The notes beneath the pieces were generated by a model. The model ran no database searches, had not been told where the DNA came from, and saw only the letters and a list, made by a program, of their open reading frames with translations. Of a stretch of DNA of 64,000 nt, positions 1 through 64,000 are shown one piece after another. Position numbers and translations under genes: made by a program. Position 1 is the first letter of the stretch. Each line of letters begins with the position of its first letter. The DNA is from an uncultured Clostridia bacterium (GTDB lineage Bacteria; Bacillota; Limnochordia; Darwinibacteriales; DTU012): positions 4,006 through 68,005 of the forward strand of contig FIZJ01000011.1 in NCBI GenBank assembly GCA_900019385.1, given 5' to 3'.

Positions 1-1
1 C

Positions 2-1354
2 CAGGGTTTCAGCGAGATTGCCACACCAGTGACGGTAACTGGCATTGCCGGGAGGGCGCTGGCTCCTTTGGCCAAAGCGCTTGAGCCGTACAATGTCCAA
101 GTGATTCCCGGGGTAAGCGGCATTATGCAGCAGGTGGACGTATCAAGGCTGGAGCCAGGCTCGGCTTTTGCCGTTCAGCTTTTGCGCGGCGATTTTCAGG
201 TTGCCGCCTTTGGAACGATCACGGAAGTGGATGAGCAAAACCGATTTGTCGGCTTCGGCCATTCCTTCCTGCACAAAGGCGATGCCAACTATTTCGTGGC
301 TCCCGCGGTGATTCATTACACCATGCCCGGCTTGGAGATCCCGTATAAAATAGCCTCCGCCGGTGCGAGCGTTGGCGCGATCTACCAGGACAGAGCAGCC
401 GGTGTGGCAGGCACCCTCGACACGCAGGCGGCGTATATTCCCATCAACATTACCGTCACCGACGTGGAACGGCAGCGCCAGGACGTGTACCGGGTAGAAT
501 CGATCGCCGACAGCAGCCTGCTGGCGGCTCTGGTGATCAGCAGCGCTTATCAAGGGATTGATTCTTCACTGGACAGGATCGGATCCGGGACGGCCTACGT
601 AAGGTTGGAGTTTCACACCCACGATCTTCCGCAGCCGATCATCAGGGAGAACATGTTTTACAGCGATTCGGACATCGCTGTTTGGTCTTTGTCGGACTTG
701 ATGGACGGCCTGGAGGTTTTGATGGGCAACAATTTGCAGTCCATCGACTTAAAAGAGATCAACGTCAGCATTGTTGTGGAAAACACCCGGCGCACCGCCG
801 AGATTGAAAAAGCAATTCCCCGCAGATTCCAGGTTGAAGCCGGCGGCAGTGTCGAAGTCGAAGTCAGGATTCGCCCGTTCCGCAATGCGGTGGAAACCCG
901 TGTGTTAAGGATTGATATCCCGGAAGACACCTTGCCGGGGCTGATGACGGTCTCTGTCAGGGGCGGAAGCAGCGGGTATTTTTACGCCAAACCGACAGTG
1001 CACACCACATGGGAATCGCTGCAGGAGCAGGATGCCGATGTCATGTGGCGGGAGCCGACTCAGGCGGAGAGCCTTGATCTTTTGCTCACTGGATATATGA
1101 ACCGGGAACGGAACAACGAGATCGTGGCAGAGTTCTATCCATACATCGATCCGAATCCCGAGTACGACTTCGGCGATTATCCCCAATCCAGTTTCGGCGG
1201 AGAGGATAAAATCCCCATCAGCGAGGTAGTGATGCTCGAGAAAGATTTCGACAGTTCCCAGTGGGAACCTAACGACAATGAGCCGATCAGGGTACGTTTA
1301 ATCACTCAATATGTGATCGAAGGCTCGGCGTCGTTTGAGATTGAAGTGTTGTAG
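2..1354 (+). CDS. Peptidase S55 (SpoIVB-like) domain protein, 5' end outside the window
   Basis: The frame is open from the window edge, with no stop before the listed ATG at 29. FGTITEVDEQNRFVGFGHSF resembles the SpoIVB catalytic-His block (GT.TF.D...GALGH). IGSGTAYV sits where the GMSGSPI Ser block is expected. Both patterns are recalled, not computed. Confidence 0.4.
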   Translation, partial: QGFSEIATPVTVTGIAGRALAPLAKALEPYNVQVIPGVSGIMQQVDVSRLEPGSAFAVQLLRGDFQVAAFGTITEVDEQNRFVGFGHSFLHKGDANYFVAPAVIHYTMPGLEIPYKIASAGASVGAIYQDRAAGVAGTLDTQAAYIPINITVTDVERQRQDVYRVESIADSSLLAALVISSAYQGIDSSLDRIGSGTAYVRLEFHTHDLPQPIIRENMFYSDSDIAVWSLSDLMDGLEVLMGNNLQSIDLKEINVSIVVENTRRTAEIEKAIPRRFQVEAGGSVEVEVRIRPFRNAVETRVLRIDIPEDTLPGLMTVSVRGGSSGYFYAKPTVHTTWESLQEQDADVMWREPTQAESLDLLLTGYMNRERNNEIVAEFYPYIDPNPEYDFGDYPQSSFGGEDKIPISEVVMLEKDFDSSQWEPNDNEPIRVRLITQYVIEGSASFEIEVL

Positions 1355-1566
1355 GCTGGGGCTGTTACCCCCGGTAAATGACAGGGGGGCGGCGAACAGT
1401 ATTGTCAATTGGATGAAGCGGCGGCGTTTAATGCCAGCTGTAGCAGTAATTACTGCGAGGATCGCCGCAGGAAACCGCCAGCAGGCGTAGAATTAACGAA
1501 AAGATTGCCTTGATGTGGACTTATGTCATGAATAGAGGTTACCGTCAAATGTTAGGGGGCACTTTC

Positions 1567-3306
1567 ATGAGGTTTTTCAAACACGCAAGATTCAAATCTA
1601 CAGTGACGCTGTGTTTGGCTGCGCTTCTCATGGTTCTTTTTGTCCAGCCGGGGGCAGCTCAACGCCTGCAGGACATACCAGTCTCGGCAGTAGTCATCAG
1701 AGGCAACGCTTTGATCGATACAGCCATAATCCAACGGGCGATTACCAAGACCAGAGTCGGGTTCCCAGCCAACCAACGATATCTTGAGGATGACTGTCTG
1801 GCGATTGGTAGCCTCGGGTATTTTGAAAATGTCGAGGCCAAGGTGGAACTGACACCTGAGGGTACAATCATGGTCGCCTTCGTGGTCGAAGAAAACCCTG
1901 TTGTCAGCGAGATTGTCATTAAAGGGGCACAAGGCCTGCCCATCAATGAGTTTATCAAGCAGATGAAGGTCAAGCCGGGCGAAGTGTTCAACAGCAATCA
2001 TCTGATTGAGGATCTTTACAGTTTCAGCGAGTGGTCTTATGAGGTGCAGGGCAAACCACACTTCGCAACGGAAAACTATGGTGTTTCCAAGGCCGGTGTG
2101 GTCACGATCGAAGTCATGCCTTACAAACTCGGGAAGATCTCCGTCGAAGGAAACGAAAAGACAAAAGACCATGTCATTCTGCGCGAACTGACCTTCGGCC
2201 CTGGAGACGATATTGACATAGTTCAGGTTTTCAAGGACCTGCACAAAGTTTTCATGCTTGAGTTTTTTGATGAACCCCCCAGCTTCGTTTTCGAGGCGAC
2301 TGACAGAGCAGATGTGTACAACATGGTGATCCATGTAAAGGAAACCAAGACCGGCAGCGCCGACTTTGGTGTCGGATACAGTTCCAAGAGCGGTATTTTT
2401 GGATATGTTGACATTTCCGACAGAAATCTGTTCGGCAACGGACAGTACGGCAGCCTTTTCTTCGAGATCGGCAAAGGGACACGTTCGTACAGGTTGAGGT
2501 TCAGAGAGCCATACCTGCTTCCAGACGGCACCTCTTTTGAAATCAGCCTGTATAATACCCACGACAAAGTCAAGGAAAAAATCGATGACGATTTATCCAA
2601 GATCGGGACAGCCCATGTCCTCGGCGGCAGCATAGCATTTGGCCGGCCGTTGGGTGAGTATACGCGGGGTTCGCTGAGCCTGCGGGCGGAGAGCCATAAC
2701 TTCAGCGGCGATATTGAAGAGGTATGGGAGCCGTTCAAGCTTCTGACCATTGGAGCGAACGTCGAAACCAACACCAGCAACCATCCATTCGCGCCCACGC
2801 AGGGTTATGTTTCCTATTTGGGGCTTGAGACAGGTCTCACCTTTAACGGCGAGAAGGCCTCTTATTCCAAACTGACTGTGGACCACCGCCGCTACTACGA
2901 ACTCCTCGATGACAAGCTGGTCCTTGCGGTCAGAGGTTCCGGAGGAAGAGCCCTCACCGGCACCTTGCCTGATCCTGAACTGTTTAGGATCGGCGGCAGT
3001 GAAACGCTGAGAGGGTACGCCTACGGCGAGGAAGGCTTGGCAGGCGACAAAGTGCTGCTGTTTAACACAGAGCTGCGGTTCCCCCTCTGGGATTTCCTGT
3101 CCGGTGTGGTGTTCTTCGATGCCGGCAAGGCGTGGGAAAAGGATGAGCGCATGAATCCGCTTGACCTGCTCCACAGCAACGGCTTCGGCATCGGTGTGAG
3201 GGTTGACACTCCATTAGGACTGCTCCGCTTCGACTATGGATGGGGGCTCAACGAAGAACACGGCCGGGAAGGGCACTTTTACTTCGGCTTGGGCCATACT
3301 TTCTAG
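1567..3306 (+). CDS. bamA: Outer membrane protein assembly factor BamA (Omp85/POTRA)
   Basis: Likely start is ATG 1567 (MRFFKHARFKSTVTLCLAALLMVLF signal peptide, G-rich SD upstream). It has POTRA-like N-terminal repeats. The Omp85 barrel contains RGY..GE.G motifs and ends in FYFGLGHTF, an aromatic beta-signal. Confidence 0.85.
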   Translation: MRFFKHARFKSTVTLCLAALLMVLFVQPGAAQRLQDIPVSAVVIRGNALIDTAIIQRAITKTRVGFPANQRYLEDDCLAIGSLGYFENVEAKVELTPEGTIMVAFVVEENPVVSEIVIKGAQGLPINEFIKQMKVKPGEVFNSNHLIEDLYSFSEWSYEVQGKPHFATENYGVSKAGVVTIEVMPYKLGKISVEGNEKTKDHVILRELTFGPGDDIDIVQVFKDLHKVFMLEFFDEPPSFVFEATDRADVYNMVIHVKETKTGSADFGVGYSSKSGIFGYVDISDRNLFGNGQYGSLFFEIGKGTRSYRLRFREPYLLPDGTSFEISLYNTHDKVKEKIDDDLSKIGTAHVLGGSIAFGRPLGEYTRGSLSLRAESHNFSGDIEEVWEPFKLLTIGANVETNTSNHPFAPTQGYVSYLGLETGLTFNGEKASYSKLTVDHRRYYELLDDKLVLAVRGSGGRALTGTLPDPELFRIGGSETLRGYAYGEEGLAGDKVLLFNTELRFPLWDFLSGVVFFDAGKAWEKDERMNPLDLLHSNGFGIGVRVDTPLGLLRFDYGWGLNEEHGREGHFYFGLGHTF

Positions 3307-3326
3307 CGCTGTTTTTAAGCACTCCC

Positions 3327-3370
3327 AAACCCAGGAACGATTCGGCAAGGATCGTTTCCTGGGTTTTTTT
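3327..3370 (+). terminator. Rho-independent terminator after bamA
   Basis: AAACCCAGGAACGAT / ATCGTTTCCTGGGTTT stem with one bulge, followed by a run of 7 T. Confidence 0.7.
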
Positions 3371-3374
3371 GGAT

Positions 3375-3404
3375 TTGCATCGAGATCCCCTCGGTTGCTA
3401 TAAT
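3375..3404 (+). promoter_or_regulatory. Sigma-70-type promoter for the skp genes
   Basis: TTGCAT, 18 nt spacer, TGcTATAAT (extended -10). It lies about 45 nt upstream of the strong SD GGGGAGGAGG and ATG 3452. Confidence 0.5.
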
Positions 3405-3451
3405 GAACTTGTTGCGAACAGTAACTATTACAAACAGGGGAGGAGGATAAG

Positions 3452-3865
3452 ATGCTTAAGCAAAAGGGATATCTCGGCGGCCTGTTGGTTTTAGTCGCGG
3501 CGGCTTTATTGATTGTTTTTTTCTGGGTCAGCTCGGTTCAAGGCCAAAACAGCGGTAGAATCGCTGTAGTTGATACGCAGGCTTTATTCTCCCGGTACCT
3601 TGCAGCTCCGCTGTATGAAGCCCGGGATCGGCTGCAGGCAGAATACGACGCAAAGGCTGACGGCCTTTCCGATGAGGAGGCTGCCAAGCTTTTCATGGAG
3701 TACCAGGCGAAATTGGAGGCCGTAGAGCGCGAATACAGCGGCAAAGTTGACGAGGCTGTGGCCAAAGTTGCCGGCGAACAGAATCTGCAGGTAGTGATGG
3801 ACGCATCCGCCATCCTTTACGGCGGTGTGGACATCACAGAAGATGTGCTTCGTGTCCTCAAGTAA
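3452..3865 (+). CDS. skp: OmpH/Skp-like periplasmic chaperone
   Basis: 137 aa with a signal/anchor segment, then a helical Lys/Glu/Ala-rich body. IAVVD..ALF near the N-terminus and a DIT..VL tail are typical of OmpH. It sits next to bamA. Confidence 0.7.
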   Translation: MLKQKGYLGGLLVLVAAALLIVFFWVSSVQGQNSGRIAVVDTQALFSRYLAAPLYEARDRLQAEYDAKADGLSDEEAAKLFMEYQAKLEAVEREYSGKVDEAVAKVAGEQNLQVVMDASAILYGGVDITEDVLRVLK

Positions 3866-3925
3866 GGGAATTGATGCGTAGAGCAGCCGCGGCCAGGGAA
3901 TAATAGTCACTGATCAATAGAGGCG

Positions 3926-4360
3926 GTGATGATGATGAAATATCTTCCCTGGCTGTTGACTGCCCTCCTTGCCGGAGCCTTGATTTGGGTCCTTTCGACC
4001 CAGGCGGTCACAGTGAACAATGTAGGGTTGATTGATATGGGCAAAATCTTGAGCGAAAGCCAGTATGCCCAGCGGTTGAATGACCAGCTGTCCGAGAAAT
4101 ACGATCAATTGGTGGCGCAGCTGCAGGCCAGCGCTGAATCGGAAGACATCGACGAAGAGAAAAAGGCGGAGCAGGACCGAGCGCTTTATGCCGAATACCT
4201 CCGTTTCAGGCAGGAACTGGAAACCCAGTTTCAAGCCGCTTTGGACCGGGCTATCGCCGAAGCCGCCGGCGATGCGAATCTGCAGTTGGTCCTGGATGTG
4301 GATTTGGTAAGGTTCGGCGGCAGGGATATCAGTGATCAGATCATCAAACGTTTGGACTAA
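3926..4360 (+). CDS. OmpH/Skp-like periplasmic chaperone, second copy
   Basis: 144 aa with the same architecture (signal peptide, VGLIDMGKIL, coiled-coil body, DISDQIIKRL tail). The start is ambiguous among GTG/ATG codons at 3926-3935. Confidence 0.65.
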   Translation: MMMMKYLPWLLTALLAGALIWVLSTQAVTVNNVGLIDMGKILSESQYAQRLNDQLSEKYDQLVAQLQASAESEDIDEEKKAEQDRALYAEYLRFRQELETQFQAALDRAIAEAAGDANLQLVLDVDLVRFGGRDISDQIIKRLD

Positions 4361-4394
4361 AGCCATAAAACGATCGAGCCAGGAGAATCAATAT

Positions 4395-4424
4395 AGATGG
4401 GAGGCTGCTTCCATCTCTTTTTTT
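4395..4424 (+). terminator. Rho-independent terminator after the second skp
   Basis: AGATGG..CCATCT hairpin followed by CTTTTTTT. Confidence 0.55.
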
Positions 4425-4512
4425 GTTCCAGCAAATACCGATCTGGCAAAGGAGGTAATTTCTTAAAAAGAATAGAATAGTTATCCTGATCAGGAAGGGG
4501 AAGGAATGCCAT

Positions 4513-5157
4513 ATGCACCGTTATCACAGCAAGTTAGCAGCGCTGCTTGTCATTGTACTTATGATTGGGTTGTCCGGTTCCGCGGCAGCCCACAATGTCT
4601 TTGGTTCGACAGGGTTGATCAACATACCGACGGCGTCAGTGGCTCCCAGTGGATCGTTCAGCGCCGCCTATCATTTGTTCGGGGGCGGAAGCCATCTCTC
4701 GATGATTCTGGGCGCGTTTCCAAACGTGGAAGTGGGGCTTGTGTCCCGCTTCGGAGAACCTGGCGCCGGGTTTTTCGGCAGTGTCAAAGTGCAGCTCCTC
4801 CAGGAAGGTGACTACCCGGGGGTTGCCGTTGGACTGACTACCAACGGCGATACGGCCAGTTATTATATTGTGGGGAGCATGCAGATCGGCGCGCCGGGGA
4901 TCCGCGGCCATATTGGTTTTGGTTCAGGCCAGTTCAGCCGGGGGTTTGCCGGAATCAGCAGTGTCCTCAACCCTGTGACAGTCATCAGCAGCGACCGGAA
5001 GTTCAGCATGCCTGTAACGACCGTGATCGTGGAGACTGACGGATGGCGGATCAACACCGGTCTGTCTCTGAAGTTCAACCAGGAATTGTCGGCCAAAGTG
5101 ATGGTTTCGGGCTTTAAGGACTTCGGTTTTGGAGTGAGTTATTCCCATCGTTTCTAG
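4513..5157 (+). CDS. Short YjbH-like outer-membrane beta-barrel protein
   Basis: Signal peptide ending AAA-HN. TGLINIPTA plus VKVQLLQEGDYPGVAVGLTTNGDT follow the recalled YjbH pattern (GL...P.A ... K.qLl.E....PalAvG..D..G). The C-terminus is YSHRF. Confidence 0.5.
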   Translation: MHRYHSKLAALLVIVLMIGLSGSAAAHNVFGSTGLINIPTASVAPSGSFSAAYHLFGGGSHLSMILGAFPNVEVGLVSRFGEPGAGFFGSVKVQLLQEGDYPGVAVGLTTNGDTASYYIVGSMQIGAPGIRGHIGFGSGQFSRGFAGISSVLNPVTVISSDRKFSMPVTTVIVETDGWRINTGLSLKFNQELSAKVMVSGFKDFGFGVSYSHRF

Positions 5158-5172
5158 GATGGAGGGTCTCAA

Positions 5173-5952
5173 ATGATGAGAAGGATCGGGTTTGCGGGAC
5201 TAGTTGTGCTGCTTTTGCTTGTCTTGGGAAGCACAGGTTCAGCTTTTAACCCAAACGCGGCTGTCGACGGCAATATCAGCCGCGCCAACCGCAATCCTGC
5301 GGGATTGATGGGGTTGAAAACCCCAGAATTCGGCTTCCAGCTGCGAATTGTTTCACAAGAATCCGGGGAAGAAGCGGAAGCAGGCGAGCCTGCTACCTAC
5401 TCCCGGCAGTATCATCTGCTCTATGCCGAACCAGACTATGGGACCGGAGCCGGGCTGCTCCATTTCATCTACAGTGATTCCCTCAGGCAGATAACTTATG
5501 CCGTCGCCGATGATCTGGCGGGTAGGGTCAACGCCGGCCTGTCCCTAAAGTATATCAACATTCCCGGAGAAGAGAGCAAGTATGTCAGCACCGATTTAGG
5601 CCTCCAGGTAGGAGATTTTTACCTGTTCCGCCTCGGTGTTCTGGTGGAGAACTTCTGGCATCTCAAAGTCGGCGAAACGGAAGCAGCCCTGCCCACCAAC
5701 GTTGTGCTGGGCGCCGCAGTCAGGCTGGGGGAATTTGGTACAGCTACGGTGGATGTCAATGATGTCCTCAACGCCAATTCCGCCAGAAAGCTGATGCTGG
5801 GAGTGGAAATCAAACCCTTTCGGTTCTTGACGCTCAGGGCCGGATGGGACGAAGGTTGGACAGCAGGAGCAGGGTTTGTATACCGCCAAATCAAGCTTGG
5901 TTATGACTGGGCCCAAGGGCAGCATCATTTAAGTTTCCGCTGGCAGTTCTAA
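5173..5952 (+). CDS. Putative outer-membrane beta-barrel protein (NPAGL motif)
   Basis: Signal peptide, an N-terminal NPAGL motif as in several OM barrel families, alternating beta-strand-like pattern, and C-terminal SFRWQF. Confidence 0.45.
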   Translation: MMRRIGFAGLVVLLLLVLGSTGSAFNPNAAVDGNISRANRNPAGLMGLKTPEFGFQLRIVSQESGEEAEAGEPATYSRQYHLLYAEPDYGTGAGLLHFIYSDSLRQITYAVADDLAGRVNAGLSLKYINIPGEESKYVSTDLGLQVGDFYLFRLGVLVENFWHLKVGETEAALPTNVVLGAAVRLGEFGTATVDVNDVLNANSARKLMLGVEIKPFRFLTLRAGWDEGWTAGAGFVYRQIKLGYDWAQGQHHLSFRWQF

Positions 5953-5971
5953 TCTGAAAAGGTGACCGAGG

Positions 5972-7090
5972 ATGATTCAAACCAAGTCATACCGGACCGT
6001 TGTTCTGCGCGGTTCTTCGATCTTGGATCGATACACTCTGCGGGAGTTTTTCTGGCCCTTTGTCTTTTGTGTGGTCGGGTTTACCGTTATTCTCTTAAGC
6101 GGTGTCCTGTTTGAGCTGATTGATCTGTTTTTAGTCAAACGGGTGGCTATCAAAATAGTGATCAGAATGCTGGTCTATTATATACCGGGGATTGTGGTCA
6201 TGACCCTGCCGGTGGCGGCTTTGTTTTCCACGCTGTTGAGTTTGGGCCGCATGAATGAGGACAGTGAAATGATCATCATGTGCAGCAGCGGCCTGCCGTA
6301 CTGGCGGATCATGATTCCAGTAGTGATTGCCGGGCTGATCATCAGCGGTGTTACCTATGTCTTGAATGAGGAAGTCGTGCCCTGGACGAACCACGAGTTT
6401 CAAAAACTGTTCCGGGAGCTTGTCTATCAGGAAGACGCGCCCTTGATTGAGGAAAACATCTTTTTCCTGGGCGGCGAGAACCGGTATTTCTACATCAACG
6501 AAGTGAACAAACAGCTGCGCCAGCTGAAGAACGTCCTGGTGTATGAAACGGGGCCGGATCAGTTCCCACGTATGATCACAGCCACTTCCGGCACTTACAG
6601 GGATCATCTGTGGATTTTGTACGACGGGATCGTCCAGAATTTCGATGAAGACGGTTATGTAAGTTATCAGACGCGGTTTGAGACCATGCAGATCACCACA
6701 CCCGACGCCTCTGATCTGTATTTCGGCAATCAGAAAACCAGCGACGAGATGAGCCGCAAGGAACTGAAAGAGCATATTGACCGGTTTCAGCGCAGTGGCT
6801 TGAAAGTGCTGTCGTTCGTTGTGGATTATCATTTGAAGCTGGCGCTGCCCATGGCCTCTTTCATTTTTGTGTTGTTTGCCGCGCCTTTGAGCCTGTTCAG
6901 CAAGAGCAGTAAATCATTTGGGATCGCCGTAAGCCTGATTGTGACAGTGATGTATTATGTGGCGACACCGGTTTGCCGCTCGCTGGCCATCAACGAAGTC
7001 TTCCATCCTCTGTTCGCCGCCTGGCTGACCAACGGGGTTTTCGCCATCACCGGAATTGTCCTCCTGATCCGCGCCGATCGGTTACATTGA
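5972..7090 (+). CDS. LPS export ABC permease, LptF/LptG (YjgP/YjgQ) family
   Basis: 372 aa. It starts with ILDRYTLREFFWPFVF, has three N-terminal TM segments, a periplasmic beta-jellyroll-sized insert, and three C-terminal TM segments. It sits directly upstream of lptD. Confidence 0.8.
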   Translation: MIQTKSYRTVVLRGSSILDRYTLREFFWPFVFCVVGFTVILLSGVLFELIDLFLVKRVAIKIVIRMLVYYIPGIVVMTLPVAALFSTLLSLGRMNEDSEMIIMCSSGLPYWRIMIPVVIAGLIISGVTYVLNEEVVPWTNHEFQKLFRELVYQEDAPLIEENIFFLGGENRYFYINEVNKQLRQLKNVLVYETGPDQFPRMITATSGTYRDHLWILYDGIVQNFDEDGYVSYQTRFETMQITTPDASDLYFGNQKTSDEMSRKELKEHIDRFQRSGLKVLSFVVDYHLKLALPMASFIFVLFAAPLSLFSKSSKSFGIAVSLIVTVMYYVATPVCRSLAINEVFHPLFAAWLTNGVFAITGIVLLIRADRLH

Positions 7091-7091
7091 G

Positions 7092-9284
7092 ATGAAGGTG
7101 GTCCCTTTGCATACTTACAAGAACCGAAAACCGATAGTGCTGCTGATACTGCTGGCAGCCGCGCTGACGCCGCTTTTGGCGGGCTTTCCGGTTTGTGCTG
7201 CCGATAATGATAAGATTACTATCGAGGGTACAGAATTCCTTGAGATGGATCTTGAGGCGCTGCTGTTCCGCGGGTCGGGAAATATAACCGTTAAAGGGGA
7301 AAACCTGGAACTGACAGGCGACAAACTGGTCTACGACGAGCAGAATCAGTTGTTGTTCCTGGAAGGCAATGTCACACTTTCCCAAGGTGATGCTTACATG
7401 GAAGGGGAGAGCCTGGTCTACAACATCGCCGAAGAGCGGGGAGAGATTGTCAACGGGACAAGCTATCTGATCTCGGAAAAAATCGAAGGCACGGTTTTCG
7501 TTTATGGCGAACACCTGCGGATTGATTCCGGAGACTATTTTATCGAGGACGGCAGAATATCCACCTGCGACTTGAGTGAACCACACTATCATCTGGCAGT
7601 CAAGAAAATAGACATTTATCCCGGTGAGAAAATGGTCATTCACGGTGTGCGCTTCTATGAGGGGAAGATGCCCCTGTTTTACTGGCCGTATCTCGTTATT
7701 CCGTTGGACGATCGTTATGACGAGGATTTCACTTTGCCGGAAATCGGGTACAACGCCGAAGACGGCTACTATTTCAAGCACCGGTATAAGTATCATCTGA
7801 GCCCCAATGCCCACGGTTCTCTGATCTATGAGTATTACACCCGCAAAGGCCTGGGCTTGGGAGTGGATCACAAATACGATCATGACACCCTTGGCGGCGG
7901 CGGAATCGCTTTGTATCTCCTGCCTTTCGCCGCGAGCAAATATTTTGTCGGCCAACTCCAGCACGAATACGAGGCTGAAGGGATCCGCTTCAGCACGAAC
8001 AACTCTTATACAAGGCAGTATGTGGATCAGGTGCTGGAGCAGAATATCGCCAGTTCCACCAGTGTTTCGTACCAGGCGGGAGGCACCCGTTTGACGGCAA
8101 GCTTCAACTACGGCTTGGAGCGCAAGGGTGAGGAGAGCAGCCGGACATGGAGCGCGTCGGGCAGCTGGCGTCAGCAGCTCTTGCCCAACTGGATGCTGGA
8201 TCTCAGTTCCAAGGCCGTGGCGAAAGATGAAACAACGACTTATGACCATTTGGCGGAGACAAGCTACACCTACAACAACCACCGTTTCAGCCTGGCGGTG
8301 CAGCAGAAATACAACCCGGATCTCTTGGATGAGGCTGCGGCACCAACCTGGAAAAGCCTCAACCGCCTTCCCGAAGTTACCTGGCAGTGGACGAACCCCA
8401 GCTTGCTTGGGCTGTCGTTTCCCGGCAGGTTCCAGCTCTCGGCCGGCAGATTCGAGGAGTATCCTTCGGGAGTAGCCACCTGGCGGGTGGTTCCGGCGCT
8501 GGAGCTATTCTCCCGCAGCTGGCGCTCTGATTTCGGTACCACGGTAACTTACAGCGGCAATGTGTCCAGCAGTTTCTACGGCAGCGGCCAAAGCCTGAAC
8601 GCTGCCTATGGGCGTGTCGGCATAACCCAAAAGCTTACTGATACCACCAGTGTGACGGCCAATTACTACAAGCGCCTGGTCTGGGGTGAGACTCCCTTCC
8701 GCTTTGACCGTCAGACTGCCCAGGATCTGCTGCGGGGCACCCTTAGGTATACTAAGCGTCCGTGGACAGTTACAGTCAACACAGGGTACGATTTCTTAAA
8801 GGACAGGTATGAGACGCTGCGGACACAGGTTAACTTCAGCAGCGCCACCGAGCCGGTCACCGCCGGGATCACGCTGAACTACGACATTAACAACCGGCGC
8901 TTCGGCGACTTGAGCGCGAACATCAACTACAAGCCCAAAAGCGACTGGGTGTTCAGCCTGGGGGTTGTTTACAACATCCAAAACAAGCAGTGGAAGCGGA
9001 TCAACGGCAAAATCCAGTTTGATTTGGCTGAGGATGTCAGCTTGAGCTACGATTTGAACTACGAGCCGACAAAGGCATCCAATAAGCTCAAACAGGGCAA
9101 GCTGACTGTCACCTTTGATCTGCACTGCCGTAAGCTGGAAATGAGCTATGATCAGGTGCGGAAGGAGTTCCGGGTCCAGTACTCCATCAATGCCTTCCCC
9201 AAGCTGCCCATCGGGTACAGCACTCAGGAAGGGATCCGGTTTTTCAAGATTGAAGACCTGAAAGACTTGATAGGAAACGAGTAA
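7092..9284 (+). CDS. lptD: LPS-assembly outer membrane protein LptD (OstA family)
   Basis: Signal peptide and an OstA-like N-domain (ITIEG..LE..GNVTL). It has the STCDL..PHYHL..KKIDIYPG...MPLFYWPYLVIPLD motif block typical of LptD, then a long Tyr/Asn-rich barrel. Confidence 0.75.
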   Translation: MKVVPLHTYKNRKPIVLLILLAAALTPLLAGFPVCAADNDKITIEGTEFLEMDLEALLFRGSGNITVKGENLELTGDKLVYDEQNQLLFLEGNVTLSQGDAYMEGESLVYNIAEERGEIVNGTSYLISEKIEGTVFVYGEHLRIDSGDYFIEDGRISTCDLSEPHYHLAVKKIDIYPGEKMVIHGVRFYEGKMPLFYWPYLVIPLDDRYDEDFTLPEIGYNAEDGYYFKHRYKYHLSPNAHGSLIYEYYTRKGLGLGVDHKYDHDTLGGGGIALYLLPFAASKYFVGQLQHEYEAEGIRFSTNNSYTRQYVDQVLEQNIASSTSVSYQAGGTRLTASFNYGLERKGEESSRTWSASGSWRQQLLPNWMLDLSSKAVAKDETTTYDHLAETSYTYNNHRFSLAVQQKYNPDLLDEAAAPTWKSLNRLPEVTWQWTNPSLLGLSFPGRFQLSAGRFEEYPSGVATWRVVPALELFSRSWRSDFGTTVTYSGNVSSSFYGSGQSLNAAYGRVGITQKLTDTTSVTANYYKRLVWGETPFRFDRQTAQDLLRGTLRYTKRPWTVTVNTGYDFLKDRYETLRTQVNFSSATEPVTAGITLNYDINNRRFGDLSANINYKPKSDWVFSLGVVYNIQNKQWKRINGKIQFDLAEDVSLSYDLNYEPTKASNKLKQGKLTVTFDLHCRKLEMSYDQVRKEFRVQYSINAFPKLPIGYSTQEGIRFFKIEDLKDLIGNE

Positions 9285-9305
9285 TCCGGCGGTGGAGGTG
9301 AGATT

Positions 9306-9776
9306 GTGGGCACAAGGCGATCCAAAGCCATAATCACTGCGGCGATTGTGATTGCCACCATTGCCGGGGTGATGTTGGCGATTCGCCCCGACAGCGGCGG
9401 GCAGGAAGCCAAGACAGATCCGGGAGTGGTTTTGGAACGAGTTGAACTTTTGGGGAGCGAAAAAGGTGTCCACCGCTGGAAACTTCTCGCCGGGGTTTTC
9501 CGCCAGGAGAAGGAACTGGTTTATCTAGACCAGATTGACCAGCTGGTGCTTTTGGAAAATGGTGAACCCAAGTATTACGTCTATGCCCAAAGCGGAGTGT
9601 GGTCGCCCCGGGAAAACCAACTGCGGCTGGAAGGTGGTGTTGTGGTTGAGGATCGGGCAGGCTTTTCCTTGGCCACGGACGGATTGGTTTGGAACAGCCA
9701 AAAAGGGCTGCTGGATTTTGTGGGCAGCATAACGGTGACTGTTATTCAAGGGGGAGAAGCGGATGAAAAGGACTAG
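9306..9776 (+). CDS. lptC: LptC-like LPS export protein (membrane-anchored)
   Basis: GTG start, a single N-terminal TM and an OstA/LptC-like beta-jellyroll pattern (W.L.A......L..I..L.L.E......Y..A..G). It lies between lptD and lptA. Confidence 0.6.
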   Translation: MGTRRSKAIITAAIVIATIAGVMLAIRPDSGGQEAKTDPGVVLERVELLGSEKGVHRWKLLAGVFRQEKELVYLDQIDQLVLLENGEPKYYVYAQSGVWSPRENQLRLEGGVVVEDRAGFSLATDGLVWNSQKGLLDFVGSITVTVIQGGEADEKD

Positions 9777-10386
9777 TTTGGTGATAGCAATCATTTTGCT
9801 GGCTGCTTTCACATTTTGCGCGGCGGCTCAGGAAGCGGATGTCGAGCAGCCTGCCGCGGCGAAACCAGCTGAGCAAAGCGACAGAGTCATGATTGAAACC
9901 GTGGACGTACCGTTGGAATTCACCGGCAGCTTCAACTGGGAAACGGGCGAATTCACCGCTGATGTGTCTGAATACGAGGGAGCCTATATCCAGATCACAT
10001 TCAAGGATGTGGTAGTTATCGGCCAAGCTGTGGTGCACCGCCAAAAAGAGAACTATCTGCTTGTCACCGGGAATGTGCGGGTGGAACAAAAAGACTTTGT
10101 TCTCATCTGTGATCAAGTAGAATATTATACCGAACTGGAAAAACTGATCGGCACCGGCAATGTGAAGGTCAAGACAGATGACATCGATGCCTCGTCAGAT
10201 GAAATGATCTATCTCCAGAAAGAAGAGCAGGTCGACTTCATCGGGAATGTGGCCGCGGAAACCAAGGATGCCACAATCTACGGGGAGCATCTGATCGTGC
10301 TCAGGCCGACAAACAGCATTCGGTTCAACGGCTGGTTCAGAGTTGAAACAAAAGAGAGCGAGCCGGCAGCACAAACAGGCGAATAG
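9763..10386 (+). CDS. lptA: LptA (OstA-like periplasmic LPS bridge protein)
   Basis: Signal peptide and repeated OstA motif (LLVTGNVRVEQKDFVLICDQVEYY....L.GTGNVKV). It overlaps the lptC end by 14 nt. Confidence 0.65.
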   Translation: MKRTSLVIAIILLAAFTFCAAAQEADVEQPAAAKPAEQSDRVMIETVDVPLEFTGSFNWETGEFTADVSEYEGAYIQITFKDVVVIGQAVVHRQKENYLLVTGNVRVEQKDFVLICDQVEYYTELEKLIGTGNVKVKTDDIDASSDEMIYLQKEEQVDFIGNVAAETKDATIYGEHLIVLRPTNSIRFNGWFRVETKESEPAAQTGE

Positions 10387-10419
10387 GCATAAGCTGGCGC
10401 TTTTAGCGGCTATTTCCGG

Positions 10420-10448
10420 TTAAACCCTCTCCAGCGCTGTGTTATAAT
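10420..10448 (+). promoter_or_regulatory. Candidate sigma-70 promoter upstream of the giant membrane protein
   Basis: TTAAAC, 17 nt spacer, TGtTATAAT (extended -10), 25 nt upstream of SD GGGGAGGG. Confidence 0.4.
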
Positions 10449-10478
10449 GAAAACACCAGGTGGGGAGGGTTTTTGCTT

Positions 10479-12626
10479 ATGTTTAGGTTCTTTCGCGACG
10501 GGCTTTACCGCGATTATATAATATTAATCCTGGTCACCATAATCGCCGGGGCCGCAGTGTCGTCTGGAGTGGCCTGGGCTGTTGATGTCTATTTTGGCGA
10601 CACGATCCAGGAAATGATCGGCGACAACGGCGAATTCGACTTGATCCTCCACATCCGGGAAGCTTCGGAGGAAGCCGCTGTCCGGGAACTGGAACGGATC
10701 GCCCAACAGCAGTACCCCGGCGCAGTTATCTCCAAAACCATATCCCTGGCCGGACAGGTCAATTATCTTTTCGGGTTTCCAAAGGAAGCCAAGACTGCGG
10801 AAACCTTCTCGCGCCTGCCCTCGATTTTCAACGCTGTACCCGGTTTGAACAGCTATACCGTGATCGTGGAGCCAAGTGTGCTGGTGAGAGGAGTCCATCC
10901 CAGCATCAGCGACACACTCCAGCAGCGCTTCAATCAGATCGGCGGGGTTAGTTTTGCTTTCAGGGACGGCAAAAACATGCTGATCGTCCTTGAAGGGGCG
11001 GAGCATTCCAAGCGAGTGATGAACGAAGTTAAGCAGATTCTCAAGGACTACCAGGTGCTTGAGATCCGTTTCCCCATGGGATTCGACGTGGATGTCCAGT
11101 CCACCGGCGACGCTGTGATTCAACTACTGCGCAAGGAATATCCAGGAGCGAAACTAGCCAACGTGTCTTCCACCGAGTACGGCGAAGAGCTGGATGCGCT
11201 GATGAAAACCCTGGTGGAAATGCGGCATTTTCTATTAAGCTATGCGTCCAAGGTCACGATCAAGCTTGCACCCGGATCCACAGTGGTGATGGGCGAGCAG
11301 ATTGTGGTCCAGGGGTTGAGCCAACAGGTTCCCGCTTCCGGTGAGGAAGCCGCTTCTGATCACGTGGTGATTGAAATCTTGGAAGTAAACGGCGATCAAG
11401 CCCAAGGCATGATTGTCTCCGGCTCGGCCGCCGCCGACGGCGGTGTGCTCACTCAGCCGGGATACGAGTATTTGAGCGAAAGCAAAATTGGCAAGCCGGT
11501 AGGAGAAGTCCGCATCGAAAATGAACGCTACCGGCTGAACTATGCAATCGAAGAAAGCCTGCGCCTGCTGCGGGAGCTTGACGGCCTGTCTGTTGAGGCA
11601 GCTCTTGCCGTGGAGCGGGCCGACAAGGTTTTGACCACTTTCCAGGAGGCCCTGATGCAGCTGGAGGTCCTGCAGGTGCAGATGCAGCAGTTGAACAAAG
11701 GCCTGGCCGAGAAGGGAGCCCAGTCCACAAGTGAACAGCTGATTATCTCCCTGTTTATCAACGGGCTTTTGAAAAGTATCGCCAAAAGCGGTTCAGAAAC
11801 GGCGGAAGAATTTGATCTCGATCAGCTGGAAAACCTGGACATCGCTTCGATGCGTTCAAGCCTTGAAAGCATTGCCGAGCAGATCGGCAGCATTCAGGAG
11901 ATTGATGTCCAGGCGATCATCGATCAAGTCAGCGACATCCGTGACAGCCTGCCTGATCTGGATGACGAGGAGATCGGTAAATCCGTGCGTTTGGTGGACA
12001 ACTATATCGCCGGCCAGGTCATTCCCGGCGAGCGGATTCAGATTCTGGTGGAGAAGGGCCCGGTCGATACCGAGGCGGTGGAGCCCTTAATCCGAAGCAG
12101 GCTGCAGAATCAATATCTAAATGTCTATTCCATCGCCGCCGGCACTGTCAATCCCGACACCCGCACCGAGGTGTTCCGGATCCTAAAAGAGGTGCGGGCC
12201 ACCATAGCCGGGATCCTGTCCATCGTGCTGGTGGGAGTGTTCTTAATCCTCGATCATGCCACCATTTTCAGCACACTGAAATGGTTCCGGGCGAATCAGA
12301 AGCAGCCCAGGCATGGACTGGCGAAGCTCATGAATCCGGTTGCCCTTTTCAGCGCCGCGGTGGGGGCGGCGGTTTTGGCCGCGACTTACTGGCTGAGCCG
12401 GGCGGCGGTCCCATATGTCTCCATGGCCACGGTGGCTGTGATCGGCATGGGGCTTGGGGCGGCAGTCGGCATCTTTTCCGAGAAATTCAGCCCGGTGCGG
12501 GCCGATGAAATCATGGCCGGCCTGGCGCTTGGCTTGAACAACGCCCAGATCATGCACGAAATCGTGATCCCTGACGGCAGGCCGGGGCTGCTGCAGCTGA
12601 TGAACCGGGCCAAACAGAAGTTTTAG
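10479..12626 (+). CDS. Large membrane protein of unknown function (1 N-terminal TM, ~550-aa extracytoplasmic region with coiled coil, 3 C-terminal TM)
   Basis: Long ORF with good SD spacing to ATG 10479 (TTG 10473 is also possible). Hydrophobic segments are IILILVTIIAGAAVSSGVAWAV, IAGILSIVLVGVFLILDHATIF, VALFSAAVGAAVLAATYWL and MATVAVIGMGLGAAVGIF. The heptad-like middle reads LQEALMQLEVLQVQMQQLNKGL. I could not place it in a family by eye. Confidence 0.6.
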   Translation: MFRFFRDGLYRDYIILILVTIIAGAAVSSGVAWAVDVYFGDTIQEMIGDNGEFDLILHIREASEEAAVRELERIAQQQYPGAVISKTISLAGQVNYLFGFPKEAKTAETFSRLPSIFNAVPGLNSYTVIVEPSVLVRGVHPSISDTLQQRFNQIGGVSFAFRDGKNMLIVLEGAEHSKRVMNEVKQILKDYQVLEIRFPMGFDVDVQSTGDAVIQLLRKEYPGAKLANVSSTEYGEELDALMKTLVEMRHFLLSYASKVTIKLAPGSTVVMGEQIVVQGLSQQVPASGEEAASDHVVIEILEVNGDQAQGMIVSGSAAADGGVLTQPGYEYLSESKIGKPVGEVRIENERYRLNYAIEESLRLLRELDGLSVEAALAVERADKVLTTFQEALMQLEVLQVQMQQLNKGLAEKGAQSTSEQLIISLFINGLLKSIAKSGSETAEEFDLDQLENLDIASMRSSLESIAEQIGSIQEIDVQAIIDQVSDIRDSLPDLDDEEIGKSVRLVDNYIAGQVIPGERIQILVEKGPVDTEAVEPLIRSRLQNQYLNVYSIAAGTVNPDTRTEVFRILKEVRATIAGILSIVLVGVFLILDHATIFSTLKWFRANQKQPRHGLAKLMNPVALFSAAVGAAVLAATYWLSRAAVPYVSMATVAVIGMGLGAAVGIFSEKFSPVRADEIMAGLALGLNNAQIMHEIVIPDGRPGLLQLMNRAKQKF

Positions 12627-12640
12627 AGGGGGAGATAGAG

Positions 12641-13369
12641 TTGCTGAAAATCAGGGGCTTACGGAAGCAATACGGCAAACACATTGCTGTCGACGGTGTG
12701 GATCTGGACGTGCGGCGGGGCGAAACCGTGGTGATCATGGGCCCCAGCGGCTGCGGCAAATCGACCATGATCCGCTGTGTCAACCGTTTGACAGAACCGG
12801 ATGCAGGTGAAATCCTTGTGGACGGCAAGTCAATCCTGAGCCTGGATGATCAGAGCTTGAGAGAGTTCCGCCGGACAGTAGGTTTTGTGTTTCAGCAGTT
12901 CAACCTGATCGCCCGTCTTAATGTCTTGGACAATGTCATGTTCCACCTGGTGCTGGCGGGTGTCCCTCGTGAGCAGGCGGAAGCTCGAGCCCGCAAGGCC
13001 TTGGCCAAAGTGGGGCTTGAAAGCTCGGAACACAAACATCCGGCTAACTTGAGCGGCGGCGAACAGCAGCGGGTGGGGATTGCCCGGGCGCTTGCCTCCA
13101 ACCCTCAGCTGATGCTTTGGGATGAGCCTACCGCCTCGCTGGACCCGATCCTGATCGGAGAGGTCCTGGACGTGATGGAGGAGCTTGTGCGCACAACCAA
13201 CACCACATCCATCATTGTCACCCATGAAGTCGGTTTCGCTTTGAAGGTCGCCGACCGGATTATCCTGATGGACAAAGGAAAAGTGGTGGAAGAAGGATCT
13301 CCCCGGGCCATTTTTGCCGATCCCCAGTCCGAAGTCGGTAAAAAATACCAGCGCTTGATTGCCAGTTAA
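12641..13369 (+). CDS. ABC transporter ATP-binding protein, polar-amino-acid (GlnQ/HisP)-like NBD
   Basis: Walker A GPSGCGKST, signature LSGGEQQRVGIARAL, Walker B LMLWDEPTASLDP and H-loop VTHEVGFA. The IRCVNRL.EP..G and DEPT.ALDP style is that of PAAT-type NBDs. Confidence 0.85.
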   Translation: MLKIRGLRKQYGKHIAVDGVDLDVRRGETVVIMGPSGCGKSTMIRCVNRLTEPDAGEILVDGKSILSLDDQSLREFRRTVGFVFQQFNLIARLNVLDNVMFHLVLAGVPREQAEARARKALAKVGLESSEHKHPANLSGGEQQRVGIARALASNPQLMLWDEPTASLDPILIGEVLDVMEELVRTTNTTSIIVTHEVGFALKVADRIILMDKGKVVEEGSPRAIFADPQSEVGKKYQRLIAS

Positions 13370-13463
13370 ACCACAGCAGGAAAAAACCTTTTTTTGCCGA
13401 ATTAGTAACTTCGCCGAGAGGTATCTCGGCTTATTTTCTAAATGGCAAGAAGGTGAATGCCTG

Positions 13464-13907
13464 GTGGACATAGACCAAATACTGGCGCTGCTGCCCCACC
13501 GTTACCCGTTCCTGATGGTGGACAAGGTTGTTGAGGTGGAAGCAGGGAAAAGGTTGGTGGCGGTCAAGAACGTCACCATCAACGAGCCCCATTTTCAAGG
13601 CCACTACCCCCGCTTTCCCGTCATGCCCGGAGTGCTGATACTAGAGGCAATGGCGCAGGCGGGCGGCTTGGCGGCGGCAAGCAGCCAACAGACAGGCGAT
13701 CCCGATGTGATTCCGCTGCTGGCTGCTGTGGACAAGGCCAAGTTCCGCAAAATGGTGCGCCCCGGCGATCAGCTGGTGATTGAAGTTGATGTTCTGAAAG
13801 TCGGGAGCAGGTTGGCAAAAGTTGCCGCCAAGGCGCTGGTGGAAGGAGAGCTGGCGGCCGAAAGCGAACTCACTTTTGTGCTGTCGAAGAGAGGAGCCAG
13901 TCTATAG
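13464..13907 (+). CDS. fabZ: 3-hydroxyacyl-ACP dehydratase FabZ
   Basis: LLPHRYPFLMVDKV...NEPHFQGHYP..PVMPGVLILEAMAQ is the canonical FabZ motif set. GTG 13464 has SD GAAGGTGA 8 nt upstream. The 13359 start would add a non-homologous extension. Confidence 0.9.
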   Translation: MDIDQILALLPHRYPFLMVDKVVEVEAGKRLVAVKNVTINEPHFQGHYPRFPVMPGVLILEAMAQAGGLAAASSQQTGDPDVIPLLAAVDKAKFRKMVRPGDQLVIEVDVLKVGSRLAKVAAKALVEGELAAESELTFVLSKRGASL

Positions 13908-13909
13908 CC

Positions 13910-15034
13910 ATGGCACAGAAAAGGATTATGGTCATCAGCAGCGACACCTCCAGCGATCTTTACGGGGCTCGGCTGACGAAAGCATTGAAGTCAATCATTC
14001 CTGATGTGCCGCTGTTTGGCGTCGGTGGATTGATGATGGAAGAAAGCGGTGTCCGCCTGCTGTATAATCTTTCTGAGCTGGAAAACCTGGGCGGGTTCGA
14101 GGCCCTGAAGACACCTCACGTGGTGAAGCGGTTGGTCCAGCGGATTGCGGGATCCATGGACAAGTTCAGGCCGGAACTGGTGGTGCAGATCGGGATGCCG
14201 GTCTTCAGCCTCAAATTGATCGAACTGGCCAAGGCCAAGGGGCTGCCGGTGGTCTATTACAATTCCCCTTTGAATTGGGGGGCTGAACCAGTCAAGCTGT
14301 CCCGCTTGGCCCAGGTTGTGGACAAGGTGATTGCCGTCAGCCGCTACGAAGCCCGGATCTGCGAAAGCCACGGGATCAATGTGGAATTTGCCGGGCACCC
14401 ATTGGTGGATGTGGCCGCTGATGCGGACTTGGCCCTCCGCGGCGGGTTGGATCTGGCCGAAGGCATGCCGGTCGCGGTTCTGCTTCCAGGCTGCCGCGAA
14501 GCGGAAGTGAAAATGTATCTCCCCACATTACTCAAGGCAGTCAAGCGAATCAATATGGAGTGCAGGCTGCAGACAGTGGTCGCCGTTCCCAAAATGATCC
14601 GGCAGGAATGCTGCGGAGCGATGATTGAAAAAAGCGGCCTGGAGAATGTAAAGGTCACCGATGACATTCCCGGGATTCTATCCGCGGCGGATGTCGCAGT
14701 GGTCACCAGCGGTATGGACAGCATCCTGGCGGCGGCAGTCCGCGTCCCGGCGGCGGCAGTGCACAGGGAGGCCACCACAGCCTATTTTGTGGACAAAATG
14801 CTGCTGCGCAGATCGCATTTTGCCGTGATCAACTTTTTGATGCAGGAGGAAATCCTGCCGGAGCTGGTCCAAACTGAATTTACCGAAACAAAGGTGGCGG
14901 AAGCCGTACTCAGGCTGCTGAATGATTCCCAAGCGCGGAGCGAGTACTTCCACAGGCTGGAACGCCTGCCTGAGGAATTGGGAGCCCCGGGAGCCACCGA
15001 CAGGGCGGCTCGGATTATCACCGGCATGCTGTAG
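13910..15034 (+). CDS. lpxB: Lipid-A-disaccharide synthase LpxB
   Basis: 374 aa. It has N-terminal I.V.SSDTSSDLYGA.L (LpxB GE.SGD..GA.L block), GT-B length, and sits next to fabZ. Confidence 0.8.
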   Translation: MAQKRIMVISSDTSSDLYGARLTKALKSIIPDVPLFGVGGLMMEESGVRLLYNLSELENLGGFEALKTPHVVKRLVQRIAGSMDKFRPELVVQIGMPVFSLKLIELAKAKGLPVVYYNSPLNWGAEPVKLSRLAQVVDKVIAVSRYEARICESHGINVEFAGHPLVDVAADADLALRGGLDLAEGMPVAVLLPGCREAEVKMYLPTLLKAVKRINMECRLQTVVAVPKMIRQECCGAMIEKSGLENVKVTDDIPGILSAADVAVVTSGMDSILAAAVRVPAAAVHREATTAYFVDKMLLRRSHFAVINFLMQEEILPELVQTEFTETKVAEAVLRLLNDSQARSEYFHRLERLPEELGAPGATDRAARIITGML

Positions 15035-15060
15035 GTAGATTTGAAGGAGCGGTCGGACCT

Positions 15061-15780
15061 GTGAGTATTATAGCTGTGAACTTGGTAAAGCGCTACGGAA
15101 AGCGGACTGTGGTCAACAAGGTAACCATCGAGGTGCACCGCGGTGAAATAGTCGGCCTGCTTGGATCAAACGGAGCAGGCAAAACCACAACCTTCGCTCT
15201 CATCGTAGGCATGGAGCGGGCCGAATCAGGTATGATCACTCTGGATCAACAGGATATTACCCATCTGCCCATGTACCGCCGGGGACAGCTGGGCATAGCC
15301 TACCTGCCTCAGGAACCGTCGGTGTTCAGGAAGCTGACGGTGAGCGAAAACATCATGGCGGTACTGCGTTTGACCGGGCTCAGCCAAAAACAGTGTAAAG
15401 AGCGGCTGGACAGCCTGCTCAAGGAGTTTCACCTGGAGCATGTCCGGGATCAGAAAGGTTACCAGATCTCTGGCGGCGAGCGGAGAAGGACGGAAATAGC
15501 AAGAGCATTGGCGGGCAATCCTTCTTTTCTGCTGTTGGACGAGCCTTTCGCCGGTGTCGACCCTATCGCTGTCAGCGAGATTCAGCAGATTGTCGCTTCG
15601 TTAAAGCAAAAGCGGCTGGGGATCCTGATCACCGACCACAATGTGCGGGAGACTTTGAAGATCACAGACCGGGCTTACATCATGCACGAAGGCAAAATTC
15701 TGGTTTCGGGGAGTGCTTCTGACGTATCCCAGGATCAGCTGGCGCGCCAATTCTATCTGGGCAGTGAGTTTCAGATCTAG
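15061..15780 (+). CDS. lptB: LPS export ABC transporter ATPase LptB
   Basis: KRYGKRTVVNKV...GEIVGLLGSNGAGKTTTF ... LPMY.R..LGIAYLPQE.SVFRKLTV.ENI closely follows the LptB consensus. Signature is ISGGERRR and Walker B is LLLDEPFAGVDP. Confidence 0.85.
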   Translation: MSIIAVNLVKRYGKRTVVNKVTIEVHRGEIVGLLGSNGAGKTTTFALIVGMERAESGMITLDQQDITHLPMYRRGQLGIAYLPQEPSVFRKLTVSENIMAVLRLTGLSQKQCKERLDSLLKEFHLEHVRDQKGYQISGGERRRTEIARALAGNPSFLLLDEPFAGVDPIAVSEIQQIVASLKQKRLGILITDHNVRETLKITDRAYIMHEGKILVSGSASDVSQDQLARQFYLGSEFQI

Positions 15781-15814
15781 CCCCGCCGGCTGGTTCAAAA
15801 AGAGGTGAGCTTTG

Positions 15815-16960
15815 ATGTATGGTTTTACCTTAATCTTTATTCTGGCTTTCATAGGAGGCGTCATCGCCTATATCGGCGACAAGATCGGCATGAAGGTCGG
15901 CCGTAAAAGGCTCACTCTCTTTGGGCTGCGCCCAAAATACACGGGGATTGTTATCACAATCGTCACAGGCATTTTCATTTCTCTCGCCTCGATCATCATT
16001 CTGGCCATCGCCTCCGACGATGTCCGCACAGCTTTGTTCCGAATGAAAGAGATTCAGGAAACTCTTGCAGTGAACCAACGGCAGTTGGAGCAGAGTATTA
16101 CCGCCATGGCCGAGATGCGGGATGATTTGGACAAGCTGATCGCCGAGCGGAATTCAGCATCCGCCGAGCTGTTAGAGACCCAGTCTCAATTGGATCAGGT
16201 AAGAACTCAGTACCAGGAGTTGGAGCAGAAGAAGGTGGAGCTGGAAACCGCCATCAAGGAAGCGGAAACGCAAATCGAGATGCTGCGGGAGTTTAATCAG
16301 ATCGCTGTTGGCTTCGCTGAATGGATCCAGTACGGCGACATGATTTTTCATGCTGACCAGATTGTTCATGCCGCAGTGGTTGAATCCAGCCCCGATATCA
16401 ATCAGATCTATGCCCAACTTGACTCCATCCTCGACGAGGCGGATGCGAAAGCCTACGCGTTCGGGGCACGGACAGAAGACTCTGAATCGGCGATCCTGCT
16501 CAATCCAGACCGTAAAGATTTGGCTGCCAGCATGATCCATCAGGGACAGGGCTTGTTTGTCGTACGCGTGTTGTCTGCGGCCAACACTGTCGTGGGGCAG
16601 CCGGTCGTCGGTGAACTGCAGATTATCCCCAACACCATCATTTTCCAAGACGGGGCGGTGCTCAGTGAAATCACCGTGGATCTCAACCGGGCTGCTGATG
16701 TAGTCAATGTGGGCCAGAAGATTGCCTATCTTTTGAACCAAGCCAGCGCGCTGGCAGTGATGAGAGGCGCCCTCACCTCCGACGACGGAGGGGCGGTGGA
16801 AGTGAAGCTCGGCGAGATCAGCAATTGCATCGACCGGATCAGAGAACTGGCCGAGATGGAGGACAAGCCTCAGCAGGTAAGAATTCAGGCCAAAGCCATT
16901 GGAGACACGTGGGCTGTTGACGGGCCTGTCAACATCAGGCTGGAAATTGTCCACGAATGA
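15815..16960 (+). CDS. DUF3084-family membrane/coiled-coil protein
   Basis: N-terminus FIGGVIAYIGDKIGMKVGRKRLTLFGLRPKYT matches the recalled DUF3084 signature. It has two TM segments, then a coiled coil (residues ~90-160) and a globular C-terminal domain. Confidence 0.6.
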   Translation: MYGFTLIFILAFIGGVIAYIGDKIGMKVGRKRLTLFGLRPKYTGIVITIVTGIFISLASIIILAIASDDVRTALFRMKEIQETLAVNQRQLEQSITAMAEMRDDLDKLIAERNSASAELLETQSQLDQVRTQYQELEQKKVELETAIKEAETQIEMLREFNQIAVGFAEWIQYGDMIFHADQIVHAAVVESSPDINQIYAQLDSILDEADAKAYAFGARTEDSESAILLNPDRKDLAASMIHQGQGLFVVRVLSAANTVVGQPVVGELQIIPNTIIFQDGAVLSEITVDLNRAADVVNVGQKIAYLLNQASALAVMRGALTSDDGGAVEVKLGEISNCIDRIRELAEMEDKPQQVRIQAKAIGDTWAVDGPVNIRLEIVHE

Positions 16961-17018
16961 GGCAAATATTCACCAATATGCTGACTGGTGGGAAGGAAAA
17001 AGCAATTTGTAATTGAAT

Positions 17019-17027
17019 TGGTATAAT
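17019..17027 (+). promoter_or_regulatory. Extended -10 element (TGgTATAAT) in the long AT-rich region upstream of the OmpM-like gene
   Basis: TGGTATAAT is read directly. No good -35 is present. Use of this element would give a ~300-nt leader. Confidence 0.3.
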
Positions 17028-17333
17028 AGGCCGCAATAGCCTTAAGCAGGGAACTACCCCCAAAAAAAATGATTATGGTAGAAGGAATATATTTAGGACG
17101 TGTAGAAATAGAGTTTAAGATGCTGTTATGTGTCGGTCTTTTTTTCTATTTTTCTGTCTCAAAATCGGAAAAAGGGGGGAACTGTGTTCTAATACATAGG
17201 TTGAACAGCACGATTTGCCGAGAAAACGGATATCAGTGGTAAAGGCGTTTCCGAGGAAACAAGGGGAAACTCGTGAACGGTTTTACTTCACTGACTATCA
17301 AGGTCATCAAAATTCAATGGGAGGTTATTGCTG

Positions 17334-19925
17334 ATGAATTCTAGAAGAGTATCACTAGTCCTAGTCGCAGTACTCGTCATGGCCATGTCCACATCAGTAC
17401 TGGCATCCAGCAACCCATTCTCAGATGTACCAGCGCATCACTGGGCGTACGACTCTGTAATGAAGCTTGCAGCGGTCGGCCTGGTCGAAGGGTATCCGGA
17501 TGGTACATTTGGCGGGACCAGGACAATGACCAGATATGAAGCAGCCATGGTGTTTGCCCGTGCCCTGGCCAGACTGGAAGCTCTTGTCGAAAGCCAGGTT
17601 CTTGAGAATACTGCCGGCGTGCAAGAGCGGATCACCGCCGATATTCTGGCTGAGCTGGACGCGACCGTTGACGAACTGGCCAAATTGATCGAAGACAAGC
17701 TGGGAATTGTGGTCGAAGAAACAGTCAAAGAAGAAGTGGCCATCCAACTGAAGGCAGCCGGCCCTGATCTTTTGCTTACCGCGGAAGCCCAGGCAGTACT
17801 TGCCCAGTTGGTCGGCGATTTGGTGAAGGAACAACTGGCCGAAGCGAAAGAACTGGCCACTGAAACCATCGTCGAGACCGGTGTGATTGAGAGAGTCGTA
17901 GTGGAAGACGTGGATGAGGAAGTAGTCAGAGCCATCGCTGAAGAAGTGCTCGCCAACAGCCTGTGGGCAATCAGTGAGCAAGTCGAGGCTAATGCCGACT
18001 TTATCGACATGACTATCGCCAAGATCAACGACCGGTTGGGCCGCCTGACCACAAAAGTAGACCAGATTGGCGCTACATATGTCAGTCAGGAACAGCTCGC
18101 CGATGAACTGGAAGCACTCGGCGACAAGATGTTGGATATCGAAGAAGAAATTGCCGCCAACGCTGATTATGTCGACATGGTCTTCTCCAAGACCAACGAT
18201 CGGCTTGGCCGTGTTACCAGGAATGTGGACCTGCTGGCTAGCGACGTTAATACAATCAACGGCTTGATCGCGGCGCTCCAAGGCGATGTCGAGGCGCTGC
18301 AGGCGTCATTGATTATCGAAACAGCAGATCTGTCCGACACTTTCAACAAGATCCGCAACGAGTTCTCTGCAGAACTCTCGCTGTTGGGTGTGCGCGTAGG
18401 CAAACTGGAGAGGCTCTATCAGGATCTCGACAGCCGCGTGGCAGCTGTTGAAGGCACAGTCGCAGAGCTGGATGCGAAAGTCGAAGGCGCCGCGGCTGAA
18501 ATCGCCGAGCTTGGTGCCAAAGTTGACGAAGCAACCAAGGTTCAGCTGAGCGGTTCCGTCAAGGTTGGCCTCGGCAAGACCAGAGTATGGACAATGCAGG
18601 GTGAAGATCAAGTCGACGTCACTCAGGTCACCGGCCTCCTTGGCACATATAAACCTGCAAATCTGGACACTGACACTTCATGGGAAAGCAGAATCGTTGC
18701 CAGAATCACTGAGGGCACCAAAGCCAGCTTGATTCTTGGCGGTAAAACCAATCTGCCTGATTCGCCTCAGGTATTTGACAAGTATGTGCTGGAAGTTGTC
18801 AGCGATACTCCGATCAACCTGCTTGCCGTGGGTACTGTGGGCAGCTATGTCGGGTCCAGGTTTGACGGCAATGCCCTGGCTATCAAGCCCGGCAAGGGTG
18901 CTGTCGCCGATGTGGGACTGGGCGGCTTGACGCTCTCCGCGCTGGCCGGTGTGAGAAACACAGACGGCATGATCGCTTTAGGCGCGAAGTACGTGGTGAG
19001 CCCAGCGTTCGGGTTTAAGCTGACAGGCGCCGCATATACCGACGCAGGCCTCAAGTACAATGATGAAAGTTCAGCAGCGGCCAGCATCTTTGGTAAAGTG
19101 CTCGGCATCAACTATGACTTCAAGGTAGCTTTGGAACGGGTCAAGGATGCGCTGGCAGACGAAGACGAAGAAGAGGAAAGCCTGCTTGACAACATGCTCT
19201 TTGATCTGAAGCTGGGTACAGAAATCGGCGCTCTGAGCGTTGACGCCCGCTACACCAAAGCCGGAGCCACCTTTGGCACCAGCAGCCTGACCACCAGAGG
19301 CTTCATTCACAGCGACGCCGCCACCAGACTGGGTGTCGACGCCGCGGCCAAGGTGTTTGGTGTCGATCTGAAAGCTGGCACTTACAATGAGAGCGATGAC
19401 GAAGGCGAGCAGCTGATCAACTCCGTGATGTTCAACGCAGGGTCTGAGTTCAAACTCTTCCTCCCGATCAAACTGTCCGGCGCTTATGGCTGGAAGTTGG
19501 GCGCGGGTGAAGAGAATGACATCCATACCCAAGTCAAGGTTGGCACTGGGTTCAAGCTGTTCGGCATCGATGTCGACGGAAGCTTCGCCTATGTCAAGAA
19601 CTGGATTAACGGTGATTGGCGCGATCCGAGCAAGTGGACAGGAAAGGACATCAACTTCGTGAATGTCGGCCTTGGCTATAACAAGGACGACCTGGGCGGA
19701 GCCAAGCTCGATCTGGGCTATGACTTCGAACTGGCCATTCCGACTGGAGATACCGCCGATCTGTACGGCAGCCAGATGACTCACCTTGTGAGCGCTGGTT
19801 ACACCTTCGGGCCTGGCTTGAAGTTGAATATGTCAGCCAAGAGAATTGCCATAGCCGACCTTGATGAGAACAATCCGAACACAAACGTAGACGTAGTCCA
19901 GGCTGGCTTGGAATTCTCCTTCTAG
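17334..19925 (+). CDS. OmpM-like outer-membrane tether: SLH domain + extended coiled coil + C-terminal porin-like beta-barrel
   Basis: Signal peptide. The SLH motif is FSDVPAHHWAYDSVMKLAAVGLVEGYPDGTFGG.RTMTRYEAA. A helical heptad region of ~320 aa includes the SLH-porin linker motif IRNEFSAELSLLGVRVGKLE. The Gly/Tyr-rich barrel ends in AGLEFSF. SD GGGAGG lies upstream of ATG 17334. Confidence 0.8.
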   Translation: MNSRRVSLVLVAVLVMAMSTSVLASSNPFSDVPAHHWAYDSVMKLAAVGLVEGYPDGTFGGTRTMTRYEAAMVFARALARLEALVESQVLENTAGVQERITADILAELDATVDELAKLIEDKLGIVVEETVKEEVAIQLKAAGPDLLLTAEAQAVLAQLVGDLVKEQLAEAKELATETIVETGVIERVVVEDVDEEVVRAIAEEVLANSLWAISEQVEANADFIDMTIAKINDRLGRLTTKVDQIGATYVSQEQLADELEALGDKMLDIEEEIAANADYVDMVFSKTNDRLGRVTRNVDLLASDVNTINGLIAALQGDVEALQASLIIETADLSDTFNKIRNEFSAELSLLGVRVGKLERLYQDLDSRVAAVEGTVAELDAKVEGAAAEIAELGAKVDEATKVQLSGSVKVGLGKTRVWTMQGEDQVDVTQVTGLLGTYKPANLDTDTSWESRIVARITEGTKASLILGGKTNLPDSPQVFDKYVLEVVSDTPINLLAVGTVGSYVGSRFDGNALAIKPGKGAVADVGLGGLTLSALAGVRNTDGMIALGAKYVVSPAFGFKLTGAAYTDAGLKYNDESSAAASIFGKVLGINYDFKVALERVKDALADEDEEEESLLDNMLFDLKLGTEIGALSVDARYTKAGATFGTSSLTTRGFIHSDAATRLGVDAAAKVFGVDLKAGTYNESDDEGEQLINSVMFNAGSEFKLFLPIKLSGAYGWKLGAGEENDIHTQVKVGTGFKLFGIDVDGSFAYVKNWINGDWRDPSKWTGKDINFVNVGLGYNKDDLGGAKLDLGYDFELAIPTGDTADLYGSQMTHLVSAGYTFGPGLKLNMSAKRIAIADLDENNPNTNVDVVQAGLEFSF
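17976..18239 (+). repeat. Internal coding duplication in the OmpM-like coiled coil
   Basis: EQVEANADFIDMTIAKINDRLGRLTTKVDQIG (17976-18071) against EEIAANADYVDMVFSKTNDRLGRVTRNVDLLA (18144-18239). Confidence 0.7.
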
Positions 19926-19945
19926 CCCTGACCAAATCGAAAAAA

Positions 19946-19975
19946 ATACCCACACTTCATGTGTGGGTATTTTTT
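19946..19975 (+). terminator. Strong rho-independent terminator after the OmpM-like gene
   Basis: Perfect 10-bp stem ATACCCACAC / GTGTGGGTAT with a TTCAT loop, flanked by an A-run and TTTTT. Confidence 0.85.
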
Positions 19976-20026
19976 ACGATCAAAAAAGCAAGCCGGTGAT
20001 ACGAATAGATAGAATAGGGATGAAAC

Positions 20027-20440
20027 ATGAATAGAAAAACAACAGGACAGTCGATCCTCGCGATCGACCCTGGAAGTGAAAAGTGCGGATTGGCCGTACT
20101 GGATGGAGATCAGATCCTTCTTCAGGAGATCGTGCCCCGTAGTGAGATTGTCAATCGGCTGCGCAACGTTCTTCCCGAAGCGGGGCCGATTGTGGTGGGT
20201 GATGGGACAGGAAGCAGAGCCTTTATCAAAGAACTAGCCGAATCCATGCCTGAAGTCAGGCACCGTGTGGTAACCGTGGACGAAAAACTGTCGAGTGTGG
20301 AAGCACGGGCCCTATACTGGCAGCACAATCCACCTCAGGGTTGGCGGCGGCTGCTGCCTGTGTCGCTGCAGACGCCGCCTGTACCCTTTGATGATTATGT
20401 CGCCGTCATTTTGGCGAAGCGGTATCAGGCTGGCAATTAA
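20027..20440 (+). CDS. RNase H-fold (YqgF/RuvC-like) nuclease domain protein
   Basis: ILAIDPGSEKCGLAVLD resembles the first acidic motif of RuvC/YqgF-type resolvase folds. The C-terminal DDYVAVILA resembles the last acidic motif. The assignment is weak. Confidence 0.4.
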   Translation: MNRKTTGQSILAIDPGSEKCGLAVLDGDQILLQEIVPRSEIVNRLRNVLPEAGPIVVGDGTGSRAFIKELAESMPEVRHRVVTVDEKLSSVEARALYWQHNPPQGWRRLLPVSLQTPPVPFDDYVAVILAKRYQAGN

Positions 20441-20571
20441 AGTCATTCTGAGAAAGATCTTCAATAAGGAAGGTTTTAGAACACTTGTGGCGAAATTTAG
20501 ATGTACCAAACAGAAAATGGACAGTCAGGCAAGCGGGACAAATATAGCGAGAAGATCGGAGGTGGGTTGTT

Positions 20572-21801
20572 GTGAACAGGCGCATGATTGTCTTTTTTTT
20601 CCCTTTGATCATTTTGCTGTTGGCAACAACCTGCGCTGCTCAAAAGGAAGAGACAGATCAGTGGATCTATGACGCTGTCGCTTACTTGAGCCAGTTGGAC
20701 TTCGGCGAGTTATACGCTGACGTCAATCCAGAGAACCGCTTTCAAGTGTCCCTGGCCATTGCCAATACCATTCAGAGGTTAGAGCAGAACAGCGGGCTGC
20801 CGGTTCAGCGATTCGGCGTAAGCCGTAGGATCAACCTCAAGGAACTGTTTGACAGCTACAACCAGCGTACGTTGGAGCACAGCCGGCTGCCGGAGCAGGC
20901 AATGACGTCTTTGGCTTTGCTGGCCGACGAATACCGCGATGAACTGAACATATTGGGATACTGGATCGAGGATCTTCCGAGCCTCGCAACCAACCAGACT
21001 GATTCAGCAAAAGCCTCGGCGATCCTGGAGAGCAATCTGTACGGGGCAGGCACATTTGCCCATTTGCTGAACGGAAGTCAAACCAGCGTTTTTAAGAGCG
21101 GATCAATGCAGGATCTGGACAAGAGCAGTGTATTGAGCAAGTATTTCGGGGAGGATGAGGACGAAGAGGAAAGGATCCTAATCAACAGCCTCATTCCGCT
21201 TTGGTCATCCGATTGGTTCATTGGGGCTGGGTTATCTTTGCCGGCACTGCCCAAAGGCGAGCAGGCAGCGGAAGAGCCTGGGTATGCCGGTATCATAGGT
21301 GAATACCTGATCAATCCAGGACTCGTCTTGGAAGGCCAATACCTGCATAACCTCTCACAGCCTTTGGACCCCGGCGTGCTGCAGTTCGGCGCCAGAGGGC
21401 GTTTGGGCAATGTAACGCTGCGGGGCTTGGTCCAGACAGGGGAAGATGAGAGCGAAGGAGCTAAGGCCAGCCTGGATATCACTTACACAACAGCGAATTC
21501 CATTTTAATTAGGGCAGGTTTTTACACGAACCTCAAACCCGTGTCTCAGCTGGGCTTTTCCGCCAGTACCGGCATTGATGTGGACATTCCCATCCCGCAT
21601 GGGCGGATTGCGCTGGGATTGGTCCAGCGATGGAACAATGACAGCTTGGATGAGGAAAACAGTGATGCAGCGGACAGGACCAGAGCCTCCATTGAGTTTA
21701 GCTACGACCTTACAAAAGATGTCTCGTTCAAACTGGATTACCGCCTCATTGACTTCAGTGATGTGAACAAGGCTTTGGCAGAGTTTTCCATTAGATTTTA
21801 A
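20572..21801 (+). CDS. Second OmpM-like beta-barrel protein with degenerate SLH-like N-terminus
   Basis: Signal peptide. QWIYDAVAYLSQLDFGELYADVNPENRFQVSLAIA looks like a decayed SLH motif. LADEYRDELNILGYWIEDL matches the linker motif of the 17334 gene (EF.AEL.LLGVRV..LE). The C-terminus is AEFSIRF. Confidence 0.5.
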   Translation: MNRRMIVFFFPLIILLLATTCAAQKEETDQWIYDAVAYLSQLDFGELYADVNPENRFQVSLAIANTIQRLEQNSGLPVQRFGVSRRINLKELFDSYNQRTLEHSRLPEQAMTSLALLADEYRDELNILGYWIEDLPSLATNQTDSAKASAILESNLYGAGTFAHLLNGSQTSVFKSGSMQDLDKSSVLSKYFGEDEDEEERILINSLIPLWSSDWFIGAGLSLPALPKGEQAAEEPGYAGIIGEYLINPGLVLEGQYLHNLSQPLDPGVLQFGARGRLGNVTLRGLVQTGEDESEGAKASLDITYTTANSILIRAGFYTNLKPVSQLGFSASTGIDVDIPIPHGRIALGLVQRWNNDSLDEENSDAADRTRASIEFSYDLTKDVSFKLDYRLIDFSDVNKALAEFSIRF

Positions 21802-21815
21802 CGAGGAGGAACAAT

Positions 21816-22739
21816 ATGAAACTGAGAGCTGCTGTTAGCTGCGCTTTAGCATTAATACTGCTGACAAGCCCTGTCACCGTTATCGCCCAGTCCACCACGT
21901 CACCTTTGGCAGTTTTGACCGAGTTGGAGCGGGCGCTTTTTGGCGAGGAACAGCCGGGGGCTCTGTTGGCACGGGTACAGGCGATTGAGATAGAGATCTT
22001 TGGGGCTGTCCAAACCGGCCCGGTAATGACCAGAATTGATAGGATCAACGAGTTTCTCTCAGGCAGCAGTTCAGGCCTTAAGCTACTGCTGAACCTGGTT
22101 GAGTGGGGATTCATGGAAAAACTGACCGGCAATGAGCCATTGGTAGCGAGATTGGAACGTATTGAGCTTGAGTTTATCGGCGAGCCGCAGCCAGGGCCTA
22201 TCACCGACCGGGTCAACCAGCTGATGATGTACATTTGGGGCACCACCAAGCTCGATTCAGCTCCGGTTAAAGTACCGGCGGCTACCTTGGTGGAAATCCA
22301 GATTCTGACTGGGGTTGATTCGGCAACAAGCCAAGTTGGTGAGTTAGTGAAATATCAGGTAGTCTCCGACGTGCTGGTGGACGGCCGGATAGTCATTCCC
22401 AGAGGCGCTCAGGGCGTCGGTAAGATTACAGAAGTGGTCAAAGCAGGGCATCTGGGCAAGAGCGGCAGAGTGGAGATCGATTTCGGCACGGTGCCGGCTT
22501 TCGACGGCAAGAACATCCGGCTGCGGGTAGCTGAGAAAGCCTTGGAGCGGAACAGCCGCTTAGACCTGGCGGCCGGTGCCAGTATAGCCGGTGTGCTGCT
22601 CTTGGGAGGGCCGATTGGTTTGGTAGGCGGCTACTTCGTTACTGGACAGGACGTAAAGATTGAGGCTGGATCGAAATTCTTTGTGGAAACCGAATTTGAG
22701 TATCAGACACTTGGGTTCCGCCTGGTTCCGGCGAACTAG
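21816..22739 (+). CDS. Secreted protein with duplicated LE..lfG helix motif and C-terminal glycine-zipper segment
   Basis: Strong SD GAGGAGG and a signal peptide. The repeat is LERALFGEEQPGALLARVQAIEIEIFG against LERIELEFIGEPQPGPITDRVNQLMMYIWG. The beta-rich block IVIPRGAQGVGKITEV..GR.GRVEIDF resembles TrbI/VirB10- or SlyB-type folds. The glycine zipper is AAGASIAGVLLLGGPIGLVGG. Confidence 0.5.
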   Translation: MKLRAAVSCALALILLTSPVTVIAQSTTSPLAVLTELERALFGEEQPGALLARVQAIEIEIFGAVQTGPVMTRIDRINEFLSGSSSGLKLLLNLVEWGFMEKLTGNEPLVARLERIELEFIGEPQPGPITDRVNQLMMYIWGTTKLDSAPVKVPAATLVEIQILTGVDSATSQVGELVKYQVVSDVLVDGRIVIPRGAQGVGKITEVVKAGHLGKSGRVEIDFGTVPAFDGKNIRLRVAEKALERNSRLDLAAGASIAGVLLLGGPIGLVGGYFVTGQDVKIEAGSKFFVETEFEYQTLGFRLVPAN

Positions 22740-22765
22740 TCCTGGGCACAAACCATTGTATAACG

Positions 22766-22795
22766 AAAAACCGCTGGTTTGGCGGTTTTTCTTTT
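22766..22795 (+). terminator. Rho-independent terminator
   Basis: AAAAACCGC..GCGGTTTTT hairpin followed by CTTTT. Confidence 0.6.
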
Positions 22796-22883
22796 AGCTC
22801 GGTGTTTGTGCAGGATAATCAAATTGTGAAGACGAAGAAATAGTTATGATCTTTGCAGAATCTACAGCCGGGGAGGTAGTTCA

Positions 22884-25800
22884 ATGAATGGTACTAGGAT
22901 AATCCTATTCACATTCATAATCTGTGCTGTTCTTGCCCAAACAGTATCAGCCGGCAATTACATACTGGATGTCGGTGATGTTCTGGAAATAACGGTCTGG
23001 GGGCACCCCGAACTGATGACCACTGTCCAAGTGCGCCCTGATGGATATATTACCTTTCCTTTGGTGGGAGATCAGCTGGCAGAAGGCAAGACTGCCAGCC
23101 AACTGGCGGAAGAGATACAGCGGCAGCTGTCTGTTTATGTTGTCGCTCCCAGTGTGACTGTGATCGTTGTCCAGTTCCGTACCATCCGGGTACAGGTCTT
23201 GGGTGAAGTCCGCAACCCCGGCTATTTTAGATTAAGCGCGGAAGACAGACTGCTGGACGCCATCGGCCTTGCCGGCGGGCCCACACCTGAGGCCAACCTG
23301 GCCGAAGTTGCCCTGACAAGGCTTGTCAGCGGAAATACAGAACTGTTAAAGTTGAATGTGGCCCGTTACATAGCGGAAGGCATTATTGAGCACAACCCGC
23401 TGCTGCGCGACGGTGATGTGATTTATCTGCCGCCTTCCGGCACCGCTTTGGTTCTGGGTGCTGTTTCCATGCCGGGCAGCTACAAACTGGTTCCAGACAT
23501 GGATATTCTGGACTTGTTGGCTGCAGGCGGCGGCCCGCTGCCTTCGGCCGACCTGTCCCAGGCAGTGCTGACCCGCAAGATAGGTGAATCATACACCGAC
23601 TTGATGCTCGACATTTATGCATTAATGCAGTCTGGTAAAGGCAAAGTGCGGGTGCACCCCGATGATGTGCTGTTCATCCCGGAGAAACAGACTGCGGTCC
23701 TTTTTGGCGAGGTTGCCGCTCCCGGCAGCTACGCCGTTGAACCTGACATGACATTGGCGGAACTGATCAGTGCCGCCGGTGGTTTGACAAAATCGGGAGA
23801 TCCTACCCAAATCCGGATTGTCCGGGAAACTGACGGTGACCGCCAATCCCTGACGGTGGATCTCAGCGACACGCTTACGGGCAAATCAGGGCTCAATCCA
23901 TTGGTGGTGGGCGGAGATATCATCTTTGTGCCAGAAATCATGAATACAGTGTTGGTCCTTGGTGAAGTGCGGCAGCCAGGCGCTTTCACCCTGAAAGAAC
24001 AGATGGGGATTCTTGATCTGATAGCCTTGGCAGGCAGTACTACGGCCAACGCAGCGTTGGATCGGGTCACTCTGACCCGGCAGATCGGCGACGAGGTGCT
24101 GGTTGAGGAAATCAATCTGGCGCAACTGCAGGGGACGGGGACCGGAAGGCATATTGAGCTGCTGCCGGGCGATGTGATCTTTGTCCCCGAAGGTGCGCCG
24201 CAGGCTTTGGTTTTGGGCAGAGTGGCCAAGCCGGGGAGCTACCGGGTGAGTGAAAGTATGCAGCTCTTAGAACTTCTGGCTGCGGCCGGAGGGCCGCTGG
24301 AAAGCGCCGGGGACGAAGTGTTGCTCACCCGCGGAGGTCAAACAATGGAAATCAATCTTGGCGCGTTAACCAGGCTGGGCATCGGTAATCAAAAAATTCT
24401 ACCTGGCGATGTGATCTATGTCATAGAAGGCAGGCATCAGGTGCTGGTTCTGGGAGAAGTCCGCAATCCAGGTTACCATAGATTGGAGTTCGGCGATCGG
24501 GTGCTTGACGGAATAGCCAAGGCCGGAGGGCTTTTGGAGACTGCGGCGGCGGACCTGGTGAGTGTCACCAGGCAAACCGAAGACACTGCTGAGGTGTTTT
24601 CCGTCAATTTGGAGCTTCTGGAGCAGAACCGGTTCCTCGACAGCAACTTCCTGCTGGAGGGCGGCGACGTGATTGTTGTTCCTGAGGCCAAACGGGATGT
24701 CTTGGTCCTTGGTGAAGTGGCTCGGCCCGGTGCCTACACGCTCCGTAAAGAACAGCGCCTGTTGGATGTCATTGCTCAATCAGGCGGCCTGACCAACACC
24801 GCCGCAGCCAACGCGGTGCAGATAACCAGGGTTGAGGCTGACGGCAGGCAGCATACAGCAGCCTACGACCTTGATGCCGTAATCAAAGGCGCCGGTGCAG
24901 ACAATCCCTTGATCAAACCTGGAGACATCGTTTATGTACCTGAACGGAAAACGTCAGTGCTTGTCTTCGGGGAGGTCGCCGCGCCCGGGTACTACACAGT
25001 CACGGATACGACAACGCTGCTTGATGTGATCGGCCGGGCCTCAGGCTTGACGGACCATGCTGACGCCAAGTCTGTCAGCTTCACACGTGTAGTGGACGGG
25101 CAGACTGTGATCGAGACGATTGACCTGGAACGGATAATGGCCACCGGCGAAGGCAACGTCCGCCTGTACGGCGGGGAAATGATTCTGGTTCCCGAACTGG
25201 ACTTGGAGATCTCCATCATCGGCGAGGTGAGATCTCCCGGCCGTTACCGGATTCGCCCCGGCGAGCGGCTGCTTGAAGCCTTGGCGAAAGCGGGAGGCTT
25301 GACGGACGATGCCGATCCTTGGCTGACGCTGACCCGTTGGACTGATGACGAACAAATGGTGCTGACCATAAATTACCGGGATCTGGTTCAATCCAATACG
25401 CCGGAGCTGAATCTGACGGTAGCCGGCGGGGATATCATCCATGTTCCCACTATGAACCGGCGGATTCTGGTGTTCGGCGAAGTGGCCCGGCCCGGCGCAT
25501 ACTTGGTGGACGAGTTCACAACGCTTTTGGATGTGATCGCTCTTGCCGGCGGCCCTACAGCCAGTGCCAAGCTGGATGAAGTGATGGTGGCGGCAGGAAC
25601 ATCTGCCGATTCAATCAAATACGTGGATCTTAACGCGGTGATCGACAAGGAGCAGCCAAATCCTGTGCTGCTGGGTGGGGAAGTGATCCATATTCCTGAG
25701 TCACGGCAGATCCTCGTCATGGGTGAGGTAGCCCGCCCAGGCGCGTTCAACCTTCCTGCCGGCGGCCGGATCCTCGATCTGCTGGCTCTGGCCGGCGGTT

Positions 25801-26321
25801 TGAGGAGCAGTTACGCCGATCAAGAGATTATTGTCACCCGGCAGGGACTGGACGGCGATCAGGTATGGATTACAGATTACCGTTCATTGATCAATAACCC
25901 TAATGAGCATAATCTGCTTCTGGCAGGCGGGGACGTTGTCTTTGTGCCGGAATACAGCCGCCAGATTGTGGTCTTGGGTGAGGTCAATAGGCCTGGTGCG
26001 TACCAAATCCATCAAGGAGCCCGGCTGCTTGACGCCATCGCCATGGCGGGCGGGCCGACAGACAGAGCTGAGCTTGGAGCGGTTGGGATCTACCGCGGCG
26101 GCGATATGCGGGATCCTGCAGAGTTTGCCGTGGGGCGGGATCGGATCCTCTTCCAGGGTGACGCGGAAGAGAACCCAGAGATTCGCGGTGGAGATGTGAT
26201 CTACGTTCCCGAGACCAGCAAACCGGATTGGAACAAAATCTTCGGTGTCCTAAGCGGTGTGAACACCTTCAGGCAGATACTTGACTGGGTCATCGACTTA
26301 TTCCCCGGAGGTGAGCGGTAG
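22884..26321 (+). CDS. Wza-like outer-membrane polysaccharide export (OPX) protein with 12 SLBB repeats
   Basis: Signal peptide. The Poly_export motif is Y.LDVGDVLEITVWGHPEL...VRPDGYITFPLVGD..AEGKT..QL. It is followed by 12 units, each carrying [VIL]LG.V..PG.[YF] ... GGDVI.VPE. Confidence 0.85.
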   Translation: MNGTRIILFTFIICAVLAQTVSAGNYILDVGDVLEITVWGHPELMTTVQVRPDGYITFPLVGDQLAEGKTASQLAEEIQRQLSVYVVAPSVTVIVVQFRTIRVQVLGEVRNPGYFRLSAEDRLLDAIGLAGGPTPEANLAEVALTRLVSGNTELLKLNVARYIAEGIIEHNPLLRDGDVIYLPPSGTALVLGAVSMPGSYKLVPDMDILDLLAAGGGPLPSADLSQAVLTRKIGESYTDLMLDIYALMQSGKGKVRVHPDDVLFIPEKQTAVLFGEVAAPGSYAVEPDMTLAELISAAGGLTKSGDPTQIRIVRETDGDRQSLTVDLSDTLTGKSGLNPLVVGGDIIFVPEIMNTVLVLGEVRQPGAFTLKEQMGILDLIALAGSTTANAALDRVTLTRQIGDEVLVEEINLAQLQGTGTGRHIELLPGDVIFVPEGAPQALVLGRVAKPGSYRVSESMQLLELLAAAGGPLESAGDEVLLTRGGQTMEINLGALTRLGIGNQKILPGDVIYVIEGRHQVLVLGEVRNPGYHRLEFGDRVLDGIAKAGGLLETAAADLVSVTRQTEDTAEVFSVNLELLEQNRFLDSNFLLEGGDVIVVPEAKRDVLVLGEVARPGAYTLRKEQRLLDVIAQSGGLTNTAAANAVQITRVEADGRQHTAAYDLDAVIKGAGADNPLIKPGDIVYVPERKTSVLVFGEVAAPGYYTVTDTTTLLDVIGRASGLTDHADAKSVSFTRVVDGQTVIETIDLERIMATGEGNVRLYGGEMILVPELDLEISIIGEVRSPGRYRIRPGERLLEALAKAGGLTDDADPWLTLTRWTDDEQMVLTINYRDLVQSNTPELNLTVAGGDIIHVPTMNRRILVFGEVARPGAYLVDEFTTLLDVIALAGGPTASAKLDEVMVAAGTSADSIKYVDLNAVIDKEQPNPVLLGGEVIHIPESRQILVMGEVARPGAFNLPAGGRILDLLALAGGLRSSYADQEIIVTRQGLDGDQVWITDYRSLINNPNEHNLLLAGGDVVFVPEYSRQIVVLGEVNRPGAYQIHQGARLLDAIAMAGGPTDRAELGAVGIYRGGDMRDPAEFAVGRDRILFQGDAEENPEIRGGDVIYVPETSKPDWNKIFGVLSGVNTFRQILDWVIDLFPGGER
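23181..26214 (+). repeat. Tandem array of 12 SLBB-like coding repeats (~85-90 codons each)
   Basis: The twelve core motifs are VLGEVRNPGYF, VLGAVSMPGSY, LFGEVAAPGSY, VLGEVRQPGAF, VLGRVAKPGSY, VLGEVRNPGYH, VLGEVARPGAY, VFGEVAAPGYY, IIGEVRSPGRY, VFGEVARPGAY, VMGEVARPGAF and VLGEVNRPGAY. Confidence 0.8.
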
Positions 26322-27766
26322 TGAACATGGAAGAAATGGACTTGCTTGAACTGTGGCAGATCTTGATGAAGCGCAAGCTTCATATCCTCCTGTGCCTGGT
26401 TCTGGCAGTCGCGGCAGCCTTGGCCGCAAGCATCTACACTGAGCCGGTGTATCAAGCGACGACAACCATGATGTTCAAGAATGATCAGTCAACGGCTCTG
26501 GCCGCTCTCAATCCATTGAGCTCACTGACGGGATCGTCTGTCAATGTGATGCTGCAAAACTATATTTACATGCTTAAAAGCCGGACGATACTGACCAAGG
26601 TCATGACCGAACTGGGGTGGGAGGAAATAACCAGCGAAGAGCTTCGGCAAATAGAGGGAGCCCTAACCGTGCAGCAGGTCACCGGTACCGAGATTCTGGA
26701 GATAAGTTTCGAGTCGAACGACAGGGAACTCGCCACCAATTTTGTCAACACCCTCAGCCGGGAGTTTGTCGACTGGATAAGGGATGAAAACAGGTCGGAT
26801 TTGCGAACTACCGGCGAGTACCTTCTGGAACAGATAGAGATTGTGGCCGCCCAACTGAAGGATGCGGAAGAACAGCTGACACAGTTTCGGGAAACAGAAC
26901 GGATGATCCAGCCCATACAGGATTCGTCCATGATGGTTAAACACTATATGGAGTGGGACAACCAGCTGGCTTTGACCAAGATCGCCAAAATCGAAGTTGA
27001 ACAGCGCCTGCGGCAGATTCAAGAGAAGCTGGCCGCCCAGGACGAGGTCATCATATCAGCGACTGCGATCCAGATCAACCCGCTGGTTCAGGCATACCAG
27101 CAGCGGTTGGCGGATCTGGAGATATCCTTGTCCGGCGCGCTTCAGCTGTATACAGACCGCCATCCAGAAGTCTTGAGCCTGCAGGCGGAAATTGAGGAGA
27201 CCCGTGCCAAGCTGGCGGGAGAAGTGGAGCGGATTACAGCCACCGAAACCATGTCCATCAATCCGATTCACAGCGAATTGTTCAGGCAGCTGACAGCCGC
27301 CCAGGTGGAGTTGGTGGCCTTGAACGCGAGGGAACAGGCGATCAATCAGCTCCGGGACGAGTTGGGCAAGGAGTATGCCCACATTCCGCAGAAAGAATTG
27401 GAACTGATGCGTTTGATGCGCATGGTTTCCCTCCATGAGGATATCTATGTGATGCTCATGACCCGCTATGAAGAGATCCGCATCAATGAGCAGATGCATT
27501 CCGGTAACCTGCAGATTGTCGATGAGGCCTCGATTCCGGAAAAGCCGATCAAACCCCGGACTAAGCTCAATATCGCTATTGGCGGTGTCCTCGGGCTGTT
27601 TCTCGGTGTCGGTTTGGCGTTTCTTTTGGAGTTTCTGGACAACACGATCAATACCAAGGAGGATGTGGAAAAGGTCCTGGCACTGCCAGTCATCGGACAG
27701 ATTCCAGAGATCAACAATCATCGTTCCTTTGGGAATGGACGGTTCAAACACAATGTAAGGATGTGA
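26321..27766 (+). CDS. Wzz/GumC-type polysaccharide co-polymerase (PCP) with long coiled-coil periplasmic domain
   Basis: N-terminus has LLELWQILMKRK plus a TM and the Y.A...M motif of the Wzz domain. A helical periplasmic region of ~350 aa follows. The second TM is IAIGGVLGLFLGVGLAFLLEFLD. GTG 26321 overlaps the wza stop (ATG 26327 is an alternative). Confidence 0.8.
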   Translation: MNMEEMDLLELWQILMKRKLHILLCLVLAVAAALAASIYTEPVYQATTTMMFKNDQSTALAALNPLSSLTGSSVNVMLQNYIYMLKSRTILTKVMTELGWEEITSEELRQIEGALTVQQVTGTEILEISFESNDRELATNFVNTLSREFVDWIRDENRSDLRTTGEYLLEQIEIVAAQLKDAEEQLTQFRETERMIQPIQDSSMMVKHYMEWDNQLALTKIAKIEVEQRLRQIQEKLAAQDEVIISATAIQINPLVQAYQQRLADLEISLSGALQLYTDRHPEVLSLQAEIEETRAKLAGEVERITATETMSINPIHSELFRQLTAAQVELVALNAREQAINQLRDELGKEYAHIPQKELELMRLMRMVSLHEDIYVMLMTRYEEIRINEQMHSGNLQIVDEASIPEKPIKPRTKLNIAIGGVLGLFLGVGLAFLLEFLDNTINTKEDVEKVLALPVIGQIPEINNHRSFGNGRFKHNVRM

Positions 27767-27772
27767 TCATTG

Positions 27773-28471
27773 ATGGCGAGAGACTACACAGGACAGCTAA
27801 TAGTACACAATGATCCCAAGGCCGTCGACTCAGAAGCTTTCCGCATTTTGCGGACCAATCTGCAGTTCGCGTCGTTGAATGAAGACCTGAAGGTCATTTC
27901 CTTCACCAGCACCGGACCTGGCGAAGGAAAATCGGTGGTATGCGCGAATCTCGCTGTTTCTTACGCCCAGGCAGGCGCCAGAGTCATCCTGATTGACTGT
28001 GACTTGCGCAAACCTGCCATGCACAGCTTTTTCGGATTGAGGAACAACGTGGGCCTGACCAGTGTCCTGACAGGGCAAAAGGATATCGAATCAGCACTGC
28101 AGGATACACAGTGTGAGAACTTGCGCCTGCTGGCTTCTGGGCCGATTCCGCCCAATCCCGCCGAGATGCTGCATTCCAGCGTCATGCAGAAGACACTCGC
28201 TGAAATCAAAGGCCATGCAGATAAGATCCTGATCGATGCGCCACCGGTGCTGCCGGTGGCCGATGCCATGATTTTGGCTAACTATGTGGATGGTGTCATC
28301 CTCGTTGTTGGGGTCAAACAAGCGCCCAAGGAGATGGTGCTTCGGGCCAAAGAACAGCTGACAAGCACAAACGCCCGAATTCTTGGGGTGGTTTTGAACA
28401 AAGTCAAATTCGACCGGGGAAGCGTGCACTACTATTACAGCTATTACAGTGCCAATGACAACCATGGATAA
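27773..28471 (+). CDS. BY-kinase (CpsD/CapB-type protein-tyrosine kinase), separate polypeptide
   Basis: EAFR.LRTN..F, Walker A TSTGPGEGKS, A' ILIDCDLRKP and Walker B ILIDAPPVLPVADA. The C-terminal Tyr cluster is HYYYSYYS. Confidence 0.85.
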   Translation: MARDYTGQLIVHNDPKAVDSEAFRILRTNLQFASLNEDLKVISFTSTGPGEGKSVVCANLAVSYAQAGARVILIDCDLRKPAMHSFFGLRNNVGLTSVLTGQKDIESALQDTQCENLRLLASGPIPPNPAEMLHSSVMQKTLAEIKGHADKILIDAPPVLPVADAMILANYVDGVILVVGVKQAPKEMVLRAKEQLTSTNARILGVVLNKVKFDRGSVHYYYSYYSANDNHG

Positions 28472-29264
28472 GCTGAACGGCAAACTGATCGATCTACATG
28501 CGCACATTTTGCCCGGCCTCGATGACGGTGCCAGTGATAGAGTCGAAGCGTTGGCCATGGCTCGGCAGGCTGTGGAGCATCAGATTCAGGTTGTGGCAGC
28601 CACCCCCCATTTCATTGATCTGACTTGGGATCATGTTAAGAATGAAGCGGCAAAGCTTGGAGAACTGCTGGCGGCTCATCATGTTGATCTGACAGTCGTG
28701 CCCGGCGCCGAGTTGTTTATCGACCTCGACTTGACCGGCTTGGCAAAGGAAGAAATACCTACTTACAACGATGCCGGCAAATACTGCTTGATCGAGTTTC
28801 CCATGATGGAGCTTCCCCCCTATGTTGATCAAGTGCTCTTTGCCCTTCAAGTCAAAGGTATTACTCCGATTATTGCCCATCCTGAACGTTATCGCTATGT
28901 TATCGATGATCCCAATCTGGCAGCCAGTTGGATTGAGACAGGATGTTTGATTCAGCTCAATACCAACAGCATATTGGGAGGCTTTGGGCTTCAGGTGCAG
29001 CGGACAGCTGAGATTATGCTGCGGCGTCAGATGGTGCACGTAATTGCCAGCGATGCCCATTCCACCGGCCGCCGCGGTTTTCATCTGGATCGCGCCGCCG
29101 AGGCTGTGGGCCGGCTGATGGGAGTGGAAATGGTGGAACAGCTGTTATGCGCGAATCCAGCCCGGATCATCGCCGGAGAGGCTGTCGATGTTCCCGAAGT
29201 GGTTCAGCACCGCCCGCAGCGGCGTTTTTGGGACTTGATAAGGCGAAGGAGGAGTTTGGAGTGA
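28464..29264 (+). CDS. PHP-family protein-tyrosine phosphatase (CpsB/CapC/YwqE type)
   Basis: IDLHAHILPGLDDGA ... ATPH ... IAHPERY ... ASDAH are the CpsB metal-binding blocks. ATG 28464 overlaps the kinase stop (ATGGATAA). Confidence 0.85.
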   Translation: MDKLNGKLIDLHAHILPGLDDGASDRVEALAMARQAVEHQIQVVAATPHFIDLTWDHVKNEAAKLGELLAAHHVDLTVVPGAELFIDLDLTGLAKEEIPTYNDAGKYCLIEFPMMELPPYVDQVLFALQVKGITPIIAHPERYRYVIDDPNLAASWIETGCLIQLNTNSILGGFGLQVQRTAEIMLRRQMVHVIASDAHSTGRRGFHLDRAAEAVGRLMGVEMVEQLLCANPARIIAGEAVDVPEVVQHRPQRRFWDLIRRRRSLE

Positions 29265-30154
29265 CTTTGGTGCAAGTGCCTGTCGATCAGATCGAGGTTG
29301 CTTCTAGCTATCTGCGGTCCTCTTGGGATCAGCAGAAACTCGCCGATTTGGCCAATTCCATCGCCGAAGTGGGCCTGCTTCATCCAATCCTCGTTGTGGA
29401 GCAGGAGACGGGTTTCCGCCTGATCGCCGGGTACCGCCGCCTGACGGCCTGCAAAACCCTAGGCCTTGACACCATTGCCGCTTTTGTCTTAAGCAAAGAT
29501 GCGTCGACGAGGCAGATCCAAATAGTTGAAAACGTTCATCGGGAGGATTTGAACCCGATTGATCGGGCCGCCGCCGTGCAGCTGTTTATCCAAGAAAACC
29601 AGTTTTCGGTATCGGAAGCGGCCAAGCGCCTGGGAATACCCCGGACAACGATCAACGACTGGCTGGCGGTTCTGGATTTGCCGGACCGCTACCAGAACGC
29701 CGTCCTCAACAACTACTACGGCGGGAGTTCGCCGCTGACGCTGTCCCATGTCGGTTTGGCCAGGCGCTTCGCCAACAAGATGGGCAGCAAAAAGATGTTT
29801 GAGGTGGCTTTGGATGCTGTTTTGTACTACAGCCTCAGCCGGAACGAGACACGGAAGGTTCTGAAACTGGTGGCGGACGCCAAAAACCTCAGCATCGACC
29901 AGGCTGTGCGCAAAGTGCGCCTGATCCCTCAAGAACGGGACCGCGAAGCCAAGGCTCCGGCTTGGACGGTGGAGCAGTTGATGTCATCCTTGAGCAAATC
30001 CGGAGATTATTTGGTCAAGGCCGATTTTCAGCACCTGCACGCTTTGAGCGAAAAACAGAAACAGGAAGTGATCAGAAAAGCCAAAGCGCTGCAGCAGCTT
30101 CTTAACGACATGATTGAGAAAATAAGCCAGCCGCCGGTCTCCAAATCCGGCTAG
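29261..30154 (+). CDS. ParB/Srx-fold N-terminal domain protein with HTH
   Basis: GTG 29261 overlaps the phosphatase stop (GTGA) and has SD AAGGAGGAG upstream. The ParB boxes are LA.SI...GLLHPILV......LIAGYRRL.A.K.LG and ENVHREDLNPIDRA. The HTH is SVSEAAKRLGIPRTTINDWL. Confidence 0.7.
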   Translation: MTLVQVPVDQIEVASSYLRSSWDQQKLADLANSIAEVGLLHPILVVEQETGFRLIAGYRRLTACKTLGLDTIAAFVLSKDASTRQIQIVENVHREDLNPIDRAAAVQLFIQENQFSVSEAAKRLGIPRTTINDWLAVLDLPDRYQNAVLNNYYGGSSPLTLSHVGLARRFANKMGSKKMFEVALDAVLYYSLSRNETRKVLKLVADAKNLSIDQAVRKVRLIPQERDREAKAPAWTVEQLMSSLSKSGDYLVKADFQHLHALSEKQKQEVIRKAKALQQLLNDMIEKISQPPVSKSG

Positions 30155-30236
30155 AGGCATATCAATATTATAATGCATAGGAAACTCCCCGCTGCAGATA
30201 CTTATGTTATACGCCTAACGGAGGTGTGGTAATAAG

Positions 30237-30395
30237 ATGACGATCTGCAGCCATGCCAGAGCCAAGGTGGATCCTGACGGCGCTGTAGAATACTACTGCG
30301 ACAAGCTGACTTGGCGAATGGGCCTTGATGGGTTGGAACACTGCAAGCAGTGTGCTTATTACACCACGGAGAAAAAACAAGCCGGTCGACATTGA
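30237..30395 (+). CDS. Small 52-aa Cys-containing protein (below the ORF-track length cutoff)
   Basis: Translated by hand: MTICSHARAKVDPDGAVEYYCDKLTWRMGLDGLEHCKQCAYYTTEKKQAGRH. SD GGAGGTG lies 11 nt upstream and TATAAT lies at 30169-30174. Cys residues are at 4, 21, 36 and 39 (C..C pair). The stop lies inside the hairpin GCCGGTC-N6-GACCGGC. Confidence 0.3.
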   Translation: MTICSHARAKVDPDGAVEYYCDKLTWRMGLDGLEHCKQCAYYTTEKKQAGRH

Positions 30396-30422
30396 CCGGC
30401 TGCCCGGGAATGGAGAACGGAC

Positions 30423-30857
30423 TTGATTGTCAAACGCTGGATAATAGTATTGCTTTACGCTGTTTTTATTTTTGTCTTTACTCAAAGCACAGCTTCCGGC
30501 GCAAGCGCCATGATCAGCTGGCTGAAAGCGTGGTTTCCCATGCTCCCAAATGAGCAGGCCGTGGAGGCTGTCGTGTACTTGCGCAAGCTGATCCACATCG
30601 GCGGGTATTTTCTCGCTTTTGTGCTGATTCACTCGGCTGTGCGGGTCACGCCGCGGTTAAACCGCTGTGCGTATACTGTTTCGGCAGCCCTGGCCTTAAC
30701 TTTGGCTGCCTGCGATGAGTGGTATCAGACCAGACTTTCCCACCGCAGCGGCAGTGTCTTGGACATCGCCCTGGATCTGGCGGGAATCGGCCTGGCGGCC
30801 GCCGCAGTGAGAGTTTTCCACATTGCGAGGAAAAGCGAAAAAGCTTCCAGCAGCTAG
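30423..30857 (+). CDS. VanZ-like family membrane protein
   Basis: Four hydrophobic segments. RKLIHIGGYF and CDEWYQ....R.GSV.D...D..G follow the VanZ pattern (K..H...Y......DE..Q.F...R.....D). It is preferred over the overlapping minus ORF 30207-30632. Confidence 0.65.
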   Translation: MIVKRWIIVLLYAVFIFVFTQSTASGASAMISWLKAWFPMLPNEQAVEAVVYLRKLIHIGGYFLAFVLIHSAVRVTPRLNRCAYTVSAALALTLAACDEWYQTRLSHRSGSVLDIALDLAGIGLAAAAVRVFHIARKSEKASSS

Positions 30858-31048
30858 TGCTCTGGAAGCTTTTTTCCCAGTAAAACGCTGCGTTCCGGCA
30901 GCGTCAGCGCCACATTTTCCAATTCCCTGATATATTCCTGCTGTTTCCCCAGTTCTCTCCGGAGCATGGCGTTCTCTTTCCTCAATGCCGCGATCTCGTT
31001 CTCCAGGCGGGCAATCTCGCGCTCAGTCAGCGATGACATCCGGCTCAC
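30854..31048 (-). CDS. Small coiled-coil protein, hypothetical
   Basis: 64 aa, heptad-rich (EIARLENEIAALRKENAMLRREL). It is the last ORF downstream of iscS-thiI on the minus strand. There is no family assignment. Confidence 0.35.
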   Translation of the reverse strand: MSRMSSLTEREIARLENEIAALRKENAMLRRELGKQQEYIRELENVALTLPERSVLLGKKLPEH

Positions 31049-31113
31049 CCCTGAAACGTCGTTTTATGCAACCTTTCGCTGTTATTCCCCAGAATCCTGC
31101 TTTTTGTCCCAAA

Positions 31114-32295
31114 TCATGAGAAGATCTGAACCGCGCTTGAGACTGCGACGCTTTCGGTTTTGGCCAGGGCTTCATCCACCAAGGCGTCCACATCGTACTG
31201 AGCCTCGGCGGCCAGCACCTGCTCGAGGCGGGGTTTGGTGGCCGGGTTTTTCGGAACGAAGACCGTGCAGCAGTCTTCGTAAGGGAGAATAGATGTTTCA
31301 TATGTGCCGATTTTTCTTGCCAGATCGATGATTTCTTGTTTGTCATGGCCGATCAGCGGCCTGAGGACCGGTATGGAAGTCACTGCGTTGATCACGTGCA
31401 GGCTCTCCATGGTTTGGCTGGCCACCTGGCCGAGGCTGTCGCCGGTAATCAAGGCAAGGGCCCCTTCCCTCTGGGCAAGCTTGGTGGCGATCCGGAGCAT
31501 CATACGGCGCATGAGAGTGATGTTAAGATCCGGGTACTTGCTTTTCTGCAGCGCCTTTTGGATTTCCGTAAAATAGGCGATCCACAGCCGCATCCGGCCT
31601 TGGCCGGTATAATCGGCGAGAATATGGGCAAGGTCGATCACTTTCTGCCTCGATCGTTCACTGGTAAACGGATAGGAATGGAAGTGCAGCCCTTCCACAG
31701 TGACACCCCGCTTGAGGGACAGATAGCCTGCGACTGGGCTGTCGATGCCGCCGGAGAGCAACAGCAGGCCTTTGCCTGCGCAGCCGGCCGGCAATCCTCC
31801 TGGGCCTGGAATCGTGGTGTGGTAGAGATAGGCGCCCTCGTTGCGGATCTCAATGTTCAGTTCCGTTTCTGGATGATGGACATCGACAGAAAGGCCTGGA
31901 ATGTTCCGCAGCAAATGGCCGCCAATTTCCTGGTTCATGGCCATGCTGCCGATGGGGAAATGTTTGTTCGGCCTGCGGGCCTGCACTTTGAAGGTTGTGT
32001 TGGCTCGCTGCTGCATCAGCCTCAAGGCGGCCTCCTTGATGGCCTCCAGATCCAGCTCGACCTTCACCGCCGGTGACAGGGATACGATGCCGAAGACGCG
32101 CTTGAGGGCCCTGACAATCGTTTCCCAGTTTTCGCCGCATTCAATGTAGATACGCCCGTAAGCCTTGCTGATCTTTTGGTAATCAAGGCCTTTCAGGGCG
32201 TGGGACATATTTTTGATTAGAATGTCTTCAAACTGAGAACGGTTCTTGCCCTTGAGGCTGATTTCACCGTACTTGACCAAGATGGTTCGATACAT
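31114..32295 (-). CDS. thiI: tRNA 4-thiouridine synthase ThiI
   Basis: MYRTILVKYGEISLKGKNR.FE (THUMP N-terminus) and the PP-loop LLLSGGIDSPVA. The length is typical at 393 aa. Confidence 0.9.
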   Translation of the reverse strand: MYRTILVKYGEISLKGKNRSQFEDILIKNMSHALKGLDYQKISKAYGRIYIECGENWETIVRALKRVFGIVSLSPAVKVELDLEAIKEAALRLMQQRANTTFKVQARRPNKHFPIGSMAMNQEIGGHLLRNIPGLSVDVHHPETELNIEIRNEGAYLYHTTIPGPGGLPAGCAGKGLLLLSGGIDSPVAGYLSLKRGVTVEGLHFHSYPFTSERSRQKVIDLAHILADYTGQGRMRLWIAYFTEIQKALQKSKYPDLNITLMRRMMLRIATKLAQREGALALITGDSLGQVASQTMESLHVINAVTSIPVLRPLIGHDKQEIIDLARKIGTYETSILPYEDCCTVFVPKNPATKPRLEQVLAAEAQYDVDALVDEALAKTESVAVSSAVQIFS

Positions 32296-32304
32296 GGTTT
32301 CCTC

Positions 32305-33462
32305 CTATCCGTAAATCTGGCGTATTTCGGCAACACTTGCCGCGATCGCTTGGCAGGCGTAATCTATCTGTTCCATGGTCAGCTTAGGTGAGAGGCCGAT
32401 CCGGATGGTGGCGCCGGCCTGTTCGGGGCTGAGCCCGACTGCCTGCAGCACATGGGACGCCTTTTGTTTCCTTGAGCTGCATGCGGCACCCACCGACAGA
32501 TAGATTCCTTTTTGTTCCAAAAAGTGCACCAAGACTTCCGCCTTGATTCCTTCGAATCTGATGCTGACAATATGAGATGCTCCGTCGGGAGGGCTGTTTA
32601 CAAAGGTTTCGGGGATCATCAGCAGCCTCTCCACAAGGCGCGTTTTCAACGCCGCCAGGGCGGCGGCATGCTCTTCGAATCCGGAGACCGCCAACTGCGC
32701 AGCCTTAGCCAAGCCCACAACCGCCGGCACATTCTCTGTCCCGGAGCGCAGCCCCCCTTCCTGGCCGCCGCCGAACAGCAGAGGCTGCAGCTGAATGCCT
32801 GTTTTGACGAACAACAAACCAATGCCTTTAGGCCCGTGGATCTTGTGGCCGCTAATACTGAGCATGTCTATTTTCAACTGCGAAATGTCGAAGGGTACCG
32901 AACCAAATGCCTGGCAGGCGTCGACATGAAACACGATTTTCTGCCGGCGGCCTTGGTTGGCGGCTGCAATGACACGGCTGATCTCAGCCATATCTTGGAT
33001 CGAGCCGATTTCGTTATTCACCAGCATGATGCTGATCAAGACGGTGTCAGGGCTGATGGCTCGGGACAGATCGCCTGGGTCGATCTTGCCGCTGCTGTCT
33101 ACAGGAAGCAGTGTGGCCCGCCATCCGCAGCTTGCCGTCAGGTAGCTGATTGGGTTCAGCACCGACGGATGCTCGATCGCTGTGGTGATAATATGCCCCG
33201 GTTTATATTGGGCACGGGCGTATCCCAGGATGGCCAGGTTATTCGATTCAGTGCCGCCGCTGGTAAAGCAAATTTCGTTAGGATAGACGCGCAGCGCTTG
33301 GGCGAGATACCTGCGGCACTGGGTTAAAGCCGACGATGCTTCCGCTCCCAAAAGATGAGGTGAGGATGGATTGCCGAAATGCTGGTGCCAGTACGGTTCC
33401 ATGGCCGCCAAAACTTCCGGATCCACCGGTGTGGTGGCGCTGTGATCAAGATAGACTTCCAA
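32305..33462 (-). CDS. iscS: Cysteine desulfurase (NifS/IscS class V aminotransferase)
   Basis: YLDHSATTP, FTSGGTESNN, SISGHKIHGPKGIG (PLP Lys) and the active-site loop GAACSS. TTG start with SD GAGAGGGGA. It sits upstream of thiI, as nifZ-thiI does in Bacillus. Confidence 0.9.
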   Translation of the reverse strand: MEVYLDHSATTPVDPEVLAAMEPYWHQHFGNPSSPHLLGAEASSALTQCRRYLAQALRVYPNEICFTSGGTESNNLAILGYARAQYKPGHIITTAIEHPSVLNPISYLTASCGWRATLLPVDSSGKIDPGDLSRAISPDTVLISIMLVNNEIGSIQDMAEISRVIAAANQGRRQKIVFHVDACQAFGSVPFDISQLKIDMLSISGHKIHGPKGIGLLFVKTGIQLQPLLFGGGQEGGLRSGTENVPAVVGLAKAAQLAVSGFEEHAAALAALKTRLVERLLMIPETFVNSPPDGASHIVSIRFEGIKAEVLVHFLEQKGIYLSVGAACSSRKQKASHVLQAVGLSPEQAGATIRIGLSPKLTMEQIDYACQAIAASVAEIRQIYG

Positions 33463-33600
33463 GAAAATCCCCTCTCTGCTTAGTTTATTCTAGCATATGT
33501 CGGCTGCGGCGTCACGGACACTTTCGGCAAATCAAGACGAGATTCCTCTTGAGGGCTGGCCTCAAACCTATGATGCGGCAGCCGGGGAATTTTATGCCGC

Positions 33601-33631
33601 AAAAAAAGGGAGCCGGCAAACCCAGCTCCCC
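33601..33631 (-). terminator. Rho-independent terminator after pmbA (minus strand)
   Basis: On the minus strand, a GGGAGC-loop-GCTCCC hairpin followed by TTTTTTT. Confidence 0.6.
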
Positions 33632-33649
33632 GTATCAAGGCAGATCCGG

Positions 33650-34942
33650 TTATTTTCCGGAAATGGTCACTCCGGAAAAGGCGATCCATGGATAGATGCC
33701 GGCACCGAAGTCGACTCGTTCTTTGGAGATATCAACGATGTTTTTGAGCATGCTGATTAGATTTCCAGAAACCATGGTTTCACTGATGGGATACTGGATT
33801 TTACCGTTTTCGATGTAGTAGCTGTTCTTGGCCACACCGGAGAAATCGCCGTTCTGGCTTGGATAGCCGCCTGAATAGCGGGCGACTATGATTCCTCTGT
33901 CGACTTGGCTGATGATCTCATCAAGCGATTTTTCTCCGGGCTCAATCACATAGCATCCGCCATTGTTCACCGCCCGCTGCAGCCCTGTCTTGTTGGCTCC
34001 GTACAAGGTGAGCAAGAAAGTCTTGAGGACGCCATGGTCGATGATGGTGCAGTTTTCCGCCTTGTATCCGTCACCGGTGACAAAATACCCGTCGGCGACC
34101 TCAGGCGAGACCGGGCGGGAATGGATCACCAAACGGGGATCGGCCACCTGCTGCCCCAACTTGTCTTTGAAGACACTGGTGCCGGAGATCAGCGCTCCAT
34201 CGTAGATGGTGATGCCAAACACATAGCTTAGGAAATCGCTCAAGCAGTCGGGGGTGATGATCACATCGCCGACGAATTTGCCCGAAAGAGTCTGGGTGGT
34301 AATCTGCTCGCAGGACTGGGCCAGGAGGGTGTCCAAGCTGCCGTAGTCCAAAAGCTCCCGATCCAGCTCCTGCGCCGCGAAGCCGGTGTAATTGAACGAT
34401 GAACTCAGATCGCCGTCGTGGGCAGAGAACATGCTGGTGAACCGGTAGATCCCTTTTTCGGTTGTGAAATCCGTCCCGTTGGTGTTGGCGATGAAGCGAA
34501 TCTGATGGGTGAAATCAAGGTAGGCGTTTTCCACGATAATCTTGGGATACCGGCTTTTCACCTGTTCCAAAAACCCTTCCAACCGGGTGTACATCAGATC
34601 CTCGTCCGGCTTGCGAGGCCCGGCGCAAAATACTTCCGATGGTTGGTATTCCGCTATGGCATGTGCAGGATCCGGTTCGCTGGATTCGGCTATCTCAACG
34701 ACAGTGGCGATCGCTTGATCGATTGTCTCCCGGTCAAGCTTGTTCACACTATAACTGCCGCTTTTGTTGTCTTTGATGGCATACAGGCTGAGCCCGTTGT
34801 TGAAAACGGTGCGGATCAAAGTGATCTTTCCCGTTTCGACGTTCATCTCGTACTTCGTGCTCTGATTCAGCGAGCAGCTGGCATCCATGCCTTTGGCTTT
34901 CAGCTGTTCCAGGGTATAGCTGATAATCTCCCGTTCCATCAT
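33650..34942 (-). CDS. pmbA: PmbA/TldE-type metalloprotease subunit
   Basis: 430 aa and a TldD/PmbA-family C-terminal pattern (GGY......GDFSG.AKNSYYIENGKI.YP). It is paired with tldD immediately upstream. Confidence 0.8.
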   Translation of the reverse strand: MMEREIISYTLEQLKAKGMDASCSLNQSTKYEMNVETGKITLIRTVFNNGLSLYAIKDNKSGSYSVNKLDRETIDQAIATVVEIAESSEPDPAHAIAEYQPSEVFCAGPRKPDEDLMYTRLEGFLEQVKSRYPKIIVENAYLDFTHQIRFIANTNGTDFTTEKGIYRFTSMFSAHDGDLSSSFNYTGFAAQELDRELLDYGSLDTLLAQSCEQITTQTLSGKFVGDVIITPDCLSDFLSYVFGITIYDGALISGTSVFKDKLGQQVADPRLVIHSRPVSPEVADGYFVTGDGYKAENCTIIDHGVLKTFLLTLYGANKTGLQRAVNNGGCYVIEPGEKSLDEIISQVDRGIIVARYSGGYPSQNGDFSGVAKNSYYIENGKIQYPISETMVSGNLISMLKNIVDISKERVDFGAGIYPWIAFSGVTISGK

Positions 34943-34944
34943 TT

Positions 34945-36366
34945 TTACCGCCCTCCAATGTTAACTTTGCACTTAATGGCCGGGCCACCCATACCAACAG
35001 GCATGGGCTGCTTTTTGCCGCACATTCCCGCGACAGACCATTTCATGTCGTTCGAGACCATGGTGACTGTCTGCAGCACATCGAAGGCTACGCCGGAGAT
35101 AGTTGTGTCGAAGATGGCGCGGCCCAGTTTGCCGTTCTTGATTTCATACCCGAGGACGACTCCGAACATGAACTCGCTGGTTGTGTCCGCCTGCCCGTTG
35201 TTGGGGCGGATCAGGTAGTACCCGTCGTCGATGGAGGCGATCATGTCCTCGAGGCTGTCTTTGCCCGGCAGGATCGCTGTGTTGCGCATCCGGATCAGCG
35301 GTTCGTCGGAAAAAGACCAGGCCCGGGCGTTGCCGGTTGGCTTGACACCGTAGTGGAGCGCGCTTTCTTTGCTGTGCAGATAGGTCTTGAGAATACCCTG
35401 ATCGATGATCACCGCGTCTTCCGCCTCGGTCCCCTCGTCATCCACAAAGATGGGCATGGGGCAGAGCTCGCCGAGGGCGTGGTGGGCGAAATCAACCAGG
35501 CTGATCAAGGGGCTGGCTACTTGTTTGTCCATGAATCTGGCCGCCACCGACCCCCCCAGGACCAAATCCGCCTCAGTGGTGTGGCCGATGGCTTCGTGGG
35601 CCAGGATCCCGCCGAGATCGGCGTCGAGGATGCAGTCTTTGACCCCTGGTTCGGCGTATACTCCCTCCACCTTGTGGCGCAGCTGCTCATAGAGGAGGTC
35701 TATATCCTTATAAAGATCGGCAGGATCGTTGAAGACATCCTCGAACTGGCCCCGGCTGCCGAAGACATCGAACAGCTCGACGGGATTGCCGTCCTTGTCC
35801 ATGGTCATGGTGATCGAGATCAGCGCCCGGGGGTTGAAGGAGTATGCGTGGGAACCGTCGGAAGTAAGCAGCTGCTTTTCCATGTCGAGGCAGTTCAGGT
35901 TCACATAGCGGCTGGCCAGATCAGGGTATTTCTCGGCGATATACTGATCAACCTGCTTGGTGAATTCGATCAGCTGCTTCTGTGTAAGCCGAGGCTTATT
36001 GGTGGAAAAGTCATGCTCCGCTCTCAGCGGTTTCGCCGGCAAATCCGGCTTGCCTTTGTTCTGCTTGCCGTCGAGGAAAGCGGCGTTGGCGGAAGCGGCT
36101 TTGATTACCTGTCTGACACTTTCATCGGTAAAATCCGGACTAGAGGCAAAACCCCAGGAACCATGCTGGTAAACCCGGGCGCAAATGCCGCTGGTGGTGG
36201 ACTGGACATTCCGGACGTTGCTGCCTTTGAGAAACCCAATCGATACGACGTGGTTTTCCTGCGCCCGCAGCTCTGTATAACCGGCTAGCAAAGGTGTGTA
36301 TTTCTCCAAATCAATCCGTTGCAAACCTATCCCTCCCTGTTTCGCGTTACTATTACTTTTAGCCAT
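34945..36366 (-). CDS. tldD: TldD-type metalloprotease
   Basis: HEAIGHTTEADL is the HExxxH-like TldD motif, and the C-terminus is GMCGK..Q..PVG.GGP. The start is set at ATG 36366 (MAKSNSNAKQ..). The 699-aa track ORF runs on through the aroA promoter and antisense to aroA. Confidence 0.8.
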   Translation of the reverse strand: MAKSNSNAKQGGIGLQRIDLEKYTPLLAGYTELRAQENHVVSIGFLKGSNVRNVQSTTSGICARVYQHGSWGFASSPDFTDESVRQVIKAASANAAFLDGKQNKGKPDLPAKPLRAEHDFSTNKPRLTQKQLIEFTKQVDQYIAEKYPDLASRYVNLNCLDMEKQLLTSDGSHAYSFNPRALISITMTMDKDGNPVELFDVFGSRGQFEDVFNDPADLYKDIDLLYEQLRHKVEGVYAEPGVKDCILDADLGGILAHEAIGHTTEADLVLGGSVAARFMDKQVASPLISLVDFAHHALGELCPMPIFVDDEGTEAEDAVIIDQGILKTYLHSKESALHYGVKPTGNARAWSFSDEPLIRMRNTAILPGKDSLEDMIASIDDGYYLIRPNNGQADTTSEFMFGVVLGYEIKNGKLGRAIFDTTISGVAFDVLQTVTMVSNDMKWSVAGMCGKKQPMPVGMGGPAIKCKVNIGGR

Positions 36367-36410
36367 CGATCCGCAAGATTCCTCTCGTCCCGTATCGCCA
36401 ACCAAAAGAG

Positions 36411-36440
36411 TTGTCACAACTGCCATATTTAGGATATAAT
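36411..36440 (+). promoter_or_regulatory. Candidate sigma-70 promoter for aroA-aroB
   Basis: TTGTCA, 18 nt spacer, TATAAT, 30 nt upstream of ATG 36470. Confidence 0.5.
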
Positions 36441-36469
36441 CAATGCAAAGCGAGGGCGGAGGAAAGAAA

Positions 36470-37774
36470 ATGGCAGTATTGACAGTCGGCACTAGCAAAC
36501 AGCTCCGGGGCCAGGTGACTGTGCCAGGGGACAAATCCATTTCCCACCGTGCAGTGATGCTGGCAGCCCTGGCTGAGGGCAGTTCGCGGATCGAAAACTT
36601 CCTGTTCAGCGATGACTGCCTCCAGACGGCGGCCTGCATGAGAAAACTCGGTATCAATGTGGAATGGGAAGACGGCGTCGTCTGGGTCGAAGGCAGAGGC
36701 TTGGATGGCTTGTCCGAACCAGAAGATATTCTGGACGCCGGGAATTCCGGCACCACAATCCGCCTTTTGAGCGGGATTTTAGCCGGGCAGAACTTCACCA
36801 GTGTGCTCACAGGCGATGCCTCGCTGAGGCGGCGCCCCATGGGGCGGATTACCAAGCCTCTAAAGCTGATGGGCGCTGACATCATGGGGCGGCAGTCGGG
36901 GAATCTGGCGCCTTTGGCGATCGCCGGAGGGAATCTGAAGCCGATTGCATACCAGACGGAAGTGGCCAGCGCCCAGGTAAAATCCGCTGTGCTCTTGGCT
37001 GGGCTGTTTTGCGACGGCTGGACGGAAGTGGTGGAGCCGGCCAAGTCCCGGGATCACACGGAGATCATGCTGCAGGCTTTTGGTGTGCCCATAGACGTTG
37101 ACGGGCTAAAAGTGAGAGTGAAGGGCGGGCATGCTCCAAGTCCCTGCAGCCTTGTGGTTCCAGGTGATCTGTCTTCTGCCGCGTTTTTGATGGTGGCAGG
37201 CTGTATTGTGCCTGATTCCAGGATAGAGATTCATAATGTAGGGTTAAACCCGACTAGGAGCGGCATCATCGACATCCTTACATCAATGGGCGCCAAGATT
37301 ACCGTTACTAACCGTCGAGAAAGCATGGGCGAACCGGTGGGTGATCTGATTGTCGAATCAAGTGAGCTTTCCGGGGTTGCCATCGGGGGAGAACTGGTGG
37401 TCCGGGCCATCGATGAAATCCCGGTGGCGGCTGCGGCGGCATGTTTGGCAGAAGGGGTCACCGTAATCCGCGATGCTGAGGAATTGAAAGTCAAGGAAAG
37501 CAACCGCATCGCCGCCATCGCCGGCGAACTGCGAAAGCTGGGAGCCGAGATTGAGGAACTGCCGGATGGGCTGCGCATCACCGGCGGCAAGGCCCTTGCC
37601 GGCGCTGTGGTGGACAGCCGCGGGGATCACCGCATTGCCTTGGCGCTGGCGGTGATTGGATTGGCGGCGGAAGGCCAGACCAGGATTATGGGAGCCGAAT
37701 GTCTGGCGGTGTCATATCCCGGTTTCCCGCAGACCCTTGCTCAGTTGGGAGGCGTGGTCATTGCATCCGAATAA
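36470..37774 (+). CDS. aroA: 3-phosphoshikimate 1-carboxyvinyltransferase (EPSP synthase)
   Basis: VPGDKSISHRAVMLAALAEG, LDAGNSGTTIRLL.G and RPM.R...PL. The length is typical. SD GGCGGAGGAAAG lies upstream of ATG 36470. Confidence 0.92.
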   Translation: MAVLTVGTSKQLRGQVTVPGDKSISHRAVMLAALAEGSSRIENFLFSDDCLQTAACMRKLGINVEWEDGVVWVEGRGLDGLSEPEDILDAGNSGTTIRLLSGILAGQNFTSVLTGDASLRRRPMGRITKPLKLMGADIMGRQSGNLAPLAIAGGNLKPIAYQTEVASAQVKSAVLLAGLFCDGWTEVVEPAKSRDHTEIMLQAFGVPIDVDGLKVRVKGGHAPSPCSLVVPGDLSSAAFLMVAGCIVPDSRIEIHNVGLNPTRSGIIDILTSMGAKITVTNRRESMGEPVGDLIVESSELSGVAIGGELVVRAIDEIPVAAAAACLAEGVTVIRDAEELKVKESNRIAAIAGELRKLGAEIEELPDGLRITGGKALAGAVVDSRGDHRIALALAVIGLAAEGQTRIMGAECLAVSYPGFPQTLAQLGGVVIASE

Positions 37775-38894
37775 AAACGGCGGTAAACCTGCGGCCAAGC
37801 TGCAGGTTACAACTCCCACATCCAGCTACCCCATCTATATCGGTTCCGGCCTGCTTCAGCGGATCGGCGCTTACCTAGGTGAGACACCGGCCATCAGCAG
37901 GATTGAAGAGGTGCTGCTTGTGAGCAATGAGACGGTGTACCCCCTCTACGGCGGACCGGTGGAACAGGCACTGGAGCAAAGCGGCAGAAGAGTCCACACC
38001 TTTGTGATGCCCGACGGCGAGCAGCACAAAAGCTGGGACATGGCTGAGCGGATCTTAAGTTACGCCCTGAAGCGGCGCCTTTCCCGGAAAACGCTCGTCA
38101 TCGCCCTTGGGGGCGGGGTGGTCGGTGATCTGGCGGGTTTCGCGGCGGCGGTTTACCTCAGGGGAGTGCCGCTGGTCCAGATTCCCACCACACTCCTTGC
38201 CCAGGTTGACAGCAGTATCGGCGGCAAGGTGGCGGTAAACCACCCTCTGGGCAAAAACATGATCGGCGCGTTCCACCGTCCTGAGCTGGTCTTGGCTGAC
38301 GCAGCCGTTCTCTCCACTCTGCCAAGGCGGGAACTGATCGCCGGCTTGGCGGAAGTGATTAAATACGGCATCATCTGGGACGAGCACCTGTTCAGCTTCC
38401 TGGAGGCGAATGCGGAGGCAGTGCTCGCTTGTGATCCCGAGTGCTTGGAGGCGGCGATCCGCCGCTCTTGTGAAATCAAGGCGGAGATCGTTGCCAAAGA
38501 TGAGCGGGATCAGGGTTTGCGGGCGATCTTGAATTTCGGCCATACTGTGGGCCATGCCCTGGAAAATGTGACCGGGTATACGGCATACCGCCACGGCGAA
38601 GCGGTGGCGGTGGGGATGGCCGCCGCCTGCAGGTTGGGCACTTTGATCGGCTGTATGAGCCAAGAAGAAGCCGAGCGGGTTATCCGCCTGCTTGAGCGGT
38701 ACGGGCTGCCGGTCAAGCTTCCGGCGGAAGCAAGGCCACATATTCCGGCGGCGATGATGCACGACAAGAAAGCTGTAGGCGATCAGCTCTGGTTTGTCAT
38801 CCCCAACCGGATCGGGGAAGTGGGCCTGGCCAATTTCGGCAGAGATTACGATTGGAGCCTGTTGGAAGAGGCTTTGGACAGTATTGTGGATTAA
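37761..38894 (+). CDS. aroB: 3-dehydroquinate synthase
   Basis: LGGGVVGDLAGFAAA.Y.RG....QIPTTLLAQVDSS.GGK..VN, ILNFGHT.GHA.E and H.GEAVA.GM. TTG 37761 has SD GGGAGG 8 nt upstream and overlaps the aroA end by 14 nt. Confidence 0.9.
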   Translation: MHPNKNGGKPAAKLQVTTPTSSYPIYIGSGLLQRIGAYLGETPAISRIEEVLLVSNETVYPLYGGPVEQALEQSGRRVHTFVMPDGEQHKSWDMAERILSYALKRRLSRKTLVIALGGGVVGDLAGFAAAVYLRGVPLVQIPTTLLAQVDSSIGGKVAVNHPLGKNMIGAFHRPELVLADAAVLSTLPRRELIAGLAEVIKYGIIWDEHLFSFLEANAEAVLACDPECLEAAIRRSCEIKAEIVAKDERDQGLRAILNFGHTVGHALENVTGYTAYRHGEAVAVGMAAACRLGTLIGCMSQEEAERVIRLLERYGLPVKLPAEARPHIPAAMMHDKKAVGDQLWFVIPNRIGEVGLANFGRDYDWSLLEEALDSIVD

Positions 38895-38918
38895 CAATTA
38901 TTGGAAAGGAGCAGATCC

Positions 38919-41159
38919 ATGCGGAAGGTGATCGGCCTATTGCAGGGCTGGCAGTACTGCGACAACTTTTCCGAAGCTTTTTTGCAAAATGATTTTGACG
39001 GGTATGCATGGCAGGAAGTGACCCTTCCCCATGCCAACAAGGAAATCCCCTACAATTATTTCGACGAGCGGGATTATCAGTTTGTGTCCACATACAGGAG
39101 GGAGTTGGACATTGATCCATCGGATCAAGGCAAGCGCCTGTTTCTTGACTTCGAAGGGGTGATGGCCGCCGCCGAGGTTTACCTCAACCAAGTGCTTGTA
39201 GGATCACACCGGGGCGGCTACACGCCGTTTTCATGTGAAATCACGCATGCCGTCAACTTCGGCGGCGAGAACCAACTGGTGGTGGTGGTCGATTCCACCG
39301 AACGTCCCGATATCCCGCCTTTCGGACACGTGATGGATTATCTCTGTTACGGTGGTATCTACCGGGAAGTGAACTTTAGAGCAGTCGATCCCATTTTCAT
39401 CGAAAACGTCTTTGCTAAGCCGAAAAACGTCCTAACCGAGGCCAGAGAGCTGGAAGTGGATGTTTACATCAATAATCCGCTCAACAATGCGGTGACGGGC
39501 GAACTGCAGGCAGTATTGAGCCGCGGCGGCAAGGTTGTCGCCCAAGCCTTCCGCAGCGTAGAGCTAACCACGCGCGGCATCATTGTGGAGACAATGAGAC
39601 TGACCGATCTTGCAGAAGTGGAATTGTGGGATCTGGACACACCGAACCTGTATCAGCTGATAGTGAGCCTGAGGACCAACCTGCCCACGGAAGACAGTTA
39701 TACTGACAGGATCGGCTTTAGGGAGGCGGTTGTCCGGCCGGATGGATTTTTCCTCAACGGGCGCCGGGTGAAAATCAGGGGCTTGAACCGGCACCAGGCC
39801 TGGCCTTATGTAGGTTACGCCATGCCGAAGCGGGCCCAGCGGGACGACGCGGACATTCTGAAATACCAGCTGCATCTGAATACAGTCAGGACCAGCCATT
39901 ACCCTCAATCCCGACACTTCCTGGACCGCTGCGACGAGATCGGACTTTTGGTCATCGAGGAGATTCCCGGTTGGCAGCACATCGGCGATGCCGAGTGGAA
40001 GAAACTGGCATGCAGCCACGTACGGGAAATGATCCAAAGAGATTGGAACCACCCTTCTGTGATTTTGTGGGGAGTGCGGATCAACGAATCCCGGGACGAC
40101 CATGACTTCTACACCGAAACCAACCGCATCGCCCGAGAGCTGGACCCCACCCGCCAGACCTGCGGAGTCAGGTTTCACGGCCACAGCGAGTTCTTGGAAG
40201 ATGTCTACACCATGAATGATTTCGCCCATTCAGGGGGTGATCTGGTGCTGCGGGACCAACGGGTGGTCACCGGCCTGGATCACTATGTGCCCTACATTGT
40301 GACGGAGTATAACGGGCACATGTACCCCACCAAACGTTTTGACCATGAAGAGCGGCTGATGGAGCACGCCCTGCGCCACATGCGGGTTCTGAGCGCCGCT
40401 GGCCTGGATCCTCACATCGCCGGGACCGTGGGCTGGTGCGCCTTCGACTACAACACGCATTATCAGTTTGGTTCGGGTGACCGGATCTGTTATCACGGTG
40501 TGATGGATATGTTCCGAATCCCCAAGTTCGCTGCGGACGCTTACCGGAGCCAGGTTGATCCTGAAACAGAAGTTGTCCTATCGCCGGTAACCCTGTGGGC
40601 CAGAGGCGAGCGGAGCATTGGCGGAGTGTTTCCCCTGGTGGTCTTCACCAACTGCGACTGTGTGGAGATCAAGGTGGACGGGCAGAGTGTCGGCAAGTTT
40701 TTCCCCGACCGGCTCCAGTTCCCAGGTGTGAAGTATCCGCCGGTGGTGATCCGACATGCCCCCGGCATTCTCGGTGAATGGGGATCCCAGTGGTATGACG
40801 GGGAGATCATCGGCTATGTCAACGGCAAGGCGGCCGCGGTCAAGAAGTTCATCAAGAACCCGGTTGCCAGCAAGCTGGAAATCAAGGCCGACCATCAGCT
40901 GCTTGACGCCGACGGCAGCGACGTCACCAGGGTCGTTTTCCGCATTGTCGATCAGGTGGGCAACGTGGTTCCGTACATCAATGACTTCATCTCCATCGAA
41001 GTGGACGGGCCGGGAGAAGTGGTGGGCCCGAAGCAAGTGGTGCTGATCGGCGGCTGCATTGCCGCCTGGATCAAGACAAAAACAAAGCCCGGCACCATTA
41101 AGGTCTGGGCGGTATCGTCGCGGTTTGTGAGCGAGGAAATCGAAATTATTTCCCAGTAA
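38919..41159 (+). CDS. Glycoside hydrolase family 2 protein (beta-galactosidase/beta-glucuronidase-like)
   Basis: It has the GH2 sugar-binding N-domain pattern (F.G....A.VYLN...VG.H.GGY.PF..EIT). The catalytic-region motifs are NRHQ, NTVRTSHYPQS..FLD.CDE.GLLV.EE and NHPSVI.WG..NE. Confidence 0.8.
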   Translation: MRKVIGLLQGWQYCDNFSEAFLQNDFDGYAWQEVTLPHANKEIPYNYFDERDYQFVSTYRRELDIDPSDQGKRLFLDFEGVMAAAEVYLNQVLVGSHRGGYTPFSCEITHAVNFGGENQLVVVVDSTERPDIPPFGHVMDYLCYGGIYREVNFRAVDPIFIENVFAKPKNVLTEARELEVDVYINNPLNNAVTGELQAVLSRGGKVVAQAFRSVELTTRGIIVETMRLTDLAEVELWDLDTPNLYQLIVSLRTNLPTEDSYTDRIGFREAVVRPDGFFLNGRRVKIRGLNRHQAWPYVGYAMPKRAQRDDADILKYQLHLNTVRTSHYPQSRHFLDRCDEIGLLVIEEIPGWQHIGDAEWKKLACSHVREMIQRDWNHPSVILWGVRINESRDDHDFYTETNRIARELDPTRQTCGVRFHGHSEFLEDVYTMNDFAHSGGDLVLRDQRVVTGLDHYVPYIVTEYNGHMYPTKRFDHEERLMEHALRHMRVLSAAGLDPHIAGTVGWCAFDYNTHYQFGSGDRICYHGVMDMFRIPKFAADAYRSQVDPETEVVLSPVTLWARGERSIGGVFPLVVFTNCDCVEIKVDGQSVGKFFPDRLQFPGVKYPPVVIRHAPGILGEWGSQWYDGEIIGYVNGKAAAVKKFIKNPVASKLEIKADHQLLDADGSDVTRVVFRIVDQVGNVVPYINDFISIEVDGPGEVVGPKQVVLIGGCIAAWIKTKTKPGTIKVWAVSSRFVSEEIEIISQ

Positions 41160-43362
41160 GCTTCGCGTCGACCTTGGCCATCAAGGCGGGCATTCGCACA
41201 CCGAAGCGGAGGGACTGGGCCATGGTCTTGCCGTCCTGGTCGATCTGATCACAGCGGTTGGTGAAGGCGGTGACAGCTTTTTCCCACAGCTCCTGATCGC
41301 CGCTGTAAAGGTATGCATAGCCGACACCCGGCGAAACCATGCGGTCGTTTTTCGGAGTATGAACCCGCTCCGAGAGCTGCGCCCAGCGCGGTTTGGGGTA
41401 TTCCCAAACGCCGAGTTCCTCGATCCAGTTGATCCGGGCAAGCCGCCTGGCAATGGCCACGATCACCGAGCGGACTTCTTCGTCCGGGAACATCTGGTCA
41501 TACATTACCAGCGATTCCAAAACCGGGGAGCCAATCAAAAAGACCTGCCAGTACGATGGCGGATAATGCTCCCGCATCATACAGCCTTCGAAATGGCCGA
41601 GTTCGTGGTTGAACAAAGACACGACTCGGCTTTTTAATCGCTGGGCCGCTTTGAGGTATTCCGGCTCGGCGAAGATCTGGTAGCAGGCGAGCATGGCGAT
41701 GAGAGGCCAGGTAAGCGCCCGCTCCGTCCCGTAGAGCTCTTCACTGGCGAGAATGCCCCGGCACCACAATCGCCCGGTGTTTTCAGCAACCTCCCGGGCA
41801 AGGTAGTCCCCGGAGAGGACATGATACTCCAACAAGCCCTGGAGCCAAGCGTGGGATCCCAATTTGGGATCGGCGCTGTTATGCTGGGCGCTGTGGGGAT
41901 AGACCATCCCCGATGTGGGCCCGGCATTGGCGATATCGATGTTGAGCATGTGCCGCGCCGCCGGCAGGGCGAATTCGTGGTACCAGCCGGTGCCGCTGCC
42001 CCGGAGGAACATCAAAACACCTACGTGGGGGTAATCGTATTCGCAGTTGTTCCAGACATCCGGCTGGGAGAGCAGATCATCACCGAAGTGGCGGTCGCCG
42101 TAAAGTCTCAAGCTTTGACGGCGGTCCAGGATCATCGCCAGCGATCTGTCGGCCAACAGTTCGAATTCGGGAAACGCTTCCGCGCGGGCGGTGAGGTCGC
42201 CCAAAGCGCCGCTTTGAGCATACCACTGCCACGGCGCTGTGGGAATCATCGGCTGGTTGAATCCGGCAAAAATATGATTGAGCGAAGCCGGGTCCAATGC
42301 ATTGTCTCCGCTGTGAAAGCACAGCATCAGTTCATGGGTGCGCGACTCGCCCACAGCCAAGTGGTAGCGCCCGGAAAACTCCGAAGTGGGAGGGAACTCG
42401 TCCTTGATCCGGGATTTCTCCGGCAAAAGGCCTACGCGGATCTGGCCTCCGTCGGCTTCCAGGCTCTTGGGGAACATCTGCCAGAAAAACCTTACAGCTG
42501 CGGAAACCTCTGGACTGTGGATCCAGCCTTGGAACCGCTGGTCTTTGATGAAGGATGTTCCACCGCTGTTGTAAACACATTGATCAGGTGTATCCTGCAG
42601 GACATAGATTTCTTGTCCCGATAAAGCGGCCTCTGGCTCAGGGACAGTGTCGGTCGTGCCTGCATAGACAGCCGCTTCGCCCCAGGGATTGGGAACAACC
42701 CAGGCTGCGTCTTTCAATATCTGCCCCCCTGCGGTGCAGGTGATGGTGGAAAACAGGCGTACGAAGGTGTGACCGCGGTAGAACTCGAAGCGGTATGTAT
42801 AAGCGAAACCGGCTGGGTTTTGGTCTGCATCCACAAACTGCCCTTTGATGCAGACAACCGCCCGCTCCGGGCCGTTTTCATCTAGTTGGAGGGTCTGCGC
42901 CGGCCCCGGCAGCAGCAGACCATCGGCTGTTTTCAGCTGAAGACCGGTACCGGATAGAGCAGGGGGTTGGTTGATGCCGAACTCAGCTTTCAGCTTCCCT
43001 GTATCCACTCGGATCCAGGTGTGATTCGGGCCGGGATCGGCCGCGGCGATGCACCGCCTGGAAGCTTGAGGGTGCGGCGCCTGCGGATTGATGCGGAGGT
43101 AGTAGGTCCGGGTGCTTTCTGGTGGGACATCGGCCTGAAAGTGCAGCAGCACCCACTTGATCCGCTCTTTCCCCGGCCACCAGGCCAAGGGGGTAAACTG
43201 GCACGGTACAGACTGTTGGTGGTCATCATATAGAGCAAAGGTGTCGGTTGAGGTCACTGCTTCCTCGAAAGGAATCGGGACTCCACCGCTGACCGGCTCC
43301 CGTTCCCGGCGGAACGGAGCTGGGTTTGCGAGATAAATCGGCAGATCCGGCAATATGTTCAC
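41146..43362 (-). CDS. PcRGLX/YetA-like polysaccharide lyase-fold protein (tentative)
   Basis: 738 aa. The N-terminus SGGVPIPFEE.....FALYD...QSVPCQFTPLAWWPGKERIKWVLLHFQA resembles the RIFT-barrel start recalled for YetA/PcRGLX-type proteins. The C-terminal half is helical, toroid-like. The start is uncertain: GTG 43362 has an SD only 1 nt away, while TTG 43353 has better spacing. Confidence 0.4.
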   Translation of the reverse strand: MNILPDLPIYLANPAPFRREREPVSGGVPIPFEEAVTSTDTFALYDDHQQSVPCQFTPLAWWPGKERIKWVLLHFQADVPPESTRTYYLRINPQAPHPQASRRCIAAADPGPNHTWIRVDTGKLKAEFGINQPPALSGTGLQLKTADGLLLPGPAQTLQLDENGPERAVVCIKGQFVDADQNPAGFAYTYRFEFYRGHTFVRLFSTITCTAGGQILKDAAWVVPNPWGEAAVYAGTTDTVPEPEAALSGQEIYVLQDTPDQCVYNSGGTSFIKDQRFQGWIHSPEVSAAVRFFWQMFPKSLEADGGQIRVGLLPEKSRIKDEFPPTSEFSGRYHLAVGESRTHELMLCFHSGDNALDPASLNHIFAGFNQPMIPTAPWQWYAQSGALGDLTARAEAFPEFELLADRSLAMILDRRQSLRLYGDRHFGDDLLSQPDVWNNCEYDYPHVGVLMFLRGSGTGWYHEFALPAARHMLNIDIANAGPTSGMVYPHSAQHNSADPKLGSHAWLQGLLEYHVLSGDYLAREVAENTGRLWCRGILASEELYGTERALTWPLIAMLACYQIFAEPEYLKAAQRLKSRVVSLFNHELGHFEGCMMREHYPPSYWQVFLIGSPVLESLVMYDQMFPDEEVRSVIVAIARRLARINWIEELGVWEYPKPRWAQLSERVHTPKNDRMVSPGVGYAYLYSGDQELWEKAVTAFTNRCDQIDQDGKTMAQSLRFGVRMPALMAKVDAKLTGK

Positions 43363-43456
43363 TCTCCCAACGGAAATGTATCTGTATCAAATACACAGAT
43401 CATAGATAGTATAACATGTGCAGGCGGGGGTTTAAATGGTTAAACAGCCCCTGCTA

Positions 43457-43485
43457 TTGACACCCATGGAAGCAAATGCTAGTAT
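43457..43485 (+). promoter_or_regulatory. Sigma-70 promoter for metK
   Basis: TTGACA, 17 nt spacer, TAGTAT. Confidence 0.55.
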
Positions 43486-43502
43486 GGTACATGAGAATCG
43501 TC

Positions 43503-43530
43503 CTCCCTGGGGCTGGGGAGCTTTTTTCTT
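43503..43530 (+). terminator. Terminator-like hairpin plus U-run inside the short metK leader
   Basis: CTCCCT-GGGGCT-GGGGAG (5 GC/AU pairs plus one GU) followed by CTTTTTTCTT, 24 nt upstream of ATG 43554. Confidence 0.35.
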
Positions 43531-43553
43531 CACAGTTGAAAGTAGGTGATTCT

Positions 43554-44750
43554 ATGCAACCCAGACGTCATTTGTTCACGTCTGAATCAGTAACAGAAGG
43601 GCATCCGGACAAGATCTGCGATCAAATCGCCGATGCAGTGTTGGATGCCATCCTGGCGGCGGATCCCTATGCCCGTGTGGCCTGTGAAGTGGCAGTGACC
43701 ACCGGCCTGGTGTTGGTCATGGGCGAAATCACGACCGAATGCTATGTGGACATACCTCGGCTCGCAAGGGATGTGGTGCGGGAAATCGGTTACGACCGGG
43801 CGAAATATGGTTTCGACGCCGACACATGCGCTGTTTTGACCTCGCTGGAAGAGCAGTCGCCGGACATCGCCCAAGGTGTCAATCAGGCAGTGGAAATACG
43901 CAGCGGTGAACAGGACGAGTTTTCCCAAACCGGCGCCGGGGATCAAGGCATTGTCTTCGGATATGCCGCCAATGAAACACCTGAATTGATGCCGATGCCG
44001 ATTGTGCTTGCCCACAGGCTGGCCCGACGGTTGGCGGAAGTGCGCAAGCAGGGGATTGTCCCGTTCTTGAGGCCGGACGGCAAGACTCAGGTGACAGTGG
44101 AATATGAAGGCGACACACCAGTCAGAGTTGACACCGTCATTGTCTCCACCCAGCATCACCCGGACGTGGCCCATGAACAAATAACCCAAGCTGTGATGGA
44201 GCATGTGATTGAGCCGATTATCCCGGAGAGGCTCCGGCAGAACACCAAGTACCTGATCAATCCCACCGGCCGGTTTGTCATCGGTGGGCCCCAGGGCGAC
44301 GCGGGTGTGACAGGACGGAAGATCATTGTGGATACATACGGCGGTATGGCCCGCCACGGCGGAGGGGCGTTTTCCGGCAAAGATCCCACCAAGATCGACC
44401 GATCCGGATCCTATGCCGCTCGCTGGGTGGCGAAGAACATTGTGGCGGCAGGCTTGGCAGACAGGGCGGAAATCCAGATCGCCTACGCTATAGGTGTGGC
44501 TCGGCCGGTAGCGGTGCGTGTCGAAACATTCGGGACCAGCAAAATCCCTGAAAGCGATATCGAAGCATTGGTGCGGAAGCACTTCGATCTGCGCCCGGAA
44601 GCGATTATCCGCAATCTGGGGCTGAGAAGGCCGATTTACCGGCAAGTCGCCGCTTACGGGCATTTCGGCCGGCCTGATCTTGATCTGCCGTGGGAACAGC
44701 TGGACAAAGTGGAAGTTCTCCGGCAGGCATTGGAAGCAAGCAAGGCATAA
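43554..44750 (+). CDS. metK: S-adenosylmethionine synthetase
   Basis: [37 protein letters not shown] and [15 protein letters not shown] are canonical MetK blocks. Confidence 0.95.
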
Positions 44751-44768
44751 CATCATCGGACAGTAAGG

Positions 44769-44805
44769 AAGGCGCTTTTCCAAGCAGTGGGGAAGCGCCT
44801 TTTTG
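44769..44805 (+). terminator. Rho-independent terminator after metK
   Basis: AAGGCGCTT / AAGCGCCTT 9-bp stem followed by TTTT. Confidence 0.7.
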
Positions 44806-44832
44806 GATCCTCGGCACAAGGTAAGTACAGAA

Positions 44833-44861
44833 TTGACAGATAACTCAGTATATGTTATTAT
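44833..44861 (+). promoter_or_regulatory. Near-consensus sigma-70 promoter for the secreted-protein pair
   Basis: TTGACA, 17 nt spacer, TGtTATTAT (extended -10). Confidence 0.55.
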
Positions 44862-44903
44862 TGACTTGCCCTCGGGAGCGGTGTCCAGTCTAGGAGGATG
44901 ATC

Positions 44904-45404
44904 ATGTTGGCAAGGCCTAGAAAAAACAGCCCGGCCCGGAGCCTTTGCCTGGCAGCCCTGGTGCTGGGATTGACTGCGGCGCTGCCTGTATGCGCGGCTG
45001 CCGAAACACTCCAGGTGAGCTTCACTGTCGAACCCTACACTTCTCTGGAACTGACTGAATCCAGCATCGCGTTCGCGCCGGTGCCGCCTGGTTCCTCGGT
45101 GGAGCAGACGGTGCAGGCGATTGTCAAGGCCAATGTCACTTGGGAGCTTAGGATTTCTGGCACACAGTCGGCGACAGGGCCGGATGGCTCCGGGGTGATG
45201 TTTTGTTCGAGAATCTATACATATGATTTTCTTGGAGTATGGGGGGAGCTTGGCACAATTGCACAGCGTGTTTATGTAAACCAACCCCCCACCGACGACC
45301 AGGGCGTTGTGGTGGACATCCCCCTCCGCTTCGAAGCAGACTTCAATGATCCGCCGGGTACCTATCAGACGCAAATCCAGCTGACGTTGGTGCCGATCAT
45401 ATGA
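44904..45404 (+). CDS. Secreted beta-sandwich protein, pilin/SCPU/WxL-like (tentative)
   Basis: SD AGGAGG with best spacing to ATG 44904. Signal peptide ending CAAAE. The pattern is all-beta, and the C-terminal PGTYQTQIQLTLVPII resembles the G.Y...v.v.v tail of SCPU/Csu-type and WxL-type surface subunits. Confidence 0.45.
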   Translation: MLARPRKNSPARSLCLAALVLGLTAALPVCAAAETLQVSFTVEPYTSLELTESSIAFAPVPPGSSVEQTVQAIVKANVTWELRISGTQSATGPDGSGVMFCSRIYTYDFLGVWGELGTIAQRVYVNQPPTDDQGVVVDIPLRFEADFNDPPGTYQTQIQLTLVPII

Positions 45405-46108
45405 TCAAACAGCGCTGGATTCTATGCTTGGCGGCAGTCCTGTCGCTCAGCGCCGGCGCCGCCGCGGCGGTCAAGGTCTCTCCAGTGGTGATCGACGCCT
45501 ACCAGGTGGAGCAGGGACAAATGTTTACAGTGACCCTTTACAACTCCAAGGCCCATCCAGTGGATGTGAACCTGGAATGGGGCTGGTTTGATTTGCAGGA
45601 AGACGGTACGGTAGTGTTGGACAATGCAGCCGGCCAAGAGCAGGATTGGCTTCACCTTCCTGTTTCCAACTGCCGCCTGGAGCCTGAATCCGCCGCTCAA
45701 ATCCAGGTTGCGCTGGCAAGAGCCGATTTCACGGCTATCACGCCGGTTTTGTACATCAATCTTCAGGATCCCACAGAGCCTGTCAGCCTGCGGGTGGCGG
45801 TCCTGTTCGCCCTGAGTTTGGAACGGCCTGCGCAGCCGGCGCAGCTGGAGGTTTTAGGCTGTGATGCGGCGAATCTGCGGATTAGAGCGGCCAACCCCAA
45901 TACCTGCCACATCTTTTTCGACGGGGTGCTCAGGCTCTATCGGGCAGGGGCGCTGGTTAAGGAAGTCAGCATTCCGCCCAGGCTGATACTGGCAGAATCA
46001 CGGAGGGAGTTCAGCCTTCCGCTGATCCCCGGCGCTGATCAGGCTGTGATCAACAGCAAAACGGCGGCAAGCCTGGTGGTGGAGTTAGCCACCGGTTCTG
46101 ATCTCTAA
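45401..46108 (+). CDS. Secreted Ig-like protein, PapD/DUF916-type chaperone-like (tentative)
   Basis: ATGA overlap with the upstream gene. Signal peptide. VKVSPVVIDAYQVEQGQMFTVTLYNSKAHPVDVNLEW resembles the first strands of periplasmic pilus chaperones (v.v.P.r......g....l.l.N....p..v). Confidence 0.4.
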   Translation: MIKQRWILCLAAVLSLSAGAAAAVKVSPVVIDAYQVEQGQMFTVTLYNSKAHPVDVNLEWGWFDLQEDGTVVLDNAAGQEQDWLHLPVSNCRLEPESAAQIQVALARADFTAITPVLYINLQDPTEPVSLRVAVLFALSLERPAQPAQLEVLGCDAANLRIRAANPNTCHIFFDGVLRLYRAGALVKEVSIPPRLILAESRREFSLPLIPGADQAVINSKTAASLVVELATGSDL

Positions 46109-46158
46109 ACACAGAAAACACGAGCAATCGCCTCTGGATTGGCTCGTGTTTTCTGTGT
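46109..46158. terminator. Bidirectional terminator between convergent genes
   Basis: ACACAGAAAACACGAGC(A)AATC / GATTGGCTCGTGTTTTCTGTGT gives a ~21-bp stem with one bulge. A- and T-runs sit inside the arms, so it can terminate in both directions. Confidence 0.8.
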
Positions 46159-46182
46159 CAGCGGAATTGCCATGCATGGGGG

Positions 46183-47043
46183 CTAGTAAAGGCCGAAGAA
46201 TCGGGGCGTGTATTCAATCCGGCTGATTACCAACCCTCCTTGTATGTCCAAGCAGAAAAAGCTTACCGGTGTGGATTTGCTCACCGTTTCCCCTTTCAGT
46301 ACGAAGACTGCCTCAAGATCGGCAGTCACCTGAAGAGCCGCCTGGTGCATAGTGTACTGGCGGTTGGCGAACCGCAGTTCAGTCAGCTCAATCCCTTGGA
46401 GGTCATTGGCCATTAGGGCGATGAACTGATGGTTGTTGCGGTAGTAGGTCACGGAGCTACCGTGACTGGCGACAATCGTGTAAGCCAGCAAATCAGGGAG
46501 ATCAGCGAACGATTTGGCCAGCAGGCACTCTGCAAACCGATCGAGCAGCTCATCAGGATCCACTGCCGGATTCTTGTATTGGTATTCACCGCTTGTGTAG
46601 GAGATCATACTGGTGATCAACCAGCGATCCCCCGTCCATTTGGTGCCGAAGTTTTCAAAGACAATGCTGAAGGTTTTAGTCTGGATGTACTTCTCCTGGT
46701 TTTTGATCAGCTCCAGGTACAGTTCGGCATCGACAACCACGCTTCCGTCGAGGATCGAGCGGCCGAGCTCTGTGAGAACTGCCTTTTCAATCTCATCGTA
46801 ATCACCGATGAAAGCGATGATCTTGTCCAGATCATCCTTGCTGACAGTCTCCCAGTCCAGGATCAACTGGTCGGCGAGTAGTTCCTGCAGCTTGGCATAG
46901 TCCAGTTTGCCGAGGGCCGATTCTAGTTCTTCAACCTGCCCGTCGATGATCTGGGCTGTGGAAAGGGGCTCAGGTTTCAGCCGGTAGCATCCGGCAAAGG
47001 TTAAAGTGCACAGTAATACAAACAACAACCAATGTGGGCGCAT
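46183..47043 (-). CDS. Lipoprotein of unknown function
   Basis: ATG 47043 has SD AAGGAG 9 nt upstream. The signal peptide carries the lipobox LTFAG-C. There is no family assignment. Confidence 0.55.
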   Translation of the reverse strand: MRPHWLLFVLLCTLTFAGCYRLKPEPLSTAQIIDGQVEELESALGKLDYAKLQELLADQLILDWETVSKDDLDKIIAFIGDYDEIEKAVLTELGRSILDGSVVVDAELYLELIKNQEKYIQTKTFSIVFENFGTKWTGDRWLITSMISYTSGEYQYKNPAVDPDELLDRFAECLLAKSFADLPDLLAYTIVASHGSSVTYYRNNHQFIALMANDLQGIELTELRFANRQYTMHQAALQVTADLEAVFVLKGETVSKSTPVSFFCLDIQGGLVISRIEYTPRFFGLY

Positions 47044-47163
47044 CTTGGCCTGCTCCTTCGTTCCGCCCCCAAAGCTATTATAACTGGAAGAACCAGCCAT
47101 TTTAATGTGCCTAAGGTCCTAATTTTCTAGGACCTGCTTTGATCAGGCTCACTTTGGCAGGGA

Positions 47164-48381
47164 ATGGAGGCTGTGACGCTGAAATATGTTATACACCGAC
47201 TTTTACGCCAGGGGGCAGTTGAATTGCGCACTGAGCTGGATCCCAAGCGAATCGAGGAAATCCTGGTCCATGCTGTGGATGTGTTGGCCGACAGCAAGGA
47301 GCAGATGTTTGAAATTGTGGAAGTAGCCCAGGCCGAGTTCAACCGCATCTCCATGGCCATTGCCCAGTTGAAGCAGGAGATAGCCGCCACTATCGAAGAG
47401 GTTGAGCGGCTGGAGCATGATTTCCGCCTGATCAGAATCCGCCTGGCGGAAGTAAGCCGCAATTTCACCCGCTATGGAGAGGCATCCAGGGAAGCGGTCT
47501 ACCGGCAGGCTGATCGGCTGCGGGAGACTCTGGCGGCGGCGCGGGAGCGGGAAAAGAACCTGCAGAAACAGCGGATCCAGCAGGAACAGGCTCTGCTCCA
47601 TATTTCCCGTTTGGTGGCCAAGGCAGAACAGTCGGTATCCCAGGTGGATATCGCTCTCGAATTCCTGAGAGGCAACCTGGAAGGGCTCAACGAACAGCTG
47701 GCCGACATCCACATGCGCTACCAGCTGGGTCAGCGAATCATCAAGATGCAAGAAGACGAGCGCAAGCGCGTGGCCCGGGAAATTCACGACGGCCCCGCCC
47801 AGGACCTGGCCAACGTGGTATTAAAAGCCGAGATCTGTGAACGGCTCTTTGATGTGAACCGCATGGATGAACTCCGGGCTGAGCTGCAGGATCTCAAATC
47901 CGCCGTTAAGGAAAGCCTCAGCGAGATCCGGAAGATCATCCACAACCTGCGGCCGATGGTGTTGGACGATTTGGGGCTGGTGCCGGCGGTGAAACGGTTG
48001 ATCGACGAAGCTCAGGAGCAGTCAGGCATGGAAATCCAGTTCAACCTGATCGGCACCGAATGCCGCCTGGACTCGGCCATCGAGATCGCACTGTATCGTG
48101 TTGTGCAGGAGGCAATCAACAACACCCGCAAGCATGCCAGTGCATCGCTTGTCCAGGTGAAGCTCGAGTTTTTAACCGACAGAATCAGCGCCGTAATCGA
48201 AGACAACGGTGCCGGTTTCGAGGTGGAGAGATTGAATGAGAGGCTGGCCGGAGGAGATCATTTCGGCCTTTATGGGATGCGGGAACGGGTTGAGCTTCTT
48301 GGGGGCGTTTTCCGAATCCGTTCCAAAAAGGGAGAAGGCACACGGGTGAGTGTGGTGATCCCGCTCAAGCAAAAGGGGTGA
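47164..48381 (+). CDS. degS: DegS-type cytoplasmic sensor histidine kinase
   Basis: No TM segments. RLAEVSRNFTRY and EDERKRVAREIHDGPAQDLANV (H-box) match B. subtilis DegS almost residue for residue as I recall it. RPM.LDDLGL.PA and an HATPase_c domain with GLYGMRERVELLGG are also present. Confidence 0.85.
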   Translation: MEAVTLKYVIHRLLRQGAVELRTELDPKRIEEILVHAVDVLADSKEQMFEIVEVAQAEFNRISMAIAQLKQEIAATIEEVERLEHDFRLIRIRLAEVSRNFTRYGEASREAVYRQADRLRETLAAAREREKNLQKQRIQQEQALLHISRLVAKAEQSVSQVDIALEFLRGNLEGLNEQLADIHMRYQLGQRIIKMQEDERKRVAREIHDGPAQDLANVVLKAEICERLFDVNRMDELRAELQDLKSAVKESLSEIRKIIHNLRPMVLDDLGLVPAVKRLIDEAQEQSGMEIQFNLIGTECRLDSAIEIALYRVVQEAINNTRKHASASLVQVKLEFLTDRISAVIEDNGAGFEVERLNERLAGGDHFGLYGMRERVELLGGVFRIRSKKGEGTRVSVVIPLKQKG

Positions 48382-49070
48382 AAGCGGTGAGGCGGACGGT
48401 TAAAGTGTTGATTGCTGATGACCATTCGCTGCTGCGCAAAGGCCTGGTTCAGCTGTTGGACATGACTGACCAGATCAAAGTGGTGGGGCAGGCACTGGAC
48501 GGCCAGGAAGCGGTGAGGCTTGCGGAACAGCTTCAGCCCGATGTGATTCTGATGGATATCAATATGCCGAAACTGAACGGAATTGAGGCGACGCGCCAGA
48601 TCTGCGCCAAGAACAAAATCCCCATCCTCGCCCTGACTATTCACGACCAGGAAGAGTACATAGCGGAAATGATCCGGGCCGGGGCGCAGGGCTACATTCT
48701 CAAGGACAGCGAATTGAGCAACCTGGTCCAGGCCATCAAAAGGGTGGCCGAGGGAGATTCGTTCTATCCCGCTTCTTTGATGGAAAAAGTGATGACGAAG
48801 TTCCACGAGTTGGTCAAACAGCAGCATGCCGGCACTTATCCCGCGGTGATCCAGGATGCGGATGTCCAAAGCTTGACCAGACGCGAACTGGAAGTCCTCC
48901 AGTGCATCGTCGACGGCATGAGCAACAAGGAGTGCGCAGAGCACCTCTATATCAGCGAAAAGACGGTGAAGAACCACGTCACAAGTCTGCTGCGGAAACT
49001 GAACGTGGAAGACCGGACACAAGCGGCAGTATACGCCGTGCAGAACGGCCTGGTGAAAGTCAGGGCTTAG
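48378..49070 (+). CDS. degU: DegU-type response regulator (NarL/LuxR family)
   Basis: REC domain VLIADDH.L.R.GL..LL...........DG.EA........PDVILMDINMP..NGIEAT. The LuxR HTH is LT.RE.EVL..I..G.SNKE.A..L.ISEKTVKNH. GTGA overlap with degS. Confidence 0.85.
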   Translation: MKAVRRTVKVLIADDHSLLRKGLVQLLDMTDQIKVVGQALDGQEAVRLAEQLQPDVILMDINMPKLNGIEATRQICAKNKIPILALTIHDQEEYIAEMIRAGAQGYILKDSELSNLVQAIKRVAEGDSFYPASLMEKVMTKFHELVKQQHAGTYPAVIQDADVQSLTRRELEVLQCIVDGMSNKECAEHLYISEKTVKNHVTSLLRKLNVEDRTQAAVYAVQNGLVKVRA

Positions 49071-49093
49071 CGCGCTAAGCCCCGGCTTTTTTT
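49063..49093. terminator. Palindromic hairpin spanning the stop codons of degU and the convergent HD gene
   Basis: GGGCTTAGC-GC-GCTAAGCCC followed by CGGCTTTTTTT on the plus strand. TAG (49068-70) and CTA (49075-77) lie in opposite arms. Confidence 0.5.
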
Positions 49094-49785
49094 AGTTGGG
49101 GATGCTGCCCCAAATGGCCTAAAAGCTCAAGCCCGTTGATCACCAGGCGGAAGCGGCACCCAAGCATGGCCGCGGCTTCTTTGCACATGTTCATCCGGTT
49201 GAGATATATTTCGAAGTAATCCATGATTTGGCATGATGACTGGTCGAACTGAATCTCCAGGGTGATCGTCTTGGCGCGGGCGTCCACCGACACCTGGGAG
49301 TCGGTGATGGCCAGGTTGACCCGGTCGTGGATGTTCATCCCAGGCTGATCCGCGTCAATCGCCCGGTTCACCCTGGTGCGGTGGGCGTCACTCTTGTCGG
49401 CAATGATCAGAGCGGCGGTAATCGGTGTGACTGCTTTTCCGATCTCTTCCTCATGGTTGGCGATGGCGGTTGTGATCTCACAGATTTCCGCCAGGTCCAT
49501 GCCCATTTCCCTAAGCTCCATGAACACCAGATTGGCGCCGGTGACACTATGGTGTTTGCGGTTGTGCATGTTGCCGATGTCGTGGAGGTATCCGGCGATT
49601 GCCCCCAGTTCAACGGTGCGGGCGTCAAAACCAAGCTCCGCCAGGATGGCTGCGGTGGTGTTAGCCACGTAAGTGACATGCCGCATCCCGTGTTCTGTAT
49701 ATCCTCGCGCAGTCAGGTAATCGCAGGCGCGTTCGATCATCAACTGGAAGTTGGGGTTGCTGCGGACATCGTTGAGAGTGATCAT
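49075..49785 (-). CDS. HD-domain phosphohydrolase
   Basis: HG.RH......TA..I, YLHDIGN and ..H are HD-superfamily metal ligands. SD GGAGGG lies 5 nt upstream of ATG 49785. I saw no HD-GYP motif. Confidence 0.75.
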   Translation of the reverse strand: MITLNDVRSNPNFQLMIERACDYLTARGYTEHGMRHVTYVANTTAAILAELGFDARTVELGAIAGYLHDIGNMHNRKHHSVTGANLVFMELREMGMDLAEICEITTAIANHEEEIGKAVTPITAALIIADKSDAHRTRVNRAIDADQPGMNIHDRVNLAITDSQVSVDARAKTITLEIQFDQSSCQIMDYFEIYLNRMNMCKEAAAMLGCRFRLVINGLELLGHLGQHPQLKKAGA

Positions 49786-49870
49786 CAAATCCCTCCTCGG
49801 GTATTTTTCTTATTATAAAACATTATTCTTGTTTCAGCCATAGTCCCAGAAAAATAGGACCATTGCCTGA

Positions 49871-49899
49871 TTAAATTCCTGAAAAACCCATGTTAAGAT
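49871..49899 (+). promoter_or_regulatory. Candidate promoter for the flp leader
   Basis: TTAAAT, 17 nt spacer, TGtTAAGAT (extended -10). The transcript would start ~10-15 nt before the riboswitch-like element. Confidence 0.3.
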
Positions 49900-49917
49900 T
49901 ACATTACAAAAAACATA

Positions 49918-50002
49918 ACTCCGAAAAGGTAAACTTACCGAAAGGTAAGGACACAAAGCCACGGGTCTAAGGCTTCAGTGCTATGACAGCCGGGCTGCCG
50001 AA
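49918..50002 (+). ncRNA. c-di-GMP-I (GEMM-I) riboswitch-like aptamer
   Basis: AAAAGGUAAAC-UUACC-GAAA-GGUAAG-GACACAAAGCCACGGGUCUAA...AUGACAGCCGGGCUGCCGAAG parallels the V. cholerae Vc2 aptamer as I recall it (AGGGCAAACC-AUUC-GAAA-GAGU-GGGACGCAAAGCCUCCGGCCUAA...UAGCGGGGUUACCGAUGG). This includes the GNRA-capped first hairpin and the ACRCAAAGCC junction. Not verified by covariance search. Confidence 0.65.
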
Positions 50003-50019
50003 GAACTCTCTGTACATTT

Positions 50020-50044
50020 GGGCACCCGTGGAGTGCCCTTTTTT
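50020..50044 (+). terminator. Expression-platform terminator between the aptamer and flp
   Basis: GGGCAC-CCGTGGA-GTGCCC followed by TTTTTT, 40 nt upstream of the flp ATG. Its 5' arm and loop (ACCCGTGG, 50024-50031) are perfectly complementary to CCACGGGT (49959-49966) in the aptamer. Confidence 0.7.
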
Positions 50045-50084
50045 CGGCTCGCGGAGTGGCAAAAACTGTGAGGAGGGAAAGAAC

Positions 50085-50264
50085 ATGTTGGCTCAGCTGA
50101 AGCGTCTGCTGTTCGACGAAAGCGGACAAGGCATGGTTGAGTACGGGTTGATTCTTGCGTTGATCGCCATCGTGGTGATCGGGGCATTAGTAGTCTTGGG
50201 CCCCAAGATTGCGGACATATTCAGAAGCATCGGAGATGAAATCGACGGAATCTCAGGAACATAA
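50085..50264 (+). CDS. flp: Flp family type IVb pilin
   Basis: 59 aa starting at ATG 50085 (SD GAGGAGGG). The Flp motif is GQG-MVEYGLILALIAIVVIGAL. The longer track ORF would read through the leader terminator. Confidence 0.85.
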   Translation: MLAQLKRLLFDESGQGMVEYGLILALIAIVVIGALVVLGPKIADIFRSIGDEIDGISGT

Positions 50265-50353
50265 CTCCCCTATAGCTAAAACCAATGCGCAGAGCGGCAG
50301 CCAAAAATCCCGCCCCCCAGGCTGCCGCTTTTGCACCCAACGGAGGGAAAGCT

Positions 50354-50878
50354 GTGGATCTGATAAAGGCGGTGCTGCTATCCGCACTCATTCTGGCATG
50401 TTACTATGATGGCCGCAGTCGGATTATCCCCAACAAACTGACTGCCGCGCTGATGGCAGCCGGGCTTGTGACCAATGTGGTCTTTTCGGGCTGGCAGGGG
50501 CTGCTCTTTTCATTGGCGGGGTTCGCGGCAGGCCTCTTGATCCTGTTCGTCCCCTTTTGTCTGGGCGGTATCGGTGCCGGCGATGTGAAGCTTTTGGCAG
50601 CCATCGGCAGCCTGCTGGGCCCTGCTTTTGCCGCTGCTTCTTTCTTGTATGGAGCAATCATCGGCGGGGTTTGGGCGGTGGTTGTCCTGATCAGGCAAAA
50701 GAGCTTGATCCAGTCCCTCAAAGTGGCGGGATACCGGCTGGCAATCTTGGCAAGCGGTCAGAAAATAACCGCTCCGCCGCTTCACACTTTTTCCTCCGGG
50801 AACAACTGGGGGTTTCCCTACGGCATAGCTATCTCTTTGGGAGCGGCAGCCGCCATGGTGCTGGGATTTCCGTTCTAG
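50354..50878 (+). CDS. cpaA: Prepilin peptidase CpaA/TadV (A24 family)
   Basis: GTG 50354 has SD GGAGGG 6 nt upstream. YYDGRSRIIPN (first Asp) and GGIGAGDVKLLAAIG (second Asp). It has five or six TM segments. Confidence 0.8.
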   Translation: MDLIKAVLLSALILACYYDGRSRIIPNKLTAALMAAGLVTNVVFSGWQGLLFSLAGFAAGLLILFVPFCLGGIGAGDVKLLAAIGSLLGPAFAAASFLYGAIIGGVWAVVVLIRQKSLIQSLKVAGYRLAILASGQKITAPPLHTFSSGNNWGFPYGIAISLGAAAAMVLGFPF

Positions 50879-50890
50879 GGGGGAAGGCAG

Positions 50891-51283
50891 GTGCTGTGCA
50901 GAGTTCTTGGCCGCGAACAAGGCCAGGCCTTGGTGGAACTGGCCGTTACCCTAACCGTGCTTTTACTGATCATTTTCGGCATCATCGAGTTTTCCCGCAT
51001 CGGCTACACATACATCCTGGTGGCCCATGCCAGCCGGGAGGGCGCCCGGGTCGGAGCCCTAAGGCAGTCGGACGACCAGATTTATCTGGCGGTAAATGAC
51101 GCGCTGGCGGGTATCGGCAATGTTCCGATCATGGTCTCGATTGACCCCAACGATACTCGGCGCTACAGGCGCCAACCCGTGGCTGTGCAGGTCACTGTGC
51201 AGCTGCCGCTTTTGACACCACTGAGCGTGCTGCTGCCGGATCCGTTTCCAATCAAGTGCAAGACTGTGATGCGCGTGGAGTGA
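50891..51283 (+). CDS. tadE: TadE-like pseudopilin
   Basis: GQALVELAVTLTVLLLIIFGIIEFSR is the TadE N-terminal motif. 130 aa. Confidence 0.7.
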   Translation: MLCRVLGREQGQALVELAVTLTVLLLIIFGIIEFSRIGYTYILVAHASREGARVGALRQSDDQIYLAVNDALAGIGNVPIMVSIDPNDTRRYRRQPVAVQVTVQLPLLTPLSVLLPDPFPIKCKTVMRVE

Positions 51284-51295
51284 GGGTGGAACGAG

Positions 51296-52198
51296 ATGGG
51301 TAAGTTCAAAGATGAATCAGGCGTCATTCTGGTGCTGGTAGTGGCAGGCATGACCGCCTTTCTCGGCTTGTTGGGCCTGGTGATTGACCTGGGCCAAATC
51401 TATATGGAACGAGTGCGTTTATCCCGGGCGGTGGACGCGGCGGTTTTCGCCGGCGTCCAGGAACTGCCGGGGCAGCCCGAGCAGGCGGTGGCCAAGGCTT
51501 ACGAATACAGCCAAGCCAACAACGTCGCGGTGGAAAATGTCGAGGTTAAACTCGGCAACGGCAACCGCTTGATCAACGTCAGGGCGGAAAAGCGGGTCAA
51601 GCTCTATCTGCTTGGTCTGTTTGGATACAAGGACTATCCTGTTTCAGCCGAAGCCGCGGCGGTGGTGGGAGCGGCTTCCGGAGTAAGCGGCGTGATCCCG
51701 GTTGGTGTCCCCTGGCAGGACTTTGAGTTTGGGCAATCAGTGATCCTCAAATACGACCCCCATTCCGGCGGGAGCCAGCAGGGGAACTTCGGAGCCTTGG
51801 CCTTGGGAGGGACAGGCGCCAACAACTACCGCAACAACCTGAAGTACGGCTACCAGGGTGTGCTGCGGGTTGGGGATCAGGTGTACACCGAGCCGGGCAA
51901 CATGGCTGGGCCCACCCGGGACGGAGTGAAGTACCGGCTGCAGCAGGCAGGGGACGGAGCCGGGCTCAAATGGTACGAACACAACGCCCGTGTAGCGATC
52001 GTGCCGATTGTGGACAGCTTCGATGTCAAGGGGCGGGATTTGGTGACGATTGTGGGATTTGCCGCCTTTTACCTGGAGGACGTGGAGGCCAAGGGGAATG
52101 ATGCCACGATCAGAGGCAGATTCATCCGCCTTGTCATTGACGGCGAAATCGCGGCCGGGCCTGATTACGGGCTCCTTGCTTATCAGCTGATTAAGTAG
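51296..52198 (+). CDS. tadG: TadG-like pilus assembly protein
   Basis: N-terminal hydrophobic segment ILVLVVAGMTAFLGLLGLVIDLGQIY..R..L..A.DAA..AG, typical of the TadG/TadE-G-like family. Confidence 0.65.
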   Translation: MGKFKDESGVILVLVVAGMTAFLGLLGLVIDLGQIYMERVRLSRAVDAAVFAGVQELPGQPEQAVAKAYEYSQANNVAVENVEVKLGNGNRLINVRAEKRVKLYLLGLFGYKDYPVSAEAAAVVGAASGVSGVIPVGVPWQDFEFGQSVILKYDPHSGGSQQGNFGALALGGTGANNYRNNLKYGYQGVLRVGDQVYTEPGNMAGPTRDGVKYRLQQAGDGAGLKWYEHNARVAIVPIVDSFDVKGRDLVTIVGFAAFYLEDVEAKGNDATIRGRFIRLVIDGEIAAGPDYGLLAYQLIK

Positions 52199-52215
52199 GC
52201 TGGGAGGGTATAAAC

Positions 52216-53076
52216 GTGAAAAGCAAAGTTCTGCTGTTTATTGCACTGAGCTTGGGGCTTATTTCCGCTTTTTTGACATATAACTACCTGACCGGCCTGA
52301 CTGCTGTCCAAGATGCGGAAATGGTGGATGTGGTGGTTGCCCTTACGAAAATTCCGGCCAACACCGAGATCCGCGCCAACATGCTCGCCTGGAAAAAAAT
52401 CCCCAAAGAAGCACTCCACCCTGACGCGGTCCAGAACCTTCAGGACGCCCAAGGCAGAATCACCGCCAACGACATCTTTGCCGGAGAACAGGTGCTGTGG
52501 AGCCGGCTGCTGCCGAAAGGGACAGTGCCCGGACTTTCCTACAATATTCCCGAGGACAAGCGGGCAGTCACTGTCGCCGTCAATGAGGTGATCGGCGTCG
52601 CTGGGTTCATCAAACCTGGGGACAAGGTGGATGTGATTGCCACCTTTGCTTTTGATCCACCCCAGTCCACCACCATCCTGCAAAATGTGACTGTCCTGGC
52701 CATCGCCCAAGAGATGCAGAGCGACGCGGAACAAAAGGCCAAACTGAGCACCAGTGTCACTTTCGCCTTAAGCCCCAGCCAGGCGGAACGGCTGGTGCTG
52801 GCGGAATCCCTGGGAGAAATCCGCTTGGCATTAAGGCCGCCCCAGGCGGTGGGCATTGCTTCCGCCAAAGGCACCACAGCCCATGACATCGTACCCCTGG
52901 CTTACAGCAAACATGGGGACACTCTGGCCGAGCGGCACGAAGTCGCTTCAAAATCCGAGCCTGCTCAAGCCTCGTCCAGCTCAGCGCCGGTGGCTTTACC
53001 GCTTGACATGAAGGATGGAATCGAGATCGAAATATACCGGGGGACAAGGCGGGAGGTGCAGCTGGTTCATGAATAG
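52216..53076 (+). CDS. cpaB: Flp pilus assembly protein CpaB/RcpC (SAF domain)
   Basis: N-terminal TM and a SAF-like block (VVVA...IPA.T.I....L....IP). RAVTVAV.EV.GVAGFI.PGD.VDV is typical of CpaB. Confidence 0.8.
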   Translation: MKSKVLLFIALSLGLISAFLTYNYLTGLTAVQDAEMVDVVVALTKIPANTEIRANMLAWKKIPKEALHPDAVQNLQDAQGRITANDIFAGEQVLWSRLLPKGTVPGLSYNIPEDKRAVTVAVNEVIGVAGFIKPGDKVDVIATFAFDPPQSTTILQNVTVLAIAQEMQSDAEQKAKLSTSVTFALSPSQAERLVLAESLGEIRLALRPPQAVGIASAKGTTAHDIVPLAYSKHGDTLAERHEVASKSEPAQASSSSAPVALPLDMKDGIEIEIYRGTRREVQLVHE

Positions 53077-55534
53077 GCCTGGCGCTTGTGTGAGGTTTTT
53101 ATTGATTGTCTTATCCATGCAGTTATTGGTTTCAGGCTCGGCCTTTGCATATGACGAGCAGCTGATTCTGGTCCAGGGACAAAGCAGAATCCTGCGTTTG
53201 GATGACATCGTCCGGGCAGCCGTCGGGGATCCGGCGGTGGTGGATGTAGCGGCAGTCGACTCACAGCAGCTGCTGCTCAACCCTCTGCGGGTGGGTATTA
53301 CTTCCCTCCATGTCTGGCAGCGCACTCGGCAGAAAGAGTATCAGCTGCGGGTTGTCGCCGATGACGGCACGCTGCTTCAGGAGTTCCTGACTGTCTTGAA
53401 CCTGCCCCATGTGTCGGCTTGGTTCGCCCACGGGCACCTGGTCCTGGAAGGGCAAGTCAGCAGCGAAAGCGAGAAGGAGCGGGCCGAGAAACTGGCTGGA
53501 GCCTATGCCGATGCTGTGATCAGCCTGCTGCGCCATCCCACGGACGATTCGTCCCAGCAGCTTAAGCAGGAGCTGCGGCGCCTGATTCCACCCGAAATCC
53601 AGCTGACATTTTTGCAAAGCACTGTGATTCTGGAAGGCCGGGCTGAAAGCGACGCCGAGCGCCATTTAGCCTGCCGTTTGGCGGAAGCCTTGGGTTACCA
53701 GGTGATCGATTTGATTGAGGTAGACTCAGAACCTGACGCTGGAATCGCCGCGCCGGCCGCCCCTGAGCCGGAGGACGCCGACGGCGCGGCCGAACCTGCC
53801 GTGCTTGCGGCGCAGATCAAAGAGGCCATCGGCGATGACCTAACGGTGTACATTGTCGGAGAGACTGTGTTTCTGGAAGGCTGGGCCGCCGATTCGTACC
53901 GCAAGGAACGGGCTGCCGCCATTGCCAAAGCCTTTGGCATGCCGGTGGTGGATTTGATTCAGGTCGACGAGCCAGAACCAAAACCAAAACCAGTAGAGGC
54001 AGAACCGCCGGAACACGTGGACGATGGCGCCAGGCAGCTTGTGGATCAGCTGAACCGCCTAATTGCCAACCCGGCTGTCAGTGCTCGGATTATCCACGGT
54101 TATTTGATCCTCGAAGGCCGGGTGGAGTCCGAATGGGAAAAAACACGGACGCTGCTGTTGGCGCAAGTCGCCGGGCTTCCGGTGATTGATCTGATCACGG
54201 TTTCGTCCCCCATACCAGACCGGCCTGATCTGGACGCGGTTTCCGTCCTGGCCGGAGACGATCCGCCGCAGCCCCCTGAAAAACAACTGGAGGAACTTCT
54301 GGAAGGGACAGGAGTCAGTGCCCGGTGGATCGGCGGCACACTGATTCTGGAAGGAGCGGTGGAAGATGAATTCGCCAAGACAAAAGCGGCCGCCCTTGGT
54401 GAAGCTTTTGCGGACAAGGTAGTAGACTTGATTCGGATCCGGCAGCCGGTGGAGGTTGTACCTTTGGAACCAGGCCAGTTTGCCGAGTTACTGGTCAGAG
54501 ACGTGGCAGCAGCCCTTCAGGAACCGGGTGTCACTGTTCGCTTGTACCAAGATACGCTGGTTTTGGAAGGGATTGTGCCCGACGCCAAGGCCAAAGAGAG
54601 GGCTGAACGCCTGGCGTCGGTGTTTTACCAACCGGTGATTAGTTTTATCGATTACCCACAGCCGGGCCAAGTCAGCAGTGCCGATCAGCTCGCATTCCAT
54701 CTCGGCTTGGAATCAGTCCGGGTGACAGCGGTAGGAACCAGCCTGGTTTTGGAAGGAACGGTTCAAAATGCCCGGGAACACAGCCGGGTTATGCAAATCG
54801 CCCAGCTTTACGGCGATGTGGTTGATTTGCTCGTCGTTGAACAGCCGGAACAGGTGCTGCTCCAGGTTCACGTGGTGGAACTGGATCGGAGCGCCGGCAC
54901 TGAGCTCGGTATCAATTGGGGAAGCCTGATTTACGGCCTCAATTTCATTGCCGATGTGATCCAGTTTGAAGAGGTGGCACATATCGGCAGTTGGCAGATG
55001 AACCGTTCACATCCGCTGGGAGCGCAGCTGACGGCCTTGGAAAAGGAAGGCAAAGCCAAGCTGTTAGCGGCCCCGGCCCTGCTCACAGTGTCGGGACAGC
55101 CGGCTTCGTTCCTGGCAGGTGGCGAGATTCCCCTGGTGCTGGACTTCGGGGATCAGCAAGCGGTGGAATGGGTTGAATATGGTGTGAAACTGAACATCCT
55201 TCCTCTGGTGGAAGGAGAACAGGTAAGGATCCATATCCAGCCGGAAGTAAGCAGCATCGATTGGAACACCAGCGACCGCCTCCAGTCCCGGAACCCGGCT
55301 CTGAACACGCGCCGCACTGATACCACTGTAAACCTTGAGCACGGATCCACTGTTGTGATCAGCGGGTTGATTCAGCGCCAGGAAAGCACGGAGATCAAAA
55401 AAATTCCCATCCTGGGGGATCTGCCGATCTTAGGCACTCTCTTCCGCAGCAGAGAGTATCAAGACAAACAAACCGAGCTCGTAATCTTTGTGACTCCATG
55501 GATCATCGGCGAGGAGGTGAGCAAAGATGGCTGA
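53069..55534 (+). CDS. cpaC: Tad secretin CpaC/RcpA with expanded N-terminal BON-like repeat region
   Basis: ATG 53069 (SD GGGAGGTG) overlaps the cpaB end. Signal peptide. The pilus-formation N-domain reads L.LV.GQSRIL.L....R.AVGDP.V.DV. Seven L.LEG repeats follow. The secretin core is LLA.P.L....GQ.ASFLAGGE.P..., ending KIPILGDLPILG.LFRS......TELVIFVTP. Confidence 0.85.
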   Translation: MNRPGACVRFLLIVLSMQLLVSGSAFAYDEQLILVQGQSRILRLDDIVRAAVGDPAVVDVAAVDSQQLLLNPLRVGITSLHVWQRTRQKEYQLRVVADDGTLLQEFLTVLNLPHVSAWFAHGHLVLEGQVSSESEKERAEKLAGAYADAVISLLRHPTDDSSQQLKQELRRLIPPEIQLTFLQSTVILEGRAESDAERHLACRLAEALGYQVIDLIEVDSEPDAGIAAPAAPEPEDADGAAEPAVLAAQIKEAIGDDLTVYIVGETVFLEGWAADSYRKERAAAIAKAFGMPVVDLIQVDEPEPKPKPVEAEPPEHVDDGARQLVDQLNRLIANPAVSARIIHGYLILEGRVESEWEKTRTLLLAQVAGLPVIDLITVSSPIPDRPDLDAVSVLAGDDPPQPPEKQLEELLEGTGVSARWIGGTLILEGAVEDEFAKTKAAALGEAFADKVVDLIRIRQPVEVVPLEPGQFAELLVRDVAAALQEPGVTVRLYQDTLVLEGIVPDAKAKERAERLASVFYQPVISFIDYPQPGQVSSADQLAFHLGLESVRVTAVGTSLVLEGTVQNAREHSRVMQIAQLYGDVVDLLVVEQPEQVLLQVHVVELDRSAGTELGINWGSLIYGLNFIADVIQFEEVAHIGSWQMNRSHPLGAQLTALEKEGKAKLLAAPALLTVSGQPASFLAGGEIPLVLDFGDQQAVEWVEYGVKLNILPLVEGEQVRIHIQPEVSSIDWNTSDRLQSRNPALNTRRTDTTVNLEHGSTVVISGLIQRQESTEIKKIPILGDLPILGTLFRSREYQDKQTELVIFVTPWIIGEEVSKDG
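53372..54844 (+). repeat. Seven tandem BON-like coding repeats with Pro/Glu-rich linkers inside the secretin gene
   Basis: The repeat cores are HLVLEGQVSSESEKERAEKLA, VILEGRAESDAERHLACRLA, VFLEGWAADSYRKERAAAIA, LILEGRVESEWEKTRTLLLA, LILEGAVEDEFAKTKAAALG, LVLEGIVPDAKAKERAERLA and LVLEGTVQNAREHSRVMQIA. Each is followed by ..V[IV]DLI.V. The linkers are EPDAGIAAPAAPEPEDADGAAEP and EPEPKPKPVEAEPPE. Confidence 0.75.
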
Positions 55535-56717
55535 CGGCACCATTCAAGTCCTGATAGTCGATGATGTGGCCGAGACCAGGCACAACATCCGCAAACTGCT
55601 GGAATTCGAGGCTGACATCTGCGTTGTCGGCGAAGCCGCCGACGGCCGCGAGGCTCTGGCCTTGGCCAAGGAACTTCAGCCCGACTGCGTCCTGATGGAC
55701 ATCAACATGCCCGGCTTGGACGGTATCAGCGCCACTGAACGGATCTACCAAGTGGCTCCCGACTGCCTGCCGATTGTCATCAGCGTCCAGGGCGAACAGG
55801 AATACCTGCGGAAAGCTATGCTGGCCGGCGCCAGAGACTACCTGGTCAAACCCTTCAGCGGCCAGGAGTTGGTGAACACGATCCGCCAGGTGTACAGTCT
55901 CGAACAGGCCAGGCGCAGCCTGCAGAAGGATGCCCAGGCCAACCGCAGCGCCCAGGTGATCGTGGTTTTCAGCGCCAAGGGCGGTGTAGGCAAGACCACC
56001 ATCGCCACCAACCTCGCCGCAGGTCTGAGCAGGCAGCAGCGGGAAGTGATCCTCGTCGACCTGGACCTGCAGTTCGGGGATGTGCCGCTCCTTCTCAACC
56101 TCAAGTTGAAGCGCTCCATGGCCGACTGGCATCATGACGGTCGGGAGGCCATCGAAGATTATCTGATCCAGCATGAAAGCGGGCTGCGGGTTTTCGCCTC
56201 GCCCCAAACCCCGGAACAGGGCGAACTGATCACCGGAGAACACGTCAGCCAGATGATCACCGAGCTGAAACCCCTCGCTGATTTCCTGGTGATTGACACT
56301 CCGCAGTTTTTCCACGAAACGACGCTGCAGAGCCTTGAACTGGCGGACAAAATCCTGCTGGTGGCTACCCCCGACCTGCCCAACCTGAAGAATGTCAAGT
56401 GCTGTCTGGATGTGCTGTCCAGGCTGAATATGGCCGGCAAAGTGCAGATTGTCGCCAACAAGGTCGGCGCCAACGGGATCAAGGTTGAACAGTTCAGTTC
56501 CTATCTCCAGCAGCCCGTTTGGCAGCGGGTGCCGTACGACCTTAAGCTGGCGACGCAGGCGGCGATCCAAGGCATTCCCGCTGTGATGCTGAATCCCAGA
56601 GCTTCACTCAGCCGGAGCCTGGCGCGGATCAGCAGAGAATTTGTGGAGCCTCATCCAGGAAGCCGGGAAGCCGCAGTGAAGGTGCCGCTGGTCAGAATGC
56701 TGTTTGCAAGGAGATGA
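55527..56717 (+). CDS. cpaE: CpaE/TadZ-like ParA/MinD ATPase fused to an N-terminal receiver (REC) domain
   Basis: REC domain VLIVDDV.ETR..I..LL.......VGEA.DG.EAL.LA.EL.PD.VLMDINMPGLDGI. The deviant Walker A is FSAKGGVGKTT. ATG overlaps the secretin stop. Confidence 0.8.
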   Translation: MADGTIQVLIVDDVAETRHNIRKLLEFEADICVVGEAADGREALALAKELQPDCVLMDINMPGLDGISATERIYQVAPDCLPIVISVQGEQEYLRKAMLAGARDYLVKPFSGQELVNTIRQVYSLEQARRSLQKDAQANRSAQVIVVFSAKGGVGKTTIATNLAAGLSRQQREVILVDLDLQFGDVPLLLNLKLKRSMADWHHDGREAIEDYLIQHESGLRVFASPQTPEQGELITGEHVSQMITELKPLADFLVIDTPQFFHETTLQSLELADKILLVATPDLPNLKNVKCCLDVLSRLNMAGKVQIVANKVGANGIKVEQFSSYLQQPVWQRVPYDLKLATQAAIQGIPAVMLNPRASLSRSLARISREFVEPHPGSREAAVKVPLVRMLFARR

Positions 56718-56723
56718 TCGCCC

Positions 56724-58043
56724 ATGTCGTTACTGGCCCGTTTGGAACGGCAGAAAGAACGGGAAGAGCAAAAACAGCAAACCAACCTTGCTTCCGGCAG
56801 ACAGGCGGATCCTTTTGTCAAGCTGAAAGGCCGAATCCATGAACAGCTCGTAAGCGAGATCGACAGCAAACTGTTGAAAAGCATCGACCACAACAGCAAG
56901 ACTCAGGAGTTGAAGGACAAGGTCAGCCAGGTTGTGCAGCGGGTGATCAGCGAACAACAGCTAACACTCACCCGCGCCGAAAGCCAACAGCTGCTGAACC
57001 AAATTATTGACGAAGTCATTGGTTTTGGGCCCATCAATTCCCTAATCCTCGACCCGGAAATCTCCGAGATCATGGTGAACGGCCCCAAACAGGTATTTGT
57101 GGAGCGCGGCGGCTGTCTGGAGCTGACAGAAATTACTTTCCGAGACAATGAACATGTGATGCATATCATTGAAAAAATGGTGGCGCCGCTGGGGAGAAGA
57201 ATCGATGAAAGCAGTCCCATGGTCGACGCCCGGCTGCCTGACGGCTCCAGGGTAAACGCCATTATTCCTCCTCTGGCCCTGGGCGGGCCCACCATCACCA
57301 TCCGGAAATTCTCTGCCAACCCTCTGACGGTGGAGGACTTGATCAATTTCGGGACTCTCACTCCGGAGGTGGCCGAGTTTCTTGCCGCCTGTGTCCAGGC
57401 CCGGCTGAACATTGTTGTGTCCGGAGGCACCGGCAGCGGCAAGACTACGCTGCTGAACGTGCTGTCATCTTTCATCCCCACCGATGAGCGGATTGTCACC
57501 ATTGAAGACGCGGCGGAACTGAGGCTCAGGCAGACACATGTGGTGTCTCTGGAAAGCCGCCCGCCGAATATCGAAGGGAAAGGCGCGGTGACGATCCGGG
57601 ATCTGGTCCGCAACTCTCTGCGGATGCGCCCCGATCGGATCGTCATCGGCGAGGTGCGGGGAGGAGAAGCCCTCGATATGCTGCAGGCCATGAACACAGG
57701 CCACGACGGTTCCCTCACCACCGGGCACGCCAACTCCCCCAGGGACATGCTGGCCAGGCTGGAGACGATGGTGCTGATGGCGGGCATGGACCTGCCGGTG
57801 AGGGCAATCCGGGAACAGATTGCTTCCGCGATTGACCTGATCGTCCAGCAGGCCCGCCTCAAGGATGGATCCCGGAAAGTAGTGCAAATTACGGAGGTGC
57901 AGGGAATCGAGGGTGAAGTGATTACCATGCAGGATATATTTGCTTATGAGCGGGGTGCGCTGCGGGCGACGGGCATCAGGCCGAAATGTGCCGAAACAAT
58001 CGCCGCTCGTGGTATCAAACTGCCCGCCAGCCTGTTTATGTGA
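56724..58043 (+). CDS. cpaF: Tad secretion ATPase CpaF/TadA (VirB11-like)
   Basis: GFGP...L..DP..SEIMVNG, Walker A SGGTGSGKTT, IEDAAEL, RPDRI..GE.RG.EA.DMLQAMNTGH.GS..T.H and TEV.G.EG. Confidence 0.92.
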   Translation: MSLLARLERQKEREEQKQQTNLASGRQADPFVKLKGRIHEQLVSEIDSKLLKSIDHNSKTQELKDKVSQVVQRVISEQQLTLTRAESQQLLNQIIDEVIGFGPINSLILDPEISEIMVNGPKQVFVERGGCLELTEITFRDNEHVMHIIEKMVAPLGRRIDESSPMVDARLPDGSRVNAIIPPLALGGPTITIRKFSANPLTVEDLINFGTLTPEVAEFLAACVQARLNIVVSGGTGSGKTTLLNVLSSFIPTDERIVTIEDAAELRLRQTHVVSLESRPPNIEGKGAVTIRDLVRNSLRMRPDRIVIGEVRGGEALDMLQAMNTGHDGSLTTGHANSPRDMLARLETMVLMAGMDLPVRAIREQIASAIDLIVQQARLKDGSRKVVQITEVQGIEGEVITMQDIFAYERGALRATGIRPKCAETIAARGIKLPASLFM

Positions 58044-59041
58044 CCGGCTGCGCCGGGACATGCGGGTTTGCCGAGGTGAACGCTGTGATCCCTATTCTCA
58101 TAGCCGCCCTTGTTTTTTGGGCTGTATTCCTAATCTGCTTCGCAGCCGCCGACAAACTGCGGAAAAAGCTGCTGGTGGAAAACCGCATTCGTGTTTTCAT
58201 CCCCGGGCCTGGGATTGATGAGGGTGACGGAGATGATCAGGACAAGGTTCATGTCCTGCAGCGGCTTTTGGGGTGGCTGACCCGGAAGCTGAAGCTCAAA
58301 CCATCCCGGAGACTGGCGCTGGAGTTGATGCGCGCCGATATTCCCTTATCCGCAGGTGAGTTCCTAGTCCTCAACGTTATGCTTGGGCTTCTGCCCCTAT
58401 TTTTGGTTTTGTTCGGCTACAGCGTTGAGTTCTGCCTGCTGCTTGCATTAGGTGCGCTCTTGGCTCCTTCCGCTGTTGTCAAATTGAGGCAGAAGAAACG
58501 GATGCATCTAATCGAAACGCAGCTGCCGGAAGTGCTTGGAATTATTGCCAATTCCCTCAAGGCAGGATACAGTTTCTTTCAAGCTATCGAATTGGTTTCC
58601 CGGGAGTCCAAGCCACCCCTGGCCAGTGAGTTCGCTTTGGTCAACAAAGAAATGAACTTGGGGGCCACGACGGAGCTGGCGCTGGAAAACATGGTCGAGC
58701 GGGTGGGCAGTGATGATCTGGACCTGGTGGTGACGGCGGTGCTGATACAGCGGCAGGTGGGAGGCAATCTTTCGGCGATTCTGGAGTCCATTGCCGAGAC
58801 CATCAGGGAGCGGATCCGGATCCGGGGTGAAATCAGGTCTTTGACCGCCCAGGGCCGTATTTCCGGGTTGATCATCTCGGTGCTGCCCTTCTTGATCGCC
58901 GGGTTCATTTTTGTTGTGCATCCAGAATACATCATGCCGTTGTTTGTCGAACCCTTGGGCCGCATCATGCTGGGTATGGGGATAGGCGGCCAGTTCCTGG
59001 CTGTGCTGATGATAAAGAAAATTACCAACATCCGGGTTTAG
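58040..59041 (+). CDS. tadB: Tad inner-membrane platform protein TadB
   Basis: T2SSF-like block LP..L..IA.SL.AG.S...A.......... and ..DL......I.RQ.GGNL..IL. The start is uncertain: GTG 58040 overlaps the cpaF stop, and GTG 58076 is an alternative. Confidence 0.8.
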   Translation: MTGCAGTCGFAEVNAVIPILIAALVFWAVFLICFAAADKLRKKLLVENRIRVFIPGPGIDEGDGDDQDKVHVLQRLLGWLTRKLKLKPSRRLALELMRADIPLSAGEFLVLNVMLGLLPLFLVLFGYSVEFCLLLALGALLAPSAVVKLRQKKRMHLIETQLPEVLGIIANSLKAGYSFFQAIELVSRESKPPLASEFALVNKEMNLGATTELALENMVERVGSDDLDLVVTAVLIQRQVGGNLSAILESIAETIRERIRIRGEIRSLTAQGRISGLIISVLPFLIAGFIFVVHPEYIMPLFVEPLGRIMLGMGIGGQFLAVLMIKKITNIRV

Positions 59042-59051
59042 GAGGCGCTTT

Positions 59052-59933
59052 ATGATTTTTGTGGTTTCAGTCATAGTGTTTGTATCCGTGAGCACTGCTG
59101 CCTATGCCGGCTACCGCCTTTGGCAGCAGCGGCAGATCGTCAAAGAACGCTTCAGTTTGTACAGGGAAAGCGCCGAGGAAGATCAGGAACAACCTGAGAC
59201 ACCTGCGGCCGGGAGCCGGTTCAAGCAGGGATTGACAAAACTTGCATCGCTTTTGGTTGTCAAGGAGCAAAAGCCTCGCTGGCAAAAGCTGCGTCGTCAG
59301 CTGCTTCTCGCCGGCGAGCCGGGCAAACTCAAACCCCAGGAGTTTATCGTGCTCAAACTAGTGATTTCCGCCCTGACATGCATCATAGGCTTCATCTTAC
59401 CAATACCGCTGTCACAGGTAGCTCTGCTGCTGGCCTTTAGCTGGCTGGTTCCCGATCTCTATCTGCAGCAGCGGATCAGGAAACGTCAGCAGGACATCAC
59501 CCTGGCCATCCCCGACATCCTCGATCTGCTTACGGTCAGCGTGGAGGCAGGCCTCGGGTTCGATGCCGCTGTTGCCAGGGTGGTGGACAAGGCCGAAGGC
59601 CCGCTGGCGGAGGAGCTTGGGCGGATGCTTTATGAAATGCGGATCGGCAGGCCCCGCCGGGATGCGCTCAGGGACTTGAGCGAGCGGACCGGCGTCGGTT
59701 ACCTGCAAAATTTTGCCGCAGCGGTGATTCAAGCCGACCAACTGGGAGTGAGCATCAGCAAAGTGCTGCGTATCCAGTCCCAGGATATCCGCCGCCAAAG
59801 GCGGCAAAAGGCGGAGGAAGAAGCGATGAAAGCTCCTATCAAAATGCTGCTTCCCCTGGTGGGCCTGGTGTTTCCCTCGCTGTTCATCATCTTGTTGGGA
59901 CCCTCGATTCTGCACTTTATGTCCGCGTTTTAG
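59052..59933 (+). CDS. tadC: Tad inner-membrane platform protein TadC
   Basis: LPD.LDLL...VEAGLGFD.A..RV and R.EAL..L..R....L..F..A.IQA..LG.S...VLR.QS, the T2SSF domain of TadC type. Confidence 0.8.
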   Translation: MIFVVSVIVFVSVSTAAYAGYRLWQQRQIVKERFSLYRESAEEDQEQPETPAAGSRFKQGLTKLASLLVVKEQKPRWQKLRRQLLLAGEPGKLKPQEFIVLKLVISALTCIIGFILPIPLSQVALLLAFSWLVPDLYLQQRIRKRQQDITLAIPDILDLLTVSVEAGLGFDAAVARVVDKAEGPLAEELGRMLYEMRIGRPRRDALRDLSERTGVGYLQNFAAAVIQADQLGVSISKVLRIQSQDIRRQRRQKAEEEAMKAPIKMLLPLVGLVFPSLFIILLGPSILHFMSAF

Positions 59934-59944
59934 GCTGTGGTGGA

Positions 59945-60346
59945 GTGATAAGCATGGCCGAACTGACTGTGGTCAATCTTTCCAAAGGTACGTGTTTGGG
60001 GACGAGGATCCGTTTGGCGGATGGTTTTTGGGCCCGCCTCCGGGGCCTGCTCGGCGTTGAAAGCCTGCCCAAAGGCGAAGGGTTACTGCTTCGGCCCTGT
60101 CAAATGGTGCACGGAATCGGCATGCGCTTCTCGATAGAGGCTGTCTACTTGGACAGCAGCGGCCGGGTGATCGGGATTCACCTCCTTGAGCCCGGCCGCC
60201 TCGGCCCTTACAAGCACCAAGCCGCCGCGGTGCTGGAACTGCCTCCAGGAACGGTGTCCGATTCTGCCACAGAAATCGGGGACTTACTCCAGAGTACTAG
60301 AACACAACGCTTTAGCTGTGAATACGATGTAGTGACCAACAGATGA
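59945..60346 (+). CDS. DUF192 (COG1430) protein
   Basis: A..F..R.RGLLG...L..GEGLLL.PC..VH..GMRF.I....LD..G.V........P and A...LELP.G follow the recalled DUF192 pattern. ATG 59954 is an alternative start. Confidence 0.6.
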   Translation: MISMAELTVVNLSKGTCLGTRIRLADGFWARLRGLLGVESLPKGEGLLLRPCQMVHGIGMRFSIEAVYLDSSGRVIGIHLLEPGRLGPYKHQAAAVLELPPGTVSDSATEIGDLLQSTRTQRFSCEYDVVTNR

Positions 60347-60368
60347 AACAGATGGGGGGGCAATCTTA

Positions 60369-60641
60369 TTGACTGCTGACAATTTTATACCAAACTGTCC
60401 ACCTCCCCAGAAGGAAGCCAACGCTAAGGCAAAGTTGCTGGACTTACTGACACCAAGGGAAAAAGAAGTGCTATCGTTGTTAGCACGTGGGTATAACAAT
60501 AATGAAATAGCCGCCTGCTTGCACATCAGCAAGCACACAGTCAAAAACCATGTCAGCAACATCTATCACAAGCTGGAGATGGATGACCGCACGCAGATTG
60601 CTTTATTGGCTGTCCGGAATGGGTTTGTCAAGCTCGATTGA
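60369..60641 (+). CDS. Stand-alone GerE/LuxR-type HTH regulator
   Basis: LTPREKEVLSLLARGYNNNEIAACLHISKHTVKNHVSNIYHKLEMDDRTQ is a canonical GerE-family HTH. There is no receiver domain. TTG start. Confidence 0.75.
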   Translation: MTADNFIPNCPPPQKEANAKAKLLDLLTPREKEVLSLLARGYNNNEIAACLHISKHTVKNHVSNIYHKLEMDDRTQIALLAVRNGFVKLD

Positions 60642-60758
60642 ACGGGAGCGACTCGCTAGAGTCGTTCCTGCTTTGAGGTGGATTGTACCGGGCAGGATTG
60701 GATGGGACTGATGCTGAATTAATCAATCGGTTCCCAAGGGAGGCCTGGAGGGTGATTT

Positions 60759-62516
60759 ATGGCAAAATTGCAATTATTGGTACGCCTGGCTCCCGGAACC
60801 GAACCAAAATGGTATTTAGCGGAAAACCCTGCCTGGATAGAGCCGAGGGCTGATCAGGCTGGCGATGGGGGGTGGCTTGTGGCACTGACACCGCCCTTGG
60901 CAGCCGATCAAGCCTATTTTCATTGGCAGGAGGTGGACAAGCGGGCCAAGTTGGCAGCCGGGCTCTGGGCCATACTACCGCAGCCCAGCTTGTTCGCCTG
61001 GGCCGTGAGCAAAGCCCTCCGGCTGCGCTTTCCCGGCCATCCGCGGCGGCTTGTGCCTGAGGGCGGGCAACACCGGTGCCTGGATCCGCAACAACTGCGG
61101 CGGCTGGTGGAGGAAATCCGGCGGCTTTTGGCTGGCAGTTTGGTTCCCGATTATCTCCTTGAAAAGGAACTGCGGGCCCAGGGATGGTGGCCGGCGGATA
61201 TCCGGCAGGCGTTGAACTGGGGTTTAAGCCAAAAACTGTTTGCCGCTATGCCCGGAATGGTGCGGCAGCCCTGGGGCGAGCTGCGGTGCAGCCGCTGCCG
61301 CGCGCTCATTTCTGAGCTGCGGCCTTGTGTCAAATGCGGCCGCATCCAGTGCCCGGCCTGTCCAGAGTGCGCCGCCATCGGCGAGATCCGCGGCTGCGGC
61401 CTCCTGTGGTTTATGGAGAGCGGCGGGCTGCATGAAGCCGAGGTTTCGGCGAACCAACATGGTACAGCGATGCTGCAGCTGGACTTGGAGCTGACTCCGG
61501 CTCAAGCCCGGGCCAGCAGGGAATTGGTGGAGTTTTTGGACAGCGGCGAAACACGGATCCTGGTGTGGGCTGCCTGCGGCGCCGGAAAAACTGAAGTGGC
61601 TTTTGCCGCCATCGAAGCGGCCTTGTCCAAGGGGATGCAGGTGTTGTTCGCCATCCCCCGCCGCAGTGTGGTCAGGGATCTGGCCGGCAGGTTGGCCAAG
61701 GCGTTTCCCGGGGTAAAAACCGCCGTCCATTACGGCGGCCGGCCGTGGAGGCAGGAAGGGCCGCTGGTACTCGCCACCACCCATCAGACATTGCGCTTCC
61801 ACCGCCGCTTCGGCCTGGTGGTTCTGGACGAAGTTGACGCCTATCCTTATCACGGCAGCGAGATGCTCCGCCTGGGCGTGGAACGATCCCTGGCCGAAGG
61901 GGGCAAGTTGATCGAAATGACAGCGACACCTCACCACATTGGCTCGAAGACAAGGATCATCACCATTCCCGCCCGCTATCACGGGAGCCCGCTGCCTGAG
62001 CCTAGGATATTGAAACTGCCGCTGCCGCCTTTCGATGAACTGGCAGACAAAGGGCTGCCCCGGAAGATATCTGGGATCATTGAGGCGAACCCCCGGCCTT
62101 GGTTGGTCTTTGCCCCGACTGTGGCAGCGGTGAGACTCATCGCCGATCATCTTGAGCATACCCTCCGACGCCGGGTGTGCGGCAGTTGGGCCGGCGATCC
62201 GCGGCGGGATCAGAAAACAGATCGGTTTGCCGAGGGTGGGTACGAGGTGATGGTGGCCACATCAATCATGGAACGGGGCGTAACCCTGGCAAACGTGCAG
62301 GTGATGGTTCTCTACTGCGATCATGTGATCTTTGACGCCAATTCTCTGATCCAAATGGCAGGAAGGGTCGGCCGCAAAGCAGAACATCCAACTGGAGAGG
62401 TTTGGTTTGTCGGTGCCCGGATCACCGAGGCGATGCGGGAGGCGCTGGAACGGATCCGCTATCTAAATCGGCAAGCGCGGAAGCTGGGCCTCCTCAAGGA
62501 GGATCGGAGTGTTTAA
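60759..62516 (+). CDS. comFA: ComFA-like DEAD/DEAH-box helicase (competence DNA uptake ATPase) with N-terminal extension
   Basis: Cys-rich ribbon CSRCRA......C.KCG...CP.CPEC. Walker A AACGAGKTE and DEAD-like box VLDEVDAY. The helicase C-domain has ATSIMERGVT and QMAGRVGR. It is followed by comFC. Confidence 0.75.
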   Translation: MAKLQLLVRLAPGTEPKWYLAENPAWIEPRADQAGDGGWLVALTPPLAADQAYFHWQEVDKRAKLAAGLWAILPQPSLFAWAVSKALRLRFPGHPRRLVPEGGQHRCLDPQQLRRLVEEIRRLLAGSLVPDYLLEKELRAQGWWPADIRQALNWGLSQKLFAAMPGMVRQPWGELRCSRCRALISELRPCVKCGRIQCPACPECAAIGEIRGCGLLWFMESGGLHEAEVSANQHGTAMLQLDLELTPAQARASRELVEFLDSGETRILVWAACGAGKTEVAFAAIEAALSKGMQVLFAIPRRSVVRDLAGRLAKAFPGVKTAVHYGGRPWRQEGPLVLATTHQTLRFHRRFGLVVLDEVDAYPYHGSEMLRLGVERSLAEGGKLIEMTATPHHIGSKTRIITIPARYHGSPLPEPRILKLPLPPFDELADKGLPRKISGIIEANPRPWLVFAPTVAAVRLIADHLEHTLRRRVCGSWAGDPRRDQKTDRFAEGGYEVMVATSIMERGVTLANVQVMVLYCDHVIFDANSLIQMAGRVGRKAEHPTGEVWFVGARITEAMREALERIRYLNRQARKLGLLKEDRSV

Positions 62517-63162
62517 GAACCCATGGCTGAAGTCACTGTGGGAACTTATGTACCCGGCTCCGGAGTTCTGCCCCTTCTGCCATACCGGGATTGTCCCTGA
62601 AGGGCTCCCGGCTTGCGGTGCGTGCACTGCCAGAATCAGTCCGTCCATGCACCGGCTGAGCCTGGCCCGCTATCAAGGTTTCGCCGTGGGCGTATACGAC
62701 GATTACCTGCAGTACCTGCTGCACCAAATCAAGTACCTGAACCAGTACCAGCCGGCAGTGGCCTTAGGCAAAATCATGGCCTTGGCCGCCAGAGAGCAGC
62801 CGGAACTTGGGTCCGTCGACTATTTCCTGCCAGTGCCTCTGCACCATCAACGTCTGCAGCAGCGCGGTTTCAACCAGGCCGACGCTTTAGCCGCAGGCAT
62901 GAACCAGGTATGGCCGCATCGAGTGTGCAGCGCGGTGAGGATCAAGCCGACAGAGTTTCAAAGCGGACTTTCACCAAGTGAACGAGTGAAAAACCTGCGG
63001 CGCGCCTTTATGCTCACCAACCCCGCCGCAGTCAGAGGTAAAAGAGTTTTGATCATTGACGATATCTTTACTACAGGAGCAACTTTTTACTCGCTGGCAG
63101 ATTTGGTTCACAGCCATCGAGGCGAGCCTTTGGGGTTATTCTTAACATATCGCCGGTCGTGA
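62509..63162 (+). CDS. comFC: ComFC-type phosphoribosyltransferase-fold competence protein
   Basis: N-terminal Cys pairs C..C...........C..C, KY......A..LG, LVPVPLH..R...RGFNQA and the PRT motif VLIIDDIFTTGAT. Confidence 0.8.
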   Translation: MFKNPWLKSLWELMYPAPEFCPFCHTGIVPEGLPACGACTARISPSMHRLSLARYQGFAVGVYDDYLQYLLHQIKYLNQYQPAVALGKIMALAAREQPELGSVDYFLPVPLHHQRLQQRGFNQADALAAGMNQVWPHRVCSAVRIKPTEFQSGLSPSERVKNLRRAFMLTNPAAVRGKRVLIIDDIFTTGATFYSLADLVHSHRGEPLGLFLTYRRS

Positions 63163-63176
63163 AAGGAGTGGTCGCC

Positions 63177-63593
63177 ATGCTGCGCAATTGTGTGGAATGT
63201 AATCAAGTCTTTGTCCATCCGGTGAACAAACTGTGCCCGGACTGCACCAAGAAACGGAATGAGCTGTTTGAGAAGGTCAAGGAGTACATCCGCACCCATC
63301 CCAACGCCAGAATTCACGAGGTTGTGGTGGATACAGGCGTCGAGTTTGACTTGGTGCGGGAATTCATCGACGAAGGGCGGCTGAAAATAGTCCCCGTCGA
63401 TGTGGAGTTCCGCTGCCAGATTTGCGGGACGAGACTCTCCGCAGGAAGGATCTGCAACCAGTGTAAAACCGATTTGACGCTGAAAGGTGACGGTGCGGCG
63501 AATCCGGAATCCCCCAACAGCGCAAAGGTCAACAATGCCGGGAAGGTCCACTTTCTGGGCCGGCGGTCGCGAGAAAGTCGCCAACGGGACTAA
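63177..63593 (+). CDS. yvyF: YvyF-like flagellar operon zinc-ribbon protein
   Basis: MLRNCVECNQVF......LCPDC ... CQICG......GRICNQC. It sits between comFC and flgM exactly as yvyF does in B. subtilis. SD AAAGGAG lies 9 nt upstream of ATG 63177. Confidence 0.6.
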   Translation: MLRNCVECNQVFVHPVNKLCPDCTKKRNELFEKVKEYIRTHPNARIHEVVVDTGVEFDLVREFIDEGRLKIVPVDVEFRCQICGTRLSAGRICNQCKTDLTLKGDGAANPESPNSAKVNNAGKVHFLGRRSRESRQRD

Positions 63594-63641
63594 AGATCTG
63601 CACTCCACTTTCCGATAGTGATGGTAAGGAGGGAACAGAGC

Positions 63642-63914
63642 GTGTATATCTCAGGCAAATCTGTACAGCGCATCAGCCAGATCTATAATGATCAGAAAAA
63701 GCATGTGGGAAAATCTGGTCAAGGCACAAGAGAAGACAAGGTCACTCTTTCTTCTGAAGGCCGGCAGCTGCAGGCCATCATTGCCAAAGCCTCCGCGCCA
63801 GTTCCCAGCAGCAAAGCCGAAGAGCTGAAAGCGGCTGTGTCGTCCGGCACCTACCACGTGAAGGGCGAAGACATTGCAGCCAGCATTCTCAAGTATTATC
63901 GGCAGAGGATTTGA
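63642..63914 (+). CDS. flgM: Anti-sigma-28 factor FlgM
   Basis: The C-terminal block KAEELKAAVSSGTYHVKGEDIAASILKY matches the FlgM pattern (k...lk..I..G.Y.vd...iA..ml). GTG 63642 has SD AAGGAGGG 8 nt upstream. Confidence 0.75.
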   Translation: MYISGKSVQRISQIYNDQKKHVGKSGQGTREDKVTLSSEGRQLQAIIAKASAPVPSSKAEELKAAVSSGTYHVKGEDIAASILKYYRQRI

Positions 63915-63915
63915 C

Positions 63916-64000
63916 ATGCTGGTTATAGATGCGTTTAGAGAAGTACTCAAGCAGGAGACTGCCATCATCGAACAGCTGATTCAGACTGGAGAGGCCAAGC
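63916..64000 (+). CDS. FlgN/YvyG-like flagellar chaperone, 3' end outside the window
   Basis: ATG 63916 lies just after the flgM stop. The translation is MLVIDAFREVLKQETAIIEQLIQTGEAK. The call rests mainly on position (yvyG follows flgM in B. subtilis). Confidence 0.4.
   Translation, partial: MLVIDAFREVLKQETAIIEQLIQTGEAK

Follow-up and report, generated by a model that had tools for sequence, protein, structure and literature searches.

What does a two-gene ABC-like module do between lptA and fabZ? We analyzed a window of 64,000 nucleotides from an uncultured Clostridia bacterium, in which the gene order is LptF/G, an LptD-like protein, LptC, LptA, the pair, FabZ, LpxB, LptB, DUF3084, and OmpM. 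A preliminary description of this DNA placed the pair inside a cluster for LPS transport and lipid A, which this order bears out, and proposed that it is an undescribed ATP-driven envelope system that is tied to the LPS genes. Our results agree: the larger protein of the pair (BIG) matches no family in Pfam or NCBIfam, and lpx or lpt genes are present at all of the loci that we recovered. Our main reading is that the pair could be an ABC mechanotransducer or extractor that is directed toward the periplasm and acts in the biogenesis of LPS or outer-membrane lipids. We give this reading a probability of about 0.45; the function is read from the gene neighborhood alone. The two genes are:

10479..12626, + strand: BIG, the membrane subunit of the ABC system (715 amino acids plus stop; identical to the 715-residue database protein P0001)
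12641..13369, + strand: ABC ATPase of the polar-amino-acid-importer class (242 amino acids; start codon TTG; all catalytic motifs intact)

The open reading frame of BIG spans 10473-12626 if it begins at TTG; the spacing from the ribosome-binding site (RBS) fits the ATG at 10479. The signals around the two genes are:

10440..10448, + strand: extended -10 promoter element TGTTATAAT, 30 nt before the start codon of BIG
10462..10469, + strand: RBS GGGGAGGG of the BIG gene, read from the sequence, with nine-nt spacing to the ATG at 10479
12627..12634, + strand: RBS AGGGGGAG of the ATPase gene, read from the sequence
13413..13440, + strand: terminator-like hairpin GCCGAGA-GGTA-TCTCGGC and then TTATTTTCT, in the gap between the ATPase gene and fabZ

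The pair had been described as having its own extended -10 promoter, and we found the same element. TGNTATAAT occurs 3 times in the 64 kb (0.47 expected), and all 3 sites lie between genes of the outer-membrane cluster, on the + strand. A scan for -35-dependent promoters did not flag the element at 10440-10448. The hairpin in the ATPase-fabZ gap has an RNA fold z-score of -3.6, but it is no more than suggestive, as the region shows no overall excess of terminator-like sites (6 found versus 7.8 expected).

The BIG family is small and closed, with only 240 matches among 1.84 billion representatives. The ATPase gene is the next gene after BIG in 79 of 79 related loci (the median gap is about 16 nt), and six representatives of the family, with 930-996 amino acids, are natural fusions of BIG and the ATPase. 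One of these fusions likewise lies between lptA and fabZ. Because of this conserved pairing and the fusions, BIG and the ATPase are one system.

The location of the system is conserved as well. In all 66 of 66 loci, lpxC, fabZ, or lpxB is at most 3.5 kb downstream of the pair, and lpt genes are upstream in 59 of the 66, with lptA directly upstream in most. The same gene order is found in the cultured Halonatronum saccharophilum (Halanaerobiales) and in Limnochordia. These two lineages of diderm Firmicutes are deeply separated, and in both of them the pair has a fixed place within the lpt-lpx cluster. Every locus that we recovered is an lpx/lpt (diderm) locus, and none is without LPS genes. We did not see the pair in Negativicutes, in searches with limited taxonomic labeling, and we infer that it is absent from them. 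The preliminary description had also noted that diderm Firmicutes are generally described as lacking Lol. A substitute for Lol is unlikely: members of Halanaerobiales carry the pair, and LolA and LolCDE are reported from this order (PMC5007114).

In 36 of the 66 loci, lpxC is directly after the ATPase gene, followed by fabZ and lpxA. The pair might then be a sensor or regulator of lipid A synthesis, whose periplasmic domain reports the status of LPS or the outer membrane and whose ATPase cycle controls flux through LpxC or FabZ. A functional analogue would be the control of LpxC in E. coli by YejM/LapB/FtsH. In diderm Firmicutes, the linkage of lpxC and fabZ indicates control of the balance between LPS and phospholipids (PMC5007114), which would suit a sensor. 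However, the pair is retained in the window's own clade even though the cluster there is without lpxC, and no regulatory or protease-adaptor domain is detectable with Pfam or NCBIfam. Also, we know of no ABC ATPase that acts as a signaling output toward LpxC. We consider a lipid A sensor to be quite unlikely.

The ATPase had been described as the polar-amino-acid type, beginning just 14 nt downstream of BIG, and both statements hold: the gap from BIG's stop at 12626 to the TTG at 12641 is 14 nt, and it holds the RBS. The ATPase shares 47% identity with GlnQ of E. coli (218 bits) and 34-39% with FtsE, LolD, and MacB (131, 122, and 140 bits, respectively). Its top NCBIfam models give the same ranking (GlnQ/TcyN at 255 bits versus FtsE at 185 and LolD at 177). 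The catalytic motifs are at least 95% conserved across 81 partner ATPases, and as judged from its sequence, the ATPase is catalytically intact.

BIG was described as a protein of ~715 amino acids with one N-terminal TM helix, three C-terminal ones, and a huge extracytoplasmic region, and this description stands. Hydropathy identifies TM1 at residues ~8-37 and three clustered helices at ~568-670, with ~520 periplasmic residues between TM1 and TM2. Thus BIG has four TM helices, a large periplasmic domain between the first two, and both termini in the cytoplasm. The relevant features are:

10479..10514, + strand: N-terminal cytoplasmic motif, residues 1-12 (consensus M-L-x-F-F-R-D-G-F-Y-K-D; M-F-R-F-F-R-D-G-L-Y-R-D in the window)
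10500..10589, + strand: TM helix 1, residues ~8-37 by hydropathy (AlphaFold2 helix 2-40)
12159..12488, + strand: TM helices 2-4, residues ~561-670, with the invariant D592 in TM2
12477..12596, + strand: EAA coupling loop, residues 667-706, from hhalign (the protein ends 9 residues later)

M1, F5, D7, G8, and D12 of the N-terminal motif are invariant (n=20 sequences). AlphaFold2 predicts helices at 2-40, 561-605, 620-639, and 649-665, as well as a 5-residue helix (613-617) in the poorly conserved loop of ~20 residues between TM2 and TM3; the full-length model is of moderate quality (pLDDT 71.5, pTM 0.41). When BIG was compared to Pfam, NCBIfam, and the sequences in PDB, there were zero matches. 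No Pfam or NCBIfam family matched at E of 0.01 or better, and this includes the known families that had been named as possible identities for BIG (YhgE/Pip, FtsX/MacB, or a sporulation protein).

The preliminary description reported that no EAA-loop permease or solute-binding protein is nearby. We found no separate one either, and neither the window's open reading frames nor the gene tables for related loci include a gene for a solute-binding protein, but the EAA loop in BIG itself had been overlooked. The EAA loop is the docking element for importer-class ATPases, with the pattern EAA-x3-G-x9-I-x-LP. In a comparison with 8 E. coli permeases (including MetI, GlnP, PotBC, HisQM, and ArtQM), hhalign aligned BIG's loop to residues 109-148 of MetI with a probability of 96.2% and E of 2.1e-9. 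The loop is conserved throughout the BIG family, and the fusion proteins have the canonical VEAARAMG. Similarity to the permease family PF00528 (BPD_transp_1) is below threshold: the best C-terminal fragment of BIG scores 19.4 bits, versus a cut-off of 26.4, and 5 of 10 homologs have sub-threshold hits in the same register, always at positions ~13-113 of the 184 in the profile. The relative P0304 carries a precomputed match to PF00528. The top PDB match of BIG is PotC, with TM2-TM4 and the EAA loop aligning weakly to PotC residues 61-181. Significant homology to type I permeases is confined to the 40-residue EAA region, and the TM helices align weakly.

The preliminary description called the ATPase the wrong class for the MacB/LolCE/FtsX families. 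For BIG it is not the wrong class, as the EAA loop of type I importers docks exactly this class; the class of the ATPase is explained because BIG ends in such a loop. As for the resemblance to type VII transporters (MacB/LolCE/FtsX), the gross MacB-like topology stands, and no homology to FtsX or MacB is detectable. Given its GlnQ-class ATPase and its EAA loop, the system is better read, from sequence comparisons, as a derivative of a polar-amino-acid-type importer that was rebuilt to 4 TM helices and not as a member of type VII.

Could it still be a true importer? BIG might be a type I permease with a novel extracytoplasmic receptor fused to it, which would bind a solute such as an envelope precursor or a recycling product, while a dimer with 4 TM helices per subunit forms the pore. 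The GlnQ-class ATPase and the EAA loop are as expected for an importer, and polar-amino-acid importers of Firmicutes (GlnPQ-type) do have binding domains fused to the N terminus of the permease. However, the core of a type I permease has at least five TM helices, two of which come after the EAA loop, and in BIG the loop comes after the three clustered TM helices, with no further one behind it. Of the 234 family members, 184 end just 10-14 residues past the RPG in the EAA loop. In the remaining 44 that are not fused, the tail reaches at most about 67 residues, and only the six fusions run far past the loop, into the ATPase domain. Because the chain ends so soon, the last two helices of the permease core are missing from all 228 of the 228 unfused members, which leaves BIG without the two helices needed to complete a translocation pathway of type I. 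Also, the periplasmic region matches no family or fold of solute-binding proteins (Pfam, Foldseek), and the pair is strictly embedded among lpt/lpx genes, not metabolic genes. An importer is very unlikely.

To describe the periplasmic region, we used an AlphaFold2 model built from 76 sequences (pLDDT 87.7). The segments of the region are:

10617..10640, + strand: juxtamembrane motif IG-[ED]-x-G-[EQ]-[YF]-D, residues 47-54, better conserved than any other periplasmic segment
10635..11243, + strand: repeated ferredoxin-like beta-alpha-beta modules, residues 53-255 (AlphaFold2, pLDDT 87.7)
11250..11519, + strand: small beta-barrel domain, residues 258-347 (AlphaFold2 strands)
11523..12014, + strand: helical hairpin or bundle, with outgoing helix 349-411 and segmented return helices at 417-510 (AlphaFold2)
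12033..12152, + strand: membrane-proximal beta-alpha-beta-beta module, residues 519-558, just before TM2 (AlphaFold2)

The juxtamembrane motif was one of two patterns that we used to scan for relatives; across sequences from Limnochordia and Halanaerobiales, G48 is invariant, and G51 and D54 are nearly so. The alpha/beta region has local ACT/RRM-like matches in Foldseek (probability 0.8-0.97, E of 1e-3 or worse). The beta-barrel has a local match to domain III of eIF2-gamma (target TM-score about 0.53), and it is missing from short members of 600-650 amino acids; P0179-like alignments skip that segment. A long coiled-coil stretch had been noticed from the sequence, and LQEALMQLEVLQVQMQQLNKGL indeed falls within the 63-residue outgoing helix at 349-411, which is ~95 Å long (at 1.5 Å per residue). 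The hairpin's length differs between clades, and it is ~100 residues longer in relatives of ~820 amino acids. On either side of the insert is a predicted beta-alpha-beta-beta module (residues 53-99 and 519-558). Module 519-558 may pair with the module after TM1, similarly to the Porter domain of MacB; coevolution analysis showed no enrichment and was uninformative.

Foldseek found no structural relative of the periplasmic region and did not retrieve MacB, LolC, or FtsX. The only match at E ≤ 0.001 was to an unrelated eukaryotic RNA-binding complex, which is an architectural, chance-level similarity. Similarly, when we used hhalign to compare BIG to LolC/E, FtsX, MacB, MacA, MlaD/E/C, LptF/G, LptA/C, and Wzz, all of the probabilities were 10% or less. 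BIG was also rejected as a HlyD/MacA adaptor, a type that has lipoyl, beta-barrel, and alpha-hairpin domains: it has no Pfam match, the hhalign probability against MacA is 0.2%, and there is no adaptor among the top Foldseek matches.

Chains of Wzc are among the Foldseek matches, which raises the possibility of a scaffold like the polysaccharide co-polymerases (Wzz/Wzc), which would organize the assembly of O-antigen or LPS and transport nothing. The gross architecture is similar (an alpha/beta base with a long helical hairpin, flanked by TM segments, and a P-loop ATPase as partner), and in Hydrogenispora-type loci, a Wzy_C gene is directly upstream of the pair. However, the Foldseek probabilities for Wzc are only 0.06-0.20, there is no Pfam match to Wzz (PF02706) or GNVR, and in hhalign the Wzz protein encoded in the window aligns to BIG with a probability of 0.4%. 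Furthermore, the partner is an ABC ATPase that docks via the EAA loop, not a BY-kinase. We consider such a scaffold extremely improbable.

In our main reading, BIG would most likely be a homodimer that works with two copies of the GlnQ-like ATPase. As the ATPase dimer closes on ATP, the motion would pass to the EAA helices, then to the TM helices, and then to the periplasmic domains. This would be mechanotransmission as in MacB, LolCDE, and FtsEX, and no solute would move through the membrane; the analogy rests on topology because Foldseek found no structural relative. The target, on the periplasmic face of the inner membrane, would be a lipidic component of the envelope (LPS, an intermediate of lipid A, or a phospholipid), which might be extracted or handed over toward the peptidoglycan or the outer membrane, along or beside the hairpin. 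The machine probably helps to build or maintain the outer membrane.

The topology and the motor would look identical if no lipid were moved and the pair were instead a regulator like FtsEX, which works through coiled-coil contacts and moves no substrate (PMC5985334). The coiled-coil arm would then be the docking site by which a partner in the periplasm or outer membrane is switched on or off, such as a peptidoglycan hydrolase, the assembly of the LptC-LptA-LptD bridge, or the OmpM tether. The clade-dependent length of the hairpin is what one would expect of an arm that serves as a spacer or for docking, and the placement of lptA directly upstream would also make sense. Yet apart from lpt/lpx genes, no conserved candidate for a partner adjoins the pair, and the gene tables of related loci contain no hydrolase or LytM/CHAP-type gene. 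Also, the best-conserved periplasmic residues (47-54 and 559-564) are at the membrane interface, not on the arm, which fits better with membrane-embedded cargo. A regulator of this kind is conceivable, but we think it is unlikely.

How does the pair compare to known systems? Like type I polar-amino-acid importers (GlnPQ, HisQMP, ArtPQM, and also MetNI and PotABC), BIG has an EAA loop, with homology at the profile level, and its partner ATPase is 41-47% identical to GlnQ, HisP, and ArtP. Unlike them, BIG carries one more TM helix at its N terminus and an insert of 520 residues in the periplasm, falls below the Pfam threshold, and has no binding protein; and the pair is encoded in an LPS cluster, not in an operon for nutrient uptake.

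LptB2FGC is an ABC machine from the same cluster, where the pair sits beside lptC and lptA, and as an extractor on the periplasmic face of the inner membrane, it acts where we propose that BIG would act. However, the window encodes LptB and LptF/G separately from the pair, and BIG has no beta-jellyroll and no similarity to LptF/G (hhalign probability 2%).

With type VII systems (MacB, LolCDE, FtsEX, YbbAP), BIG shares the 4 TM helices, the cytoplasmic termini, the big periplasmic domain between TM1 and TM2, the flanking beta-alpha-beta modules (predicted in BIG), an ATPase that is either separate or fused, the envelope setting, and probably the lack of a transmembrane pathway for a substrate. 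MacB has a "minor coupling helix" after TM4 (PMC5985334), and BIG's helix after TM4 could similarly contact the ATPase. In contrast to type VII systems, BIG has no sequence or profile match to FtsX (PF02687) or MacB_PCD, its partner belongs to the GlnQ/HisP class and not the LolD/FtsE/MacB class, and the coupling element that is conserved in it is the EAA loop, which follows TM4. In type VII systems, the major coupling helix lies between TM2 and TM3, where BIG has the predicted 5-residue helix. Its insert, with the beta-barrel and the ~95 Å hairpin, is unrelated to the Sabre domain, and Foldseek with BIG does not retrieve these proteins.

Finally, like MlaFEDB or MlaEFD, the pair is an ABC system that is encoded in clusters for outer-membrane biogenesis. 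The Mla system of diderm Firmicutes has a periplasm-spanning component, and MlaEFD is reported from Negativicutes and a few Limnochordia and is absent from Halanaerobiales (PMC10665443), so the distribution of the BIG family is roughly the mirror image. BIG is not itself an Mla component: it has no Pfam match to MlaE (PF02405) or the MCE domain of MlaD (PF02470), the hhalign probabilities are below 1%, and its ATPase is of a different class. Searches with phmmer for E. coli MlaD, MlaE, and MlaC had no matches in the window or across 90 loci. That the pair is functionally equivalent to Mla is pure hypothesis. A bolder version, which is doubtful, is that the pair is the missing ATP-driven pathway for lipid homeostasis in Halanaerobiales and in most Limnochordia, which are without MlaEFD. 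If so, a phospholipid or LPS-related lipid would be taken at the inner membrane and passed outward along a helical arm of 10-17 nm, or the reverse, and the pair would be an ancestral part of the outer-membrane toolkit of Firmicutes, one that Negativicutes replaced or lost. This bolder version would graft a type I motor and EAA loop onto a 4-TM, MacB-like mechanotransducer. Overall, our best reading of these comparisons is a new ABC architecture, which combines an importer-type motor, an EAA docking loop, a four-helix anchor, and a large periplasmic arm.

The pair consists of a large membrane protein, which we call BIG, and an ABC ATPase. It lies in a cluster that encodes, in order, BamA, Skp, LptF/G, an LptD-like protein, LptC, LptA, the pair, FabZ, LpxB, LptB, a DUF3084 protein, and OmpM with an SLH domain. 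The open reading frames of the pair are both on the + strand, at 10473-12626 (717 codons) and 12641-13369 (242 codons). We take BIG to have 715 amino acids because a database protein that is 100% identical to it has this length, and because the ribosome binding site GGGGAGGG at 10462-10469 matches the ATG at 10479 better than the TTG at 10473. The stop codon of BIG ends at 12626; 14 nt later comes the ATPase, which has its own ribosome binding site.

Candidate signals for transcription in the outer-membrane cluster
3396-3404, + strand: match to the extended -10 pattern TGNTATAAT, before skp/ompH
10440-10448, + strand: extended -10 element TGTTATAAT, which matches TGNTATAAT, before the ABC pair
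13413-13440, + strand: GC-rich hairpin with a T-rich tail (RNA fold z-score of -3.6), between the ATPase and fabZ
17019-17027, + strand: match to TGNTATAAT, before ompM

The 64-kb window contains three matches to TGNTATAAT (0.47 expected), all on the + strand and between genes of the outer-membrane cluster, which suggests that transcription of the cluster starts from several extended -10 promoters. (A sigma-70 scan that demands a -35 box did not call a promoter before BIG.) The two genes may form a separate bicistronic unit, but this is no more than a suggestion, since the region as a whole shows no enrichment of terminator-like sites. The mechanical open reading frame for fabZ (13359-13907, + strand) begins with a TTG at 13359 and overlaps the stop codon of the ATPase. 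Since the match to the FabZ model begins at residue 36, and a ribosome binding site precedes the GTG at 13464, this GTG is probably the true start. This would leave a gap of 94 nt after the ATPase, which contains the hairpin.

The ATPase is 47% identical to GlnQ from E. coli, 44% identical to HisP, and 41% identical to ArtP, while it is only 34-39% identical to FtsE, LolD, and the ATPase domain of MacB, and 32% identical to the window's own LptB. Its best NCBIfam models are GlnQ and TcyN (255 bits, which is under their equivalog cut-offs), compared to 185 bits for FtsE and 177 bits for LolD. The Walker A, Q-loop, signature, Walker B with catalytic glutamate, D-loop, and H-switch motifs are all present, and they are at least 95% conserved across 81 orthologous partner ATPases. 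To judge by its sequence, this is an active enzyme of the importer class. The preliminary description was right to place it with the importers of polar amino acids, and went on to call it the wrong class for the type VII families MacB, LolCE, and FtsX, to which it likened the topology of BIG.

BIG itself carries the proper docking element. When 20 homologs are aligned, the last 45 residues of BIG belong to the most conserved part and contain E-x-MAGQALGLSNVQIMREIVIP-xx-RPGL. By its sequence, it is the EAA motif found in type I ABC importers, and the EAA loop, onto which their ATPase docks, corresponds to residues 667-706 of BIG. Three independent tests agree on this. First, when we compared the family profile of BIG to PDB sequences, the top and only match was PotC, at E = 0.77, with TM2-TM4 and the loop of BIG aligned onto residues 61-181 of PotC. 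(A single BIG sequence had no match in PDB, and the full protein had no match in Pfam or NCBIfam at E ≤ 0.01.) Second, C-terminal fragments from 5 of 10 homologs had sub-threshold matches to BPD_transp_1 from Pfam (E = 9e-4 to 0.4) that consistently fell at profile positions of about 13-113 out of 184, which is the first half of the model up to the EAA loop. Third, we used hhalign to compare a profile of 226 BIG C-termini to eight E. coli permeases (MetI, GlnP, PotB, PotC, HisQ, HisM, ArtQ, and ArtM) and obtained a probability of 96.2% (E = 2.1e-9) over residues 109-148 of MetI. The control with LolC/LolE/FtsX/MacB gave a probability of only 9.7%, and MacA, MlaD/E/C, E. coli LptC, the window's LptF/G, LptA, and LptC, Wzz, and DUF3084 gave 2% or less. 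With hhalign probabilities of at most 10%, we reject membership of BIG in the LolC/E, FtsX, MacB, MacA, Mla, Lpt, Wzz, or DUF3084 families. Also, distant members of the BIG family have the canonical VEAARAMG or VEAARAFG, and one relative from the Halanaerobiales group has a precomputed match to PF00528. Because the EAA docking loop sits in BIG, the apparent mismatch with the ATPase is resolved. In other words, the original observation is confirmed, and overlooking the loop was an important omission.

Hydropathy gives the 1+3 topology described before, with an N-terminal helix (about residues 8-37) and three clustered C-terminal helices (about 568-601, 614-640, and 642-670). BIG ends 9 residues past the EAA loop. 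Similarly, 184 of the 234 family members end 10-14 residues past the RPG motif, and in none of the 234 is there space for the two additional core helices that type I permeases have. Just as the preliminary description saw no canonical EAA-loop permease nearby, our search of the window found none besides BIG's own loop, nor a split permease with the missing helices. The importer-class ATPase and the EAA loop would both be expected of a genuine importer that has a receptor fused to it; however, BIG has four TM helices only and the pore-completing helices are missing, and we consider an importer very unlikely.

The two genes are consistently found together. We compared 82 related loci taken from species-representative genomes and assemblies. 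In all 79 that have enough sequence, BIG is followed directly by the ATPase, with a median gap of about 16 nt and several overlaps. Six representative proteins of 930-996 aa (P0215, P0217, P0219, P0237, P0245, and P0254; compare locus L085, 10001-12961) are natural fusions of BIG, a linker, and the ATPase, with a Walker A motif. For example, P0237 lies between an LptA-like gene and fabZ, which is the position of the split pair. The pairing that had been noticed in one genome is conserved, and we are confident that BIG and the ATPase form one ABC complex. The family is small and closed: when we searched 1.84 billion representative proteins exhaustively with an HMM, we obtained only 240 matches. 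A further search with a broad profile was filled up by close relatives and contributed no new taxa.

The pair is also tied to the genes for LPS. lpxC, fabZ, or lpxB is within 3.5 kb downstream of the pair in 66 of 66 loci (directly after the ATPase comes lpxC in 36 loci, fabZ in 21, and lpxB in 9), and lptF/G, lptD, lptC, or lptA is upstream of BIG in 59 of the 66. The preliminary description had asked whether the pair distinguishes diderm from monoderm Firmicutes, and all of the loci that we recovered are lpx/lpt loci. The same order is also found in a relative with 41% identity, in relatives of about 820 aa (30% identity), and in the cultured bacterium Halonatronum saccharophilum, which has LptF, LptG, LptD-like, LptC, LptA-like, BIG, the ATPase, LpxC, FabZ, LpxA, LpxI, LpxB, MsbA, LpxK, and KdsB. 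BIG's closest relatives are from Limnochordia and unclassified Bacillota metagenome-assembled genomes. Among the named carriers are Halothermothrix orenii, Halocella sp., Natronospora, and Halanaerobiaceae MAGs, as well as Limnochordia, Limnochordaceae, Hydrogenispora, and Candidatus Darwinibacter. Carriers labelled as Natronincola sp., a Chitinophagales bacterium, and Syntrophomonadaceae (L029, L079, and P0110) have the Bacillota-type order of lpt-BIG-ATPase-lpx, and these bins are probably mislabelled or contaminated. Overall, BIG-ATPase very probably functions in the biogenesis of LPS or of outer-membrane lipids. A sensor that controls lipid A synthesis would also suit this location, but the window's clade retains the pair even though lpxC is gone from the cluster, and we think that a sensor is quite unlikely. 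The window has no lpxC, lpxA, or lpxI anywhere (at 13370-15034, the order is ATPase-fabZ-lpxB-lptB), while in more distant relatives (36 of 66 loci; compared were L001, L036-L084, and L095) these genes come straight after the ATPase. The early lipid A genes of this clade must be elsewhere in the genome or lost.

We also noticed features of other genes in the window. There is a single lptF/G-type gene (5972-7090, + strand), while two or three occur in some relatives (L043, L062, L095); the window's LPS extractor may be a homodimer, or a second gene may lie elsewhere. The LptD-like protein (7092-9284, + strand; 730 aa) matches only the N-terminal OstA/LptD_N part of LptD models, at residues ~63-276, and its C-terminal two thirds has no family match. 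A Wza-type polysaccharide export protein of 1163 aa (22830-26318, + strand) has an unusually high number of SLBB repeats (about 12) and is followed by a Wzz/GNVR co-polymerase (26315-27763, + strand). The DUF3084 protein (15812-16960, + strand), with an N-terminal TM helix and a long coiled coil, is 3' of lptB here and in most related loci. A partial open reading frame of at least 450 codons (2-1351, + strand), directly 5' of bamA, has no match in Pfam. It could be the C-terminus of a divergent TamB, because tamB is close to the mla operon in the same outer-membrane gene cluster of Negativicutes (PMC10665443).

AlphaFold2 gave a pLDDT of 87.7 and a pTM of 0.62 for residues 45-560 of BIG (76 sequences), and 71.5 and 0.41 for the full chain (20 sequences).

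Predicted modules of BIG's periplasmic region (AlphaFold2)
Residues 53-99: beta-alpha-beta-beta module, directly after TM1
To about residue 255: further ferredoxin-like alpha/beta modules
Residues 258-347: small beta-barrel
Residues 349-411: helix of 63 residues (about 95 Å at 1.5 Å per residue)
Residues 417-510: segmented return helices
Residues 519-558: second beta-alpha-beta-beta module, which leads into TM2

The short high-GC members of the Limnochordales type (P0179, P0185, and P0191; 600-650 aa) lack the beta-barrel segment, and the ~820-aa members of the Hydrogenispora type have a helical hairpin that is about 100 residues longer. Using Foldseek against PDB, the full model had no match at E ≤ 0.001, and the periplasmic model had a single one, the eukaryotic SFPQ-NONO complex (E = 9.2e-4, query TM-score of 0.15). 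This match, with nothing but tandem alpha/beta modules and a coiled coil in common, is not meaningful. The other matches were local, to ACT/RRM-like (ferredoxin-like) tandems and to a barrel like domain III of eIF2-gamma, and no MacB, LolC, FtsX, adaptor, MCE, or beta-jellyroll protein was among them. Low-probability matches were to AcrB, MmpL, and Wzc. The match to Wzc might point to a scaffold that resembles a co-polymerase, but given the score against Wzz, we consider this highly improbable. In MacB, the Porter subdomain is formed by two beta-alpha-beta motifs that flank an insert (PMC5985334). As a probe for contact between the two flanking modules of BIG, mean-field coevolution (257 sequences, Neff = 149) showed no enrichment, with inter-segment pairs at 50% in the top 40, versus a background of 54%.

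The periplasmic residues with the highest conservation, IGEYGEYD (47-54) and NPD-R-E (558-564), lie at the membrane interface. LptB2FG and LolCDE, which are known extractors of lipids and lipoproteins, are understood to engage membrane-embedded cargo at this interface. Our lead reading, to which as a whole we give a probability of about 45%, is that BIG-ATPase is one ABC complex that transmits mechanical motion to the periplasm and acts on a lipidic envelope component. This draws on the importer-class ATPase, the EAA loop, the obligate pairing and fusions, the four TM helices, the large and confidently modelled periplasmic arm, and the fixation in the LPS cluster. The complex would be BIG2-ATPase2. 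ATP-driven closure of the ATPase dimer would reach the periplasmic domains by way of the EAA helices and the TM bundle, and the target would be a lipidic component at the inner membrane's outer face. Mechanotransmission is the principle of MacB, LolCDE, and FtsEX (PMC5985334). A regulator in the manner of FtsEX, acting on a partner in the periplasm or outer membrane, would share this principle, but we think that such a regulator is unlikely. Under the lead reading, the preliminary description's idea of an undescribed, ATP-driven envelope system tied to LPS genes survives, without its premise about the ATPase.

If the lead reading is true, then an importer-type motor and an EAA loop can drive a four-helix membrane module that is not a channel. 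Diderm Firmicutes are the reference group for the early construction of the outer membrane and for its loss, and their envelope cluster has already been mined for unassigned genes: the published analysis discusses three that are conserved (COG0816, DUF3084, and COG0750) and does not mention the pair (PMC5007114). Our literature searches found no description of it either. Because the pair is fixed in the lpt-lpx cluster as tightly as known LPS genes are, in two lineages that split near the base of the Firmicutes, its carriers may have an essential and so far unrecognised step in the handling of LPS or outer-membrane lipids. Cultured carriers (Halothermothrix orenii, Halonatronum saccharophilum, and Halocella) are available, and the natural single-chain fusions are ready targets for structure determination.

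How does BIG-ATPase compare to known systems? A substitute for Lol is disfavoured because Halanaerobiales, which carry the pair, are reported to have LolA and LolCDE (PMC5007114). MlaEFD is reported to occur in Negativicutes and in a few Limnochordia but not in Halanaerobiales (PMC10665443), which reportedly lack any Mla, and lipid trafficking to the outer membrane is a standing problem in the field. No homologs of MlaD or MlaE were found in the window or in 90 related loci. No match to BIG is labelled as Negativicutes, which should be read as "not detected," as taxonomic labelling is sparse and we scanned genomes with two peptide patterns. Because the distributions of MlaEFD and the BIG family are roughly complementary, the pair might be an ATP-driven pathway for lipid homeostasis, with a new ABC architecture, in lineages without MlaEFD, but this is doubtful. 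By analogy, BIG-ATPase would work most like the type VII systems, but it differs from them in sequence and in the class of its ATPase, and its coupling helix does not place it among them. It is related to the type I importer permeases via the EAA loop and the ATPase, but it lacks their defining TM core. Because it falls outside type VII, and lacks the type I core despite this kinship, BIG-ATPase is a hybrid architecture outside both types, and the lead reading, if true, would blur the boundary between them. It is best classed as a real, conserved, and unannotated ABC system whose membrane subunit has a new architecture.

Follow-up and report, generated by a model that had tools for sequence, protein, structure and literature searches.

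The last transcription unit of the window (the whole 64-kb stretch of DNA analysed) is wza-PCP-BY-kinase-PHP phosphatase-ParBL(-cys52-vanZ), which controls polysaccharide export. That a rare, lineage-specific relative of the DNA-clamping protein ParB, here called ParBL, ends this operon suggests a DNA-binding switch wired to the export of envelope sugars. In the best explanation, a tentative one, ParBL would bind DNA under the control of CTP and regulate envelope genes, possibly with input from the kinase.

The window comes from a diderm Firmicute of the Limnochordia/MBA03 type and is its outer-membrane biogenesis cluster, with genes for BamA, Skp, Lpt, LpxB and an OmpM-like protein. From position 29 to 30857 all genes point the same way in a single long cluster; vanZ is the last of them on the + strand before the convergent thiI-iscS genes. 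The relevant features are:

19940..19975, + strand: intrinsic terminator (hairpin and T-run) 3' of a highly expressed SLH/OmpM-like gene
20027..20440, + strand: divergent YqgF/RuvX-like gene (Pfam RuvX, 31 bits)
20572..21801, + strand: p409, secreted OmpM-like protein with a degenerate SLH motif, a coiled coil and a probable beta-barrel
21816..22739, + strand: p307, secreted protein without an assigned family (a weak TrbI-like match is the sole match)
22765..22791, + strand: strong intrinsic terminator 3' of p307 (12-pair stem and T-run), kept in relatives
22884..26321, + strand: Wza-type outer-membrane polysaccharide export protein (Poly_export and 12 SLBB repeats)
26321..27766, + strand: polysaccharide co-polymerase, PCP (Pfam Wzz and GNVR)
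27770/27773..28471, + strand: CapB/CpsD-type tyrosine autokinase, BY-kinase (TIGR01007, 219 bits against a cut-off of 108)
28464..29264, + strand: CpsB-type PHP phosphotyrosine phosphatase (CpsB_CapC PF19567, E 1e-53)
29261..30154, + strand: ParB-like protein ParBL, 297 aa (Pfam ParB_N and HTH_ParB; GTG start)
30237..30395, + strand: cys52, 52-aa four-Cys protein with no family match
30423..30857, + strand: VanZ-family membrane protein (NF037970, 47 bits against a cut-off of 20)

The terminator at 19940..19975 marks the start boundary of the RuvX-like/p409/p307 unit; its hairpin and T-run are kept in 5 loci, with a different loop. The region is represented in metatranscriptome contigs, which break at this terminator as depth falls from 744 to 88, although operon structure is beyond their resolution and carried-over DNA is possible. 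The RuvX-like gene belongs to the tail of the outer-membrane cluster, which is conserved, and almost all related loci have it 5' of the ParB-like gene. The p409 of the window has no match in Pfam; its orthologues give weak SLH or faint Porin_4 matches, and their synteny is conserved. No neighbour of the ParB-like gene is more constant than p307, which adjoins it or lies near it in loci of types A to D. Since p307 is followed by the terminator at 22765..22791, the export operon begins downstream.

Between this terminator and vanZ, the junctions from wza to the ParB-like gene are overlapping or 3 nt long, as an earlier note on this DNA had claimed and direct reading of the sequence bears out. 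The wza/PCP junction is TAGTG (26319-26323); the PCP stop TGA (27764-27766) is followed by a kinase start at TTG 27770 or ATG 27773; the kinase stop TAA is overlapped by the PHP start ATG 28464 (ATGGATAA); and the ParBL start overlaps the PHP stop in GTGA (29261-29264), with the ribosome-binding site AAGGAGGAG just 5'. All homologues start at MxLVQVP, which supports GTG 29261 over ATG 29147 as the ParBL start. Such overlaps suggest translational coupling; the stoichiometric co-expression once read into them does not follow. The gene order of PCP, BY-kinase, PHP phosphatase and ParB-like protein stands as first described, with every ORF present and its family matched, and so does the succession of the small Cys ORF and vanZ. 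The cys52 gene, directly 3' of the ParB-like gene, is conserved in the window's clade (tblastn identity 40-86%, loci of types A and C).

None of the four export-control proteins is unusual for its family, these being the standard Wza, PCP-2b, BY-kinase and CpsB families. Wza exceeds the cut-offs of both TIGR03028 and TIGR03027. The PCP has a long periplasmic region and a short cytoplasmic C-terminal tail without a fused kinase; its top NCBIfam match, an XrtA chain-length determinant, stays under the cut-off. This layout had been called a hybrid of Gram-negative and Gram-positive styles. It is usual in diderm Firmicutes (BamA, Lpt and LpxB are in the window, and Pelosinus is similar), and Gram-negative families with split PCP and kinase exist as NCBIfam models (EpsF/EpsG, PEP-CTERM). 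The kinase carries a C-terminal tyrosine cluster (tail GSVHYYYSYYS) and matches S. aureus CapB at E 7e-51, with MinD distant at 3e-11. As also reported earlier, sugar-synthesis genes are missing: the main ORFs scanned across the whole 64-kb window include no glycosyltransferase, flippase, polymerase or priming transferase.

ParBL combines an N-domain of the ParB type, predicted to bind CTP, with an HTH DNA-binding domain and a helical C-terminus specific to the subfamily. ParB and Noc structures are matched by its family profile at E 1e-38 to 1e-36, and KorB structures as well; an AF2 model (pLDDT 84) likewise has ParB, Noc and KorB as top Foldseek matches. Judged by alignment, the protein retains the residues of the CTP pocket as well as the DNA-binding domain of ParB. 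The arginine patch is kept and not degenerate: G57, R59 and R60 do not vary among 27 family members, and neither do E90, N91, R94 and E95 (the window protein's box is ENLQRE). R19, GxRR, ENxxRE, GIPRTTxxDWL and an SH motif are invariant across the family.

These features leave little room for an enzyme that works away from DNA on a ParB/Srx fold, as an SbnI-like nucleotide-dependent kinase or by sulfiredoxin-like chemistry on an envelope precursor. The fold is versatile, SbnI and sulfiredoxin are among the weak structural matches, and a recent survey of the ParB/Srx fold takes the same general view of its versatility (PMC12704722). Against this, the full ParB N-domain and DNA-binding architecture is kept and the HTH with the DNA-binding helices after it is the most conserved part of the family, which makes such an enzyme highly improbable.

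That ParBL is an ordinary chromosome-partition ParB/Spo0J or a Noc paralogue, placed here by chance, is just as improbable, and this identity is largely refuted by domain, score and context evidence. It aligns well with ParB and Noc over its first 150-190 residues (the Noc alignment spans residues 3-188), but it begins directly at the ParB_N domain, whereas solved ParB and Noc chains carry 22-36 extra N-terminal residues. It also has no ParB C-terminal domain PF23552, which canonical ParB matches carry, and scores 109 bits on the Noc model against a cut-off of 315. In sequence terms, the N-terminal extension and the C-terminal dimerisation domain have been lost. In ParB the N-terminal extension contains the ParA-stimulating peptide; in Noc it contains the membrane-targeting helix. 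The recognition helix reads RTTxxDWL, against RSTVANALRLL in M. xanthus ParB. The 64-kb window has no canonical parS, and the ORFs scanned include no soj, rsmG, dnaA or other origin-region genes. A position in the outer-membrane cluster conserved across two classes, and three copies in one MAG, also speak against an ordinary partition protein.

Homology searches place ParBL in a small subfamily that derives from ParB/Noc and is limited to diderm Firmicutes. Full-length relatives extend to E 1e-45; the next hits, at E 1e-25 or weaker, are canonical ParBs aligned over the N-terminal part only. Searched against 1.84 billion representative proteins, the C-terminal half retrieves no more than 23 clusters, and members come solely from Limnochordia-type and Halanaerobiales genomes.

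Across related loci, the RuvX-like gene, the OmpM-like gene, p307 and ParBL form a recurring set in almost all cases. Of 29 distinct loci, 13 have the kinase cassette next to ParBL, in three gene orders (5' of ParBL; 3' of ParBL; ParBL-kinase-PHP-Wzz at a separate site) and in all three subfamily clades. Eleven of the 29 loci have ParBL at the same position and no kinase cassette nearby; the kinase is thus dispensable for basic ParBL function. Two type C loci are nested among type A loci, which suggests secondary loss of the four cassette genes. ParBL is a positional resident of the outer-membrane cluster tail, joined recurrently, not always, by the export-control cassette. The earlier note had named three observations as fatal to its proposal (no conservation beside BY-kinase modules in any relative, Spo0J/Noc identity, a degenerate arginine patch); all were looked for, and none was made.

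Its central proposal, a ParA-like kinase paired with a ParB-like partner, holds as far as linkage goes. A dedicated pair would make ParBL the direct partner of the BY-kinase, a partner that would couple the export machine to the chromosome or cell cycle, or position it with respect to them, with little or no transcriptional role; it would be a hard-wired form of the pneumococcal CpsD-ParB crosstalk. BY-kinases belong to the MinD/ParA P-loop group, translation of ParBL appears coupled to that of the kinase and phosphatase, and the linkage recurs, even away from the outer-membrane cluster in L007. The coupling had been called undescribed, yet in pneumococcus CpsD binds to ParB in vitro, and ParB mobility is modulated by the phosphorylation state of CpsD (PMC4574921; bioRxiv 10.1101/359943). 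A classical ParA/ParB partnership is nevertheless doubtful: the N-terminal peptide region is missing and the 11 loci above are kinase-free. Nor is the kinase a specialised partner clade, since its identity with the kinases at other ParBL loci (45-53%) is no higher than with generic CpsD/CapB of monoderm Firmicutes and Pelosinus (50-53%). In the family alignment no tyrosine is restricted to kinase-linked ParBLs, the variable residue of GxRR is uncorrelated with linkage, and no residue co-varies with it. The dedicated pair is an unlikely alternative.

Slightly less probable is a regulator or insulator of the outer-membrane cluster only, adjacent to an unrelated kinase by sharing the cluster's variable end. 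The most constant neighbours (RuvX-like, OmpM-like, p307) do not include the kinase, and the cluster runs in one orientation throughout. Several type C, type D and Halanaerobiales loci have a terminator-like hairpin and T-run 5' of ParBL, so a promoter of its own is possible there. However, in the window's clade the ParBL start overlaps the PHP stop or lies within ~12 nt of it; L007 keeps cassette and ParBL together between rpsR and ychF, outside the outer-membrane cluster; and in the second class, Halanaerobiales, a Wzz gene lies 5' of ParBL, with amino-sugar genes alongside in L031.

In the preferred explanation, ParBL would act as a DNA-binding switch gated by CTP, like KorB, VirB, BisD and Noc, and as a cytoplasmic, DNA-side regulator of envelope and polysaccharide genes. 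Its targets would include biosynthetic genes, here unlinked to the export cassette. In the window's clade Tyr stands in place of both hydrolysis residues, so CTP is probably hydrolysed slowly there. In loci that have the cassette, ParBL would be co-translated with kinase and phosphatase and may sense their state, through binding to the ParA-like kinase or through tyrosine phosphorylation. Several results count against this explanation. No operator or parS-like site was found: the 64-kb window has neither a canonical parS nor a recurring palindrome, and its top upstream motif (TGCAGGA) is no stronger than shuffled controls. The 11 kinase-free loci and the lack of any tyrosine or GxRR residue that follows kinase linkage also speak against it.

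A published precedent is the CpsD-ParB-RocS crosstalk of Streptococcus pneumoniae (Nourikyan 2015, PMC4574921; RocS preprint 10.1101/359943). Both systems pair a CapB/CpsD-type ParA-like kinase of an export module with a ParB-family protein, and both have a CpsB-type phosphatase and a separate PCP. The pneumococcal tie is functional and involves the canonical chromosomal ParB, encoded elsewhere in a monoderm; in the window the putative tie would be to a dedicated and truncated paralogue of ParB, which the operon of this diderm Firmicute itself encodes. KorB (RK2), VirB (Shigella) and BisD (ICEclc), described as ParB-type CTP-dependent transcription regulators, share the ParB N-domain CTP pocket and HTH with ParBL and serve gene regulation and not segregation; KorB structures are among the top fold matches of ParBL. 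They are plasmid- or ICE-encoded, and their operators are known, as are partners such as KorA and TrbA, whereas ParBL is chromosomal, limited to two classes and equipped with its own C-terminal domain. Noc, like ParBL, is a chromosomal ParB paralogue of Firmicutes, and Noc has an envelope-related function; ParBL differs in having no N-terminal extension, in its sub-threshold score on the Noc model (109 vs 315 bits) and in lying outside the rsmG-noc-soj-spo0J context. S. aureus CapABC, pneumococcal CpsBCD and the Pelosinus EPS locus L090 draw on the same families as the four export-control proteins. L090, which has glycosyltransferases and no ParB, resembles the window in combining a long Wzz/GNVR protein, a separate kinase, Wza and VanZ, the last adjoining the CpsB phosphatase. 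Unlike such standard cassettes, that of the window has no linked glycosyltransferase, flippase or polymerase genes, stands at the end of an outer-membrane biogenesis cluster and includes genes for a ParB-like and a small four-Cys protein.

The export cassette, the gene for the ParB-like protein (ParBL) and two further genes follow one another on the plus strand, downstream of an outer-membrane (OM) cluster on the same strand.

Features of the window (coordinates, strand, product)
1510-19925, same strand: complete OM biogenesis cluster, BamA through an SLH/OmpM-like protein, including an LptB-like gene
22884-26321, +: Wza-type exporter, Poly_export plus 12 SLBB stretches
26321-27766, +: co-polymerase (PCP), Wzz plus GNVR, kinase domain absent
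27770 or 27773-28471, +: BY-kinase, TIGR01007 at 219 bits (cut-off 108), tail HYYYSYYS
28464-29264, +: PHP phosphatase, CpsB_CapC at E 1e-53
29261-30154, +: ParBL, ParB_N plus HTH_ParB
30237-30395, +: four-Cys ORF of 52 aa (cys52), matching no family
30423-30857, +: VanZ, family model above cut-off

This order, drawn from the ORF list, Pfam and NCBIfam scans and a search of solved structures, confirms the succession read in the earlier note: Wzz-like PCP, separate BY-kinase, PHP phosphatase and ParB-fold protein. The exporter has domain PF02563 and scores 459 bits against TIGR03028 (cut-off 263), which together with its SLBB stretches identifies it as a Wza-type OPX protein. The PCP combines Wzz and GNVR with two TM segments (hydrophobic stretches read from the sequence at about residues 20-40 and 425-447) and an unfused kinase encoded next to it, as in PCP-2b-like split co-polymerases. 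A P-loop domain above the family cut-off and a C-terminal tyrosine cluster assign the kinase to the CapB/CpsD type; S. aureus CapB matches it at E 7e-51 among solved structures. The phosphatase is of the CpsB type by its 182 bits against PF19567 (cut-off 27); the Cps4B equivalog model remains below its own cut-off.

The junctions, described earlier as overlapping or nearly so, were read directly from the DNA and are of that kind: TAGTG at wza/PCP, a gap of 3 nt from PCP to kinase, ATGGATAA at kinase/phosphatase, and GTGA at phosphatase/ParBL, with AAGGAGGAG seven bases 5' of the GTG. This GTG (29261, giving 297 aa) is taken as the ParBL start rather than the ATG at 29147, because all homologues begin MxLVQVP. 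A 12-pair terminator at 22765-22791, conserved in relatives, separates wza from the gene of the secreted protein p307, and no strong plus-strand terminator was found in the wza-to-vanZ interval; the five genes from wza to ParBL therefore appear to form one transcription unit, to which cys52 and vanZ probably also belong. No glycosyltransferase, flippase, polymerase or priming transferase occurs among the main ORFs scanned across the 64-kb window, in line with the claimed lack of sugar-synthesis genes. ParBL is co-oriented and start/stop-coupled with the kinase-phosphatase pair, in a unit without biosynthetic genes.

Metatranscriptome run X11 covers the cassette region, in flat-depth contigs that also span convergent genes. 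A metatranscriptome contig lacks 6 nt near the wza 3' end (window 26291) and shows six single-base differences from the window in the interval 18942-26241; all of these look like strain variants.

Sequence and predicted fold assign ParBL to the ParB family, with both its nucleotide pocket and its DNA-binding domain conserved. A homologue search returned 38 full-length relatives (E 1e-185 to 1e-45); canonical ParBs appeared in the same search at E 1e-25 or weaker, aligned over the N-terminal part only. The C-terminal half (residues 148-297) matches only 23 clusters among 1.84 billion representative proteins, nearly all with the same architecture of about 300 aa; the full-length relatives make up a rare subfamily that is distinct from canonical ParB. 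ParB_N (PF02195) is recognised at 56 bits (cut-off 26), and its GxRR arginine patch and the ENLQRE(D)L box lining the CTP pocket place the protein in the ParB-CTPase fold. The arginine patch is kept, as claimed: G57, R59 and R60 are invariant in an alignment of 27 members, and so are E90, N91, R94 and E95. Further invariant positions are R19, Q87 and P99 (E90-N91-x-x-R94-E95-x-x-x-P99), the HTH stretch G-I/V-P-R-T-T-x-x-x-W-L and the motif N-x-x-G-G-x-S-x-x-T-x-S-H. In the structure search that the earlier note had proposed for the 29261-30154 product, the family profile matched M. xanthus ParB-CDP (E 1e-38), Noc (6e-36, covering ParBL residues 3-188), T. thermophilus Spo0J, B. subtilis ParB and KorB; an AF2 model (pLDDT 84) retrieved the same ParB/Noc/KorB structures by fold. 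Where M. xanthus ParB has Q52 and E93, the residues altered in PDB entries 7bnr and 7o0n, the window's ParBL has Tyr at both positions; other family members have Q and/or E there. Consequently, CTP hydrolysis may be slow or lacking in the window's clade.

One Halobacteroidaceae MAG, T1Sed10_148, holds three loci of the subfamily (L028, L031 and L035), two of which follow a Wzz-like gene and share the upstream motif CTGCAATTnTCTGCAGGAAAA; the three may be paralogues or strain variants. A role in anti-phage defence was considered and rejected: PADLOC reports no system, and its only match comes from a methyltransferase model, in a stretch that resembles ParB_N.

ParBL is not the ordinary Spo0J or Noc homologue, an identity that the earlier note had weighed against itself. 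In alignments with ParB and Noc chains that are nearly complete, its residue 3 falls opposite residues 23-37, and in Noc chains 7nfu and 7ol9 opposite residues 28-30, so that the solved chains have 22-36 extra N-terminal residues and ParBL lacks the N-terminal extension, including that of Noc. This extension holds the ParA-stimulating peptide in ParB and the amphipathic membrane-targeting helix in Noc. The C-terminal dimerisation domain PF23552 is absent from the subfamily and present in most canonical ParB matches below E 1e-25; against the Noc model TIGR04285 ParBL reaches 108.8 bits, with a cut-off of 315. Neither soj, rsmG nor dnaA, which would mark the origin-proximal soj-spo0J context, occurs among the ORFs scanned in the window.

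The recognition helix differs too (RTTxxDWL, compared with RSTVANALRLL in M. xanthus ParB), which probably gives ParBL a new DNA specificity. The search for parS-like palindromes proposed in the earlier note gave no site: canonical parS (TGTTNCACGTGNAACA, at most 3 mismatches) has one match in the window, with 3 mismatches, where 2.2 are expected by chance, and no palindrome recurs within the 64 kb. Inverted repeats in the intergenic regions of 8 loci and near-perfect palindromes of 14-18 bp across 28 loci gave no common site, and no conserved palindrome lies in or around these loci. Phylogenetic footprinting of four intergenic regions yielded terminators and some conserved promoter-like blocks, with no operator. 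In k-mer enrichment over 17 upstream regions of the ParBL-bearing unit, CTGCAGGA ranked first (11 of 17 with one mismatch allowed); since one of 30 shuffles also reaches 11, it is a weak lead only, and the TGCAGGA motif upstream of the unit does not exceed shuffled controls.

The cassette lies in an envelope setting. Upstream on the same strand are BamA, Skp, YjbH-like, LptF/G, LptD-like and LptA/C-like proteins, two ABC ATPases, FabZ, LpxB and DUF3084, followed by an 865-aa SLH (OmpM-like) protein and a divergent RuvX-like gene. So complete an OM biogenesis cluster makes the organism most likely a diderm Firmicute. Its closest genomes are uncultured "Bacillota/Limnochordia" MAGs from anaerobic digesters, including Ca. 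Wallacebacter cryptica (MBA03/DTU010 group), and the window sequence itself occurs in many digester metagenomes and one metatranscriptome. The paper describing the order 'Ca. Darwinibacteriales', to which this group of relatives belongs, never mentions outer membrane or LPS (PMC12663870); the window shows a full OM biogenesis cluster in an abundant digester lineage related to MBA03/DTU010.

Several neighbouring features deserve mention. The SLH/OmpM-like gene (17384-19892) has a contig depth of 744 in X11, compared with 45-88 for its neighbours, and the depth break after it coincides with a conserved terminator at about 19940-19975; expression of this gene is probably very high. The divergent YqgF/RuvX-like (nuclease-fold) gene at 20027-20440 is conserved between the OmpM-like genes of the OM cluster in Limnochordia and Halanaerobiales (related loci L004, L006, L009, L031 and others), a second nucleic-acid-type protein of the envelope cluster besides ParBL. 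Within 20572-22739 lies a conserved pair of genes: p409, an OmpM-like protein with a degenerate SLH motif, and p307, a secreted protein with internal repeats, a weak TrbI-like match and no family, which is the most constant neighbour of ParBL. Downstream, a Tad/Flp pilus cluster (50285-60346) with a secretin (53015-55534) is a further diderm feature and includes a response-regulator/ParA-like fusion of the CpaE/TadZ type (55527-56717). A DegS/DegU-type two-component pair at 47164-49070, about 17 kb downstream, is a possible candidate for the control of envelope or exopolymer genes; no link between it and the cassette or ParBL was found. On the minus strand, an unannotated coiled-coil ORF of 61-64 aa (30854-31048) adjoins thiI and is 45-89% identical in several related loci, and the 699-aa mechanical ORF at 34945-37044 is over-extended, relatives calling a 459-aa TldD there, beside a 431-aa PmbA.

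Twelve window proteins were mapped onto 36 related loci by tblastn, with called genes and a rough neighbour-joining tree; counts refer to distinct loci, the window and L091 included.

Gene orders at ParBL loci (L numbers denote related loci in other genomes)
Type A (window, L010, L011, L002, L014, L015; partly seen, L091, L036, L032, L025): RuvX-like, OmpM-like, p307, Wza, PCP, kinase, PHP, ParBL, (Cys52), VanZ
Type B (L009, L033, L034; three Limnochordales): RuvX-like, x, p307, ParBL, Wza, PCP, kinase, PHP
Type C (L004, L013): RuvX-like, OmpM-like, p307, ParBL, (Cys52), VanZ; cassette absent
Type D (nine loci): RuvX-like, OmpM-like, p307, ParBL, nothing else
Type E (L007): ParBL, kinase, PHP, Wzz, OEP, between rpsR and ychF, away from the OM cluster
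Halanaerobiales (L031, L028): (amino-sugar genes in L031), Wzz, terminator, ParBL
Halanaerobiales (L027, L029): ParBL near thiI-iscS

The co-occurrence in relatives on which the earlier note had staked its case is there: 13 of the 29 distinct loci, spread over all three subfamily clades, have the cassette next to ParBL. The cassette is absent from 11; among the other five, the flank of L026 is unseen, the contig of L035 is too short, and the remaining Halanaerobiales loci are kinase-free in the visible flank. Linkage of kinase and ParBL is far beyond chance, not obligatory and probably ancient. In the tree, type C loci fall within type A, suggesting that they have lost the four cassette genes by deletion. 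The constant feature is the position of ParBL at the tail of the OM cluster, beside p307. The type E cassette is flanked by rpsF-ssb-rpsR and ychF, which in Bacillus is the origin-proximal neighbourhood of soj-spo0J; in this locus (L007 8704-10001) a run of N, an assembly gap or mask, lies just 5' of the ParBL gene. In type A and C loci, cys52 directly follows ParBL at 40-86% identity; its four cysteines (C4, C21, C36 and C39) could make it a small zinc-binding partner.

Kinases from other ParBL loci share 45-53% identity with that of the window, and CpsD/CapB of Desulforamulus, Thermosediminibacter and Pelosinus share 50-53%; by these identities the window's kinase does not belong to a specialised clade. 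The Tyr of GYRR was rejected as a kinase target, as GYRR also occurs in kinase-free loci and kinase-linked loci have GERR, GLRR or GVRR. No tyrosine specific to kinase-linked ParBLs and no ParBL residue co-varying with kinase linkage was found. This last result, the missing N-terminal peptide region and the retention of ParBL in kinase-free loci all argue against a classical ParA/ParB relationship. A direct link between kinase and ParBL has a published precedent in pneumococcal CpsD, which is ParA-like and binds ParB in vitro, its phosphorylation state altering ParB mobility (PMC4574921; RocS preprint 10.1101/359943), and the evidence for putative crosstalk of this type here is genomic linkage.

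The reading of ParBL as a regulator of envelope and polysaccharide genes that binds DNA under the control of CTP is given slightly less than an even chance. It would work like the ParB-like transcription regulators KorB, VirB or BisD and would bring unlinked biosynthesis or OM genes into step with the export machinery, perhaps taking input from the kinase. A stronger version is unlikely: a dedicated ParB-family CTP switch would have been recruited in diderm Firmicutes as DNA-side partner or substrate of the ParA-like BY-kinase, PCP, kinase, phosphatase and ParBL making up a complete signalling cassette that tells the chromosome, by way of gene expression or nucleoid positioning, how polysaccharide export or OM assembly stands. 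[quoted passage not shown] Since the four proteins either are small and soluble already or can be truncated to soluble forms, the link lends itself to direct tests in vitro.

Full-text literature searches found no paper combining a BY-kinase with a ParB-like protein and none reporting a ParB within the OM cluster of diderm Firmicutes; the main text of a survey from 2025 on the ParB-CTPase fold leaves polysaccharide, tyrosine kinase, capsule and outer membrane unmentioned (PMC12704722). Every component belongs to known kinds. The novelty lies in the ParBL subfamily, which has an architecture of its own and is confined to Limnochordia and Halanaerobiales, together with the conserved envelope surroundings of its gene and the place of that gene in an operon. 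ParB-type CTP switches are turning up in roles beyond chromosome segregation, and a subfamily that is encoded on the chromosome, linked to envelope biogenesis and limited to Firmicutes with two membranes would give them a new biological setting.

The cassette itself is ordinary for such organisms. The earlier note had called its layout a hybrid of a Gram-negative-style periplasmic domain and OPX partner with a Gram-positive-style split kinase, a view that is overstated, because such a layout is expected of diderm Firmicutes. The best NCBIfam neighbours are Gram-negative split chain-length-determinant and kinase families (EpsF/EpsG, PEP-CTERM), and an ordinary EPS locus of the Negativicute Pelosinus likewise combines VanZ, CpsB and Wza with a long Wzz/GNVR protein and a separately encoded kinase. 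Unlike the window, the Pelosinus locus carries rml genes, a priming transferase and glycosyltransferases, and lacks ParB. The operon-encoded pair of kinase and ParB-like protein lends independent comparative support to the idea of BY-kinase-ParB communication, so far based on pneumococcus.

Follow-up and report, generated by a model that had tools for sequence, protein, structure and literature searches.

The leader of the flp pilin gene raises two questions: whether it carries a riboswitch for c-di-GMP and, if so, in which direction the ligand would act on the Tad/Flp pilus operon that follows. In the window (the whole stretch of 64,000 nucleotides that was analysed) we find that the 5′ leader of flp-tad contains a class I c-di-GMP riboswitch of the standard type, which most likely functions as a transcriptional OFF switch.

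The leader precedes flp (50085-50264, + strand), which encodes a Flp/Fap pilin of 59 amino acids (Pfam Flp_Fap, E = 1.2e-10). The remaining Tad operon follows on the same strand (50354-59933). Its genes, identified through Pfam, NCBIfam and the gene predictions of identical loci, specify an A24 prepilin peptidase, TadE, a TadG-like protein, CpaB/RcpC, a secretin with BON domains, CpaE with a receiver domain, the CpaF ATPase, TadB and TadC, and the operon is complete. The secretin has 839 amino acids and three BON domains, and the receiver domain of the CpaE-like ATPase is N-terminal (53015-56717). The gap that separates flp from the prepilin peptidase gene contains a strong hairpin, GCGGCAGCC-N17-GGCUGCCGC, followed by U4 (50294-50332, + strand; -28.2 kcal/mol, z = -4.6). 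It is probably a partial terminator by which the amount of pilin transcript is set relative to that of the assembly machinery. Upstream of the leader are degS, degU and a divergent HDIG-domain gene, and downstream of the operon are genes for a DUF192 protein, a comFA-like helicase, a comFC-like phosphoribosyltransferase, a zinc-ribbon protein and flgM. The neighbourhood with degSU, the comFA-like and comFC-like genes and flgM is of the Bacillota type. Since the operon encodes a secretin, the lineage is apparently diderm, and the locus suggests that the host belongs to a diderm lineage of Bacillota that is abundant in anaerobic digesters. An identical Flp sequence is present in hundreds of assemblies, the majority of which are metagenomes and MAGs from anaerobic digesters, and the same leader and synteny were present in all nine identical-Flp loci that were fetched. 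The divergent neighbour (49075-49788, - strand) encodes an HDIG-domain metalloprotein that is kept in all orthologous loci; it was considered as an HD-GYP phosphodiesterase and rejected, as it matches HDIG only and the GYP motif is absent. A motif search for GGDEF, EAL, HD-GYP and PilZ within the window gave spurious matches only, a result with little bearing on the whole genome.

Orthologous loci were found through homologs of the adjacent peptidase, at 76%, 74%, 66% and 50% peptidase identity. The gene order degS-degU-HD-flp-peptidase-tadE occurs in all of them, which together with the window makes five lineages. The five distinct leaders (that of the window and L090, L094, L097 and L098) all keep the aptamer with its A47, the terminator and the extended -10 element. 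Four of these leaders are closely related to one another, so that the comparative support amounts to about two independent lineages.

A putative promoter is located at 49871-49899 (+ strand). It consists of a -35 element TTAAAT (49871-49876), a spacer of 17 nt, within which lies the TG of an extended -10, and a -10 element TAAGAT. The extended -10 reads TGTTAAGAT at 49891-49899, and TGNTAAGAT forms invariant alignment columns in five of five orthologous leaders. The promoter was not called by the consensus scan because its -35 element is weak. Judged from these elements, transcription probably starts at about 49906. At the other end of the leader, the ribosome-binding site GAGGAGGG (50070-50077, + strand) lies 7 nt (50078-50084) before the ATG of flp and is conserved in the alignment. 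Upstream of the promoter an imperfect palindrome, GTCCCA-N6-TAGGAC, can be read from the sequence at 49843-49860. A palindrome of the form GTCCYA-N6-TAGGAC is present in all orthologs, some 45-60 bp ahead of the point where the flp leader is predicted to start, and it is perfect in L090 (AGTCCTAT/ATAGGACT, 2489-2508) and in L098 (GTCCTA/TAGGAC, 2470-2487). It may be a candidate operator for some transcription factor and thus a second layer of control.

The earlier note, which was made from the sequence alone, had called a c-di-GMP-I (GEMM-I)-like riboswitch in this leader and had proposed a covariance-model search as a check. The class call was right. An Rfam scan (cmscan) of the whole window gave one match above gathering score, a GEMM-I match of full model length at 49919-50003 (+ strand) with 75 bits and an E-value of 6e-16, against a gathering score of 59. 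A further match of clan CL00126 above its own gathering score is also present at the window aptamer and is presumably that of RF01051. The sequence blocks which the note had quoted are all there between 49924 and 50003: AAAAGGTAAAC, CTTACC-GAAA-GGTAAG, GACACAAAGCC, and ACGGGTCTAA ... ATGACAGCCGGGCTGCCGAAG. The aptamer is built from a P1 helix (49919-49923 with 49999-50003), a P1a helix (49929-49954) with a GAAA tetraloop at 49940-49943, and a P2 helix (49957-49996), all on the + strand. P2 contains a tetraloop receptor, UCUAAG at 49966-49971 and UAUGA at 49982-49986, and both halves agree with the RF01051 consensus CUAAg...uAuGa. The aptamer thus has the GNRA tetraloop and the receptor of a type 1 GEMM. 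Alignment to the model and to the RF01051 consensus places G49928, A49955 and C49998 at the columns which we take, from the crystal structures of the Vc2 aptamer, to be G20, A47 and C92. With these bases at the three columns, the contact triple is the standard G-A-C.

P1, P1a and P2 show structure-preserving variation among the five distinct sequences, four of which are close relatives. Compared to the window, L098 has a C-G instead of a U-A closing pair in P1a, a U-A instead of a C-G pair inside P1a and three G.U substitutions in P2, and the helices are preserved by these compensatory and wobble changes. The aptamer shares with RF01051 and the Vc2 aptamer of Vibrio cholerae the three-helix fold, the contacts G20, A47 and C92, the docking of the GNRA tetraloop into a receptor in the other arm, and conserved blocks that are nearly identical. 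It differs from the RF01051 consensus in the junction between P1 and P1a, which is one nucleotide shorter (CCGAAAAGG), a common variant found for example in L106, L146 and L177, and in the closing pair of P1a, which is U-A and not C-G. Furthermore, P2 has a short distal stem, and the expression platform is a Rho-independent terminator. The aptamer belongs to GEMM-I: its c-di-GMP contact bases are the standard ones, and it has a GNRA tetraloop with its receptor.

The label that Rfam gives to the aptamer points elsewhere at first sight. The best clan model for the window was not RF01051 but RF03167, the rare ‘c-di-GMP-I-GGC’ model, whose gathering score is the one exceeded above. RF03167 reportedly represents a variant of class I, and if the window belonged to it, the leader would sense an altered or unknown ligand. 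We took the definition of the GGC variant from the two model consensus lines. The core consensus of RF01051 (GGACGCAAAgCc) and that of RF03167 (GGACGCGAAgCc) differ only in the A47 column, with A in the former and G in the latter (GCAAAG vs GCGAAG; RF03167 model consensus GACGCGAAgCc). This junction base is the equivalent of A47 in the Vc2 structure. The window shares the scaffold of the variant and scores 75 bits on its model, but it reads GGACACAAAGCC, with A at 49955 (within GACACAAAGCC) in place of the defining G, and all five orthologous leaders have A as well. Seven plainly A-type aptamers (L097, L111, L116, L122, L146, L163 and L177) are also labelled RF03167, and in a control run the label fell on 7 of 12 A-type aptamers; the only true G-type example was L194, with 68 bits. 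Since ordinary A-type aptamers receive the same label, a score against RF03167 is not diagnostic on its own. A pattern scan of metagenomes supplied a control set of generic GEMM-I aptamers, without close relatives, and A47 was present in 121 of its 122 members. Among the orthologs, L097 is labelled RF03167 whereas L090, L094 and L098 are labelled RF01051, with 87.6, 96.4 and 76.1 bits (gathering score 35). Distal P2 is left out of the RF03167 model, which therefore favours sequences such as that of the window, where this part is short and atypical. The label is a product of the choice between related models, and membership of the window in the variant class is extremely unlikely. More generally, variant annotations taken from nothing but the best hit within the clan are unreliable; ordinary A47-type aptamers were called RF03167 here.

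Two other doubts about the function of the aptamer can be weighed on similar grounds. A cGAMP-sensing (GEMM-Ib) or promiscuous cyclic-dinucleotide riboswitch would be conceivable in a tad leader, as GEMM-I aptamers with A at the G20 column occur in tad loci of other Bacillota (L019 and L023). A change from G20 to A is said to be the main determinant of cGAMP selectivity. The window has G49928 within AAAAGGUAAAC, as opposed to AAAAAAGCAAAC in L019 and L023, and G is found at this column in all orthologs (AAAGG[U/C]AAAC). Since the column holds G and not A, the window lacks the cGAMP-type signature, and sensing of cGAMP by this leader is implausible in the extreme. The host lineage is uncultured, and the leader could also be a decaying, non-functional relic of a riboswitch. 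Against this stand the high covariance-model score and the contact bases and tertiary-contact motifs, which are all intact. Moreover, across lineages in which peptidase identity falls to 50%, the leader has stayed conserved as the linker diverged, and there are substitutions that preserve structure; a relic therefore seems very unlikely, and we regard the aptamer as a c-di-GMP-I aptamer of the ordinary kind.

The distribution of such leaders was surveyed in two ways. The orthologous leader was absent among the listed matches of a CpaF search (identity of 67% or less), and among these matches GEMM-I aptamers occurred near tad genes in L019 and L023 only. L019 has aptamers at 4819-5015 (a tandem pair) and at 5470-5557, and L023 has them at 5280-5373 and 5518-5604. 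AAAAAAGCAAAC, with A at the G20 column as in a cGAMP-type or promiscuous signature, occurs in the tandem pair of L019 and in the second aptamer of L023; the third aptamer of L019 has G20 and lies directly before flp (5646-5792). The Flp protein of L023 is very similar to that of the window. Among 111 unselected metagenomic GEMM-I aptamers, none was followed by a Flp-like ORF. The pairing of GEMM-I with flp thus appears uncommon, as it is missing from this sample, yet recurrent, as the tad loci of L019 and L023 carry GEMM-I.

How the aptamer would be coupled to flp depends on the terminator behind it. An intrinsic terminator, GGGCAC / CCGUGGA / GUGCCC followed by U6, is located at 50020-50044 (+ strand) between the aptamer and the ORF, with a hairpin of -9.3 kcal/mol. 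The terminator scan agrees here with the earlier note, which had read GGGCAC-N7-GTGCCC (50020-50038) and T6 (50039-50044) from the sequence and placed the end of the U-tract at a distance of 40 nt from the flp start codon (50085); its gap of 18 nt between the end of the aptamer (50003) and the terminator (50020) is, however, actually 16 nt. The terminator is kept on the same strand in five of five leaders, with hairpins of -8.5 to -9.6 kcal/mol in four of them and -15.5 kcal/mol in L094 as the exception. Its 5′ arm, GGCACC, is invariant in the five leaders and its 3′ arm has C-to-U wobble changes; both the 3′ arm and the linker to the aptamer diverge, the linker freely. An invariant 5′ arm together with a varying 3′ arm fits a strand that has two pairing partners.

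Two registers of such alternative pairing can be recognized. Since L098 was misaligned around the terminator in the MAFFT alignment, antiterminators were compared by duplex energies per sequence and not by counting pairs column by column. The first register, AT1, is that of the earlier note, whose 8-nt complementarity is exact: CCACGGGT (49959-49966) is the reverse complement of ACCCGTGG (50024-50031), so that in the RNA CCACGGGU of the 5′ strand of P2 (+ strand) pairs with ACCCGUGG. The AT1 duplex of the window has -16.1 kcal/mol compared to a mean of -8.0 kcal/mol when the 5′ half of the terminator was shuffled (p = 0.005). AT1 is present in the window, L090, L094 and L097 (-16.1, -12.5, -15.0 and -12.5 kcal/mol; p = 0.005-0.03). 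The strong pairing between aptamer and terminator that the note had proposed thus stands for four leaders, but its register is lost in L098, the most divergent one (-6.1 kcal/mol). The second register, AT2, has CGGG(C)UGCC at 49991-49999 (+ strand) as its 5′ strand, which spans the 3′ strand of P2, the junction with the C92 equivalent and the first base of the 3′ strand of P1, and pairs with GGCACCCG at 50021-50028. It takes up five of the six bases of the terminator 5′ arm. The AT2 duplex has -14.1 to -15.3 kcal/mol in five of five leaders (p = 0.017-0.107 vs shuffles), energies to be read with the caveats that GC-rich 13-mers readily find partners in a GC-rich aptamer and that reversed-sequence controls reached -13.5 and -14.4 kcal/mol in the window and L094. 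AT2 is stronger than the terminator hairpin in four of the five leaders, L094 being the exception.

In folds ending at the terminator loop, the 5′ arm and loop pair into the strands of P2 in all five leaders (ddG -4.7 to -11 kcal/mol). In full context the ddG advantage is modest, with 20 to 61 of 300 shuffles as good as the real antiterminator (p = 0.07-0.2 per leader) and 26 of 300 for the window. For the window, the state with aptamer and terminator (-35.4 kcal/mol) and the antiterminated state (-39.5 kcal/mol) are close. Whole-leader MFE folds were noisy and differed between orthologs and were not used as evidence alone. It seems more likely that AT2 is the core antiterminator and that AT1 adds to it in most lineages, because AT2 is conserved in all five leaders and uses the C92 equivalent and the 3′ strand of P1, which the ligand would fix. 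Apart from these registers, a stretch made up of the aptamer's 5′ flank and its first junction (ACUCCGAAAA, 49918-49927) can pair with 50041-50057 (UUUUCGG ... CGGAGU; -11.7 kcal/mol), and the equivalent helix in L098 is spelled differently, with 10 bp between AUCCGAUAAA and UUUAUUGGAU (-11.2 kcal/mol). In readthrough transcripts this could be a chance pairing of A-rich with U-rich sequence or a helix that locks readthrough.

From these elements the following mechanism can be proposed. RNA polymerase would start from the extended -10 promoter near 49906, and the aptamer (49919-50003) would fold first. Without c-di-GMP, P1 and the junction would remain loose, and the terminator 5′ arm and loop (50021-50031) would pair into the aptamer through AT2, AT1 or both, so that the terminator hairpin is blocked and RNA polymerase could read into flp. 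With c-di-GMP, the ligand would be held by G49928, A49955 and C49998, P1 and P2 would be locked and the competing strands hidden, and GGGCAC/GUGCCC with U6 would form and stop transcription after about 139 nt. Since the energies of the two states of the window are close, the ligand could plausibly tip the balance. The layout is that of an OFF switch because the terminator lies wholly outside the aptamer and only strands within the aptamer can compete with it, and on the strength of this architecture we consider OFF polarity probable.

The main alternative accepts the aptamer as real but regards it as an ON switch or a translational switch, with the terminator as a constitutive attenuator or one that is relieved by the ligand. 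In its favour, c-di-GMP usually promotes adhesion and pili, and the switch in the pilA1 leader of C. difficile is of class II and ON (Bordeleau et al., 2015, cited in PMC6916266). That switch resembles the window leader in directly controlling the gene for a pilin from the type IV filament superfamily, but it belongs to class II with an unrelated fold, it is ON, and it serves a type IVa system, whereas the window has a Tad/Flp (type IVc) system. The moderate statistics of the antiterminators also speak for the alternative. In an ON design the ligand typically hides a terminator arm, which it cannot do here as both arms lie outside the aptamer behind a 16-nt linker, and the only conserved sequences that compete with the terminator lie in strands of the aptamer which would be buried in the ligand-bound fold. 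Translational effects are conceivable because the 5′ strand of P1, ACUCC, is complementary to a downstream sequence containing GGAG; yet the ribosome-binding site (50070-50077) is 26-33 nt past the U-tract, and a conserved anti-RBS sequence was not identified. Altogether an ON or translational switch is unlikely, and the transcriptional OFF switch remains the preferred reading. The reading as a whole, in which c-di-GMP switches the Tad/Flp pilus operon OFF in an uncultured, apparently diderm digester Bacillota through invasion of the aptamer by the terminator 5′ arm in two alternative registers, has in our view a little better than an even chance of being correct.

The earlier note had called OFF polarity unexpected for an adhesion pilus. 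It is less surprising when compared to other class I switches, which in Clostridia are typically terminator-type OFF switches, such as Cd1 in the flgB leader of Clostridioides difficile. In Cd1, c-di-GMP reportedly favours termination. Cd1 and the window leader both combine a class I aptamer with an intrinsic terminator in front of a large surface-organelle operon in Bacillota. However, Cd1 controls flagellar genes and the window leader a Tad/Flp pilus, and OFF control has an experimental basis in Cd1 and an architectural one here.

Pilus genes as such are not new among the targets of this RNA class. In what follows we take cpaA to be the Flp prepilin peptidase family. Among the recurrent GEMM-regulated gene families, the first GEMM paper already gives cpaA, pilM, pilO, pilQ and further pilus genes (Weinberg et al., 2007, Table 2, PMC1950547). 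Neither flp itself nor the lineage of the window appears there, and a c-di-GMP riboswitch tied specifically to flp was not found in the literature searched.

The window leader is a further example of a well-known RNA class, and standard annotation would find its aptamer. It provides a clean and conserved case of riboswitch control of a Tad/Flp pilus. The points of modest interest are the predicted repression of Tad, the better-conserved antiterminator register AT2 and the misleading GGC label; otherwise, the leader bears out existing knowledge of the c-di-GMP-I class. For annotation, the label is a warning that calls of the GGC variant should be checked at the diagnostic nucleotide, given the competition between models within the Rfam clan. 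For the organism, the prediction is that c-di-GMP represses Tad/Flp pili in this digester lineage. If true, this would reverse the usual rule, by which adhesins are induced by c-di-GMP, and the pili would belong to a motile or exploratory programme at low c-di-GMP, next to degSU, comF and flgM.
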